Positions 1 to 23,908 of a stretch of 23,908 bases of DNA are shown here, piece by piece. Origin of the DNA: Gemmatimonadota bacterium (GTDB lineage: Bacteria > Gemmatimonadota > Gemmatimonadetes > Gemmatimonadales > GWC2-71-9); contig QHTZ01000107.1 in the NCBI GenBank assembly GCA_003221005.1, positions 1 through 23,908 on the forward strand, written 5' to 3'. Numbering within the stretch: the first letter of the stretch is position 1; every line of letters begins with the position of its first letter. Under the pieces are notes generated by a model. That model worked only from the letters and a program-made list of their open reading frames with translations. It did no database searches and was not told the origin of the DNA. The position numbers and the translations under genes are program-made.

Positions 1-1279
1 CGCCGAAGATCGCGAACAGGCTGCCCCCGAATAGCACGTAGTGCAGGTGCGCGACGATGAAGTAGGTGTCGTGGATGAACATGTCCAGCGGCGTCGCGGC
101 CATGAAGATCCCCGACAGCCCGCCGATCGTGAACATCGCCACGAACCCGATCGCGTTCAGCATCGGCGTGTGGAACTGGAGGTTCCCCCGCCACATCGTG
201 CCCATCCAGTTGAATACCTTGATCGCCGAAGGCACCGCGATCAAGAGCGTGGACACCATGAACGTGGAGCCCAGCGTCGGGTTCATCCCGCTCACGAACA
301 TGTGGTGGCCCCACACGATCCAGCCCAGGAAGGCGATCCCGCAGATCGCGAACACCATCGAGTGATAACCGAAGATCGGCTTGCGGCTGCCGTTCGCCAC
401 GAGATCCGAGACCATTCCCATCGCGGGGAGGATGAGGATGTACACCTCCGGGTGCCCGAAGAACCAGAACAGGTGCTGCCACAGGAGCGCCTGGCCGCCG
501 GCGCCCGGATCGAAGAAGTGCGTCCCGAGGATCTGCTCGAAGAGCAGCATGATCGCCGCCCCCGCGAGCACCGGCACCGCGAGCAGGCCGAGGATCGCCG
601 TGATGAACAGCGCCCACACGGAAAGGGGCATCCGGAACCAGGTCATCCCCGGGGCGCGGTTGTTGATCACCGTCGAGATGTAGTTCAGGGATCCGAGCAC
701 AGACGACAGACCGAAGAAGATGATCGAGATGGACCACAGCTCCTGGCCGAGCGACGAGCCGGAGAGATCGTGCCGCGCTGACAGCGGGGTGTACATCGTC
801 CAGCCCGCGCGCGCCGCCCCCTCGGGCACGAACATGCTGGCGAACATCAGAATGCCGGCCACAAACGCCGACCAGAAGGACGCCATGTTGATGCGCGGGA
901 ACGCCATGTCGTGCGCGCCGAGCTTGAGCGGGATCAGGAAGTTCGCGTACACCCCGACGAGCAGCAGCATGATGGCGAAGAACACCATGAACGTGCCGTG
1001 CATCGTCACGAGCTCGATGTAGTACTCCGGCAAGAGCACTCCACCCGAGGCCATCGTCTCCGGGAGCAGCTTGCCTAGCGGCATCGGCTGGCCCGGGAAC
1101 CCCTCCTGCCAGCGGATCTGCATCGCGAGTATCCCGCCGACCAGCAGGGAGAAGAGGCTCAGGAACAGGAATTGAATCCCGATGATCTTGTGATCGGTCG
1201 AGAACACGTACTTCCGGACGAAGCTCCGGTCGTCGTGATGCGCGTGAACGGCGTGCGCCGTCGCGGCTGCGGTACTCAT
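1..1279 (-). CDS. coxA: Cytochrome c oxidase subunit I, A1-type heme-copper oxidase (partial; 3' end outside window)
   Basis: Not in the ORF track; translated by hand from ATG at 1279, which overlaps the coxB stop (ATGA). Reads MSTAAATAHAVHAHHDDRSFVRKYVFSTDHKIIG, then TMHGTFMVFF, GAHDMAFPRIN (D-channel Asp), WQHLFWFFGHPEVYILILP, VWGHHMF (CuB), AVPSAIKVFNW (K-channel Lys) and HDTYFIVAHLHYV. Confidence 0.97.
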   Translation of the reverse strand, partial: MSTAAATAHAVHAHHDDRSFVRKYVFSTDHKIIGIQFLFLSLFSLLVGGILAMQIRWQEGFPGQPMPLGKLLPETMASGGVLLPEYYIELVTMHGTFMVFFAIMLLLVGVYANFLIPLKLGAHDMAFPRINMASFWSAFVAGILMFASMFVPEGAARAGWTMYTPLSARHDLSGSSLGQELWSISIIFFGLSSVLGSLNYISTVINNRAPGMTWFRMPLSVWALFITAILGLLAVPVLAGAAIMLLFEQILGTHFFDPGAGGQALLWQHLFWFFGHPEVYILILPAMGMVSDLVANGSRKPIFGYHSMVFAICGIAFLGWIVWGHHMFVSGMNPTLGSTFMVSTLLIAVPSAIKVFNWMGTMWRGNLQFHTPMLNAIGFVAMFTIGGLSGIFMAATPLDMFIHDTYFIVAHLHYVLFGGSLFAIFG

Positions 1280-2025
1280 GACGTGGATGCCCCTTTCGCC
1301 TTGGCGGCCTCCTGCTGCAGCCAAGCATCGTATTCGGCTTGCGTGTGGACGAACACCCGTGCCCGCATCTTGTAGTGGCTCATGCCACACAGCTGCGAGC
1401 AGCCGACCTCGTAAGTGCCGGGAACCGTGGCCTCAAACCACACCCTGATGTTCATGCCCGGGACGGCGTCCTGCCGCACCCGGAACTGCGGCACGTAGAA
1501 GGAGTGGATGACATCCTCCGACGTCAGCATCACGACGACCGGCCGCCCCACCGGCACGTGCAGCTGGTTGCGGATGACGATGTCGTCCTGGGCCGCCGGG
1601 TCACTCCGGTCCAGCCCTGTCGGGTTCACGGTTTCCTGGATCAATTCCGGGGAGACGCGGCCGAGCTTGCCGTCGGCGCCCGGATAGGTGAACCACCACT
1701 CGAACTGCTTCGCGTGCACGCCGATCGGGTAGGCGTTCGCCGGCACACTGTTGCGGCCCTTGATCTTGACCCAGAGGCCGTTGCTCGTGAGTCCCAGAAT
1801 CACCATCGTGACCGCCGGGATGGCCGTCCAGATCACCTCCGCACGGGTATTCCCGTGCGTGTAGAAGGCCTTGCGCCCCGGGCGGTTCCGGTAAGCGATC
1901 ACGAAGTAGACGAGCCCCACCTCGACCAACACGAACGTGATCCCGGTGATGATGAGGATCGCCGTGAACATCCAGTCGATGGGCGCCGCGAACGTCGAGG
2001 CCTGCGGTGGCAGCCACCAGGTCAT
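1276..2025 (-). CDS. coxB: Cytochrome c oxidase subunit II (CuA), no fused cytochrome c
   Basis: Two N-terminal TM helices, EVIWTAIP, QFEWWFTYP, DVIHSF, and CuA motif CSQLCGMSHYKM. Confidence 0.96.
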   Translation of the reverse strand: MTWWLPPQASTFAAPIDWMFTAILIITGITFVLVEVGLVYFVIAYRNRPGRKAFYTHGNTRAEVIWTAIPAVTMVILGLTSNGLWVKIKGRNSVPANAYPIGVHAKQFEWWFTYPGADGKLGRVSPELIQETVNPTGLDRSDPAAQDDIVIRNQLHVPVGRPVVVMLTSEDVIHSFYVPQFRVRQDAVPGMNIRVWFEATVPGTYEVGCSQLCGMSHYKMRARVFVHTQAEYDAWLQQEAAKAKGASTS

Positions 2026-2038
2026 GGAGCGTCTCCCT

Positions 2039-2770
2039 CTATTTCGCCGTGAAGGTCAAGTCCGCCGTCTTCGTCTCCGCCGCCTTCACCGTCACCGTCG
2101 CCGTCTGCGTGCCGTACTTCTCATGCCACGCCTCGATCGTATACGTCCCCGGGGGAAGGCCCTTGATGCTGTAGCTGCCGTCCGTGCCGGTCGCAGAATA
2201 GAAGGGATGCGATAGCACGCCGGCAAAGGCGTGCATCCACCCGTGCACGTTGCACGCGAACGGCAGCATCACCTCGACCGCCGCAAATCCCGGCCGGTTG
2301 GTGGTCATGGTCGTGGGCTGGCTGATGTTGAACGGCCGGTTCTTCTTGCCCAGCGCCTTGATGTTGTGGAGGATCCCGTCGCTGTTCTTGATCGCGAGCG
2401 TCTGGCCGACCATGATCCCAAACACCCTGGGATGGTACATGCAGCCGTTCTGATCGATCTCCACGGGGGTGGCGGGCGTCGGGTACTTGGCGTCGGCCGG
2501 GAGCCCCGTCTTCACGTACACGAACACGTTTGCCAGCGTGCCGTTGGCGTTGACCTGGACGATGAGCTCGCGGGGCGGCGTGGTGTACTTCGCCGCGCAC
2601 TTGGCCTCCTCGCTCATGTCGATGACCGGGTTCGCCGGCGCCTTGCCGACGAACTTTACTTTCCCCGTCACCGTGGCGCCGTCGAGCGCGGCCTCCGCGC
2701 CCGGGGTGCTCCCCAAGGCCCACACCAGGAGACCAGCCCCGATCGCCGCCGCCGAACCGAGTTTACGCAT
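2039..2770 (-). CDS. Exported cupredoxin-like protein with C-terminal carboxypeptidase-regulatory-like beta-sandwich
   Basis: Signal peptide ending near AEAA; type-1-copper-like ligands NSDGILHN...CNVHGWM; C-terminal TDGSYSIKGLPPGTYTIEAWHE. SD GGAGG upstream. Confidence 0.8.
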   Translation of the reverse strand: MRKLGSAAAIGAGLLVWALGSTPGAEAALDGATVTGKVKFVGKAPANPVIDMSEEAKCAAKYTTPPRELIVQVNANGTLANVFVYVKTGLPADAKYPTPATPVEIDQNGCMYHPRVFGIMVGQTLAIKNSDGILHNIKALGKKNRPFNISQPTTMTTNRPGFAAVEVMLPFACNVHGWMHAFAGVLSHPFYSATGTDGSYSIKGLPPGTYTIEAWHEKYGTQTATVTVKAAETKTADLTFTAK

Positions 2771-2823
2771 CGTCCCTCCTCAGAGAGGATTCCCGCCCGG
2801 ACGGAACTTCCGGCCGGTGCCGC

Positions 2824-4395
2824 TTACCCTCGCGCCGCAGCCCGCCTGCCGTCACGGCGCTGCGCCCGCACCACCACCAGCATCCCCAGCCCCAAGGTCA
2901 CCACCATCGCGATCACCGGAGAGATGAAGGTCCCGGGCGGCGTCGGCTGGTCCAGGGCGAGGAAGTACCAGGTACTCAGCGCCATCCGCGTATCGCGCTC
3001 CGCGCTCGAGCCGTCCCACGCGAAGAACGCCACGGGGATGGCCCGGCCCACGGCGAACTGAAGTTCGTTCGCCGTATCGGCGGTCGCAAGGGTACGGGTG
3101 AAGACCACCCGCCACTGGCCGTGGTCCCACACCGCCCGCGCCGCCGGTCCGCTCGCGGGCGGCAGGGTGTCGAAGCGGTCGATTCCCCGGGCGAGGCCCG
3201 CCACTGCGCCCCGCGGCGCGCTGCGCCAGCGCCACTGGTAGACGGACCCCGAGTTCGACCCCATCAGGAAGTACGGCCGCTCCATCCCCTCGGGGATCTT
3301 CGGCGGAAACTGCACGGCCAGCTGATCGGGCCACGGCGCTAGGGTCTGCGGCCCCGAATCGTCGCTCGCCATCGTCTGGAGCAGTCGCCGCGTGTACTTG
3401 TTCCATCCTGTATCCGGGCTCTGCGAGCGGTCGTCCCAGGTGAGCCGCACCGCGATCGCGTTGCCGTTGTGCAGCGCCTGCACCCAGATCGCCGCCACCG
3501 CGGGCGCGAACCAACGCGGCTTGCGGATGATCTGGCCAACGAGCGGGAAGTAGTAGTCATCCACGCGGCTCCAGGCGGAGTCGTCTGGGGACACGGGCAG
3601 CGTGCCCGCGATCTGGCGCGCGTGAATCACATCCCGCACCTCGGGCGCCTTGGGCGGCGACAGGCTGCGCACGTACTGCGCCACCCGCCACAGTTGCTCC
3701 TCGGTGAGGAACTTCTGGTCGAGCAGGTCGGAGAACGACGGCATCGGCGTGCCGTCGAGCCCGGTCCGCAGCTGGCGGTAAATGTCTTCCGCCGTCGCGC
3801 CGCCGCGGAAGCGCCAGTTTTCGTGGAGGTCGGCTGCCAAGATCGGCTGCCCGGGATCGTCCTTGAGATCGGGGGCCGAGGGCCCATCGCCGCGCCCCTG
3901 GGGGCCGTGACACTTATAGCAATGGATCGAATCGTAGAACTGCCGCCCGACCCGGAGGGCTTCGGCACCCGTGCCACCGCCCGGCTCGCTCGAGAACTTG
4001 AGCAGCTGCGGGTGCTGGCTCGTGTCGCTGAAAAAAGACGAGAACGTCTTGAGGTACGCCATCACGTTGCGGCGCTCGCCGTCCGAGAGCCGCGTCTGCC
4101 ACGCGGGCATGGCGGTGCCGGGGAGCCCTTCGTCGATGGCGCGCATGAGGTCCGCGTCCGTGGGGAGCTGGCCGCTCGCAGTGGTGCGGATCTTGTAAAC
4201 TGCGCCGGTGAAGTCGCGGGGCCGCGGCAGCATGTACAGCGCGGCCACGCCCTTGCCGTCCCCGGTCTCCCCGTGGCAGCCGGCGCACCATTTCACATAG
4301 ACGGTCTTGCCGGCGGTGGTGTCTTGGGCGGACAGTCGCACAGTCGGACTGACGGACAGAAACACCGCCAGCGCGCCTATCAGTCCGACCCTCAT
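2824..4395 (-). CDS. Diheme cytochrome c fused to an ethylbenzene dehydrogenase gamma-like (EbdC/DOMON-type) heme b domain, with C-terminal TM anchor
   Basis: Start moved to ATG 4395 (MRVGLIG signal peptide, ATGA overlap). CAGCH...GLPGTAMP and CYKCH...GLDGTPMP; then RLTWDD, DQLAVQFP, YFLMG, WRVVFTR, AFFAWDG...ER...STWY; terminal TM helix. Confidence 0.85.
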   Translation of the reverse strand: MRVGLIGALAVFLSVSPTVRLSAQDTTAGKTVYVKWCAGCHGETGDGKGVAALYMLPRPRDFTGAVYKIRTTASGQLPTDADLMRAIDEGLPGTAMPAWQTRLSDGERRNVMAYLKTFSSFFSDTSQHPQLLKFSSEPGGGTGAEALRVGRQFYDSIHCYKCHGPQGRGDGPSAPDLKDDPGQPILAADLHENWRFRGGATAEDIYRQLRTGLDGTPMPSFSDLLDQKFLTEEQLWRVAQYVRSLSPPKAPEVRDVIHARQIAGTLPVSPDDSAWSRVDDYYFPLVGQIIRKPRWFAPAVAAIWVQALHNGNAIAVRLTWDDRSQSPDTGWNKYTRRLLQTMASDDSGPQTLAPWPDQLAVQFPPKIPEGMERPYFLMGSNSGSVYQWRWRSAPRGAVAGLARGIDRFDTLPPASGPAARAVWDHGQWRVVFTRTLATADTANELQFAVGRAIPVAFFAWDGSSAERDTRMALSTWYFLALDQPTPPGTFISPVIAMVVTLGLGMLVVVRAQRRDGRRAAARG

Positions 4396-5192
4396 TTCGC
4401 ACCGCCTTCGGCCTTCTCCCACGTCCGCGGCTTCCACCCGGTCTGATCGTACAGGAATAGGATCACCGCCCAGATCTGGCGCTCCGTGAGGAAGTCTTCC
4501 CAGCGCGGCATCGCCGAGTTCCAGGGCGTGCCCTCACGCGGCAGACCGGGCCCGCCCTTCGCAACCCGCCAGAAGACGAAGCTCTCGGTGAGCTGGGCGA
4601 TGGTCCCATTGTCCTGGAAGTTGGCTGGCAGCGGATTGAAACCGGCCGCGAAGTGTCCCAGACCATCCAAGTGATCCCCGTGACAGGGCAGGCAGTTCTG
4701 GTAGTAGATCTCCTTGCCGTAGGCCGTAAACGCGGCGAGCGACTCGGGCTGCTGGCGCAGCGGATTCTCGAGCCCGGTGAGCGTCATTGTCTTGCCGCGG
4801 AACGTGACCTCGGCGGGCGGCGCCGGATGGATCGAACGCAGGTTGGGGGGCGCCGCGACCGTCGTGCGCACCTGCCCGAACGTGACCCAGCCGACGAGCA
4901 GCGTGACGACCGCGAGCACCAGGATGCGCACGAGCCGCAGTCGCTGCTCGACCAGCATCGCCACGAGCGGCTGCTTGAAGAGCGCCCAGCGCTCATCGTT
5001 GTCGCTCACGTAAATCAGCACGCCGACTAGCACCGTGACCATGTACTGCAGCACGACGCTGCTCGGAACGAGCGAGCTGCCTGGCAGCAATGGCACCCCG
5101 TAGACGATGACGAGATACGCCAGCACCAGCAGCCCCAGGGCCTGCCAGAAGGGGTGGTCCAGGTAGCGCCGGAGGTTGGGCGAACGCGTCAT
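4392..5192 (-). CDS. Membrane-anchored monoheme cytochrome c (three N-terminal TM helices)
   Basis: Three hydrophobic segments, then CLPCH and distal Met in WNSAMP; coupled to both neighbours. Confidence 0.88.
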   Translation of the reverse strand: MTRSPNLRRYLDHPFWQALGLLVLAYLVIVYGVPLLPGSSLVPSSVVLQYMVTVLVGVLIYVSDNDERWALFKQPLVAMLVEQRLRLVRILVLAVVTLLVGWVTFGQVRTTVAAPPNLRSIHPAPPAEVTFRGKTMTLTGLENPLRQQPESLAAFTAYGKEIYYQNCLPCHGDHLDGLGHFAAGFNPLPANFQDNGTIAQLTESFVFWRVAKGGPGLPREGTPWNSAMPRWEDFLTERQIWAVILFLYDQTGWKPRTWEKAEGGAK

Positions 5193-6001
5193 TTGTGCCC
5201 CGCGAGGTATTGTACCAGCGCGTCGAGCTGGGCCGGGCTCATCATCGTCGCGAAGTTCTTCGGCATCACGCCGGCAAGGTTCTCAAAACCCTTCGTGATC
5301 GACGATCCCGGATCCACGATCTTCTGCCGGATCGACTGGGCGTCACGGCGCGAGCCGACGTGGGTCAGGTCGGGCGCCAGGGCTCCCCCCTGGCCGTCGA
5401 GCATGTGGCAGTTGACGCACCCGGCCTCTTTGATGATTGCCTTGGGATCGCTGCTCCCATGGGCGAAACCGCCACCCCCGCCACCCCCGCCACCCCCTGC
5501 CGCAGCGGCCCCTCCCCCGCCGGCCGGCGCCGCCTTCTGGATGTCGGCCCCCGTCACGTCCACCGTGCCCCCCTGCGACTCGAGGAACGCGATCACGGCC
5601 CAGACCTGGTCGGGCGGGATCAGCTTCGTAACCTGCGGCATGATGGGCTGGTAGCCAGCCACGACGTACGCCGTAGGCTGATCGAGGGACTCGTAGAGGT
5701 ACTGCTTGCAGCTCTTCCCCGGCTCGCGCTTGGCGCAGCGTTGGCCGATCGGCCCTGTTCCCTTCTCGTCCGTGAGCAGGTTCGGGGCGCGGGTGCCGAG
5801 GCCGTGACAGGCGACGCAGCCGCCGATGCCGTTGAACACCTTCTCCCCGGCGGCCACCAACTGCTCCGGCGTCGCGTTGGGACCGAGCGTGAGCTTCTGC
5901 GGCACTTCGGACTGCATCTGCGGGATCTTGTTGCAGATGACCGTATACACAAACAGCGTGCCGAGGACGATGCCGACGACCTTGAGGTTAGTGGCCCACA
6001 T
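5189..6001 (-). CDS. Membrane-anchored diheme cytochrome c with Gly/Ala-rich linker
   Basis: N-terminal TM; CVACH...PIMP; poly-Gly linker; CVNCH...APDLTHVG...GVMP. Confidence 0.9.
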   Translation of the reverse strand: MWATNLKVVGIVLGTLFVYTVICNKIPQMQSEVPQKLTLGPNATPEQLVAAGEKVFNGIGGCVACHGLGTRAPNLLTDEKGTGPIGQRCAKREPGKSCKQYLYESLDQPTAYVVAGYQPIMPQVTKLIPPDQVWAVIAFLESQGGTVDVTGADIQKAAPAGGGGAAAAGGGGGGGGGGFAHGSSDPKAIIKEAGCVNCHMLDGQGGALAPDLTHVGSRRDAQSIRQKIVDPGSSITKGFENLAGVMPKNFATMMSPAQLDALVQYLAGHK

Positions 6002-7700
6002 GCCGGCCTCCGCCCTCGCCTGACGACACGAACGTCGACTTCTCGGCGAGCCCGCCGAGCCAGAAGACGAACGCCACGAGACCGAGGAAGATCAGCACAC
6101 ACAGGCTGATCATCTGCGACGCGTACCCGAGCGCCGGGGTCGCGGCGTACTTGCTCGTGTCCTCCATCACCTGCCACACGTGCCAGTACTGGCGGATCCC
6201 GGAGCGGGCAAAGCCCATGAGTCCCATGAGCCAGGTGAACGTCACCGCGAGGATGAAGAGCGCATACTGGGAGCGCGGCGGCATCTTGCCCCACTGGATC
6301 TCCCCCACGGACTTAGCGCCCCGCGCCATGAGGACGTCGATCACGGTGACGAACAGGATGCAGCTCAACACGGCGAGCACCTGGTAGACGCTGAATCCGA
6401 TGCGCACGATCGCTTCGACGAAGTAACCCCGGATCCCGTAGAACAGCACGATCCCGGCCGCGATGACGAACATCGCCGTCTGGATGCGCGTCCCCGTCTC
6501 CGCCCAAGGGACGACGAGCTCCTTGTTGCCGCGCCGGTACATGAGGAACGACAGGAACGTGGTCAGGATCATCAGATTGACCGCCGTGTTCTTGGCGCTC
6601 ATGACGCCGAGGGCGCCGAGCAGCGGGTGGTGTGAGCCACCCATAGCGGCGAGCTCCTTCGAGTCCGCGATCATGGTGTGCGGCGTGCCCCACACGATCG
6701 CGCCCAGCACGAGGACCGTTAGCAGGTACTTGATGTAGGGGCGGAACCGTTCAGCGCCGGGGATGCGCCCCATGCCGATCCACAGGTAGTAGTTGCCGGC
6801 GAGGAACAGGACGGCGATGAGGAACGCCTGGATCACCCACAGCCAGCTCATGAAGCCGCCCATCATGGTGATCCCCATCGACTGGTCGTACTGGTACACC
6901 TCGCGGCCCAGCCAGTAGCCAGCGAAGGGCAGCACGATCAACGCGGAGATCGCGATGAAGTTGCCGACGTAGCCCATCCAGTCGTAGTGGGCGCGCTCCT
7001 CGTCGTTTTGGGCGGCGAGGAAGCGGTAGCTCGCGTACGCCGCGACAATGGCGCCGCCGAACACGACGTTCGCGATGAGCCGATGGACGTTAATCGGCAT
7101 CCAGGTGGCATTGGCGATGGCGTGCCACAGCTTGATGCTGCTCGGGTCCGTGGTGGAAGTGATGTCGCGCGGCGGCGTCATCATGTACGTCAGCCACGAG
7201 TTGGCGATCAGCATCACGATCGTGCCCCAGACGTTCAGCAGGATGCCGAGGGTCCAGTGGACCAGCTTGGCGCGACCGTACTTCCAGCGGTCCCACCCGT
7301 AGTAATAGAGGTAGAGGGTGAAGGATTCGAAGAAGAACAGTCCGGCGTACACCCACATGGAGGCCGCGAACACGGCCGTCAGGTACGCCCAGAACCGCGG
7401 GTACAGGGTTGCCAAGAAGAAGACGAGGATCGCCCCCCAGATCGCGGTCGCGCTGTAGGCCACGAGCAGCAGGCGGGTAAACTCCTTCGCGAGCCGGTCG
7501 TAGCGGGCTTCCTTGCCGAAGATCCCGATGGCCTCCGCCACCACGGCGAACATCGGCACGCCGAGCACGAAGGCGGCGAACATGAGGTGCACTTCCGCGG
7601 CGATCCAGACCGCCGCGCGGGCGCCGATGATGGGGAACTCGCCGTAGGCGCGCACGCTGTCGGCGGCGGCGGCAGTGAGGAAAAACAGACCGTCGGCCAT
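5988..7700 (-). CDS. Non-canonical cytochrome bd subunit I-like (CydA-like, 'bd-like') membrane oxidoreductase
   Basis: Polytopic membrane protein with CydA hallmarks: AEVHLMF (helix I His), FFFESFTLYLYYYGWDR, ANSWLTYMMTP, NVHRLIA (b558-type His) and IRQYW (variant of GRQPW). No recognisable Q-loop. Confidence 0.85.
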   Translation of the reverse strand: MADGLFFLTAAAADSVRAYGEFPIIGARAAVWIAAEVHLMFAAFVLGVPMFAVVAEAIGIFGKEARYDRLAKEFTRLLLVAYSATAIWGAILVFFLATLYPRFWAYLTAVFAASMWVYAGLFFFESFTLYLYYYGWDRWKYGRAKLVHWTLGILLNVWGTIVMLIANSWLTYMMTPPRDITSTTDPSSIKLWHAIANATWMPINVHRLIANVVFGGAIVAAYASYRFLAAQNDEERAHYDWMGYVGNFIAISALIVLPFAGYWLGREVYQYDQSMGITMMGGFMSWLWVIQAFLIAVLFLAGNYYLWIGMGRIPGAERFRPYIKYLLTVLVLGAIVWGTPHTMIADSKELAAMGGSHHPLLGALGVMSAKNTAVNLMILTTFLSFLMYRRGNKELVVPWAETGTRIQTAMFVIAAGIVLFYGIRGYFVEAIVRIGFSVYQVLAVLSCILFVTVIDVLMARGAKSVGEIQWGKMPPRSQYALFILAVTFTWLMGLMGFARSGIRQYWHVWQVMEDTSKYAATPALGYASQMISLCVLIFLGLVAFVFWLGGLAEKSTFVSSGEGGGRHVGH

Positions 7701-8977
7701 CAGCCGTCAGCCTCAGTGAAGAACGGCCGTCGCTTCGAGAAATCGACCGGTAGCGCGCTCCGAACCTCGGACAAGAGCTCCAGGGTCACCTCGCGCCCGC
7801 CGTGCCGTCGGGCGTACTCCTCCACGCGCTGCATCACCACGCCGCGTACGAACGAGGGAATCCGCTCGAGGCGCGCGAGCGCCGCGGGGCTCCAGCCGAG
7901 CGCCCGCCGGAACTCGGCGCCGTACGTCACGGCGCGCTGCGGCTCCACCAGCGGGGCGCCGACCCGCGGCTCGTAGGTGCACGACGGGTCGGCGGCGAGC
8001 ACGTCGCCGGTCGTGGCGAACGCCCGCGCCCGGCACCCGCCGCACAGCGCGCGGTACTCGCACACACCGCACTTGCCGCCGAGCGTTCCCTCGCGCAGCT
8101 GGCGGAACAGGGGGGCCTCGCGCCAGATCTCGCCGAACGACTGCCGGGATAGATCGCCCGCGACCTCCGGCAGGTAGGGGCAGGGCGTGAGCTTGCCGTC
8201 GGGCGTGATGCGGCAGTACTGCGTGCCGCACGGGCAGCGCGTCTCGTAATTGAGCACCGGCGACTCGGGATCGGCCGCGTGCACGTGCCGCATGAAGTGC
8301 GGCGCGCACTTGGAGCGCACGAGCATGGTCCCGCGGTAGTCGCGCTGCCAGCGCGCCAGGTCGGCGAGCACTGCTTCATACTCCGCCGGGGGAAGGTCGG
8401 AGAGCCCGGCGCCGCGCCCGGTCGGCACCAGGAAATAGCAGTTGAACGCCACGGCCCCTTGCTCGGCGGACCAGGCAACGAGGCGCTCGAGCTCGGCGCG
8501 GTTGCCCTTGGTCGCCGTGGTCTGGATGATGAAATCCAGGCGCCGCTCCCGGAGCCGGGCGAGCGCGCCCTGCGTGTCGGCGAGCGAGCCCCGACCGTGC
8601 CGGAAGTTGTCATGATAGGACGGGCGCAGCGAATCCACGCTTACCGCGACGCCGCGCACGCCCGCGTCCTGCAGCGCCGCGATCCGGACGTCGGTGAGCA
8701 AGGTGCCATTCGTCCCGACGACGACCGTGGCACCACGCTCGGAGGCATAGCGCGCGATCTCCGTCAGGTCCTCCCGGAGCAGCGGCTCGCCGCCCGACAG
8801 GATCAGGAGCGGGGCGGGGTTCTCCGCCAGGAGCTCGTCCACGATGCGCCGGCAGGTCGCCGTGTCGAGCTCGGCGGTGGCGCGCTCGCCGGGTCCCGCC
8901 GAGATGTAACAGTGAGCGCACTCGAGGTTGCAGCGCCGAGTGAGATTCCACGCGACGACGTGGGGCACGTAGCTCAC
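7700..8977 (-). CDS. Radical SAM/SPASM protein, AhbD/NirJ-like, with C-terminal PCP_red-like domain
   Basis: WNLTRRCNLECAHCY, SGGEPLLR, KCAPHF, SPASM cysteines CPCG...PCPY...CGVC...CGGC...DPSC; tail WSPAALARLERIPSFVRGVVMQRVEEYA...VT. Confidence 0.88.
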   Translation of the reverse strand: MSYVPHVVAWNLTRRCNLECAHCYISAGPGERATAELDTATCRRIVDELLAENPAPLLILSGGEPLLREDLTEIARYASERGATVVVGTNGTLLTDVRIAALQDAGVRGVAVSVDSLRPSYHDNFRHGRGSLADTQGALARLRERRLDFIIQTTATKGNRAELERLVAWSAEQGAVAFNCYFLVPTGRGAGLSDLPPAEYEAVLADLARWQRDYRGTMLVRSKCAPHFMRHVHAADPESPVLNYETRCPCGTQYCRITPDGKLTPCPYLPEVAGDLSRQSFGEIWREAPLFRQLREGTLGGKCGVCEYRALCGGCRARAFATTGDVLAADPSCTYEPRVGAPLVEPQRAVTYGAEFRRALGWSPAALARLERIPSFVRGVVMQRVEEYARRHGGREVTLELLSEVRSALPVDFSKRRPFFTEADG

Positions 8978-8978
8978 G

Positions 8979-10961
8979 TCAGTCGCCTGCCTGCTCCCGC
9001 AACAGCCGCTCCACAGCCTCCTTCGCCTGTTCGGGCTTCACCCCTTTGAAGTCCACGGGGCACTTGCCCATCTTCTCCTCGATATCGCGGATCGGGCAGC
9101 GCGTGATCCCTTGCGCCTTCGCGTCTTCGATGAACGCGCGCATCTCGGGAGTCAACCCGTCCCGTCCTTCGGCTTCGGCGCGGATCTGCTTCGCGCGCAA
9201 CTCGGTGAACATCACCATCATCGTCTCGACGTCGAACTCGTCCGCCTCGATCATCTGCTGCTTGTTGTCGTCCATCACGCGGGTGGTGACGCGCCAGATG
9301 TCGTGGTTGCGGGCAAAGCGCTCCACGGTGTTGCGCGCGAGGGGCCGAGCCACGAGCGGGACGAGCTGCAGGCGCTGCCACGCCTCTTCGGTCCAGACGA
9401 TGGGATCGGTCGCGACGCGCGGCCGGCGGCTCACGGTGCCCGTCACGGGACACTTCGTCTCCACCTCGGCCGCGACCGGCTCGGCGTCCGAGTCGTGACC
9501 CTGGATCTTGGTCACCTTCAGCTGCTCCGTCGCCTTCACCTCCGCGAGCGCGATCTCTTCCGCCGTCCCGATCCCCATGATGAGCTGCATGTGGGTCGGC
9601 AGCAGCTTCCGGATCGCCTCGTCGAGCCACTTGTTGGTGACCGTCGCCTCAGCGCCGCCGGTCTGCTCCAGCACGTACTCCTCCACGGCGCGGCGCGCGA
9701 TCCCCTGCGCGAACGGGGGGACGCGGAGGATGCGCACTTCCGCCTCGGGCGCCCACGGCATCCCCGCCTGGCCGTCCTCCTCGATCCAGGGGATGTCTTC
9801 GGGACGGATCCCCACCGTCCCGGTGAGCAGCGTGTTGCAGGGGGCGATCCGCACCAGGTTTTCAGCCTGGGACCCGAGGTCCGTGCCCTCGATGCGATGG
9901 GCCCCGTGCCGCGCCAGCACGAGCAGCGACGGCTTGATCTCCTCGGCCCACTGCATGATCACCTGGAACGGCTTGCCGATCAGGATCTGCGTCTTGATGG
10001 GGACGTCCGGAAATTCCTGGGCCATCACCTCGGCGCGCTTCAGGTTCGCCTGGCAGAGCTTCAGCAGCCCCTTGTCGATGATGTTGTTGTGCAGCTCTTC
10101 CTGCTCCTCGAACTTGAAGACTTTGGACGCCTGGTACGACAACACGTCCTTGATGTTGTGGAACACCACATGGTGGTACTCCACGTCGAACGCGCTGCAG
10201 ACGTAGAGGGATGCGCCGAACGTCTGGGCCAGCTCGAGCGCGGCGCGCATCGCCTTGTAGCTGTAGGAGGAGCCGTCCACGCACACCAAATAGCGGCCGT
10301 CCGCAAGCGGCCGGTCGTCGCGGACGATCAGCACGTCCTTCTCGACCTCGCGCAGCACGCGCGCCACCACTCCGCCGAGCTGCGAGAACGGCTGCCGCCC
10401 GAGCCCGTGCGCGCCGATCGCCAGCAGGTCGTACTGCCGGCCCGAGGATCCCACGAGCCGCGCCGCCGAATCCTCGTCCTCCGCGATCAGCCGCCCGTTG
10501 GCGCCGACCTGCACGTCGCCGCGCACTTTGTCGCCGCCGTCGTACCCCGCGGCGCGATTGGGATCGAAGCCGATCAAGCCGGGAAGCCGGCCGGCGCCGC
10601 GGTTCACCTCGTTCACGATCTCTTCGTAGTTGATTCCCTCGAGCAGCTGGCGCGTCAACGGCACCCCGGCTTCCTCGCAGTGCTTCCCGAGCCGGTCGAG
10701 GAAGCTGTCCGCGATCAGCTGGAGGCCCTTCTCGATGAGCTTGTCGTGGATCTTGCGCTGTTTCTTGATCTCTTCGGCGGTCTGGAACCGCGCGGGCAGG
10801 CCGGTCTCGAGCTGGCGAAAGCGGACGTCGTGCAGGCGGGCCGCATACACGTGGTTGCCGATGATGCGGCCGTGCGACACGCGACACAACTCGATCGCCC
10901 GGTCGACGGCCCAATCCGAATGCTGCGAATTGTCGACGGGGGCGAAGATCTCGCGGTACAC
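8979..10961 (-). CDS. Tandem universal stress protein domains plus two PCP_red-like domains and a CP-motif tail
   Basis: Start reassigned to GTG 10961 (MYREIFAPVDNS, SD GAGGT). USP1 DLLAIGAHG...LGG; USP2 YLVCVDGS...LLVLARHG...LGS; two PCP_red-like repeats (WAPEAEVRILRVP, WTEEAWQRLQLVP). Confidence 0.85.
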   Translation of the reverse strand: MYREIFAPVDNSQHSDWAVDRAIELCRVSHGRIIGNHVYAARLHDVRFRQLETGLPARFQTAEEIKKQRKIHDKLIEKGLQLIADSFLDRLGKHCEEAGVPLTRQLLEGINYEEIVNEVNRGAGRLPGLIGFDPNRAAGYDGGDKVRGDVQVGANGRLIAEDEDSAARLVGSSGRQYDLLAIGAHGLGRQPFSQLGGVVARVLREVEKDVLIVRDDRPLADGRYLVCVDGSSYSYKAMRAALELAQTFGASLYVCSAFDVEYHHVVFHNIKDVLSYQASKVFKFEEQEELHNNIIDKGLLKLCQANLKRAEVMAQEFPDVPIKTQILIGKPFQVIMQWAEEIKPSLLVLARHGAHRIEGTDLGSQAENLVRIAPCNTLLTGTVGIRPEDIPWIEEDGQAGMPWAPEAEVRILRVPPFAQGIARRAVEEYVLEQTGGAEATVTNKWLDEAIRKLLPTHMQLIMGIGTAEEIALAEVKATEQLKVTKIQGHDSDAEPVAAEVETKCPVTGTVSRRPRVATDPIVWTEEAWQRLQLVPLVARPLARNTVERFARNHDIWRVTTRVMDDNKQQMIEADEFDVETMMVMFTELRAKQIRAEAEGRDGLTPEMRAFIEDAKAQGITRCPIRDIEEKMGKCPVDFKGVKPEQAKEAVERLLREQAGD

Positions 10962-11118
10962 CGGCACCTCGGACGCTAGGGTGCATGCCGGGCACACACC
11001 AATATCTCCCCGAGCCTGGATCGGGTTCGGTCCTATCGAGATAACGCCTGGTGTTATGCTCGGCCGCAGCGGCCGTCAGGCCGCCGCACGATTATCGAGT
11101 CTCGCTTACGCGCCGGCG

Positions 11119-11147
11119 AGTATGGCCAGCGCGGCGGGGCCTGTCAA
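11119..11147 (-). promoter_or_regulatory. Sigma70-type promoter for the USP-to-cox operon
   Basis: Minus strand TTGACA (11147-11142), 17-nt spacer, CATACT (11124-11119). Confidence 0.75.
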
Positions 11148-11150
11148 GTC

Positions 11151-11408
11151 TTAAATCCCGACTCTACTCGGGACAATTTGTCGGCCGGTTTCGTCCCACA
11201 CCGTGATGGCGTCGACGGGGCAAGCATCGCAGGCGCGCAGCAACCGCTCCCGCTCCACTGCCTCCGGCTCGACGAACGCGGCGATCGAGTCTTCGTCCAA
11301 CTTGAAACCCTCTGGCGCGTCCTTCACGCAATCGCCGAACCCGACGCACTGGTCGCGGTCGATGACGACGCGCAGACCATGGACGACCCGCTCCACGAGG
11401 CGACTCAC
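11151..11408 (-). CDS. Monocluster ferredoxin, probably [3Fe-4S]
   Basis: GTG 11408 overlaps the upstream stop (GTGA); 85 aa; IDRDQCVGFGDC...ACDACPVDAI, with the second Cys of CxxCxxC replaced by Phe. Confidence 0.88.
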   Translation of the reverse strand: MSRLVERVVHGLRVVIDRDQCVGFGDCVKDAPEGFKLDEDSIAAFVEPEAVERERLLRACDACPVDAITVWDETGRQIVPSRVGI

Positions 11409-11857
11409 ATCCCCTCGAGACCGAGCTCCGCGCGGGCGGTATCCATGACCGCGGGCGTGATTTCGGCGATGCCGTGGTCCTTGGCGTACTCGGCGTAGAT
11501 CTTCTTCACCATTCCCCGCACGAAGCCCGGCACCTGCGACAGGCGCTGCTGCGCCTCCGCGGACCAGCTGGGGCCAGCGGTCCGCGCCTCCGCCCGCCCG
11601 CTCGCTTCGTCGAACGCGTCCGGTCGCCCGCCGGCGACGTTGCCGCGCACGGTCTCGAGCGGCTGCGCCGGCACGGTCCGCCCGCCGATCACGACGCCCA
11701 AGGAGCTCACGAGCTGCGTCTCGAATGGGTTGGTGAGGAGAGCCGTCACCCGGCCGCAGCTCGGGCACTTGAAGGCCGCGGCAAGAGTTCCGTCTCCCGG
11801 GAGCTGGCGCTCCTCGAACACCATCTGCCGGTCGCACTCGACGCAGAGAAATTTCAT
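11405..11857 (-). CDS. Zn-ribbon (CxxC...CxxC) plus PCP_red-like domain protein
   Basis: ATG 11857 overlaps the mrp stop; MKFLCVECD...FKCPSCG; C-terminal WSAEAQQRLSQVPGFVRGMVKKIYAEYAKDHGIAEITPAVMD. Confidence 0.8.
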   Translation of the reverse strand: MKFLCVECDRQMVFEERQLPGDGTLAAAFKCPSCGRVTALLTNPFETQLVSSLGVVIGGRTVPAQPLETVRGNVAGGRPDAFDEASGRAEARTAGPSWSAEAQQRLSQVPGFVRGMVKKIYAEYAKDHGIAEITPAVMDTARAELGLEGM

Positions 11858-12636
11858 AGGCGCGCGGCGAGCGTCTCCCAGACACCGACCGGGGGGTGAA
11901 ATGGGACGCGCGCCAGCACCGGGACCCCAAACTCCCGCGCGAGGACCTCGGCCGCGTCGCCGCGGAACTGATCCCCCATCATGTTCTCCACGACGCCGAG
12001 AGGGGTCGCGCCCCGTTCCATCGCCGCGCGCAATGCGCGCCGCACGGCGTCGCGCGACTCGGGGGTCGGGATGGTCACGGTCAGCACGGCCGGAGGGCGG
12101 TCGAGCAGGTCCGCGAGCTCCTCGAAGCGCGACAGCCCGGGCGGCAGGTCGACCAGCAGCAGATCGAGTGACCCCCAGGCCACGTCGGCGAGGAACTCGC
12201 GCAGCGCGGCGGCCTCCAGCGCGCCGCGCCACACGAAGCGGTCAGCGGCGGGGCCCCGAAACGCCAGGGGGCGGCCGTCCTCGAGCAGCAGGTCCATGGA
12301 AACAAGCCGCACGCCGTCCGCGCCCGTAGCCGGCAGCACCGCGTCTTCCTCGACGACCAGCGAGGCCCGCCCCGCATCGAGCAATCCCGCTGCGGTGGGC
12401 CCGTTCAAGTCGGCGTCGAGCACGCCGACCGCCCGCCCTCCCCGCGCGACCGCGCGTGCCAGGTGCGCCGTGACGAAGCTCTTTCCGACACCCCCTTTGC
12501 CGCTCATGACGGCGACCACGCGGCCCACCTGAGCGAGGCGCGCGGCCACGCGGTGGCGCTGCGCGCCGATCTGCGCCGGGAGGCCCGACGCGTCGGGCTC
12601 CGTCAGGTCTCGATACGTCCGGATGTTGAGTGGCAC
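11854..12636 (-). CDS. Mrp/ApbC/NBP35-family P-loop ATPase, cysteine-free variant
   Basis: Deviant Walker A SGKGGVGKS, DADLNGP, VWRG, WGSLDLLLVDLPPG, GVVENM. Confidence 0.88.
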   Translation of the reverse strand: MPLNIRTYRDLTEPDASGLPAQIGAQRHRVAARLAQVGRVVAVMSGKGGVGKSFVTAHLARAVARGGRAVGVLDADLNGPTAAGLLDAGRASLVVEEDAVLPATGADGVRLVSMDLLLEDGRPLAFRGPAADRFVWRGALEAAALREFLADVAWGSLDLLLVDLPPGLSRFEELADLLDRPPAVLTVTIPTPESRDAVRRALRAAMERGATPLGVVENMMGDQFRGDAAEVLAREFGVPVLARVPFHPPVGVWETLAARL

Positions 12637-12642
12637 AATCGC

Positions 12643-12650
12643 AGTATAAT
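12643..12650. promoter_or_regulatory. Overlapping divergent -10 elements (mrp and greA)
   Basis: AGTATAAT gives TATAAT on + (12645-12650) and TATACT on - (12648-12643), the latter 6 nt from the mrp GTG; lies in a 37-bp intergenic gap. Confidence 0.55.
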
Positions 12651-12673
12651 GCCTAGCTTCTCACGCGGACGCT

Positions 12674-13174
12674 ATGATCGACGAACTCAGGAACAAGCTG
12701 CAGGCCGAGGTCGAGCGGTTGAACCACGAGATCAACTTCGTCCTGCCACGGGAAATCGAAAAGGCGCGCGCGCATGGCGACCTGCGCGAGAACTCCGAGT
12801 ACAAAGCGGCGCTCGAGCGGCAGCAGTTCTCGCAGGCCCGCCTGTCTCATCTCCGCGGGCGCCTGTCCAAGCTGTCCACCGTTTCGGAGCACGATATCCC
12901 GCGTGACCGCGTGGGGTTCGGGTCCCGCGTCACCGTGCGGGACCTCGACACGAAGAAGAAGGAAACGTACGCCCTCACCTTGGGCGAGTTCATCGAAGGC
13001 GGCGAGGAGGACGGGGACGAGATTCCGGTGTCGATCGCGTCACCCCTCGGCAAGGGCCTGCTGGGGTGCAAGCGGGGGCAGACCGTGAGCCTCGCCCTGC
13101 CGGTGGGGAAGCGGCGCCTCAAGATTGTGCAGGTGCTCACGGTGCACGATTTGGCGGCCGGAGCCCCTGAGTGA
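12674..13174 (+). CDS. greA: GreA/GreB family transcription elongation factor
   Basis: ARAHGDLRENSEY with both acidic residues; VGFGSRVTV; SIASPLGKGLLG. Confidence 0.92.
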   Translation: MIDELRNKLQAEVERLNHEINFVLPREIEKARAHGDLRENSEYKAALERQQFSQARLSHLRGRLSKLSTVSEHDIPRDRVGFGSRVTVRDLDTKKKETYALTLGEFIEGGEEDGDEIPVSIASPLGKGLLGCKRGQTVSLALPVGKRRLKIVQVLTVHDLAAGAPE

Positions 13175-13298
13175 GCGCCTACCGCCTGACCCTGCCCACT
13201 TGACGAAGCCATTGTAAAGTGCCACATACGTTTGAGGTATAAGCCCGGCGCAACCCTAGGCGCGCCGGTACGTTGTGGTCACAGAGCGCGGAGGCCGA

Positions 13299-14120
13299 AT
13301 GGCGTGGCGCACCGAGGCTGAAGAAGAGCGTTTTTCGTTTACGCCGTTCACGCGGCATCCCTTCTTCACCGAGGTGAATCGCTGGATCGTCGAGCGCGTC
13401 ATCTGCCCCAGCCGCCGTACGATCGTAGACCTGGGCTGTGGGCCGGGGGCCGTGACCCAGCTGATCGTTGACCGCTTGAGTCAGTGCGGCGAGGGCCGGG
13501 TCATCGGGATTGACCCGTCGGCATCGGCGCTCGAGAAGGCGCGGCGCGCGATCCGGTCGCGCGTCGCGGAGTTCGTGGAGGGGAGCGCGGAATGGCTGTC
13601 GCGCCTGGTCCCCTCGGCCGATGCGGTCATCTTCTGTAACGCCATCCACCTCGTCCCCGACAAAGCCAAAGTCATCGCCGAGATCCGCAAAGTCCTGAAG
13701 CGCGGCGGTGTGCTCGCGTTCAATACGACGTTCTTCAACGGCGCCTACGTCGAAGGGACGACCGGCTTCTGGCGCCGCTGGGTGGTGCGCGCCGTGCAGG
13801 TGCTGCGCGAGCACGGCATCGCGGTGCAGCACGAGGGCAAGGCCACAGCTCGGTCGTTCCTCTCGGCCGACGAGTACGCCACCTTGTGCGAGCACGAGGG
13901 GTTCAGCCCGCCCACGGTCGAGCTGGTGCGAGTCGAGATGACCCCCGAGAGCCTGGAGGACATCGGACGCTTCTCCCTGTTCATCGAGGGCGCCTTGCCG
14001 GGCGTCCCGCTCGAGCAGGGGGCGGAGGCGCTGCGCGAGGGCTTACGGCGCGCGCTCGACGAGACCGGGTTCAGCACGGTACCGCGCAACTGGCTTGAGT
14101 GTGTAGCCGTCGCGTCCTGA
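13299..14120 (+). CDS. Class I SAM-dependent methyltransferase
   Basis: SD GGAGG (13290-13294) then ATG 13299; motif I IVDLGCGPG, IGIDPS, VLKRGGVLAF. Confidence 0.88.
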   Translation: MAWRTEAEEERFSFTPFTRHPFFTEVNRWIVERVICPSRRTIVDLGCGPGAVTQLIVDRLSQCGEGRVIGIDPSASALEKARRAIRSRVAEFVEGSAEWLSRLVPSADAVIFCNAIHLVPDKAKVIAEIRKVLKRGGVLAFNTTFFNGAYVEGTTGFWRRWVVRAVQVLREHGIAVQHEGKATARSFLSADEYATLCEHEGFSPPTVELVRVEMTPESLEDIGRFSLFIEGALPGVPLEQGAEALREGLRRALDETGFSTVPRNWLECVAVAS

Positions 14121-14123
14121 GCA

Positions 14124-15404
14124 TCACCCCAGCACAAACTCCAGACGTCGGTGCGCGTCGCGTAGCGCTGCCTCCACCTCCGCGGGCCCGGGGCCGCGCG
14201 CGAAGATGAAGCCCGGATAGCGCGCGCCCTCGGGTAGCGGCACGAGACGCTGCCCGCGGTGCGCCGTGATGGCGACGTCCTCGACCAGCGGCACGGCGCG
14301 CGCCGCCTCGACTCCTCGGAGCTCGCGCAACTCTCCTGCACCCGGCACGGGAATCATCATCACCCCGGCCGCCTGCCGCTCGCGCTCGAGCGTCGGCAGC
14401 TCCATCGCGAGCGCGTGGCGGATGATCAGCTCCTCGAGGGAGACCCAACCCTTTTCCGTTCCCTCGTCCCCGGTCCCGAATCTCAGCGCCGCGCTACACC
14501 GTCCGCCAATCGGACGGGCGGCCAGCTCGATGAGCCACGGGCCGCGCTCGTTGTATCGCAGCTCGGCGTGGATCGGCCCCTCCACCAGGCCCATTGCTGT
14601 CGCGGCCGCCTGCGTCGTCGCGGCGAGCTCGCACTGCGCCGCAAGGGCCAGGCGCGACGGCGTGACGTAAATGGTTTCCTCGAAGAACGGTCCGTTCAGC
14701 GGATCAGGTTTGTCGAACAGCGCGAGCACCGCTAGGCGCCCGCCCACCAGCAACCCTTCGAGCGCGAACTCAGGGCCGGGGACGAACTGCTCCACGAGCA
14801 CGCTGCGTGCGGACTCGCCGCAGGCGGCGACTTCCGGCTCGGCGAGGATCGCGGCGACTCTTCGAAACGCCGCGACGAACTCGGCCGGACTATCCGCACG
14901 GATGACCCCGCGCGACGCGGAGAGTTGCAGCGGCTTGAGGACGCAAGGGTACTCGACCAGGCGACCGAGCGCGGCTGCATCCGCGTCGGCTGGATACAGC
15001 GCGAACCGCGGCACGGCTACGCTCCCCGCGGTCCGGCCCAGGAGCTCGCGCTGCCGGTGCTTGTCGCGCGCCGCCAGCGCCGCCGCCACAGGGTTGCCCC
15101 GGAGCGTCAGCCGCTCGGCGATCGCCGCCGCCACGACGGCCGTGTTGTCGTCCACTCCCAGCACGCCGGCCAGCGGATGCTCCCGCGCGAACGCCGCGGC
15201 CCGAGCGGCTGCGTCCGCGGGAGCGGTGAAGTCAAGGGTCAGGAGCCCGGCCGGCTGGGCCTGCTCGAACGTGCTGGATCGCTCGGACGCCACACTGAGT
15301 GCGATGTCGAGCCGCCGGGCGGCCTCGACGAATGCCGTGGCCCGGTAGGTAGTGGACGGCAGGAGCAACAGCAGTCGCGGGGAAAGCGTGGAAGGGCGCG
15401 GCAT
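14124..15404 (-). CDS. ATP-grasp domain protein (substrate unknown)
   Basis: RDKHRQRE, YPCVLKP...SASRGVIR, LVEQFVPGPEFALE, IHAELR, LIELAARPIGG. Confidence 0.88.
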   Translation of the reverse strand: MPRPSTLSPRLLLLLPSTTYRATAFVEAARRLDIALSVASERSSTFEQAQPAGLLTLDFTAPADAAARAAAFAREHPLAGVLGVDDNTAVVAAAIAERLTLRGNPVAAALAARDKHRQRELLGRTAGSVAVPRFALYPADADAAALGRLVEYPCVLKPLQLSASRGVIRADSPAEFVAAFRRVAAILAEPEVAACGESARSVLVEQFVPGPEFALEGLLVGGRLAVLALFDKPDPLNGPFFEETIYVTPSRLALAAQCELAATTQAAATAMGLVEGPIHAELRYNERGPWLIELAARPIGGRCSAALRFGTGDEGTEKGWVSLEELIIRHALAMELPTLERERQAAGVMMIPVPGAGELRELRGVEAARAVPLVEDVAITAHRGQRLVPLPEGARYPGFIFARGPGPAEVEAALRDAHRRLEFVLG

Positions 15405-15413
15405 GCCGCGGCC

Positions 15414-16019
15414 CTACTTCTTGGCGGCGGCGAAGTAGGGGTTTGAGCCTGCCGAATGATCCGTGATGTCCACGATGCCTTTGACGCCCGGCACGTGCTG
15501 GTGCAGCATCGCTTCGATACCCTGGCGCAGGGTCACGTCGGCCATGCCGCATCCCTGGCAGCCTCCGCCCATCCGCAGCATCACGACGTGGTCTTGCACG
15601 TCGATCAGCTCCACGACGCCGCCGTGCCGTGCGACCATGGGATTGACCTGGGTCTCAAACAGTCGCGAGACCCGCTCGTACAGTTCGTCGTCGTCCGCCG
15701 GCGTGCCTGGGGGCGCTTGCCGGGGGGCGACCGCGGGCGCACGGGCCGCGAGCGCCGCACGGATCGCCGCGCCGACCGCCGGGCCAAGCGCCGCCCAGGG
15801 CGTGGGGCCGCGCTTCACGGCGGTGACCAGGTGACCCGACACGACGACCTCGGTGATTCCCGGGATCGCGAACAGCGCCTCGGCGAGGGGCGAGCCCTTG
15901 GCGTCCTCGGGCGACGCGAACCGGCGCACGCCGCCCACGTGCACCGGCTGGCCGACGATGAACTTGCAGCGATCGTTGTCGATCGGCTCGGCGGTGATGC
16001 GGACGTCTGCGGTGCTCAT
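15414..16019 (-). CDS. Nfu-type Fe-S carrier (Nfu N-terminal domain plus NifU-C domain)
   Basis: ATG 16019; SPLAEALFAIPGITEV; VNPMVARHGGVVEL...MGGGCQGCG...DITDH. Confidence 0.9.
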   Translation of the reverse strand: MSTADVRITAEPIDNDRCKFIVGQPVHVGGVRRFASPEDAKGSPLAEALFAIPGITEVVVSGHLVTAVKRGPTPWAALGPAVGAAIRAALAARAPAVAPRQAPPGTPADDDELYERVSRLFETQVNPMVARHGGVVELIDVQDHVVMLRMGGGCQGCGMADVTLRQGIEAMLHQHVPGVKGIVDITDHSAGSNPYFAAAKK

Positions 16020-16023
16020 GAAA

Positions 16024-18283
16024 TCAAGTATGCCCGGCCCGCTCTCGCGGGTCAACCGCGCGCCCCACGAGCGCCCCCGTCGCCGCCCGCATCTCCCGGG
16101 CCGCCTCGACCATGTTGCGGAGCGACGGCAGCGTCTCGGTCCAGCCGCGCGTCTTGAGGCCGCAATCCGGGTTGACCCAGATCTGGCGGTCGTCGAGCAC
16201 CTCCCGCATCCGTGTCAGCCCCGCCACGATCTCCGCGGTGCTCGGCACCCGGGGAGAGTGGATGTCGTAGACCCCGGGTCCGATTTCGTTGGGATACTTG
16301 TACTCCCGGAACCCTTCCAGCAGCTCGGACCGGGACCGGGCGTTCTCGATCGAGATGGCGTCCGCGTCCATCTGCTCGATGACGCGAATGACGTCGTTGA
16401 ATTCGCTGTAGCACATGTGCGTGTGGATCTGCGTCTCGTCCTTCACGCCGGCGGTCGCCAGGCGGAAGGCGTTGACCGCCCAGTCCAGGTACGCGGCCCA
16501 GTCGGCGCGGCGCAGCGGCAGCCCCTCGCGCAGCGCCGGCTCGTCGATCTGGATGACCCGGATGCCCGCGCTCTCGAGGTCCTGCACCTCGTCGCGAATC
16601 GCGAGCGCCAGCTGCTTCGCCGTCTCCGAGCGCGGCTGGTCATCGCGCACAAACGACCACTGAAGAATGGTCACCGGACCGGTCAACATCCCCTTGACCG
16701 GCTTCTTGGTCTGGGCCTGAGCGAACGTGCTCCAGCGGACCGTCATCGGCCGCGGCCGCGACACGTCGCCGCAGATGATCGGCGGCTTGACGTAGCGCGT
16801 CCCATAGGACTGCACCCAGCCGTGCTCCGTGAACGCGAATCCGTCCAGCTGCTCCCCGAAGTACTCCACCATGTCGTTGCGCTCGAACTCGCCATGGACC
16901 AGCACGTCGATCCCGATGTCCTCCTGTAGCCGGAGCGTCTTCCGGATCTGCTCCTCGATGAAAGCGTCGTAGGCGGCGGGCGTCAGCTTTCCGTCAGTCA
17001 GCTGCCGCCGGGCGGCGCGCACCTCCGCAGTCTGCGGGAACGAGCCGATGGTGGTCGTCGGGTAGAGCGGCAGCGCGAGCTGCTTGCGGCGCCGCGACGC
17101 GTACGGCGACGCCCGGCGCAGGTCTCGCTCGCCCACGGCCGCAGCGCGCCGCTTCACCGCCGGATTGTGAATCCGCTGCGACGCGCGGCGCGCCGCCAGC
17201 GCCCGCGCGTTGTCCTCGAGCTCGGCGGACGCGCGCCCGCGCCCCGCACCCAGCGCACGCGTCAGCGTGGCTACTTCGGCCAGCTTCTGCTTCGCGAACG
17301 CGAGCCACCCCCTGAGCTCCGCGTCGAGCCGCTGCTCGAGGTCGAGGTCGATTGGCACGTGGAGCAGCGAGCACGATGGCGCGACCCAGATAGACTCGGC
17401 TCCCACCCGGTCGCGAGCGCGCTCCAGCAGGGTCAGTGCGGCGGCGAGGTCGGCCTTCCAGACGTTCCGCCCGTCGACGACCCCGAGCGACAGGACCCGT
17501 CCCGTGCCCGCGGGCCACGCCTCGAGCAGCGGGTCCAACTGTCGCGGCGCGCGCACCAGATCGACGTGCAGGCCGTGCACGGGGAGCGAGACGACCGTCC
17601 GCAGGTTGTCGTCCAAGCCCGCGAAGTAGGTGGCGAGGAGCAGCTTAGCCTGCGGTACCCGCTGGGCCAGGAAGGCGTAGGTCTTGCGATACGCCTCCCG
17701 TTCCGGCTCGGTCCGGTCGAGCGCCAGGCACGGCTCGTCGAGCTGCACCCACGTCGCCCCGGCCGCCACCAGGCGGCTCAAGACCTCCGCGTACACCGGC
17801 AACAGCCGGTCCAGCAGCTCGAGACGGTCGAAGCGCGCGGTGCGCGCCTTTCCGAGCGTGAGGAACGTCACGGGCCCGATCAGCACCGGCTTCGTGGTGA
17901 TGCCCAGGGCCTTCGCTTCCTGGAACTCGTCGATCGGCTTGTGCGATGCCAGCCGAAACGCCTGGTCACGATCAAACTCGGGGACGATGTAGTGGTAGTT
18001 CGTGTCGAACCACTTCGTCATCTCCATCGCCGTGACGTCTCGGCCACGCTGTTGCGCGCCGCGCGCCATCGCGAAGTAGGTGTCCAGATCCACCTGCCCC
18101 CCACCCCCACCGTAGCGTGCCGGAACGGCGCCGACCAGCGCGCAGGTGTCCAGGACGCGGTCGTAGAAGGAGAAGTCGTTCGATGGAACGAGATCCATCC
18201 CGGCGGCGCGCTGCAGACCCCAGTGCGCCGCACGCAGCTCGCCGCCCACCGCGCGCCGCTCGGTCAGTGTGAGAGAGAGGCAT
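16024..18283 (-). pseudogene. metE: Cobalamin-independent methionine synthase, apparently frameshifted by a 5' internal deletion
   Basis: Body is intact (MTKWFDTNYHY, TTTIGSFPQT, HTHMCYSEF, WVNPDCGLKTR). ATG 18283 encodes MPLSHT in a different frame from the body, and the GFPRIG...RELK...YW segment is absent. The metE identity is secure; pseudogene status is less so. Confidence 0.72.
16027..16055 (-). promoter_or_regulatory. Sigma70-type promoter, probably giving a leaderless nfu mRNA
   Basis: TTGACC (16055-16050), 17-nt spacer, CATACT (16032-16027), 7 nt before the ATG; no SD. Confidence 0.7.
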
Positions 18284-18301
18284 AGGGAGCGGAATCTACC
18301 C

Positions 18302-18342
18302 AAAAAAACATCGCGCCGGACCGTTGCGACTGGCCCGGCGCG
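18302..18342 (-). terminator. Intrinsic terminator of the ECF operon
   Basis: Minus strand CGCGCCGGGCC-loop-GGTCCGGCGCG followed by ATG and T7. Confidence 0.7.
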
Positions 18343-18385
18343 TTACGCGTGAACCATTCCCTCAGACCGCCCTATGGTTCCCGCG

Positions 18386-19081
18386 TCATGGCTTGTGGGA
18401 CTGGCCCTTCCCCGGTGGGGGACCGTGCGGCGAGGACGAAGGGAGTCCCTGCCCCTGACCGAGTCCCTGGCCCTGGCCGCGCCCCTGGCCCTGACCGAGC
18501 CCGGCCGCTGCCGCCGCGGGCGAAGCGCCGCGCGCCACGCTTGCCTCCACCTCTTGGGGAAGATTGAGGAGAGCACCGGGCGACTGGCCGCCGGCGATCG
18601 CCTGCTGCACCACCTGTACCGTCTCGGTCGCCGGGACGCCCAAGGCCGCGAGCGTGCCCGCGACCCGCAGCGTGGCGGCGGGCGAGTAGGGTGCGCGGCT
18701 CCGCCGCGCGAGCTCTGCCGCAGCGCGGGCGTCGAGCCCCGCGCTGATGGCGAACGCGGCAGCCTCGATCACGTCCGGATCGGAGGTCGGTAGCCCCGCC
18801 GCGCGAAGCGCCGTCGCGGCCTGGCCCAGCCGGTTCAGGACGACCCGCACGGCAGCGACCACGCGCTCACCCGGCACGCCCTTCGCTCCGCCCTCGATCG
18901 CCTTGTCGACCAGCGGGTCGACGGGCAACCCGCGAGCGGCCGCACTGTCGGCGAGCTGCCGCACGGCGGTGACCACCGCGGGGGGCAATCGGCCCCCGAG
19001 GCGGGCCGCCACGTCCCCCTGCGCCAGTATCCGACCGGCCAAGGCTACGGCGAGCAGCACGACAAGCCCGACGGTTCTCAT
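18386..19081 (-). CDS. Exported Ala-rich helical hypothetical protein with GQ-repeat tail
   Basis: ATG 19081 overlaps the upstream stop; signal peptide MRTVGLVVLLAVALAGRILA-Q; GLPVDPLVDKAIEGGAKGVP; GQGQG tail. Confidence 0.75.
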   Translation of the reverse strand: MRTVGLVVLLAVALAGRILAQGDVAARLGGRLPPAVVTAVRQLADSAAARGLPVDPLVDKAIEGGAKGVPGERVVAAVRVVLNRLGQAATALRAAGLPTSDPDVIEAAAFAISAGLDARAAAELARRSRAPYSPAATLRVAGTLAALGVPATETVQVVQQAIAGGQSPGALLNLPQEVEASVARGASPAAAAAGLGQGQGRGQGQGLGQGQGLPSSSPHGPPPGKGQSHKP

Positions 19082-19710
19082 AGGGCGCGCCCTCCGCCGT
19101 CCTGAGATGTCACCGCGACGACGCTGTTGTGCTGCCCGAAGCCATCGTCCACGCTCGGCGCGGTCGGGTCGACCACCCAACGCTCGCCGTCCACCAGGAA
19201 CGCGTACTGGTGTTGACCGAGCGGCAGAGCGAGGGTGGTGGTCCAAATGCCGGGCGTCGCCGTCGGCACGAGCGGCGCCGCGCCGGGATCCCACTGGTTG
19301 AACGATCCGGCAATCGTGACGCTGTGCGCGCTGGGCGCATAGAAGATGAATCGCACGTACACCGGTGCGTGCGACGTCGCGACCTCGCTGCCTGGCCACA
19401 CGACGGCGAGCGCGAGCACGGCCGCGGCGGCGAGACCGACCACCCAAGGGCGTACGCGCACCCGGATGTCCAGGTCGCGCGCGCGGACCAGCCACCGCCA
19501 CGCACGCCCGACGGGTGAGCTCGAGCGCCGCCGCACCTGCGCCATCACCCTCTGGTCCACCGCCGCCGGCAGGACGACCGGCGTCCGGTCAACGGCTGCG
19601 AGCAGCTGGAGCGCGCGCTCCCCTTCCGCCCTGAGCCCGGGCGGCAACTCGGCGAGCGCGAGCTCACCATCCAGCAGTTGCTTGATCAGCGGGTGGTATT
19701 GCTCCGTCAT
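19078..19710 (-). CDS. Putative anti-sigma factor with TM helix and C-terminal CBM48/AMPK-beta-type glycogen-binding domain
   Basis: Coupled to the ECF gene; N-terminal LLDGEL anti-sigma-like helix; TM AAAAVLALAVVW; SVTIAGSFNQW...GIW...GQHQYAFLVDGERWVVDP...DGFGQHNS. Confidence 0.8.
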   Translation of the reverse strand: MTEQYHPLIKQLLDGELALAELPPGLRAEGERALQLLAAVDRTPVVLPAAVDQRVMAQVRRRSSSPVGRAWRWLVRARDLDIRVRVRPWVVGLAAAAVLALAVVWPGSEVATSHAPVYVRFIFYAPSAHSVTIAGSFNQWDPGAAPLVPTATPGIWTTTLALPLGQHQYAFLVDGERWVVDPTAPSVDDGFGQHNSVVAVTSQDGGGRAL

Positions 19711-20258
19711 ACCAGCTCCTTCAGCTCGGCGCGCAGCCGGTCATACGCCCGGTGCATCCGCATCTTGAGGGACGGCACTGACGCCCCCGTCAGCGCCGCG
19801 ATCTCCTCGTACGACAGCTCTTCCACATGTTTGAGCACGAACACGTCCCGTTGCTCCGCCGTCAGCCTCTCGAGTGCCCGCTCCAGCGTCCGCCGGTCGT
19901 CCGCCCGCTCCACCGGCCCGTCGGAGCGTTCCGACCCGGCGATGGCCTCATCTCGGGCCCCGAGGGGCCGTGCCTCGCGATTGCGCCGGCGGCGCTCGGC
20001 GAAGCAGCGATTGCGGAGAATCAGAAAGAACCATCCGGCGAACTTCTCCGGCTCGCGGCACCGTGCCAGCTGGTCGTACGCCCGCACCAGAGCGTCCTGA
20101 ACCGCGTCCTCGGCGGCGTCCTGGGATCCGAGCATCCGTGCCGCGTAGCGTGCGTAGCGGTCGCGGTAACGGCGCACGAGCACCGCGTACTGCTCCACGT
20201 TCCCGGCCAGCACGCGGCGCACCACCTCGCCGTCGCTCGGCCCTTCCCCAGAGCTCAC
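19707..20258 (-). CDS. ECF-family RNA polymerase sigma factor
   Basis: Start GTG 20258 with SD GAGGT; region 2 AEDAVQDA...FAGWFFLILRN; region 4 LSYEEIAALTGASVPSLKMRMHRA. Confidence 0.92.
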   Translation of the reverse strand: MSSGEGPSDGEVVRRVLAGNVEQYAVLVRRYRDRYARYAARMLGSQDAAEDAVQDALVRAYDQLARCREPEKFAGWFFLILRNRCFAERRRRNREARPLGARDEAIAGSERSDGPVERADDRRTLERALERLTAEQRDVFVLKHVEELSYEEIAALTGASVPSLKMRMHRAYDRLRAELKELV

Positions 20259-20501
20259 CGTTGCCACCTCACCCGCGGGAGATCGGCGCCACACTGCGGG
20301 CCCGCTGCGGGGCTCGCCACGCCGCTCCCGGATCCTAGGTGCGCGGTAGGGCTCCGGCAACCTCGTCACAGCGTAAAGACTCACGCCGCCCAGTGGCGGT
20401 AACGCTCGGCGCCACCGCCACTTCCGCTGGCGGCCGTTACCGTGGAGGCTCCCCCGGTCTGACGCTTCCCACACGACAAGGCGGTGCTACGTTCCAGCGC
20501 G

Positions 20502-21578
20502 ATGCAGCGCGCGCTGGCGTTCGGCGTACCCTTGACCCTCGTCGGTGGTATCCTCGTCGCCCAGGGCCACGCCTCGGTTGCCGTGGGGGCGGGGACCGTT
20601 CGGTACACTGGCGGCACGACCTTCAGCTCGGCTTCCATCTCCCCGGCTGCCGAGTTCACCACCGCGACGCTCACCGCCAGCGGCACGGCCACCATCGCCT
20701 CTCTCCCGCAACAAGCGTGGTCGACCCAAGGCCGGGGAGATGTCTGGGTCGCGACCCGGCCCCTCACAGCCCAGCTCCGCCTTGGTGCCGAAGCCATCCT
20801 CGCCGGAACCAGTCGGACCGACGATGGGTGGAGTGCGGCCGCGCACGCCGTCGGAGAGGTCTTCTGGTTCGCGCCCAAGTGGGGCGCGGGGCTGGGGCTT
20901 GGCCCGTCGGCCGGGTGGATCGACAGCGTGCCCTCGGTGACGGCATTGCGCCTTCGCGCCCGCGGTTGGTGGGAGGTCGGGGCTGCCTACGCGACCCTCA
21001 CCCTCGAGCCGACGCGATTCCTTGGCGCCTGGTTCACAGACGTTGGGACCGGCGCGACGTGGGTGCGCGGTCGAGTGACCGCTTCCCTCTACGCGCAGGC
21101 GCGGCTGAGCGCGGCATACGGCTCTACTGCGGCCGCGACCGCCGCGGTGCAGGCGTTCGTCTCGCGCACCATCTCCCTCGAATTTAGCGGAGGCAGCTAC
21201 CTACGTGACCCGTACCAGGGGTTCCCGCGCGCGGGCTACCTCACGTTCGGCGTGCGGTTCCATACGAGACGCGGCGCTGCCCCGGCCGCCACCCAGGCGT
21301 GGCAGCCCCTCACCCCCACGGCCCGCGGCGACAGCCTGATCGTCCGCTTCCACTTGACCGGCGCCAAGACGGTCGCGATCGCGGGCGACTGGAATGCCTG
21401 GAAGCCGAAGCCGTTGCGCTCGCTCGGCCGCGATCTGTGGGAAGGCGTCGTCGCGCTCCGGCCGGGGCTGTACCACTTTAACCTCCTCGTGGACGGTACC
21501 GAGTGGGTGGTCCCCCGTGGAGTCGCCACCGTAAGCGACGGGCTGGGCGGCATCACGGGCGTCTTGACCGTCCAGTAG
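20502..21578 (+). CDS. Exported beta-strand-rich (outer-membrane barrel-like) protein with C-terminal CBM48 domain
   Basis: Signal peptide; amphipathic beta strands ending YLTFGVRF; linker; TVAIAGDWNAW...LWEG...GLYHFNLLVDGTEWVVP...DGLGG. Confidence 0.75.
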   Translation: MQRALAFGVPLTLVGGILVAQGHASVAVGAGTVRYTGGTTFSSASISPAAEFTTATLTASGTATIASLPQQAWSTQGRGDVWVATRPLTAQLRLGAEAILAGTSRTDDGWSAAAHAVGEVFWFAPKWGAGLGLGPSAGWIDSVPSVTALRLRARGWWEVGAAYATLTLEPTRFLGAWFTDVGTGATWVRGRVTASLYAQARLSAAYGSTAAATAAVQAFVSRTISLEFSGGSYLRDPYQGFPRAGYLTFGVRFHTRRGAAPAATQAWQPLTPTARGDSLIVRFHLTGAKTVAIAGDWNAWKPKPLRSLGRDLWEGVVALRPGLYHFNLLVDGTEWVVPRGVATVSDGLGGITGVLTVQ

Positions 21579-21591
21579 GGGCGGGACACGC

Positions 21592-21620
21592 TTGACGGCC
21601 GCCGCTCGGCGTCCTACTGT
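21592..21620 (+). promoter_or_regulatory. Sigma70-type promoter
   Basis: TTGACG (21592-21597), 17-nt spacer, TACTGT (21615-21620), upstream of SD GAGGT and ATG 21660. Confidence 0.6.
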
Positions 21621-21659
21621 CGCCTGTCGCGTAGCGGTCCCCCCTCATCGAGGTGTCCC

Positions 21660-22082
21660 ATGGGCAAGATCAATTGGAGTCGCGTCGTGCTGGGAGGGTT
21701 GCTTGCGGGGGTGGTGCTGAACGTCGTCGACTGGCTGCTCTACGGAGTGTGGCTCAAGCAGGACTTCGCCTCCGCGATGCAGGCACTCGGCAAGCCGGGA
21801 TCGATGGACAACCTGATCCCGTGGTTCGTGTTCCTGGACTTCGTGTACGGGATCGGGCTGGTGTGGGTGTACGCAGCGATCCGCCCGCGGTTCAACCCGG
21901 GCGTCAGCACGGCCGTGATCGCCGGCGTGGCGGTGTGGTTTTTCGTCGCCCTGATGCATTCGCTGGGCGAGGCGCCAATGGCGCTATTTCCGCAGCGCTT
22001 GTACACGCTCTCGACCTGCGTGGCGCTGATCCAGATGCCGGTCGCGACCGTGGTCGGTGCCTACCTCTATAAGGAGTTCTGA
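21660..22082 (+). CDS. Small four-TM hypothetical membrane protein
   Basis: 140 aa, four hydrophobic helices, good SD, own promoter. Confidence 0.8.
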   Translation: MGKINWSRVVLGGLLAGVVLNVVDWLLYGVWLKQDFASAMQALGKPGSMDNLIPWFVFLDFVYGIGLVWVYAAIRPRFNPGVSTAVIAGVAVWFFVALMHSLGEAPMALFPQRLYTLSTCVALIQMPVATVVGAYLYKEF

Positions 22083-22112
22083 GGCGGCTCCTCCGGGCGC
22101 CGGACGACACAA

Positions 22113-22139
22113 CCGCCGCGTGACCCCGTCGCGCGGCGG
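22113..22139. terminator. GC-rich hairpin between convergent genes, probable terminator
   Basis: CCGCCGCGTGAC-CCC-GTCGCGCGGCGG; only a weak U-tract (TTGTGT) on the minus strand. Confidence 0.5.
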
Positions 22140-22140
22140 C

Positions 22141-23472
22141 TCAGGTGGGTAGTCGTGAGCGCGTGAGCAGCAGCGCGTATCCCAGCGGGCCCGCCGCTCC
22201 CAGCACTACCGCCACCGCCACTCCCGGGACACCGATCGCCCGGCTCTGGAGCTCGAGCGCCACGGCCACTGCGATGAGGGCCAGGGGCAGGATCGCGAGC
22301 GCGACGAGGACTGCGGTGCCCGCCGGAACGCGGAACGCACCCACCAGCTCTGGCTCGCGTTGCCGCAGCCTGATGAGCGCGGCGAACTCGAGCGCCAGCG
22401 CCGTCGAGTAGAGCAGCACGTCCGCAGCAAGCAGGCCGCCGAACGGGAGTAGGGCGAAGGCTGAATACGCCACTGCGGAGACGAGCACGGCGGCACGGGG
22501 CGTACCGCAAGCGTCAGTCGCCGCGAGCCGCGCCGGGAGGAGGCCGTCCTGAGCGAGCACGAGTGGAATTCGCGAGTAGGAGAGCAGGAGCGCGTTGAAC
22601 AGCGCGAACGCGCTTACCATCCCCGCCGCCGCGAGCCAGATCCCGAGCCCTGGGCTGACGAGCGACCCGGCGAGCGCAGGCCACGCGCCGTCCGACCAGC
22701 GCCTCCAGTCGGTGAGCGCGAGCACCGGGATGACGGCGACCAGGTAGACCGCCGTCACGAGCGGCAGCGTCCTCCCGAGCGCCCGGGGGTAGGTGGCTGA
22801 TGCCTGATCGATCTCGCCGCCGATCGTGGACGCGTTGTCCCAGCCGCTGTAGTTCCAAATACTCTGCGAAATCCCGATGCCGAGGGCGGCCAGGAACGAC
22901 GTCCCCGGCGCGTGAAACGGCTTGCCCGGAAAGGGCGCTGCCGGCGAGCCGCTGAGCCAGCGCACGAGCGCCGCCGCACTGAGGACCGCGAAGGGGAGCA
23001 GCACCGCGGCGACGAACCACCGGGACGCGATGCCGACCACCCTCGTGCCGCGGAGGTTCAACCAGGTGGCGCTCCAGATGAGGAGCAGGGCGACCAGCCA
23101 GCTCTCGAAACGGTCCAGGCTCGGCGCGAAGAACCGCAGGTACTGTAGAAAGAGGACTGGGTAGATCGCCATGTCGACCAGGGAGTAGATCCACGAGAGC
23201 CAGCCGTTCCAGAACCCCCAGAATCGGCCGAACGCTCGCTTGACCCACTGGTAGTAGCCTCCCTCGACGGGCAGCATCGAGGCCAGCTCGCCGATAAGCA
23301 GCGTCTCGGGGACGCTGTAGAGAAGTGGAGTCACGACCAGGAGGAGCAGCGCGAGGCCGGGCCCGACGTCGCCCACCAGCCCTTCCAGACCGAACGGCCC
23401 CCCCGAAACAGTGAAAAACATCACCGCGACGAGGGGACCCAGGGTGAGGCCGTGGCGCGCTGGGCGCGTCAC
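22141..23472 (-). CDS. APC-family amino acid/polyamine permease
   Basis: About 12 TMs; TVSGGPFGLE, ELASMLPVEGGYYQWV, WNYSGWD, SRIPLVLAQDGLLP. Confidence 0.9.
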   Translation of the reverse strand: MTRPARHGLTLGPLVAVMFFTVSGGPFGLEGLVGDVGPGLALLLLVVTPLLYSVPETLLIGELASMLPVEGGYYQWVKRAFGRFWGFWNGWLSWIYSLVDMAIYPVLFLQYLRFFAPSLDRFESWLVALLLIWSATWLNLRGTRVVGIASRWFVAAVLLPFAVLSAAALVRWLSGSPAAPFPGKPFHAPGTSFLAALGIGISQSIWNYSGWDNASTIGGEIDQASATYPRALGRTLPLVTAVYLVAVIPVLALTDWRRWSDGAWPALAGSLVSPGLGIWLAAAGMVSAFALFNALLLSYSRIPLVLAQDGLLPARLAATDACGTPRAAVLVSAVAYSAFALLPFGGLLAADVLLYSTALALEFAALIRLRQREPELVGAFRVPAGTAVLVALAILPLALIAVAVALELQSRAIGVPGVAVAVVLGAAGPLGYALLLTRSRLPT

Positions 23473-23908
23473 GGCCGGCCGGCGGCTCCCGGGTGGTGGC
23501 CGACGCTCCAGATCACTGCGGGGTCGTCGCTCGCGAACGCCCGCACGTGGACCATCCAGCCCAGGACGCGGGGCTTGAAGCGACCGCCGACCGAATCACA
23601 CGCCGCGCGGGTCGCGATCGGCGAGGCCGGGCCGAACACAGGGTGCCCGCCGCGCTGCTCGCCCCAGCGCTGGCGCGCTCCGCGGGGCGGCAGGCACCAG
23701 TTCACGTGCTCGTGCCAGCGCGCCACACTGAGCGGAATGCGGGCGTCGAGGTCAGCGTAGGTCGTGCGCGCGGGGGCCGTGTACATCGCCCCGACGAGCT
23801 CGAAGTGCCCGTTCGCGTCCTCGCGGTACAACAACGACGTGGGCTTCGCGGCATCGAAGTGGAACATCGCCTCGATCGCCCAGCGCCAGTTGGTGAAGTG
23901 GTACACGG
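23469..23908 (-). CDS. Hypothetical protein, C-terminal part (5' end outside window)
   Basis: Open frame to the window edge; stop overlaps the permease GTG; protein-like sequence PTSLLY...LVGAMY...WHEHVNWC...GWMVHV. Confidence 0.7.
   Translation of the reverse strand, partial: VYHFTNWRWAIEAMFHFDAAKPTSLLYREDANGHFELVGAMYTAPARTTYADLDARIPLSVARWHEHVNWCLPPRGARQRWGEQRGGHPVFGPASPIATRAACDSVGGRFKPRVLGWMVHVRAFASDDPAVIWSVGHHPGAAGRP

Follow-up and report, generated by a model that had tools for sequence, protein, structure and literature searches.

A CydA-like protein and cytochrome c module encoded with a cupredoxin, an aa3 oxidase and a radical SAM cassette in Gemmatimonadota

The analyzed window is a 23,908-nt stretch (contig QHTZ01000107.1) of a soil Gemmatimonadota genome. 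Twelve co-oriented, mostly overlapping genes occupy positions 2–12636, all on the minus strand, in agreement with the initial annotation of 12 same-strand respiratory and maturation genes. The genes named there were recovered, whereas the PCP_red gene at 11857–11405 had gone unnamed. In gene order, the features are:

11854–12636, minus strand: Mrp/NUBPL-type P-loop iron–sulfur cluster carrier, start codon uncertain (PF10609, 150.9 bits)
11405–11857, minus strand: small protein with an N-terminal CxxC..CxxC zinc-ribbon-like part and a C-terminal PCP_red domain (PF08369, 55.3 bits)
11151–11408, minus strand: single-cluster 4Fe-4S ferredoxin, 85 aa (PF13370, 47.2 bits)
11119–11147, minus strand: match to a sigma-70-like promoter, TTGACA-17-CATACT, lying in the 153-nt gap upstream of the USP gene
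8979–10997, minus strand: tandem USP protein with two PCP_red domains, 672 aa (PF00582, 105 bits, three stretches; PF08369, two stretches)
7700–8977, minus strand: radical SAM/SPASM protein of the AhbD/NirJ kind fused to PCP_red (PF04055, PF13186, PF08369)
5988–7700, minus strand: CydA-like (bd-like, OR-N type) membrane heme protein, 570 aa (PF01654, 68.7 bits, cut-off 26.2)
5189–6001, minus strand: diheme cytochrome c with one N-terminal membrane helix (PF00034 and PF13442, two stretches each)
4392–5192, minus strand: monoheme cytochrome c with three N-terminal membrane helices (PF13442)
2824–4395, minus strand: signal peptide, diheme cytochrome c, EB_dh (NxrC/EbdC-like) domain and C-terminal membrane anchor (PF00034, PF13442, PF09459)
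2039–2770, minus strand: secreted type-1-copper cupredoxin with a C-terminal CarboxypepD_reg (Ig-like) domain (PF13620)
1276–2025, minus strand: CoxB (TIGR02866, 156.7 bits, cut-off 147.7)
2–1279, minus strand: CoxA, A-family, cut by the contig end (PF00115, 405.8 bits)
Contig C56: CoxA C-terminus, CoxC, CtaB and a ChdC–Rieske fusion

Only two junctions have wider gaps, of 153 nt (11151/10997) and 53 nt (2824/2770); all others are tight or overlapping, the CxxC..CxxC/PCP_red gene starting within the Mrp stop and the GTG start of the ferredoxin gene overlapping the stop of the gene before it. The promoter match is weak by itself, as it is the sole match in 13.3 kb where 1.2 are expected by chance. 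Housekeeping genes flank the block in the window. The block does not stop at the window edge: contig C56 is colinear with positions 17903–21701 of a relative (L015) and, judged by this synteny, the block continues there.

The CydA-like protein has about 13–14 helices and no CxxCH motif. It aligns with solved CydA over residues 21–270 only and with the canonical CydA encoded elsewhere in this genome (contig C120) over residues 33–282. Compared to canonical CydAB, the first four to six helices align, whereas the Q-loop is missing, no CydB gene is present in the block, the helices number 13–14 and the partners are c-type cytochromes. His38, Glu125, His148, His206, His358 and His507 show little or no variation across 81 sequences, the first four being 98–100% conserved. 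In both alignments, CydA His19, Glu107, His126 and His186 have kept counterparts, whereas an invariant Tyr118 stands at the position of Escherichia coli Glu99 and Geobacillus Glu101, and His358 and His507 are extra invariant residues. CydA Met393 and Glu445 could not be confidently aligned to any position. The AlphaFold2 (AF2) model matched CydA chains, and CydB more weakly; no NrfD-, cytochrome b- or NarI-like resemblance appeared among known folds, and the structure-match search returned no quinone-binding fold of known type. A catalytic heme site would account for the kept residues no less well than a quinol:cytochrome c role does, and b-type hemes most likely sit at the conserved His38, His206 and His507. 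No biochemical function has been reported for any OR-N protein.

Five CxxCH motifs were counted across the three anchored cytochromes, as previously claimed, among them those at residues 62 and 195 of the first diheme protein and at residue 167 of the monoheme protein, which has three hydrophobic segments. For the EB_dh cytochrome gene, an alternative start is found at 4437. The diheme part of this protein matches 6h5l_B, a diheme cytochrome from a structure that also contains a Kuenenia HAO-type enzyme (E 1e-74), and its C-terminal part matches NxrC (7b04_C, 7e-19) and EbdC (2ivf_C, 1.7e-15). The proposed heme b domain is therefore borne out as homology to EbdC but not as a conserved heme site: the EbdC ligand columns hold Met/Met in the window protein and, across 65 sequences, Met (44) or Gly (15) at one and Gly (28) or Met (22) at the other. 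When the CydA-like protein and the monoheme cytochrome were modeled together, the predicted complex scored 0.74, compared to 0.00 for the best control; this mark was attained by 58 of 80 solved complexes and two of 110 mismatched pairs. Contact agreement among runs was at least 65%, with partner pLDDT of at least 78. The model, a multimer prediction that the initial annotation had suggested, is evidence that the monoheme cytochrome binds the CydA-like protein. Physical association of the core is further argued for by gene fusions: the monoheme and EB_dh cytochromes form one ORF in L074, L087 and L091, and relatives fuse the CydA-like protein with a cytochrome c (P0048, P0121, P0125 and P0135; diheme cytochrome c).

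The assignment of the next protein as cupredoxin-like was upheld by its copper ligands, His135, Cys173, His176 and Met179, invariant in 20/20 aligned orthologues, and by its fold, the AF2 model (pLDDT 90.5) matching amicyanin, pseudoazurin, plastocyanin and Cupredoxin_1 in a Foldseek search of the PDB. It shares the fold and His/Cys/His/Met pattern of small blue copper proteins and differs from them in its CarboxypepD_reg domain, invariant Cys58 and Cys110 and location in an oxidase operon. CoxB has a CuA motif and no cytochrome c domain, and is the sole COX2 (PF00116) match in the genome (G000). In CoxA, for which TIGR02891 is the top match, a GHPEV motif was read directly, which we take to be the mark of an A1 oxidase. 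Because CoxB carries no cytochrome c domain and is the only COX2 in the genome, and because the cupredoxin has invariant copper ligands and a confirmed fold, the aa3 oxidase would depend on an electron hub of this kind.

Upstream of the CydA-like gene, the radical SAM protein aligns over its full length with the models of the heme b synthase AhbD and of NirJ/NirJ2 from heme d1 synthesis, and shares their CxxxCxxC and SPASM features. Its best family matches, NirJ2 (292.6 bits) and AhbD (290.5 bits), stay below the equivalog cut-off of 500, and it differs further in its fused PCP_red domain and its tie to one respiratory module. Among 301 Gemmatimonadota genomes, an orthologue (E 1e-129 or better) was found in 85/85 that encode the CydA-like protein and 0/216 that do not. 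This two-sided co-occurrence is new; within the phylum it largely reflects inheritance of the block, related genomes not being independent. The gene also lies near the module, at other positions, in 5/5 genomes of other phyla. In three Rokubacteria and one Chloroflexi-labelled genome it follows coxA at a distance of about 7–9 kb; in a Myxococcota genome, where no coxA match was found within the stretch examined, it follows the CydA-like gene at about 17 kb. The earlier claim that the module has its own maturation cassette is thereby strengthened. Among the other cassette members, the best NCBIfam match of Mrp is MrpORP (141.7 bits, cut-off 450), and Zn_ribbon_4 reaches 16.6 bits, below its cut-off, on the CxxC..CxxC/PCP_red protein.

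Conservation of gene order was assessed in the best 80 of 570 confirmed stretches, 64 of them from Gemmatimonadota, so that more distant relatives lie outside the sample; host taxa are the record titles of metagenome-assembled genomes (MAGs). Within these 80, the four-gene core (the CydA-like protein and the diheme, monoheme and diheme/EB_dh cytochromes c) was colinear in 58/58 assessable loci and remained so through cupredoxin, CoxB and CoxA in 52/55. The hosts were Gemmatimonadota, Methylomirabilota/Rokubacteria and one Chloroflexi-labelled MAG. The colinearity of the core with cupredoxin–coxBA is new, and linkage of the bd-like gene to coxBA across phyla, set beforehand as a test, was thus found. 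Among the Gemmatimonadota loci of the same best 80, the radical SAM gene lay within 800 nt upstream in 60/61, USP and radical SAM genes were both upstream in 45/45 assessable loci, and Mrp preceded the CydA-like gene by no more than 8 kb in 40/40 assessable loci. The USP gene also adjoins the radical SAM gene in Rokubacteria and Chloroflexi-labelled loci. Full-length tblastn matches to the CxxC..CxxC/PCP_red protein follow Mrp in Gemmatimonadota loci and lie directly upstream of the CydA-like gene in two NC10 loci (L074 and L079). Kept in dozens of loci from several phyla, the gene order is beyond chance.

The likeness to bd-like plus cytochrome c modules of Nitrospirota and anammox bacteria that had been noted at the outset was correct. 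The nitrite-oxidizer cluster comprises a bd-like protein of 14 helices, mono- and diheme cytochromes c, an alternative NxrC, and cupredoxin-like and zinc-finger proteins (Lucker 2013; Mundinger 2019). The NXR-associated module (bd-like_3 cluster) of Nitrospira, Nitrospina and Kuenenia, TO_1 in Ca. Manganitrophus, has the core gene content seen here: the bd-like protein has about 14 helices and lacks a Q-loop, the two membrane cytochromes c are a diheme and a monoheme type, and there is an alternative NxrC-like protein of about 57–60 kDa, with cupredoxin-like and zinc-finger proteins nearby in both. The nearest Atlas clusters are likewise mostly from Nitrospirota. Whereas that module is joined to nxrABC, the window core is joined to cupredoxin–coxBA(C)–ctaB, occurs in Gemmatimonadota, Methylomirabilota/Rokubacteria and a Chloroflexi-labelled MAG, and travels with the radical SAM/PCP_red cassette. 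On this likeness, which is one of genes, the four-gene core is a known module type in a new genomic setting.

Complex III–IV pairs such as ACIII–aa3 and actinobacterial bcc–aa3 encode a c-heme membrane complex beside aa3, making a soluble carrier unneeded. The window block shares this arrangement, whereas it has no homology to ActC/ActF or to cytochrome b/Rieske. The initial annotation had noted that Rieske, cytochrome b and ACIII genes are missing from the window; the whole genome, too, yielded no cytochrome b and no Rieske protein of the bc1 type, whereas ACIII is encoded on a separate contig (C70). ActC is present in 84/85 module-bearing Gemmatimonadota genomes and 5/5 module-bearing genomes of other phyla, three of which also have cytochrome b, so the module was never seen replacing an absent complex III.

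These data bear on the role proposed by the initial annotation, an uncharacterized electron-input or complex III-like unit. Such a complex would oxidize quinol at a new site and pass electrons through the c hemes and cupredoxin to aa3; the two together would make up a self-contained branch from quinol to O2, perhaps as an obligate supercomplex. In nitrite oxidizers and anammox bacteria it would run in reverse and reduce quinone. The usual III–IV gene pattern, the coxBA linkage (52/55 assessable loci of the best 80 stretches) and the block's own oxidase, heme and maturation genes, reminiscent of a complete pathway, all fit, and a single reading would cover NXR in aerobes, NXR in anammox bacteria and aa3 here. 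The idea is already published for the nitrite-oxidizer module (Lucker 2013; Mundinger 2019). The missing Q-loop and quinol-binding residues speak against it (Lucker 2013). Further against it, the alignment to solved CydA ends near residue 205–270, the model resembles CydA rather than an NrfD-, cytochrome b- or NarI-like fold, the conserved O2-site heme and proton-path residues would be unneeded for a simple quinol:cytochrome c role, and with ACIII in this genome and nearly all carriers the module is never the sole complex III candidate. The conserved coxBA linkage thus stands, and a complex III-like function appears possible but rather unlikely.

Two further proposals concern the donor and the cassette. 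The module could be a branch point for a high-potential periplasmic donor (nitrite, a metal or another lithotrophic substrate), with the diheme/EB_dh cytochrome or cupredoxin gathering the electrons that a periplasmic enzyme or substrate delivers, aa3 serving as the downhill branch and the CydA-like complex driving a share uphill to quinone. NxrC and EbdC, which the EB_dh protein resembles, dock to periplasmic molybdoenzymes; its diheme part matches the partner of the Kuenenia HAO-type enzyme; and the layout recalls the Acidithiobacillus rus operon, in which cytochromes c, a cupredoxin and aa3 occur together. Bifurcating schemes have also been proposed for Ca. Manganitrophus bd-like complexes. 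We nevertheless regard this as very unlikely, given that no NxrA/EbdA-type subunit was found in the genome (93.9% complete; best TIGR03479 match 41.9 bits, cut-off 984.75), that the block has no conserved gene for a substrate-oxidizing enzyme or outer-membrane cytochrome, that its flanks in the window are housekeeping genes and that the EbdC heme b ligand positions vary. The radical SAM cassette, in turn, could be no more than an AhbD system that decarboxylates coproheme without oxygen for housekeeping heme b synthesis in general, placed nearby by convenience and with no specificity for the CydA-like complex. AhbD is among its two best models, a 2026 review places AhbD in coproporphyrin-pathway organisms without other AHB enzymes, and ChdC, which catalyzes this step aerobically, lies with CtaB at the opposite end of the block. 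A housekeeping enzyme ought not to track a respiratory module, as this one does in exactly the 85 CydA-like genomes and none of the 216 others, nor to stay with it in the Myxococcota and NC10 loci; with a score far under the cut-off and a PCP_red domain outside the AhbD model, the proposal seems improbable.

The reading we prefer, tentatively, is a cytochrome c/copper hub that has a cytochrome c-oxidizing OR-N protein as its basis and also feeds the aa3 oxidase. Its core complex would consist of the CydA-like OR-N/TO_1-type protein and the three anchored cytochromes with their five c hemes; the periplasmic type-1-copper cupredoxin would form a second layer, the aa3 (A1) oxidase, with a subunit II devoid of a cytochrome c domain, a third, and a self-contained radical SAM system maturing or supplying a tetrapyrrole cofactor required by the core complex a fourth. 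Electrons would enter the hub from ACIII, an available donor as it is present in this genome, in 289/301 genomes of the phylum sample and in 5/5 elsewhere, or from another periplasmic donor. Along one path they would reach the CydA-like heme site, where O2 could be reduced as in a cytochrome c-oxidizing bd-type oxidase, with protons arriving through the conserved Glu125/His148 path; along the other, the cupredoxin would pass them to the CuA site of aa3, a proton-pumping oxidase. Delivery of electrons from the hub to aa3 is probable, whereas O2 reduction at the CydA-like site is a conceivable, less assured part: Tyr118 at the Glu99/Glu101 position counts against it, and an operon encoding two terminal oxidases would be unusual, with no precedent known to us. 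The same module type occurs in anammox bacteria, whose strictly anaerobic life makes O2 reduction unlikely as its main role there. In the cassette, the AhbD/NirJ-like enzyme would act with ferredoxin as reductant, Mrp as iron–sulfur cluster supplier and the PCP_red proteins as helpers, while CtaB and the ChdC–Rieske fusion at the far end would provide heme o/a and heme b. It is reasonably likely that the radical SAM enzyme makes a heme used by the core complex, the score of 290 against 500 weighing on the other side.

The block is one co-inherited respiratory unit, probably transcribed together, and it provides a new setting for testing the role of the bd-like heme protein.

The contig that makes up the entire window (C22) belongs to a 2.79-Mb genome assembled in 141 contigs and 93.9% complete. 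The G+C content in the window is 64–73%, and the nearest protein relatives carry Gemmatimonadales labels. Twelve genes follow one another on the minus strand from position 12636 to position 2.

Genes of the block in order of reading, 12636 to 2, all on the minus strand
Gene 1, minus strand: Mrp/NUBPL
Gene 2, minus strand: protein with CxxC..CxxC and PCP_red, 150 aa
Gene 3, minus strand: single-cluster ferredoxin, 85 aa
Gene 4, minus strand: tandem USP with two PCP_red domains, 672 aa
Gene 5, minus strand: radical SAM/SPASM with PCP_red (rSAM), 425 aa
Gene 6, minus strand: CydA-like protein, 570 aa
Gene 7, minus strand: diheme cytochrome c, one membrane helix
Gene 8, minus strand: monoheme cytochrome c, three membrane helices
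Gene 9, minus strand: signal peptide, two cytochrome c domains, EB_dh and C-terminal anchor
Gene 10, minus strand: secreted cupredoxin with CarboxypepD_reg
Gene 11, minus strand: CoxB
Gene 12, minus strand: CoxA, cut by the contig end

At most junctions the start overlaps the preceding stop, and only two true gaps exist: one of 153 nt ahead of the USP gene and one of 53 nt ahead of the cupredoxin gene. A sigma-70-like match in the longer gap is the sole one in 13.3 kb, but as 1.2 such matches are expected by chance, this is weak evidence; the shorter gap contains a GAGGAGG ribosome site. A terminator scan returned 5 matches compared to 4.9 expected, none of them in either gap. The initial annotation had described twelve co-oriented genes, mostly overlapping or closely spaced, with five CxxCH motifs, all of which was correct, and had left the small PCP_red gene (gene 2) unnamed. 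The rest of the window (12674–23906) is housekeeping in character, with GreA (divergent from Mrp), a methyltransferase, an ATP-grasp protein resembling l-amino acid ligases, NifU, MetE, an ECF-type sigma factor beside an AMPK1_CBM-domain protein, and an amino acid permease. Words sampled from the window were found in soil DNA, at 42–78% in 18 runs from 15 studies and at 1–3% in two further runs that share a study. Two soil metatranscriptome runs held 9% of the sampled words, which gave no evidence of transcription.

The conservation of the block was explored in a scan with one genome per species, in which at least 570 of at least 600 pattern-matching stretches were confirmed. The best 80 of these (at least 570) loci, all from metagenome-assembled genomes, were analyzed and the more distant 490 left out; by record title, they comprise 64 Gemmatimonadota, 11 Methylomirabilota/NC10/Rokubacteria, 2 Chloroflexi, 1 Myxococcota and 2 unlabelled entries. 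With gene order read from tblastn using the proteins of the window, the four core genes (the CydA-like gene and the three cytochrome c genes) were colinear in 58/58 loci with enough sequence, and colinearity extended through cupredoxin, CoxB and CoxA in 52 of the 55 assessable loci, both counts being among the best 80. The linkage of a bd-like gene to coxBA, whose conservation the initial annotation had named as a check of its proposal, is therefore conserved across phyla, and the block is solidly established as a unit kept together. The three exceptions are L061 (no cupredoxin match and divergent cox), the NC10 locus L074 (neither cupredoxin nor cox) and the Myxococcota locus L085 (two modules and cupredoxin, no cox). 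The two L085 modules are divergent (3412–9460, minus; 10001–15504, plus), each with a cupredoxin-like gene; the stretch examined has no coxBA match, and the contig carries a radical SAM copy close to its end. In L074, a locus of NC10 CSP1-5, the genes downstream of the module (16490–17500) specify a periplasmic binding protein, a cytochrome c that is small and soluble, and a beta-propeller protein that partially matches the Cytochrom_D1 heme domain. At the level of genomes, the CydA-like gene was found in 85 of 301 Gemmatimonadota (counts that take in G182, flagged unpublished), spread over 42 of 127 genera.

The block continues on contig C56 (3853 bases), which is colinear with positions 17903–21701 of the closely related locus L015 at 84–89% amino-acid identity. 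It carries the CoxA C-terminus, CoxC (PF00510), a UbiA-family gene read as CtaB and a ChdC–Rieske fusion; approximately 200 bases are apparently missing at the join of C22 and C56. The fusion, in which a chlorite-dismutase-family (ChdC/HemQ-like) protein bears a C-terminal Rieske [2Fe-2S] domain, follows CtaB at C56:269-1354 (locus L010) and at L015:20424-21509; no other Rieske domain was found in the window's genome.

The CydA-like protein matched PF01654 with 68.7 bits (cut-off 26.2) and no NCBIfam model. It aligned to solved CydA over residues 21–270 only, and to the canonical CydA encoded on contig C120 of the same genome over residues 33–282. His38, Glu125, His148 and His206 align with His19, Glu107, His126 and His186 of E. 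coli CydA. Together with His358, Lys370 and His507, these four residues are 98–100% conserved in 81 sequences, and the position of Geobacillus Glu101 is an invariant Tyr118. The GRQPW region fell on residues 501–509, with His507 alongside, in a weak local alignment that was not significant, and no reliable alignment was obtained for the counterparts of E. coli Met393 and Glu445. A crude hydropathy scan gave 13 hydrophobic segments, and the AF2 model (pLDDT 72) has 13 long helices. In a Foldseek search, the model matched only CydA chains (E 7e-8 to 3e-5) and, more weakly, CydB; the matches included no NrfD-, cytochrome b- or NarI-like fold and hence no known quinone-binding fold.

The protein shares the CydA model match with canonical cytochrome bd but differs from it in two respects. 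No Q-loop with quinol-binding residues was found, the alignments to solved and canonical CydA stopping at residues 205–282, and the 12 block genes include no CydB partner, the neighbors of the CydA-like gene being cytochromes c. It also contains no CxxCH, and the cytochrome c genes come after its own. As defined by Murali et al. (2021, 10.1101/2021.01.16.426971), CydA proteins of the OR-N family lack both a quinol site and CxxCH and are encoded in operons with alternative electron donors, and the subfamilies N1 and N2 are given 14 helices; Lucker et al. (2013, PMC3578206) describe 14-helix bd-like proteins devoid of any quinol-binding residues. With no CxxCH and with cytochrome c genes behind its own, the CydA-like protein fits this description of OR-N. 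The Atlas clusters closest to it are mostly from Nitrospirota, which is a lead only.

The diheme part of the large cytochrome (gene 9) matched chain B of the Kuenenia HAO-type structure 6H5L with an E value of 1e-74, and the C-terminal part matched NxrC (7e-19) and EbdC (1.7e-15); against TIGR03477 the EB_dh domain scored 94.5 bits, with the cut-off at 169.85. Met378 and Met471 of the window's protein occupy the columns of Met108 and Lys201, the axial heme b ligands of EbdC. Among 65 sequences, the first column holds Met in 44 and Gly in 15 and the second Gly in 28 and Met in 22, and because these columns vary, heme b binding is not a conserved feature of this domain. The Met and Lys ligand pair itself was not found, the window's protein having Met/Met. 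In three loci, the monoheme and diheme/EB_dh cytochromes are one ORF with three CxxCH motifs and no internal stop.

Loci with a single monoheme–EB_dh ORF
L074:12473-14653
L087:12568-14835
L091:12552-14807

Cytochrome c domains are also found fused to the C terminus of four CydA-like relatives (P0048, P0121, P0125 and P0135). Multimer structure prediction, suggested along with the initial annotation's idea of a joint complex, gave the pair of CydA-like protein and monoheme cytochrome a score of 0.74 compared to 0.00 for the best control; of 80 solved complexes 58 attain this score mark, as do 2 of 110 mismatched pairs, counts that hold only roughly here because the alignments were self-made. 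At least 65% of contacts agreed between runs, with a partner pLDDT of at least 78. On the CydA-like side, the modelled interface includes the loop around His358 and residues 503–506 beside His507; on the cytochrome side, it includes a stretch with invariant Arg119 and His122. That the three cytochromes belong with the CydA-like protein is solidly supported.

The cupredoxin residues His135, Cys173, His176 and Met179 are invariant in 20/20 sequences, and its model (pLDDT 90.5) matches amicyanin, pseudoazurin, plastocyanin and Cupredoxin_1. Both the fold and the His/Cys/His/Met set are those of a type 1 copper protein, for which copper binding is predicted. CoxB has the CuA motif, lacks a cytochrome c domain and scores above the TIGR02866 cut-off; no other COX2 match was found in the genome. 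CoxA has the helix VI glutamate motif GHPEV, a mark of A-family oxidases, and its best model is TIGR02891, with a low score that is due solely to the truncation of the gene. At another contig end (C83:9-431) lies the N-terminal portion of a further COX1-family gene, which may be of cbb3, NOR or another type and has no COX2 gene upstream. In five complete carrier genomes (those with the CydA-like gene), a module-linked COX1 is present in each; three of the five have a second strong A-type COX1 elsewhere, which rules out the aa3 enzyme as the sole A-type oxidase of carriers. The blue copper protein and an aa3 oxidase with no cytochrome c of its own are solidly part of the block unit, and the chain of cytochromes c and copper protein is probably the electron donor to this oxidase.

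The rSAM protein aligned over the full length of both NirJ2 (292.6 bits) and AhbD (290.5 bits), but with scores far under the equivalog cut-offs of 500, so that neither identity is accepted and its sequence places it no more closely than in the wider radical SAM/SPASM tetrapyrrole group. Among Gemmatimonadota loci, 60 of 61 have its gene at most 800 nt upstream of the CydA-like gene; none of the 14 other loci does. An orthologue (E 1e-129 or better, 59–82% identity) was present in all 85 CydA-like-positive Gemmatimonadota genomes. The remaining matches, in 11 CydA-like-negative genomes, have 38–50% identity; ten of these cover approximately residues 3–340 only, without the PCP_red part, and the other, in G052, is partial and cut at a contig end. 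In the five genomes examined from other phyla, a same-strand rSAM copy with the PCP_red part (44–50% identity) was found in each. It lies approximately 7–9 kb past coxA in three Rokubacteria and a Chloroflexi-labelled genome, with USP and Mrp adjoining and, in the latter, the small PCP_red gene likewise beside it; in the Myxococcota genome, it lies at the end of the contig, approximately 17 kb beyond the CydA-like gene, and is retained though no cox was found in the stretch examined. The NC10 loci L074 and L079 have the order USP, rSAM, Mrp, Zn-ribbon/PCP_red, CydA-like. In two Rokubacteria loci, a second, distant cupredoxin/CarboxypepD_reg-like gene (26–28% identity) adjoins the USP gene of the cassette (L098:12218-12613 and L099:1683-2318).

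That its position differs while its company stays the same speaks for a functional tie of the cassette to the module rather than to cox. A plain housekeeping AhbD fits poorly with the strict co-occurrence of rSAM and CydA-like genes, and we lean toward a dedicated tetrapyrrole step for the core complex as the role of the cassette. To judge from the strict tie to rSAM and four PCP_red domains, a special tetrapyrrole step may be required by these complexes. A literature search for PCP_red (PF08369) outside DPOR found nothing relevant, and as far as our searches reach, the tie of the CydA-like module to an AhbD/NirJ-like rSAM and four PCP_red domains is not in print.

The remainder of the respiratory chain was examined at the genome level. 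None of the window genes encodes an ACIII (alternative complex III) subunit (pentaheme ActA, molybdopterin-like ActB or NrfD-like ActC/ActF), as the initial annotation had stated. Contig C70 of the same genome does encode ACIII, with a five-CxxCH ActA, an ActB of 1104 aa, an ActC of the NrfD type and an ActE with one heme. A search of the genome for cytochrome b found none. ActC was detected in 289 of 301 Gemmatimonadota genomes (a count that takes in the unpublished G182, G057 and G097), and among the 85 carriers it is absent only from G185 (94% complete). The five carriers from other phyla all have ActC, and three have cytochrome b. A carrier devoid of any complex III candidate was thus not found among these 85 and 5 genomes, save G185. 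In the Chloroflexi-labelled genome G304, a cytochrome b gene (C55:16373-16912, locus L100) lies on the contig of the module, approximately 6 kb beyond rSAM and on the opposite strand. Contig C14 of the window's genome holds a molybdopterin-enzyme frame of 1195 aa with one in-frame TGA and an NrfD-type gene nearby (13192–14397 and 17025–17882), which may represent a selenocysteine enzyme or a second Psr/ACIII-like complex.

The core corresponds to a module known from nitrite oxidizers, in which bd-like, diheme c, monoheme c and alternative NxrC-like proteins are encoded in one cluster. That module is linked to nxrABC, whereas in the genome studied here nothing scored above cut-off as an alpha subunit of type II DMSO reductases, and hence no NxrA-type partner was detected. 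The cluster is described as common to Kuenenia, Nitrospira and Nitrospina and as possibly acting like a reverse alternative complex III (Lucker et al. 2013, PMC3578206). Mundinger et al. (2019, PMC6606698) place it within the 40 genes with the highest transcription in N. moscoviensis, and a Manganitrophaceae preprint (10.1101/2021.11.15.468770) treats it as a terminal oxidase under the name TO_1; according to a Nitrospinota paper (PMC10839748), the function is still unconfirmed. No paper on the block was found for Gemmatimonadota, Rokubacteria, Methylomirabilis, Longimicrobia or Palauibacter in a search of main texts, supplements being where OR-N genes may be listed, and the accessible part of Degli Esposti 2021 holds nothing on it.

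For the CydA-like protein, we tentatively favor, at a little short of even confidence, a cytochrome c-oxidizing oxygen reductase, because the heme and proton-path residues are conserved, because Nitrospira needs an oxidase in the view of the field and because the carriers examined, save G185, also have ACIII to feed the hub. A quinone-reactive, complex III-like role would accord with the usual logic of gene clusters, in which a donor stands next to its oxidase, and with the occurrence of the module in anammox bacteria, which are anaerobic; set against the conserved residues and the ACIII of the carriers, we consider this competing reading less likely. The fullest version, a bd-derived third quinol:cytochrome c (or cupredoxin) oxidoreductase in an obligate supercomplex with aa3 that would need a new rSAM-made heme derivative, with PCP_red as a tetrapyrrole-handling domain, appears improbable. 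The oxygen reductase and complex III-like readings diverge in their predictions here, namely O2 consumption versus quinol:cytochrome c activity, and in their dependence on ACIII.

The block itself is real and conserved, and what is new is the fixed coupling of a known module to a cupredoxin–aa3 branch and an rSAM/PCP_red cassette in heterotroph-rich soil phyla. In Nitrospira and Ca. Manganitrophus, the OR-N/TO_1 module ranks with the respiratory gene sets of highest expression, and its role has been in question since 2010, being a terminal oxidase to some and an ACIII-like reverse-flow complex to others. The same module is found here outside nitrite oxidation and, in at least three phyla made up mainly of soil bacteria, is locked to aa3 by way of a blue copper protein. 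A special tetrapyrrole step would bear on which hemes OR-N proteins carry. If the quinol-oxidizing version were true, a bd-derived complex operating in reverse would provide the connection long sought from NXR (nitrite oxidoreductase) to the quinone pool in nitrite oxidizers and anammox bacteria.

Follow-up and report, generated by a model that had tools for sequence, protein, structure and literature searches.

The haem ligands of canonical cytochrome bd are His186 and Met393 for b558, Glu445 for b595 and His19 for haem d, and Glu99 is found 5.1 Å from the haem d iron, as reported in PMC8585947. CydA homologues in which both the quinol site and the haem c motifs of subunit I are absent are known as the OR-N or "bd-like" family, and their operons carry cytochromes c together with an NxrC-like haem b protein as alternative electron donors. 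OR-N proteins were read as likely cytochrome c:O2 reductases (10.1101/2021.01.16.426971; PMC10839748). In the nitrite-oxidising Nitrospira and Nitrospina they are believed to serve as the principal terminal oxidases or as the only ones, and PMC10839748 describes them as uncharacterised, with none purified and experimental confirmation of their activity lacking. We found no cryo-EM study of a bd-like oxidase in the literature, and no papers pairing "bd-like" with Gemmatimonadota or Gemmatimonadetes.

We analyzed contig QHTZ01000107.1 of a Gemmatimonadota bacterium (assembly GCA_003221005.1, 93.9% complete), and we refer to its whole analysed stretch of 23,908 nucleotides as the window. All features described below lie on the minus strand and are given in window coordinates. 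The initial annotation had reported a CydA-like gene at 5988..7700; the open reading frame and its CydA character stood, and the strand could be assigned as minus. The gene encodes a protein of 570 aa which matches PF01654 (Cyt_bd_oxida_I) in Pfam with 68.7 bits (cut-off 26.2; E 4.7e-19). The AF2 model (pLDDT 89, pTM 0.88) presents 13 confident transmembrane (TM) helices and a further short helix near the N-terminus (residues 6-16) with low confidence; relatives carry N-terminal extensions of 40-120 residues. The closest structural matches of the model were CydA chains (VIA Z 32-35, 346-361 residues aligned), with Z 35.2 for 6rx4_A. The features that define the cytochrome bd superfamily, namely the four-helix active-site bundle of CydA and the His19 ligand, were both present.

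A motif scan detected no CxxCH in the protein and the quinol site was absent, while cytochromes c and an NxrC-like haem b protein are encoded at the locus. The protein belongs to the published OR-N family and does not represent a new type. It differs from the OR-C type, which is described as having 8 TM helices and a haem c domain at the C-terminus of the same chain. It shares with OR-C1a the missing quinol site and a link to haem c, and some bd-like relatives do carry a fused C-terminal haem c. Within the family it is probably closest to OR-N2 (the NIDE0901-like proteins of Nitrospira and the TO_1-type clusters of Manganitrophaceae). Its nearest named relatives are Nitrospirota proteins, and one of them, P0143, is 39% identical (E 2.2e-120). 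The kinship to Nitrospira bd-like proteins suggested earlier was borne out. H341, H358, M367, K370 and H507 are shared with the Nitrospirota relatives. The protein and OR-N2 both have the His19 equivalent on a CydA-homologous scaffold, additional TM helices where the Q-loop would be and no quinol site, and in both the operon contains mono- and dihaem cytochromes c and the NxrC-like periplasmic haem b protein, with neither cydB nor a second cydA-like gene nearby. The protein described here is shorter (approximately 570 aa, compared with approximately 620-650 aa) and may have fewer TM helices (13 predicted, compared with 14). It also differs in its heterotrophic-type Gemmatimonadota host, in the adjoining coxBA, in having an AhbD/NirJ-like radical SAM gene upstream and in an additional His at position 357, and no OR-N1 partner was found anywhere in the genome.

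We compared the protein with canonical CydA (qOR type; E. coli bd-I and bd-II, Geobacillus, mycobacteria), to which TM1-6 are homologous (hhalign probability 97.8). The ungapped phmmer alignment covered residues 21-123 against residues 4-106 of the Geobacillus CydA chain in 5DOQ, and conservation was scored in representatives of the bd-like family clustered at 50% identity, in 80 syntenic Gemmatimonadota loci (orthologues) and in a separate set of 119 Nitrospirota relatives. H38 (7587..7589) stands opposite His21 of 5DOQ and is the equivalent of the E. coli haem d ligand His19; it is His in 72/77 representatives and 79/80 orthologues. The same alignment pairs E125 with Glu108 and Y118 with Glu101, and therefore the Glu of the FFFES motif (E125-S126, 7323..7328) occupies the Glu107 proton-channel position, and the Glu99 position, which in E. 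coli lies distal to the haem of the active site, is a Tyr (Y118, 7347..7349). E125 was present in 60/79 representatives and 80/80 orthologues; it is kept in the Nitrospirota branch of P0143 and missing from the sister branch, which points indirectly to OR-N2 over OR-N1. Y118 was Tyr in 73/82 representatives, in all 80 orthologues and in 118/119 Nitrospirota relatives, the remaining row being gapped there. Alignment by hhalign with the canonical CydA of the same genome (probability 97.8) identified H206 (7083..7085) as the equivalent of the b558 ligand His186 (85/93 representatives, 80/80 orthologues), and H148 (7257..7259) as the TM4 His that canonical CydA also has (78/87 representatives).

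Other canonical features were lost. Homology to the canonical CydA profile breaks off at residue 272 and is picked up again, weakly, from residue 433 (hhalign). Neither a KLAA nor a K-x4-E motif occurs anywhere in the protein, and the Q-loop with Lys252 and Glu257 is replaced by four TM helices after residue 272. The GRQPW-like loop R499-S500...R503-Q-Y-W-H507 (6180..6206) keeps the RQxW pattern, but local alignments to 9r2g_A place S500 at the position of the b595 ligand Glu445. H507 of this loop was present in 56/71 representatives, 80/80 orthologues and 119/119 Nitrospirota relatives. The Met393 position corresponds to L442 in a weak hhalign alignment (probability 25.7) and is variable (L/G/A/V/M). 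G435 of an R-I-G motif had been considered as the Met393 equivalent and was dropped, as hhalign gives L442; neither position conserves Met or His. No cydB adjoins the gene, and the sole CydB (PF02322) match in the genome lies on another contig (C120) next to the canonical cydA; comparison of the 80 related loci, for which the neighbouring genes of the window served as queries, turned up none either. The initial annotation had read the protein as a CydA without CydB that retains two haem-ligand His residues and the FFxES Glu, and that lacks the quinol-binding loop and Glu at the E99 and E445 positions, and we could confirm each of these observations.

The four additional TM helices (residues 282-427, 6420..6857) span residues 282-312, 316-338, 367-390 and 400-427 in the AF2 model. 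A periplasmic loop between the second and the third, W337-P359 (6624..6692, pLDDT 72-75), carries the motif WGTPH...GGSHHP, in which WGTPH corresponds to residues 337-341 and GGSHHP to residues 354-359. The motif was correctly located before, from H341 to H358 at 6680-6627. TM9 starts with a conserved GVMSAKN motif containing M367 and K370 (M367...K370, 6591..6602). The model predicts that the loops with H341, H358, M367, K370 and H507 face the periplasm, on the same side as the canonical bd haems; the sequence and the AF2 helix map place Arg/Lys-rich loops on the opposite side of the membrane. Conservation of these residues was uneven. Among representatives P340 was kept in 92%, H341 in 63%, H357 in 39% and H358 in 80%. 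H341 was His in 61/97 representatives and 66/80 orthologues, and Arg (18/97 representatives), Lys or Asn replaced it in many members. H357 was His in 36/92 representatives and 66/80 orthologues, and in none of the 119 Nitrospirota relatives, where Gln was the commonest residue (115). M367 and K370 occurred in 77/97 and 85/97 representatives, respectively, and H358, M367 and K370 were each present in all 80 orthologues and all 119 Nitrospirota relatives. In the branch that lacks E125, M367 is replaced by Glu, which is another known type of bd haem ligand.

The gene order around the bd-like gene was nearly invariant at the syntenic loci: radical SAM, bd-like, dihaem c, monohaem c, NxrC-like, cupredoxin-like, coxBA. 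The radical SAM/SPASM protein (7700..8977) is AhbD/NirJ2-like with a C-terminal PCP_red domain (NirJ2 292.6 bits, AhbD 290.5 bits, both below the cut-off of 500); its stop codon overlaps the bd-like start (TGATG), and the gene was present in 76/76 loci. On the other side, the start of a membrane-anchored dihaem cytochrome c of 270 aa (5189..6001; two CxxCH, one TM helix, Pfam Cytochrom_C) shares 14 nt with the end of the bd-like gene. Among loci with enough flank this gene was found in 71/71, and the protein P0122 is a natural fusion of a bd-like protein with the whole dihaem c (E 6e-35); four further bd-like representatives have C-terminal CxxCH extensions. A monohaem cytochrome c with 3 TM helices follows (266 aa, 4392..5192, ATGA overlap with the upstream gene; 70/70 loci with enough flank). 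The next gene (2824..4437, likely start ATG at 4395) encodes a dihaem c protein with an EB_dh domain (NxrC-like haem b type, Pfam E 2.6e-16) and a C-terminal TM anchor; it matched TIGR03477 (DMSO_red_II_gam) with 94.5 bits, below the cut-off of 169.85, and was present in 63/63 loci with enough flank. A periplasmic protein (2039..2770) combines a CarboxypepD_reg domain with a possible type-1 copper domain, the latter suggested by weak similarity to the blue copper protein 5fc9_A (E 0.087), and occurred in 60/61 loci. The series ends with coxB-coxA (2..2025), which encode cytochrome c oxidase subunits II and I, coxA being truncated by the contig end (COX1 3e-121, a COX2 match, and TIGR02866 CoxB 156.7 bits, above the cut-off); cox2 was found in 61/61 and cox1 in 58/59 loci with enough flank. 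Judging from the sequence, the bd-like gene is co-transcribed with the dihaem c, monohaem c and NxrC-like genes and then coxBA, and it is probably translationally coupled with its neighbours.

We propose that the bd-like protein is a cytochrome-c-dependent oxygen reductase which takes its electrons from c-type cytochromes and not from quinol, and we give this reading a probability of about 0.5. Electrons would pass from the periplasmic c haems to a low-spin haem bound by H206. The sixth ligand of this haem would be supplied by the inserted bundle (M367 or H358), given that Met393 has no conserved counterpart. From there the electrons may reach an active-site pair in the TM1-4 bundle, composed of the haem on H38, with Y118 distal to it, and a second haem, for which H507 would replace the lost Glu445 of the same loop. 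Protons would be drawn from the cytoplasm via E125/S126/H148, and O2 would be reduced to water; the protein would then serve as another terminal oxidase, probably one of high affinity, alongside the aa3-type enzyme. Thus we read H358, M367, K370 and H507 as putative replacements for lost haem ligands and not as a CuB-like site, these assignments being drawn solely from conservation and topology. H358 and H507 would be haem ligands and H357 incidental. The Arg, Lys and Asn found in place of H341 are untypical of a metal ligand, and H341 may therefore make a polar contact, either to a haem propionate or a structural one.

Alternatively, the module could be an electron-transfer unit that connects the quinone pool or a periplasmic donor with the c cytochromes and the aa3 oxidase, in the manner of alternative complex III, running either forwards or in reverse, and without O2 reduction. 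An alternative-complex-III-like role was proposed for the module by Lucker 2013, and the module also occurs in anammox bacteria, whose strictly anaerobic life is hard to reconcile with oxygen reduction (PMC3578206). Like ActC, the subunit of alternative complex III, the bd-like protein is encoded upstream of cox genes, here directly upstream of coxBA with only membrane-anchored cytochromes c and the cupredoxin-like protein between. The helical arrangement of the model also resembles the NrfD family, namely ActC (6btm_C, Z 20.3, 320 residues aligned) and PsrC (2vpw_C, Z 15.4), but there is no match at the level of sequence family, as Pfam gives PF01654 only. Cytochrome b (PF00033) was not found in the 93.9%-complete genome. 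However, the genome encodes a complete alternative complex III of its own (contig C70). We examined 201 sampled Gemmatimonadota genomes, including the unpublished genome G182; ActD was present in 190 of them and, among the 58 with the bd-like gene, in 57, and therefore the module is no substitute for complex III. The residues of a quinol site are absent, and the features of an O2-reducing active site (the His19 and Glu107 equivalents and the TM4 His) are kept. We consider the role as an electron-transfer unit unlikely.

The initial annotation had proposed, from the H plus HH pattern, a heme-metal site on a bd scaffold. In this reading the conserved His residues would hold a non-haem metal next to a haem, as CuB or FeB does, and the binuclear centre would reduce O2 or NO. 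It had mentioned a similar proposal for a Nitrospira protein, and a copper site was indeed proposed for the NIDE0901-like bd-like_2 protein of Nitrospira (PMC6606698, citing Lucker 2010). The proposed site resembles the CuB site of haem-copper oxidase subunit I in the H...HH pattern, the nearby conserved Tyr and the location at the outer side of the membrane. Yet the fold is that of CydA and not of COX1, and the His residues here stand 16 residues apart in one loop and not on two TM helices. Model residues 314-466 were considered as a haem-copper-oxidase-like module and rejected, as matches to qNOR, ba3 and cbb3 reached only Z 6.5-8.2, which lies within the noise range (by the tool's own statement, VIA Z below approximately 13 is common among helical bundles). 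Conservation of the triad had been set as a test beforehand, and it failed. H341, H357 and H358 occurred together in only 59 of the 80 orthologues that keep the whole operon; 21/80 lacked H341 and/or H357 (14/80 lacked H341), and the HH doublet was found in 0/119 Nitrospirota relatives. Since H357 is not conserved and H341 gives way to Arg, Lys or Asn, H plus HH is no feature of the family and does not hold as the basis for a heme-metal site; three invariant His residues, as found at CuB, were not observed.

A different trio on the periplasmic side, H341/H358/H507, would fit a metal site in part of the family too, as it was found in 27 of the 59 representatives covering all three positions, in 117/119 Nitrospirota relatives and in 66/80 orthologues. 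Loss of the b595 ligand Glu445 (S500) also means that the second centre could differ, and a Tyr is conserved at the distal Glu99 position. Against this, topology suggests that the H341/H358 loop belongs to the bundle that took the place of the Q-loop over b558, and H507 to the loop that canonical enzymes use to bind b595; in E. coli bd-II the b558 and b595 haem irons are reported to be 15.6 Å apart (PMC8585947). We therefore consider a CuB/FeB-like site unlikely. A more specific version, in which H341/H358/H507, in the members that retain all three, bind Cu or non-haem Fe in place of b595 beside the H38 haem, with Y118 redox-active, would make the protein a convergent haem-metal-tyrosine reductase of O2 or NO, with a haem possibly made or modified by the AhbD/NirJ-like radical SAM enzyme; this seems quite improbable to us. 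We think it very unlikely that this bd-like haem protein, supplied by c cytochromes, serves in detoxification or as another kind of reductase (NO, H2O2 or nitrite-related): NO- and peroxide-related activities were reported for canonical bd enzymes (PMC10839748; PMC4899803), and the NxrC-like partner is of the haem b subunit type of type II DMSO-reductase-family enzymes (TIGR03477, below cut-off), but none of these findings is specific to that role, and the 80 loci examined link the operon with coxBA rather than with genes for nitrogen oxides.

In summary, the core protein of the OR-N family is common in Gemmatimonadota, where its gene is always part of one tight operon with cytochromes c, an AhbD/NirJ-like radical SAM protein and an aa3 oxidase. 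Conservation data remove the "CuB" argument based on H+HH, and comparing the phyla shortens the list of candidate cofactor ligands to H358, M367, K370, H507 and Y118. A cultivable Gemmatimonadota strain with the operon, if there is one, would be more tractable for the study of these proteins than the slow-growing nitrite oxidisers.

The bd-like gene is a single open reading frame encoding 570 aa at 5988-7700 on the minus strand. The initial annotation had described its residues and motifs correctly, but the strand had to be corrected to minus, and a cydAB pair is present elsewhere in the genome, on contig C120. The protein matched the Pfam family Cyt_bd_oxida_I (PF01654; E 4.7e-19, 68.7 bits, cut-off 26.2) and none of the NCBIfam models. 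The nearest homologues share 82-92% identity with it; those that are named belong to Gemmatimonadales MAGs. The source genome is 2.79 Mb and 93.9% complete; G+C across the window, its contig C22, is 64-73%.

Every gene from 12636 down to 2 lies on the minus strand. An Mrp/NBP35-type ATPase and a ferredoxin-domain protein open this run and, still within 8979-12636, a Usp gene with two PCP_red stretches stands next upstream of a radical SAM/SPASM gene with a PCP_red tail (7700-8977), whose stop overlaps the bd-like start. The genes that follow encode a TM-anchored dihaem cytochrome c (5189-6001), a 3-TM monohaem cytochrome c, a C-terminally anchored protein with dihaem c and EB_dh (NxrC-like haem b) parts, a CarboxypepD_reg protein with a possible blue-copper domain (2039-2770) and, down to position 2, CoxB and then CoxA. 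Start and stop overlap at all four junctions from the radical SAM to the NxrC-like gene. Counting loci with enough flanking DNA, we observed the radical SAM neighbour in 76/76, Usp-PCP_red in 63/63, dihaem c in 71/71, monohaem c in 70/70, NxrC-like in 63/63, cupredoxin-like in 60/61, cox2 in 61/61 and cox1 in 58/59. Upstream conservation among 80 loci was 76/80 for Usp, 54/80 for the ferredoxin-domain gene and 58/80 for the Mrp/NBP35-type Fe-S carrier ATPase; these three are possibly a cofactor-assembly set. Genes at 14124-18303 (minus strand), with no evident operon link, encode ATP-grasp/L-amino-acid-ligase-like, NifU/Nfu-like and cobalamin-independent methionine synthase (MetE) proteins.

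The radical SAM protein scored 292.6 bits against NirJ2 and 290.5 against AhbD, below the NCBIfam cut-off of 500 for both. Since the genome also encodes ferrochelatase and ChdC, this protein may make haem b without oxygen, or modify haem, specifically for the bd-like complex. The 2039-2770 protein is secreted, with CarboxypepD_reg at its C-terminus; its N-terminal part has a Cys-x2-His-x2-Met pattern and weakly matched the blue copper protein 5fc9_A (E 0.087). As a cupredoxin, it may pass electrons to CoxB.

Natural fusions are good evidence that the bd-like protein works with c-type cytochromes. The homologue P0122 (889 aa, 57% identical) joins a bd-like part to the whole dihaem cytochrome c together with its anchor (E 6e-35). 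In four further representatives the C-terminus is extended by CxxCH-containing sequence related to this cytochrome. For several orthologues the open frame is 832-943 aa long, a length suggesting that they are fused to the downstream cytochrome c. In the dihaem cytochrome c itself, a Gly/Ala run at about residues 158-178 (flexible linker) joins the two haem c domains. A few Gemmatimonadota genomes (G060:C8, G086:C93, G127:C1) have an additional bd-like paralogue with about 51-52% identity to the window's protein; tblastn with 38 family members as queries found none in the source genome.

The bd superfamily has been split into qOR, OR-C and OR-N; OR-N is described as having no quinol site and as lying in operons with alternative electron donors, its N1/N2 members as having 14 TM helices, and OR-N2 as often missing a second cydA-like gene nearby (Murali, Gennis and Hemp preprint). 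The bd-like protein shares 39% identity (E 2.2e-120) with a Nitrospira/Manganitrophaceae protein; a quick tree of 39 rows groups it with that branch in one supported clade (SH-aLRT 95), and Nitrospirota account for most of its nearest ESM Atlas clusters. Therefore we filed it under OR-N, with OR-N2 as the probable closest type. The Nitrospira protein NIDE0901 is given as OR-N2 (PMC12342949). PMC3578206 describes a bd-like protein of 14 TM helices in which additional helices take the Q-loop place and which also occurs in anammox bacteria; its gene clusters with those for an alternative NxrC, cupredoxins and both mono- and dihaem cytochromes c. Ours shares the additional helices and has 13 confidently predicted TM helices. 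TO_1 clusters include a periplasmic cytochrome b (PMC9040806). According to PMC6606698, haem b and copper sites had been proposed for one Nitrospira bd-like protein, in line with the initial annotation. The observation made there is real, and its interpretation restates a hypothesis already in print for a known family, which PMC10839748 describes as experimentally uncharacterised.

In E. coli, His186 and Met393 bind haem b558, Glu445 binds b595 and His19 binds haem d, whose iron lies 5.1 A from Glu99 (PMC8585947). Residues 21-123 aligned without gaps to residues 4-106 of Geobacillus CydA (5DOQ, phmmer), placing H38 on His21 (E. coli His19), Y118 on Glu101 (Glu99) and E125 on Glu108 (Glu107). 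When the family alignment was compared with the genome's own canonical CydA (hhalign, probability 97.8), only residues 27-272 aligned, pairing H148 with the TM4 His and H206 with the His186 equivalent. Both haem-ligand histidines and the FFxES Glu are thus kept, as noticed earlier, and the Glu99 position holds Tyr. The RQYW loop aligned locally with the GRQPW loop of mycobacterial CydA, S500 falling at the Glu445 position, also without Glu, and H507 four residues past the conserved Arg. L442 lies at the Met393 position, in a variable column (L/G/A/V, some M); hhalign of this C-terminal third was weak (probability 25.7) though collinear. Scanning the whole protein, we found no KLAA, K-x4-E or CxxCH, in agreement with the reported loss of the quinol-binding loop. 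The extra motif is present as WGTPH (residues 337-341) and GGSHHP (354-359), H341 to H358 spanning 6680-6627, which matches the span given in the initial annotation.

The AlphaFold2 model (47-sequence alignment) had pLDDT 89, pTM 0.88 and 13 TM helices; the loop with H341, H357 and H358 (339-366) had pLDDT 72-75. CydA chains were the best structural matches (Foldseek E 6.8e-10 to 6rx4_A; VIA Z 32-35, 346-361 residues aligned), and no closer solved structure was found, family-profile search included. About 145 residues (282-427), forming four helices, take the Q-loop place. Loops 135-141, 313-325, 391-399 and 460-474 are rich in Arg/Lys and so mark the cytoplasmic side; H38, Y118, H206, H341, H357, H358, M367 and H507 are therefore predicted on the periplasmic side, as the canonical bd haems are, which concerns topology, not distance. 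Residues 19-564 of the model (m507c6deaaf12) also matched ActC of alternative complex III (6btm_C, Z 20.3, 320 residues; 6lod_C, Z 20.1; 6f0k_C, Z 19.8) and PsrC (2vpw_C, Z 15.4), which in this model hints at a helical architecture common to CydA-like and NrfD-like subunits.

We compared residues in representatives at 50% identity, 80 Gemmatimonadota orthologues (70-90% identical) and 119 Nitrospirota homologues of the representative P0143. In this order, H38 was kept in 72/77, 79/80 and 118/119; H206 in 85/93, 80/80 and 119/119; H341 in 61/97 (Arg 18), 66/80 (Asn 13, Arg 1) and 117/119; H357 in 36/92, 66/80 and 0/119 (Gln 115); H358 in 74/93, 80/80 and 119/119; M367 in 77/97, 80/80 and 119/119; K370 in 85/97, 80/80 and 119/119; and H507 in 56/71, 80/80 and 119/119. 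Y118 was Tyr in 73/82 representatives and all 80 orthologues. The complete H341/H357/H358 triad occurred in 59/80 orthologues. Judged from these alignments, the triad is not conserved as a unit, the HH doublet is local to part of the Gemmatimonadota branch, and the extra residues constant family-wide are H358, M367, K370 and H507, H341 less so. The proposal of a metal site from the H plus HH pattern fails on these counts.

Two canonical haem ligands, Glu445 and Met393, are lost, and H358, M367 and H507 are candidate new ligands constant across phyla. H507 shares a loop with the lost Glu445 position; M367 and H358 lie in a loop of the bundle replacing the Q-loop, which covers b558 in canonical enzymes. 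In the family branch without E125, the place of M367 is taken by Glu, which also serves as a haem ligand in bd enzymes; at H341 the alternatives are Arg, Lys and Asn. Read most simply, the sequences point to replacement of ligands, still putative, and not to a new metal site. We give a probability of about 0.5 to a three-haem oxygen reductase fed by cytochrome c: electrons would come from c-type cytochromes, O2 would be reduced at the bd-like protein, H507 would take over as haem ligand from Glu445 and M367 or H358 from Met393, and protons would enter from the cytoplasm along E125/S126/H148. It is unlikely that the protein is instead an electron-transfer module serving the adjoining aa3 oxidase, whose cox operon is the only complete one in the source genome. 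Somewhat less likely still is a CuB-like metal site in members with three His: an H341/H358/H507 trio is whole in 27/59 representatives covering all three positions, against the absence of His at 357 in Nitrospirota and the Arg at 341 in 18 representatives. Another reductase role is the least probable.

The bd-like gene was present in 58/201 sampled Gemmatimonadota genomes (29/98 genera) and ActD in 190/201, with the unpublished genomes G182, G057 and G097 among those counted. Only one bd-like-positive genome, G185, had no ActD, and the source genome has a complete alternative complex III; in this 93.9%-complete genome we found no cytochrome b. Therefore the bd-like module is an accessory one that does not replace complex III. 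The canonical cydA on C120 (L001:1447-2748, minus strand) gave two separate Pfam matches within one open frame, with profile positions 78-101 missing, the TM3 stretch with the Glu99/Glu107 equivalents; this gap stems from an in-frame deletion or from misassembly.

Our search for literature pairing 'bd-like' with Gemmatimonadota or Gemmatimonadetes found no paper. What is new is a phylum-wide, cox-linked bd-like operon in Gemmatimonadota, the coupling of an AhbD/NirJ-like radical SAM gene to the bd-like gene, fusions as evidence for a cytochrome c partner, and a shortlist of candidate ligands that are truly conserved in the bd-like family.

Follow-up and report, generated by a model that had tools for sequence, protein, structure and literature searches.

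Four PCP_red domains in a conserved gene set of Gemmatimonadota: a candidate heme-handling module around an AhbD/NirJ2-like radical SAM enzyme

We analysed a stretch of 23,908 nucleotides from a Gemmatimonadota bacterium (the window), in which four PCP_red domains are spread over three neighbouring proteins: an AhbD/NirJ2-like radical SAM enzyme, a tandem-USP protein and a small Zn-ribbon protein. We propose, tentatively and at somewhat less than even confidence, that these domains are part of a conserved accessory gene set around an AhbD-type, O2-independent coproheme decarboxylase (heme b synthase), the partners of which would use PCP_red as tethered adaptors. The gene set points to a widespread, so far undescribed heme-handling module; no published description of this PCP_red module was found in the literature.

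PCP_red domains and the gene string of the window

All genes of the string are on the minus strand, and the order of 12 genes of the set is conserved in Gemmatimonadota. The first gene (11854..12636) encodes an Mrp/NBP35-type P-loop ATPase (ParA/NUBPL 150.9 bits; NCBIfam MrpORP 141.7 bits, cut-off 450), and overlaps at its stop codon with the next gene, which encodes the Zn-ribbon protein of 150 aa (11405..11857; PCP_red at 11417-11596). A small single-cluster 4Fe-4S ferredoxin follows (11151..11384; Pfam Fer4_13 44.1 bits), with a GTG start read from the DNA. The 154-nt gap in front of the USP gene contains a sigma-70-like promoter match, TTGACA-17-CATACT (11119..11147), in which 10 of 12 positions fit (1 site against 0.1 expected in shuffles). 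The tandem-USP protein (8979..10997) carries PCP_red copies d1 (9600-9785) and d2 (9249-9425), and matches the USP family (PF00582) with 105.1 bits over three stretches against a cut-off of 24. The radical SAM/SPASM enzyme (7700..8977; Pfam Radical_SAM, SPASM and PCP_red) has its PCP_red domain at 7745-7924 and ends with a conserved, predicted-disordered tail (7703-7750). Its stop shares one base with the start of the gene for a CydA-like (bd-like) membrane protein of 570 aa (5988..7700; Pfam Cyt_bd_oxida_I 68.7 bits), for which no NCBIfam family was matched. Downstream are three c-type cytochrome genes (2824..6001, namely 5189-6001, 4392-5192 and 2824-4437; Pfam and NCBIfam), the last of which also encodes an EB_dh heme b domain, and genes for a CarboxypepD_reg-like protein (2039-2770; Pfam), CoxB (1276-2025; NCBIfam CoxB 156.7 bits, cut-off 147.7) and the N-terminal portion of CoxA (2-1390), which is cut off by the contig end. 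No Rfam family was detected within the window.

An earlier note on this DNA had pointed to four PCP_red-like places on three proteins and had suggested a scan with the Pfam model. With Pfam PCP_red (PF08369; curated gathering cut-off 32.5 bits), hmmscan matched all three carriers: the radical SAM protein at residues 362-406 (E 1.3e-14, 54.4 bits), the USP protein in two stretches, best at 535-578 (E 8.9e-15, 54.9 bits), and the Zn-ribbon ORF (E 2.9e-15, 56.4 bits). A six-frame scan of the genome located the four copies, each inside the range proposed before, at 11432-11566 (Zn-ribbon protein, 57.4 bits), 7760-7894 (radical SAM protein, 56.4 bits), 9264-9395 (USP copy 2, 42.2 bits) and 9663-9755 (USP copy 1, 29.5 bits). 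USP copy 1 alone falls under the cut-off and aligns to profile positions 1-31 only; its identity is 76% with the copy at this position in a Longimicrobiales relative, and 34-37% with USP copy 1 in other lineages. These four copies make up the PCP_red total of the genome (2.79 Mb, 93.9% complete), in which no Oxidored_nitro (BchB/BchN-type, nitrogenase-like) gene was detected. The six-frame scan and this result agree with the earlier statement that chlorophyll genes are absent. The domain thus occurs on three proteins of one conserved set that includes Mrp and ferredoxin, as had been suggested.

The four copies are mutually 22-33% identical, with the W, A, R, P and T of the previously noted pattern invariant; in the four-copy alignment, none of the residues Cys, His, Met and Tyr was found to be conserved. 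Identity reached up to 86% between copies at one position in different lineages, against 20-42% between sister copies within one genome. As judged from these identities, the copies are ancient positional orthologs and not interchangeable repeats, which fits differentiated roles.

The fold was examined on AlphaFold2 models. For the Zn-ribbon protein (alignment of 37 homologs; pLDDT 77.6, pTM 0.39), residues 95-150 fold with pLDDT of about 96 and align with the solved PCP_red domains 2KRU (Z 8.6, rmsd 2.0, 58 residues) and 2L09 (Z 5.7), the three-helix fold of which is also seen in the model. Fold matches other than PCP_red were generic three-helix bundles (Z 4-5). With four Cys at 5, 8, 31 and 34 and a disordered linker at 66-92, the protein is modelled as a pair of folded domains joined by a loose tether. 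The radical SAM protein is instead modelled as rigid (pLDDT 89.7, pTM 0.89; tail 410-425 below 50), and its PCP_red helices are at 364-370, 375-391 and 399-408.

The same Pfam family and the same fold are known from the C-termini of BchB/ChlB in DPOR and from BchZ-type proteins. Among PDB sequences, PCP_red hits were BchB/ChlB C-termini (2XDQ_B, 3AEK_B and 2YNM_D) and two stand-alone domains, and in phototrophic relatives they were BchB-type proteins and one Oxidored_nitro plus PCP_red protein of BchZ type. By sequence matching, PCP_red was thus seen only in tetrapyrrole systems. In DPOR as in the window proteins, a flexible linker leads to a small helical unit at the end of a tetrapyrrole enzyme. 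Unlike DPOR, the window proteins lack the nitrogenase component-1 body (Oxidored_nitro), three separate proteins carry the domain, and the copies of the module are multiplied, often with a preceding Cys-Pro that the BchB-type copy lacks. NCBIfam BchB models matched the carriers in their last 60-80 residues only. In BchB, according to the available text of two reports, the substrate is contacted in trans by a different, earlier helix, 398-420 (PMC12022308; PMC4071322).

The radical SAM enzyme and its heme-gene setting

The radical SAM protein gave full-length matches to NCBIfam NirJ2 (292.6 bits, 4.7e-87; cut-off 500) and AhbD (TIGR04545; 290.5 bits, 2e-86), the equivalog cut-off of 500 not being reached; peptide maturase families were far weaker (1e-43 or worse). 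It carries the radical SAM motif CX3CX2C (C16/C20/C23) and the auxiliary-cluster motif CX2CX5CX2CX17C (C303/C306/C312/C315/C333), described as the AhbD auxiliary motif in the consulted part of PMC10114771. The motif cysteines are invariant or nearly so among 46 homologs. The window enzyme thus shares with AhbD/NirJ2 its full-length similarity, both motifs and the SPASM architecture. It differs in its score (291-293 bits), in the extra PCP_red domain and the conserved disordered tail, the motif of which is kept in 68 of 72 relatives, and in travelling with USP-PCP_red in Gemmatimonadota. The window protein and its relatives from seven lineages scored 272-347 bits against the cut-offs of 500; with the AhbD model, relatives from other lineages reached 272-335 bits. 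These proteins make up a subfamily of their own, the substrate of which may differ from that of AhbD. The genome has no second AhbD-like gene, and a paralog of AhbC/NirJ type was not detected in it. In structure, the enzyme comes closest to PqqE, SkfB, SuiB and CteB, a likeness that reflects the shared SPASM core only.

RiPP recognition elements are PqqD-like domains common to several enzymes of one pathway. By analogy, if several proteins of one pathway, a SPASM radical SAM enzyme among them, carry copies of a small domain, each of them could use it to recognise a common partner or substrate; the PCP_red fold differs from these elements, and there is no precursor peptide.

The earlier note assigned the proteins to a maturation system dedicated to the bd-like complex. 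In G005, a second genome from this genus, the genes behind CoxBACD encode heme O synthase (273 bits, cut-off 210), a ChdC-Rieske fusion, HemE, ferrochelatase and a HemY-like protein. Contig C56 of the window's own genome carries on in the G005 order, with the C-terminus of CoxA, COX3, COX4, heme O synthase, ChdC-Rieske and HemE; ChdC is present in the own genome. As the operon runs into coproporphyrin-dependent heme genes, a role in supplying ordinary heme b is no less likely than one in making a special bd-like cofactor. Co-occurrence with bd-like genes in Gemmatimonadota speaks for the note's assignment; on the other side, the constant partner is an AhbD/NirJ2-like enzyme, and the operon continues into heme genes. 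The window genome has the coproporphyrin pathway without other Ahb enzymes, a setting comparable to that in which AhbD is known as an anaerobic alternative to ChdC, as given in the consulted parts of three papers (PMC13564367; PMC10114771; PMC7242693).

Distribution and the link with bd-like genes

Co-occurrence of PCP_red fusions with bd-like genes, which had been proposed as a check, turned out to be strict in Gemmatimonadota and lineage-specific beyond it. In the order sample, the bd-like gene was found in 15 of 41 genomes, and the identical 15 carry the module; in the phylum sample, a strong bd-like ortholog was detected in 59 of 201 genomes, all 59 of which have PCP_red. CydA-like genes are present in 71 of 80 Gemmatimonadota loci, and the radical SAM gene is always accompanied by USP-PCP_red in the samples of this phylum. 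A second bd-like paralog lies apart from the module in three genomes. With three cytochrome c genes behind its own, the CydA-like protein may be an OR-N type bd-like oxidase (OR-N1 or OR-N2), a type marked in the preprint by Murali et al. by operons that pair a CydA homolog with genes for c-type cytochromes or other electron donors.

The three carrier architectures were also found in Nitrospinota, Ca. Manganitrophus, anammox bacteria and Chloroflexota. Outside Gemmatimonadota, no Cyt_bd_oxida_I gene was found near the module in 9 of 12 annotated loci (within the available flanking DNA), no heme genes were found nearby in the 12, and by tblastn no more than 7 of 80 metagenome loci gave a CydA-like match. 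A second lineage (L162) has the same gene set in a different order, and in L151 and L157 the neighbours of USP-PCP_red include bd-like, Rieske and cytochrome b genes. USP protein homologs are 87-100% identical in Gemmatimonadales and about 34% across phyla; in other lineages USP, PCP_red and a rubredoxin-like Cys4 module are fused as a single chain. Among the best 150 of 1583 representative clusters, 42 were USP-type, 11 radical SAM-type and 97 PCP_red-only, and our own profile gave up to 5 PCP_red copies per protein.

Cys-Pro motifs in linkers and the proposed handling of heme

The USP protein of the window contains three isolated Cys-Pro motifs, C516 (9450-9452), C634 (9096-9098) and C646 (9060-9062), and exactly three are present in 73 of 78 Gemmatimonadota USP proteins. 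Among the best 150 of the 1583 representative clusters, an isolated linker Cys is followed by Pro in 71 of 166 cases, at a linker Pro fraction of 5.5%, compared with 12/140 in N-terminal cores and 2/73 inside domains; the sequences are akin to each other, so that these counts overstate independence. The next residue is F, V, I or Y in 55 of the 71, a His lies within 4 residues in 21, and the modal site is 9 residues ahead of a PCP_red start. This fixed spacing is found in one of the window's four copies only, and no Cys-Pro was found within 60 residues of a relative's BchB-type copy. The motifs resemble heme-binding motifs, their exposure being taken from the linker position: CP motifs are the best-known heme-regulatory motifs in the accessible text of PMC6356037, and those of the window type are likewise isolated, followed by a hydrophobic residue, often near His and in predicted flexible linkers. 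They differ in that the module's Cys-Pro stands at fixed spacing before a folded domain and is repeated in a biosynthetic module, with a putative heme-binding role.

If the set serves an AhbD-type decarboxylase, the radical SAM protein would make heme b from coproheme whenever there is too little O2 or H2O2 for the co-encoded ChdC. The PCP_red of this protein would be a fixed part of the enzyme, and the USP and Zn-ribbon copies, on flexible linkers, would be adaptors that bring partners to the synthase, namely a scaffold and a Cys4 module, the latter of which may relay electrons with ferredoxin. The Cys-Pro motifs beside PCP_red would hold the tetrapyrrole transiently, so that finished heme would be passed to oxidases and not released. 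In favour of this proposal are the likeness of the enzyme to AhbD/NirJ2, the heme-gene setting, the occurrence of PCP_red in tetrapyrrole systems only, the tethered architecture and positional orthology of the copies, the Cys-Pro enrichment and the co-occurrence data. Against it, the presence of ChdC makes the reaction redundant unless oxygen decides which enzyme works. The scores below the AhbD/NirJ2 cut-offs, the lack of conserved ligand residues in PCP_red, the generic fold matches, the few fixed-spacing Cys-Pro in the window, the BchB-type copy without such a motif and, outside Gemmatimonadota, the lack of heme genes near the annotated loci and of an oxidase gene near 9 of the 12 also count against it.

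It appears unlikely that the set is a maturase reserved for the bd-like complex, for which it would make or insert a special cofactor, for example a modified heme, with PCP_red as docking code. Such a maturase would account for the strict co-occurrence and adjacency in Gemmatimonadota, for the overlap of the radical SAM stop with the CydA-like start and for the gene sets of L162, L151 and L157. The missed AhbD cut-off would allow a different tetrapyrrole chemistry, and the module-bearing lineages are those with OR-N bd-like oxidases described in the available part of the preprint by Murali et al. Against it are the loci outside Gemmatimonadota without a bd-like gene, the few metagenome matches to CydA, the bd-like paralogs away from the module, and the same operon encoding an aa3-type oxidase and an ordinary heme pathway. 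Equally improbable in our estimate is protein docking without tetrapyrrole contact, in which PCP_red tethers would bring helpers in Fe-S or electron transfer (Mrp-type ATPase, ferredoxin, Cys4) to the cluster-rich radical SAM enzyme, as an echo of nitrogenase-like B and Z subunits working with a P-loop ATPase partner. Translation of the genes for Mrp and the small PCP_red protein is coupled in the window as in L162 and L164, and the two genes are neighbours in L140; every PCP_red carrier is, or is fused to, a Cys-rich metal module; and the domain without conserved ligand residues, the modelled tethered two-domain architecture and the position of the domain in BchB, at the extreme C-terminus after a low-complexity linker, all suit docking. 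However, no Cys was found in the window's Mrp, so that the CxxC motif for a bridging cluster is absent: in the alignment, the window protein and the 11 relatives nearest to it share an 11-residue deletion at this site, and a C..C pair is retained in 30 of the 32 other rows. Mrp is missing from most loci outside Gemmatimonadota (present in 7/80), and docking leaves the Cys-Pro enrichment and the restriction of the domain to tetrapyrrole systems unexplained.

Very unlikely is a regulatory role, in which USP-PCP_red would sense heme or oxygen through its Cys-Pro motifs and tune the synthase or oxidases without carrying heme. CP motifs are classically regulatory (PMC6356037, consulted part), the promoter-like site stands directly upstream of the USP gene, and USP proteins beside low-oxygen-induced operons, which may or may not be of the USP-PCP_red type, rose most in Nitrospira marina at low O2 (PMC8115632). 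No DNA-binding or signalling output domain was detected with Pfam and NCBIfam, and the multiple differentiated PCP_red copies and Cys4 fusions look structural.

An extension of our proposal of adaptors around an AhbD-type synthase is possible, though doubtful: PCP_red with its upstream Cys-Pro may be the unit of an unrecognised, widespread bacterial heme-trafficking system, in which multi-copy USP-PCP_red and Cys4-PCP_red proteins would move heme or coproheme from the AhbD-like synthase to membrane heme proteins. The orphan domain of BchB/BchZ would then be a tetrapyrrole hand-off adaptor. If so, the recipients would be bd-like OR-N oxidases and small CopD/DUF4149-like proteins, and the lineages concerned would be Nitrospirota, Nitrospinota, anammox bacteria, Chloroflexota and Gemmatimonadota. 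A functional precedent for the hand-off step is HemW, a radical SAM-like cytoplasmic heme chaperone that passes heme on to a respiratory enzyme in the membrane, as described in the available text of PMC10114771.

PCP_red domains and the gene string

The earlier claim of PCP_red domains (Pfam PF08369) at four places was borne out by Pfam matches, both its coordinates and its sequence pattern being correct. Against the cut-off of 32.5 bits, the scores were 54.4 bits for the tail of the radical SAM protein, 54.9 bits over two matches for the USP protein, and 56.4 bits for the Zn-ribbon protein; USP copy 1 alone gave 29.5 bits, yet its positional orthologs are clear. A six-frame scan of the 2.79-Mb genome (93.9% complete) detected the domain at exactly these four places and no nitrogenase-like component-1 gene was found in this genome, indicating that the organism, whose near-identical proteins bear Gemmatimonadales names, carries the domain without DPOR. 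[quoted passage not shown] The model of this protein consists of two well-folded domains with a disordered linker between them (pTM 0.39), and its wide search by VIA gave, besides two PCP_red entries, AAA+ lid-like and DP1/p68 N-terminal bundles at Z 4-5, both graded by VIA itself as common arrangements.

Since the G+C content of the window is 64-73%, reading frames were picked by family matches. The set, all on the minus strand, begins with the Mrp-type ATPase (Mrp/NBP35 homolog; 12636-11854), the Zn-ribbon protein of 150 aa (11857-11405, start fixed) and a small ferredoxin (11384-11151). After a gap of 154 nt follow the tandem-USP protein of 672 aa (10997-8979), the radical SAM/SPASM protein of 425 aa (8977-7700) and the CydA-like protein of 570 aa (7700-5988). 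Next come three c-type cytochromes, of which the third has an EB_dh heme b domain, and the string closes with a CarboxypepD_reg-like protein, CoxB and the beginning of CoxA. Between the ferredoxin and USP genes there is a good sigma-70-like promoter match (11119-11147, minus strand), so that the genes may form two transcription units, one for Mrp, Zn-ribbon protein and ferredoxin and the other from USP onwards. No Rfam family was detected in the window, including the leader of about 110 nt upstream of the USP gene.

The Mrp homolog of this genome contains zero cysteines. In the alignment, this protein and its 11 closest relatives share an 11-residue deletion at the position of the C..C cluster motif, which is present in 30 of the 32 other homologs aligned. 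The Mrp of this clade, with the CxxC for the bridging cluster lost, may have ceased to bind an Fe-S cluster. Upstream of the set, at a distance of a few kb and with greA between, are located a NifU/Nfu-type Fe-S scaffold protein (15414-16055, minus strand) and a class I methyltransferase (13275-14120, plus strand), of which the best NCBIfam match, the DVU_1556 family, is below cut-off.

Distribution within and beyond Gemmatimonadota

PCP_red was detected in 16 of 41 genomes of the order, with the bd-like gene adjoining in 15, and in 67 of 201 genomes of the phylum sample, where all 59 genomes with a strong bd-like ortholog (E below 1e-260) were among the 67; these counts include two genomes flagged as unpublished, G020 for the order and G199 for the phylum, without which they become 14/14 and 58/58. 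The sixteenth genome of the order, G024, carries two BchB/BchZ-type copies instead. Among the eight remaining PCP_red genomes of the phylum, the module lies at a contig edge in two, and the other six have the one- or two-copy, high-scoring pattern of G024; a BchB-like frame and an Oxidored_nitro plus PCP_red frame were confirmed in G024, itself one of the six. The latter frame (L177:266-2356) encodes an Oxidored_nitro protein ending in PCP_red and follows another Oxidored_nitro gene (BchY/BchZ-like), indicating that PCP_red is not limited to BchB among nitrogenase-like enzymes. The second PCP_red of phototrophic relatives, being this Oxidored_nitro protein, was ruled out as part of the module.

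The order of 12 genes was retained, with three exceptions, wherever the contig reaches in 80 loci of named Gemmatimonadota genomes. By tblastn, USP was matched in 80 of these loci, radical SAM in 75, CydA-like in 71, Zn-ribbon in 70, Mrp in 66 and CoxA in 49. In locus L039, from a record labelled Acidobacteriota, a CydA-like match was absent from the 9.9 kb that follow the radical SAM gene; in L047 an insertion of about 3 kb separates the USP gene from the radical SAM gene; and in L077 the radical SAM gene lies upstream. As kin are not independent, the co-occurrence in Gemmatimonadota represents one conserved gene block and not many separate associations. A second bd-like paralog, 51-52% identical, is located away from the module in three genomes of this phylum (G084:C8:63892-65715; G108:C93:221-2053; G147:C1:2114142-2115986).

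Beyond this phylum, a profile of the four copies matched 1583 representative clusters (E up to 0.001), and for the USP protein each of two scans gave at least 574-579 relatives. The best 150 of the 1583 clusters included 42 USP-type, 11 radical SAM-type and 97 PCP_red-only proteins with 1-5 copies each, and a Cys4 motif was observed in 13 of these 42 USP-type and 18 of these 97 PCP_red-only proteins. Pfam analysis of the first 60 of the best 150 confirmed the three architectures, some with a RUBY_RBDX rubredoxin-like module. Named members belong to Nitrospinota, Ca. Manganitrophus, Ca. Anammoxibacter and Dormibacteraeota/Chloroflexota, and the ESM Atlas look-up added small-protein clusters from Chloroflexota and Nitrospirota.

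Among 80 metagenome loci selected for their similarity to the Manganitrophus protein, 49 have the radical SAM gene after the USP gene. A CydA-like match of the Gemmatimonadota type was detected in only 7 of these 80 loci. Twelve of the 80 were annotated with Pfam. L162 contains the full Gemmatimonadota gene set in a different order, and in L151 and L157 USP-PCP_red is joined to Rieske, cytochrome b and bd-like genes; no bd-like gene was found in the DNA covered for the other nine. In these nine loci the radical SAM gene is often followed by a gene for a small CopD/DUF4149-like membrane protein of 146-175 aa, with similarity above the Pfam cut-off in L096 (15213-15674) and L140 (12092-12538) and weak similarity (E about 1e-5) in L105 (13520-14035), L112 (13586-14098) and L143 (13559-14005). 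In such non-Gemmatimonadota loci this gene occupies the position of the CydA-like gene of the window, directly after the PCP_red genes. Comparison of the loci indicates that the constant core is USP-PCP_red plus the AhbD-like enzyme, and that the link with bd-like genes is strong in some lineages only.

The radical SAM enzyme and its possible place in heme supply

The radical SAM protein gave full-length NCBIfam matches to NirJ2 (292.6 bits) and AhbD (290.5 bits), both below the equivalog cut-offs of 500, and far weaker matches to peptide maturases. Its relatives from seven other lineages scored 272-347 bits, likewise below these cut-offs. The sequence contains CX3CX2C and an exact CX2CX5CX2CX17C, the latter described in PMC10114771 as the auxiliary-cluster motif of AhbD. 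The genome has no other AhbD-like gene. The AlphaFold2 model is confident and rigid (pLDDT 89.7, pTM 0.89), and its Foldseek search against PDB gave generic SPASM enzymes only (PqqE, SkfB, SuiB, CteB and anSME), with no AhbD or NirJ structure among the matches. Complex prediction of the radical SAM and Zn-ribbon proteins, both as alignments, gave a score of 0.00 in both runs, which is evidence neither way.

In G005, a genome of the same genus, the operon order is CoxB, CoxA, COX3, COX4, heme O synthase, a 115-aa ORF, ChdC-Rieske, HemE, ferrochelatase and HemY-like oxidase. Contig C56 of the window's own genome contains the C-terminus of CoxA, COX3, COX4, heme O synthase, ChdC-Rieske and the start of HemE in proteins 71-91% identical to the G005 counterparts, indicating that the window simply breaks inside CoxA. 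The 358-aa ChdC-Rieske protein, a ChdC/HemQ-like coproheme decarboxylase with a C-terminal Rieske [2Fe-2S] fusion, is encoded directly after the oxidase genes, flanked by heme O synthase and HemE (L176:9187-10263 in G005; L179:272-1345, minus strand, in C56), and scored 123.9 bits, below the HemQ_actino cut-off of 235. ChdC-family genes were found in 11 of 15 module-positive relatives versus 9 of 26 module-negative relatives.

Reviews treat the electron acceptor of AhbD as unsettled, the proposed electron path needing more study (PMC10114771). According to them, AhbD in coproporphyrin-pathway organisms without other Ahb enzymes is an oxygen-independent alternative to ChdC. On this ground, heme b supply at low oxygen would be the most economical reading of the radical SAM enzyme. 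In proteobacteria, hemN frequently lies in clusters with cbb3 oxidase genes, an arrangement that would serve as a precedent.

Possible role of the PCP_red domains

All contexts in which PCP_red was seen, namely BchB, the BchZ-type protein and this module, are tetrapyrrole systems. USP copy 1 is 46-86% identical across lineages versus 20-42% to sister copies in the same genome, and copies 1-4 of PCP_red-only proteins pair one to one between lineages. The copies are thus old and differentiated, which suits fixed and distinct roles; such positional differentiation is the sound core of the 'code' suggested in the earlier note. Pro follows a strikingly large share of the isolated linker Cys, 71 of 166, compared with 12 of 140 and 2 of 73 in controls. 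After the Cys-Pro there is usually F, V, I or Y, His is often nearby, and the commonest position of the motif is nine residues before the start of the domain. The USP protein of the window carries three of these motifs, and 73 of 78 Gemmatimonadota homologs retain them. The pattern is that of heme-regulatory CP motifs, as described in PMC6356037.

Our tentative reading, which falls somewhat short of probable, is a combined mechanism: tethered PCP_red adaptors would gather the partners on the AhbD-like synthase, and Cys-Pro linkers would hold heme transiently before it is handed on. Two observations speak against direct binding by the domain: no conserved ligand residue was found within it, and Cys-Pro is absent near the BchB-type copy. 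The DPOR literature consulted concerns an earlier helix and not PCP_red. The lack of a conserved ligand residue would suit a pure docking of Fe-S or electron helpers. This reading would leave aside the linker Cys-Pro and is rather unlikely. The Cys-Pro pattern would also be expected of a regulatory sensor, an explanation with little probability. A maturase specific to the bd-like complex, as proposed in the earlier note, agrees with the gene block of Gemmatimonadota; nevertheless, exclusive dedication is too narrow, as 9 of the 12 annotated outside loci show no bd-like gene in the DNA covered, and we regard it as likewise rather unlikely. What stood of that proposal is a shared, differentiated domain on a conserved, tetrapyrrole-linked set of several proteins. 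The set as a whole can be described as a novel group of PCP_red-based accessory proteins around an AhbD-type enzyme.

No prior description of a PCP_red/radical SAM module was found in the literature searched, although supplements of bd-superfamily and comparative-genomics papers may list neighboring genes; in their main text, the Murali preprint, PMC10839748 and PMC12342949 make no mention of 'radical SAM', nor the latter two of 'universal stress'. PCP_red has been without an assigned role since its definition, and the transfer of heme from the last biosynthetic enzyme to respiratory complexes, on which the module may bear, is poorly understood in bacteria. The module is found in nitrite oxidizers, manganese oxidizers and anammox bacteria, of which the bd-like oxidases are still uncharacterized according to PMC10839748. 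It supplies soluble, expressible parts for direct tests of heme hand-off, of the electron partner of AhbD and of the role of PCP_red.

The C-terminal tail of the radical SAM protein (7703-7750, minus strand) is conserved and predicted to be disordered, with (M/L)P(V/I)DFSKR.PFF in 68 of 72 relatives. The end of the USP protein, KCPVDFK (at 9060-9062, minus strand), resembles this motif, and the two may share a short docking motif.

Follow-up and report, generated by a model that had tools for sequence, protein, structure and literature searches.

The gene examined here raises the question of whether a protein that databases label merely 'universal stress protein' (USP) is a generic stress protein or a participant in the handling of haem. 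It lies in a 23,908-nt stretch of DNA from a Gemmatimonadota bacterium (assembly GCA_003221005.1, contig QHTZ01000107.1), referred to below as the window. A preliminary description made from the sequence had pointed to three Cys-Pro motifs and duplicated His pairs in its product and had proposed a heme sensor, chaperone or buffer rather than a generic stress protein. The answer depends on the architecture of the protein, on which of its residues have been conserved and over what phylogenetic range, and on the genes that accompany it.

Domain architecture and His-pair inserts

The product has 660 amino acids, and its domains are arranged in the order USP-USP-PCP_red-PCP_red, followed by a tail containing Cys-Pro (CP) motifs. 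The gene and its domains are as follows:

8979..10961, minus strand: USP gene, an open reading frame with Pfam matches to Usp (6e-30) and PCP_red (8.9e-15); stop codon at 8979-8981
10308..10961, minus strand: USP domain 1, residues 1-218 (Pfam, AF2, Foldseek)
10668..10841, minus strand: alpha-hairpin insert of USP1 with H44 and H72 (AF2 helices 41-54 and 62-98)
10830-10832 and 10746-10748, minus strand: codons of H44 and H72, which D45 and D73 adjoin
9798..10307, minus strand: USP domain 2, residues 219-388 (best Pfam stretch 237-391 of the 672-aa reading frame)
10020..10178, minus strand: alpha-hairpin insert of USP2 with H263 (H264) and H291 (AF2 helices 262-271 and 284-314)
10173-10175, 10170-10172 and 10089-10091, minus strand: codons of H263, H264 and H291
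9663..9755, minus strand: PCP_red domain 1, 29.5 bits, below the cut-off, a partial match to profile positions 1-31 of 45
9264..9395, minus strand: PCP_red domain 2, 42.2 bits against a cut-off of 32.5 for PF08369

Residues are counted from the GTG at 10961; adding 12 gives the numbering of a longer reading frame of 672 codons that starts at 10997. That earlier start is unlikely, because the database entry (P0001) is the 660-aa form, the consensus of the orthologues opens with MYREI and a GAGG lies 8 nt 5' of the GTG at 10961. A fourth CP dipeptide, present only at the N-terminus of the 672-aa frame, was rejected on the same three grounds as lying outside the real protein. In one orthologue genome (G153), an in-frame TAG takes the place of the Q337 codon. 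Stretches of 150-214 nt identical to the window (10370-10519, 10557-10707 and 8331-8544) were found in soil RNA libraries, which speaks for their origin in an RNA library alone; the three soil metatranscriptome libraries, all from one study, cover just small shares of the 23,908 nt, and no meaning attaches to the uncovered parts.

The PF00582 profile matches the protein at 105.1 bits (cut-off 24) in three stretches that correspond to two domains, and the AF2 model has a tandem USP fold with a core pLDDT >90. Foldseek searches with this model retrieved 3cis (E 8e-16) and 3ab8 (E 9e-14), with TM scores by target of 0.70-0.82. The tandem proteins Rv2623, TTHA0350 and UspE share the two-domain fold (E 8e-16 to 1e-13) and most of the nucleotide motif, at 14-18% identity between the protein and solved USPs. 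The ATP-binding motif of USPs is G-x2-G-x9-G-[S/T]. USP1 reads G-AH-G-x9-G-G at this position, and USP2 reads A-RH-G-x9-G-S in the Gemmatimonadota clade and G-x2-G-x9-G-S in the consensus of distant relatives. By sequence comparison, the tandem core is apparently of the ATP-binding type, and nucleotide binding itself is predicted.

Unlike these tandem USPs, the protein carries in each half a conserved alpha-hairpin insert that bears His residues, in addition to the PCP_red domains and the CP tail. The two halves align (BLASTP E = 7e-10, 23% identity) with their His residues in register, and the matching inserts that had been noticed in the sequence, LHDVRF...IHDKLIEKGL and YHHVVF...LHNNIIDKGL, are genuine and homologous. 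Among 52 sequences from several phyla, H44, D45, H72 and D73 are at least 90% conserved and R47, L55, P56 and Q68 are invariant in the first insert, as are H263, F267, Q287 and H291 in the second. The His pairs are thus conserved in the orthologues and near-invariant across phyla. USP domain 1 also has a clade-specific insertion at about residues 125-175, which is modelled at pLDDT 45-55.

The two PCP_red domains, of the type that forms the C-terminus of BchB, separate the USP pair from the tail and had escaped the preliminary description, as had the genes upstream. The first is a three-helix unit in the AF2 model (residues 405-453). The second shows the three-helix fold of 2KRU, with an rmsd of 0.9 over 51 columns by Foldseek and a Z of 7.5 (rmsd 3.1, 59 aligned residues) by VIA. 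A search of the ESM Atlas with residues 490-660 returned PCP_red clusters only, and fold searches with the C-terminal model likewise found PCP_red only, the tail being barely probed owing to low model confidence. The same small domain is known from BchB/ChlB (PF08369) and from the stand-alone structures 2KRU and 2L09. In BchB, PCP_red caps protochlorophyllide. In contrast to the DPOR proteins BchB/ChlB, PCP_red occurs here as a fusion with USP, radical SAM and Zn-ribbon proteins within a non-phototrophic respiratory cluster, with no DPOR; the four PCP_red matches in the genome all fall inside this cluster, spread over three proteins.

Conservation of the Cys-Pro motifs

The minus-strand translation places the three motifs exactly where they had first been described, one in the linker ahead of PCP_red domain 2 and two in the C-terminal tail:

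9444..9455, minus strand: CP motif 1, KCPV (C504), at the turn of a beta-hairpin
9090..9101, minus strand: CP motif 2, RCPI (C622), family consensus TRCPIRD, pLDDT <50
9051..9065, minus strand: CP motif 3, KCPVD (C634), consensus CPVD followed by F, L or M, pLDDT <50
8982..9260, minus strand: C-terminal tail of 93 residues, conserved in Gemmatimonadota, pLDDT 34-60

Conservation in orthologues, on which the preliminary description had staked its heme proposal, was found for all three. In Gemmatimonadota orthologues (n=69, 64-100% identity), C504, C622 and C634 are kept in 69/69, 68/68 and 68/68 sequences, and all three in 120/120 near homologues, counts that are not independent of one another as the sequences are related; the other six Cys residues vary (40/69 to 65/69). 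Pro follows in 68/69, 68/68 and 68/68, the single exception (locus L043) having CA at motif 1, so the Cys-Pro dipeptide expected of a haem-regulatory motif is a conserved feature. Motif 1, 19 residues ahead of the Trp that opens PCP_red domain 2, is conserved within an otherwise variable linker. At motif 2, R-C-P is found in 68/68, I in 66/68, R in 67/68 and D in 68/68, and at motif 3, C-P-V-D is found in 68/68. The position before the Cys is K or R in 56/69, 68/68 and 42/68 sequences for motifs 1, 2 and 3, and the residue at +2 is V, I, Y or F in nearly all orthologues. In 29/69 sequences motif 1 has a His at +5, and motifs 2 and 3 have none; the flanks typical of haem-regulatory motifs are a basic residue ahead of Cys-Pro, a hydrophobic one behind it and a His or Tyr in the vicinity. 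Conservation is a stronger argument for the motifs than chance statistics: in a crude proteome derived from this genome Pro follows 6.6% of Cys residues and at least three CP dipeptides occur in 17/2057 reading frames, and the probability of at least three among nine Cys is ~0.018.

Of 150 representatives, 14 have the tail, every one a member of the orthologous group; the tail is confined to the Gemmatimonadota clade, and no Pfam match was obtained for it at E up to 5. The distant relatives, from Proteobacteria and Nitrospirota (41-60% identity to sequence P0166), bear on motif 1, the proteobacterial ones being without the tail. At least one isolated CP, mostly CPF, occurs in the PCP_red half of 57 of 68 complete distant homologues across phyla, and it is absent from the other 11. 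In this half 77 of 169 Cys residues precede Pro, against a Pro frequency of 4.6%, an enrichment of about tenfold. The isolated CP lies 10-39 residues ahead of the PCP_red start in 60/71 cases and is followed by Phe in 40/71, and several distant homologues have G-x-C-P-[F/V]-x-H. In an alignment of gammaproteobacterial linkers, CPF is the sole conserved island (17/19 sequences). Two Sedimenticola sequences have lost the CP, and Nitrospirota forms have CPxC Zn-ribbon motifs in its place.

Three other interpretations of the motifs were rejected. Selenocysteine at a CP site was dismissed, the single TGA recorded for four orthologues being the ordinary stop of shorter C-termini. A glutaredoxin-like reading of CPYT in Longimicrobiales fails for want of a thioredoxin fold or preceding strand, the motif lying in a variable linker, and the CxPxR of anaerobic sulfatases differs from the C-P-x-R spacing found here.

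The heme-regulatory motif of yeast Hap1 has the consensus [K/R]CP[V/I]DH. In such motifs the Cys of Cys-Pro is the residue that binds haem, often together with a distal His (PMC8808069), and that of the Bradyrhizobium regulator Irr reads G-C-P-W-H-D (PMC11442138). The motifs described here resemble those of Irr and Hap1 in having a hydrophobic residue after Cys-Pro; unlike these transcription regulators, the protein is without a DNA-binding domain and its motifs are without the His. A parallel in arrangement is with HO-2, whose CP motifs bind ferric haem via Cys (PMC8808069; PMC2742820) and which also has three of them, two near each other in a flexible C-terminal region. The two proteins are unrelated in sequence and fold, however: HO-2 degrades haem, whereas the USP protein has no known catalytic domain, adjoins a haem-synthase-like enzyme and is a putative haem binder.

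Gene neighbourhood

The genes around the USP gene in the window are these, those upstream first:

11854-12636, minus strand: Mrp/NUBPL-type ATPase (Pfam)
11405-11857, minus strand: Zn-ribbon-PCP_red protein (Pfam)
11151 to about 11408, minus strand: small ferredoxin (Pfam)
11119..11147, minus strand: promoter-like site TTGACA-17-CATACT, a consensus match only (1 found against 0.1 expected in shuffles)
7700..8977, minus strand: AhbD/NirJ2-like radical SAM-SPASM-PCP_red gene (Pfam), starting 2 bases past the stop of the USP gene
5988..7700, minus strand: CydA-like (cytochrome bd-like) membrane subunit (Pfam, NCBIfam, synteny)
2-6001: genes for cytochromes c, an EB_dh haem b subunit, a CarboxypepD_reg-like protein, CoxB and CoxA (Pfam, NCBIfam)

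The USP gene had been taken for the first gene of an operon. This assignment is uncertain: the Mrp, Zn-ribbon-PCP_red and ferredoxin genes (11151..12636), whose stops and starts overlap by 4 bp, precede it on the same strand in 65 of the 67 Gemmatimonadota loci with room for them, although the gap in front of the USP gene, 153-189 bp long, contains the promoter-like site. Downstream, the radical SAM gene adjoins the USP gene in 68/68 Gemmatimonadota loci with room and in 60/67 such distant loci. The CydA-like gene is next in order in 61/62 Gemmatimonadota loci and lies within 8 kb in 36/80 distant loci.

The radical SAM protein aligns over its full length (~330 residues) with both haem b synthase models, NirJ2 (292.6 bits) and AhbD (TIGR04545, 290.5 bits). 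It differs from AhbD/NirJ2 in an extra PCP_red domain and in falling below the 500-bit equivalog cut-off of each, and by sequence it is a relative of AhbD rather than an equivalog. Families of peptide-modifying radical SAM enzymes score mostly ~75-150 bits against it. The genome already encodes ferrochelatase and ChdC, which makes the AhbD-like enzyme an additional activity and probably a dedicated one.

A proposed role in haem handling and its alternatives

We favor, at a probability of roughly 45%, a reading in which the USP protein is a nucleotide-binding accessory of the radical SAM enzyme and handles a haem-type tetrapyrrole for the oxidase, its CP thiolates serving as transient iron ligands. 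The protein would be cytoplasmic and, with the radical SAM enzyme, would form the core of a conserved module serving the bd-like (OR-N type) oxidase. It would bind a tetrapyrrole that is the substrate or product of that enzyme (e.g. coprohaem or haem), with the PCP_red domains as lids or docking units and the CP thiolates as axial ligands in the manner of haem-regulatory motifs. The cofactor may then be passed on in the direction of the oxidase, possibly gated by nucleotide binding at the USP core, and the radical SAM enzyme might receive Fe-S clusters and electrons from Mrp and the ferredoxin. The more committed proposal of a dedicated haem or coprohaem carrier, which uses Cys-Pro thiolates and PCP_red lids and passes the cofactor between the oxygen-independent AhbD-like enzyme and the bd-like (OR-N) oxidase, is tentative and somewhat doubtful.

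The earlier proposal of a haem function is partly supported: the AhbD/NirJ2-like neighbour, the three PCP_red proteins and the bd-like oxidase with its c-type cytochromes suggest a tetrapyrrole or haem task instead of a generic stress role, and the CP and His residues are conserved. A partner of the radical SAM enzyme is a better fit than a sensor or buffer, given that the USP and radical SAM genes stay linked across phyla. The three CP motifs are good, as yet unproven, candidates for holding haem. The low predicted confidence at motifs 2 and 3 is as expected of flexible or ligand-dependent segments, and the haem-regulatory motifs of HO-2 help to load haem onto its catalytic site (PMC8808069).

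Several features speak against haem. A CP motif by itself is not sufficient for haem binding (PMC5758875), and the motifs found here all lack the final His of CPVDH, where motif 3 has F, L or M. Motif 1 is predicted within a confident beta-hairpin (pLDDT ~80-87) rather than a disordered segment, and motifs 2 and 3 belong to a tail that is limited to Gemmatimonadota, and the isolated CP is absent from a minority of the distant homologues. A prediction of the complex between the radical SAM enzyme and residues 391-660, scored at 0.00 without controls, speaks neither for nor against binding.

The main rival to the haem reading is an Fe-S cluster or other metal on the three invariant Cys residues, perhaps with the Asp of CPIRD or CPVD, in which case the protein would assist the radical SAM enzyme in redox or cluster handling instead of carrying haem. 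The number of invariant Cys is exactly three, each with Pro after it, and together with the invariant Asp they would suit such a site too. Moreover, Cys-Pro is a cluster-ligand context in another ferredoxin of the genome and in that of the cluster itself, where CPVD recurs (CDACPVDAI), and a strongly conserved, poorly predicted tail would suit a cofactor-dependent fold. The Mrp/NUBPL-type Fe-S carrier and the ferredoxin encoded by the Gemmatimonadota cluster point the same way, but both are accounted for by the radical SAM enzyme, which belongs to a family with several clusters. Against a cluster, CxxC or CxxCxxC spacing is absent, neither the whole protein nor the tail has a Fer4-type Pfam match, and 118 residues separate C504 from the other two Cys. 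Most distant homologues have one or two Cys in the PCP_red half, too few per chain; a lone Cys can ligate haem iron and cannot alone build an Fe-S cluster. We regard a cluster or metal site, which would be of an unconventional kind, as less probable than haem.

A plain nucleotide-binding USP regulator that uses no cofactor, in which the CP residues are structural only, would agree with a core typical of tandem USPs and with the name under which the protein is recorded. It is improbable in view of the invariance of the three CP cysteines among otherwise variable ones, the CP enrichment in distant relatives, the fusion to PCP_red and the linkage with a haem-type radical SAM enzyme.

Less probable again is a thiol/disulfide switch between C622 and C634 that signals oxygen or redox conditions to the module, whether or not the reduced form binds haem. 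The two residues are invariant and stand 12 residues apart in a flexible tail, HO-2 has such a switch in its CP motifs (PMC2742820), and the module serves an oxygen reductase and includes an enzyme of an oxygen-sensitive type. The conserved Pro, the third Cys and the single-CP linkers of distant relatives would be left unexplained, however, and the protein has neither a thioredoxin-like fold nor a CxxC motif.

SPASM enzymes often act on Cys-containing peptides, and the lone conserved Cys in a variable linker resembles a short recognition motif, but that the CP segments are acted on by the adjacent radical SAM-SPASM enzyme, as a modification substrate or as a ligand tethering them to the open iron site of an auxiliary cluster, is the least probable alternative despite the pairing of the genes across phyla, given the enzyme's far higher scores against tetrapyrrole enzymes than against most peptide maturases and the fact that no leader-peptide-like organisation was seen.

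A term search of the paper on the evolution of the OR-N superfamily (10.1101/2021.01.16.426971) found no mention of the radical SAM enzyme or its USP partner. The literature searched, which leaves most subscription journals outside it, described neither a USP-PCP_red architecture nor a USP that binds haem. Oxidases of the bd-like (OR-N) type occur widely among oxidisers of nitrite, sulfur and iron and among soil Gemmatimonadota, and a conserved partner protein with candidate ligands (three Cys and two His pairs) offers an experimental handle on how they are supplied with haem. PCP_red beyond DPOR would likewise gain its first functional hypothesis from the USP-PCP_red protein. If the proposed role is true, a haem-regulatory-type motif would serve cofactor delivery in bacteria instead of regulation, and PCP_red would be a general tetrapyrrole lid whose use extends beyond chlorophyll synthesis.

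Domain composition and gene cluster

The minus-strand open reading frame at 8979-10997 encodes 672 residues when taken from its first GTG. Translation most probably begins at the GTG at 10961, as in the preliminary description, because the identical database protein P0001 has 660 residues, the consensus of relatives opens with MYREI and a GAGG is located 8 nt before this codon. Residue numbers here count from this GTG; those of the longer frame are 12 higher. In Pfam searches the USP and PCP_red domains each appeared twice, the latter pair being absent from the preliminary description, and the final 93 residues matched no family. PCP_red is the C-terminal domain of the DPOR subunit BchB. By profile and predicted fold the protein belongs to the USP and PCP_red families, and it is not of the Fer4 type. 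USP1 and USP2 represent an internal duplication (BLASTP E = 7e-10), and the matching inserts previously proposed for them do align, LHDVRF with YHHVVF and IHDKLIEKGL with LHNNIIDKGL. Translation likewise placed the three Cys-Pro (CP) motifs at the positions first reported.

Features of the USP-PCP_red gene cluster, in cluster order, with the CP motifs located by translation
11854-12636, minus: Mrp/NUBPL-type ATPase
11405-11857, minus: Zn-ribbon-PCP_red protein
11151 to about 11408, minus: small ferredoxin
8979-10961, minus: USP-PCP_red gene, between the small ferredoxin and radical SAM genes
9444-9455, minus: CP motif 1, KCPV (C504)
9090-9101, minus: CP motif 2, RCPI (C622)
9051-9065, minus: CP motif 3, KCPVD (C634)
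7700-8977, minus: radical SAM-SPASM-PCP_red gene, closest to NirJ2/AhbD models
5988-7700, minus: CydA-like subunit
after the CydA-like subunit, minus: two cytochrome c genes
after the cytochrome c genes, minus: dihaem c plus EB_dh haem b protein
2039-2770, minus: CarboxypepD_reg-like protein, after the EB_dh haem b protein
last in order, minus: CoxB and CoxA

The genome's four PCP_red matches all lie within this cluster. The radical SAM gene is also the genome's best match to the AhbD model, scoring 290.5 bits (NirJ2, 292.6 bits), both under the 500-bit cut-offs. True AhbD acts on coprohaem, and ChdC and ferrochelatase constitute the coproporphyrin-dependent route to haem b. Both are encoded in the same genome, at C56:689-1240 and C90:626-1498, so coprohaem should be available in the cell.

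Adjacent genes in the Mrp, Zn-ribbon-PCP_red and ferredoxin series (11151-12636, minus strand) share 4 bases, an arrangement that points to translational coupling. The ferredoxin and USP genes are 153-189 bp apart, a single promoter-like site lies between them at 11147-11119, and the USP gene may therefore head its own transcript. To that extent its earlier designation as first gene of the operon may hold, but it is not the first of the conserved gene set, which begins upstream with those three genes. Farther upstream, 12674-23472 encodes GreA, an ATP-grasp ligase, a NifU-like protein, MetE, an ECF-type sigma factor and an amino-acid permease, in which no link to the USP-PCP_red protein was seen.

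Conservation of the Cys-Pro motifs and His pairs

The three CP cysteines and the His pairs proved to be invariant or nearly so; their conservation in orthologues had been left to be checked when the motifs were described as haem-regulatory in type. The 120 database proteins closest to the USP-PCP_red protein (87% identity or more, Gemmatimonadales wherever named) all keep the three CP cysteines, despite a variable linker immediately before motif 1. From 80 Gemmatimonadota loci in species genomes (64-90% identity), 68 yielded one full-length orthologue of at least 990 bits, 12 that were cut, split or shorter being left out. Among these and the window's protein, C504 is present in 69/69 sequences and C622 and C634 in 68/68, one sequence stopping earlier, while the remaining six cysteines range from 40/69 to 65/69. 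Proline follows in 68/69, 68/68 and 68/68 sequences for motifs 1 to 3, respectively; in the genome's crude proteome, 6.6% of cysteines precede proline and 17 of 2057 ORFs have at least three CP. The consensus sequences are [K/R/T]-C-P-[V/Y/F]-T-G, T-R-C-P-I-R-D and C-P-V-D-[F/L/M]. Motif 1 has a His at +5 in 29/69 sequences; in this alignment motifs 2 and 3 have none. One orthologous locus (L165, G153:C58:4575-6942) has an in-frame TAG at the Q337 position in USP2; either a disrupted gene or an error in the sequence may account for it.

In 52 sequences spanning phyla, H263 and H291 are invariant, and conservation reaches 90% or more at H44, D45, H72 and D73 and at many further insert residues, e.g., R47, L55, P56, Q68, F267 and Q287. 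Each insert is an alpha-hairpin in the AF2 model (helices 41-54/62-98 and 262-271/284-314), and the helix register predicts that paired His residues are turned toward one another. At such short range, and with Asp beside them in USP1, the pairs would be better suited to binding a metal or small ligand close to the nucleotide pocket than to bis-His haem ligation.

The full-length model (mean pLDDT 76.6; USP cores >90) matched the tandem USPs 3cis, 3ab8 and UspE in Foldseek; pLDDT was low in a clade-specific insertion at residues about 125-175. This USP1 insertion (about 10430-10590, minus strand) contains conserved stretches, LP.LIGFDPN...YDGG, at very low predicted confidence. A model of residues 470-660, for which fold searches returned PCP_red matches only, is confident over its first 105 residues (pLDDT 83-95) and places C504 at a beta-hairpin turn packed beside PCP_red 2. 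C622 and C634 lie in segments below 50 within a tail of pLDDT 41-61.

Phylogenetic spread and synteny

Linkage of the USP-PCP_red protein with an AhbD-like radical SAM enzyme extends across phyla and in many cases takes in a bd-like oxidase. In Gemmatimonadota loci with room, the radical SAM gene is next in 68/68, a CydA-like gene is present in 61/62 and Mrp and the Zn-ribbon protein are upstream in 65/67. Among 80 distant loci from Gamma-, Beta- and Alphaproteobacteria and Nitrospirota, with many record titles naming sulfur or iron oxidisers, the radical SAM gene directly follows in 60 of the 67 with room, and 36/80 have a CydA-like gene within 8-kb flanks. A CydA-like gene is missing behind the radical SAM gene in just one Gemmatimonadota-type locus with downstream room, L020, whose record is titled Acidobacteriota. 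Many gammaproteobacterial radical SAM homologues (L081-L135, e.g., L083:10347-12377) are about 670-700 residues long, their C-terminus extending about 250 residues beyond the window's 425-residue form. The CarboxypepD_reg-like protein accompanies bd-like oxidase genes across phyla, occurring in most Gemmatimonadota loci; in Proteobacteria a homologue often immediately precedes the USP-PCP_red gene.

Cluster representatives, searched exhaustively, gave 3415 proteins at E <=0.001 and 253 at E <=1e-30; the tail bearing motifs 2 and 3 occurs in 14 of the 150 representatives listed, all within the orthologous group. In all 28 longer relatives scanned, USP-USP precedes between one and six PCP_red stretches, and nine also have rubredoxin-like Zn ribbons. 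Within the phylum, 58/201 sampled genomes and 30/98 genera have an orthologue, counting one unpublished genome (G182).

At least one isolated CP occurs in the PCP_red half of 57/68 complete distant homologues, where 77/169 cysteines precede proline versus a proline frequency of 4.6%, although the relatedness of these sequences means that such counts overstate independence. Sixty of 71 isolated CP lie 10-39 residues ahead of a PCP_red repeat start (19 for motif 1), Phe follows in 40/71, and some relatives have G-x-C-P-[F/V]-x-H. CPF is the sole conserved island of a hypervariable linker in 17/19 gammaproteobacterial sequences, missing from two of Sedimenticola. An isolated CP is absent from eleven of the 68, and in Nitrospirota forms CPxC ribbons take its place.

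A term search of a bd-superfamily paper (10.1101/2021.01.16.426971) returned neither radical SAM nor universal stress, and searches of open-access papers and preprints on PCP_red, on bd-like oxidases with NirJ/AhbD or with radical SAM and USP, and on haem-binding USPs yielded no description of this architecture or of a USP that binds haem.

Possible functions of the Cys-Pro motifs

Tentatively, with a probability of about 0.45, the protein may handle a haem-type tetrapyrrole: the neighboring gene is of haem type, the only other known setting of PCP_red is a tetrapyrrole enzyme, and a CP with a single Cys suffices for haem ligation. Precedents are HO-2, in which CP motifs help to load haem (PMC8808069), and Irr (PMC11442138); CP by itself is insufficient for haem binding (PMC5758875). 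CPVD is also a ligand context in the cluster's own ferredoxin, which counts against haem and in favor of an Fe-S or metal site formed by the three invariant cysteines. Such a site, near invariant Asp residues and perhaps helped by the neighboring Mrp, is the main rival, though less probable than haem handling; a CP with a single Cys does not suffice for a cluster. That the protein has no cofactor is improbable and a redox switch still more so; that the radical SAM enzyme uses it as a target or ligand is very improbable. If the protein does handle a haem-type tetrapyrrole, it would do so on behalf of the AhbD-like radical SAM enzyme and the bd-like oxidase, with the CP thiolates serving as transient iron ligands.
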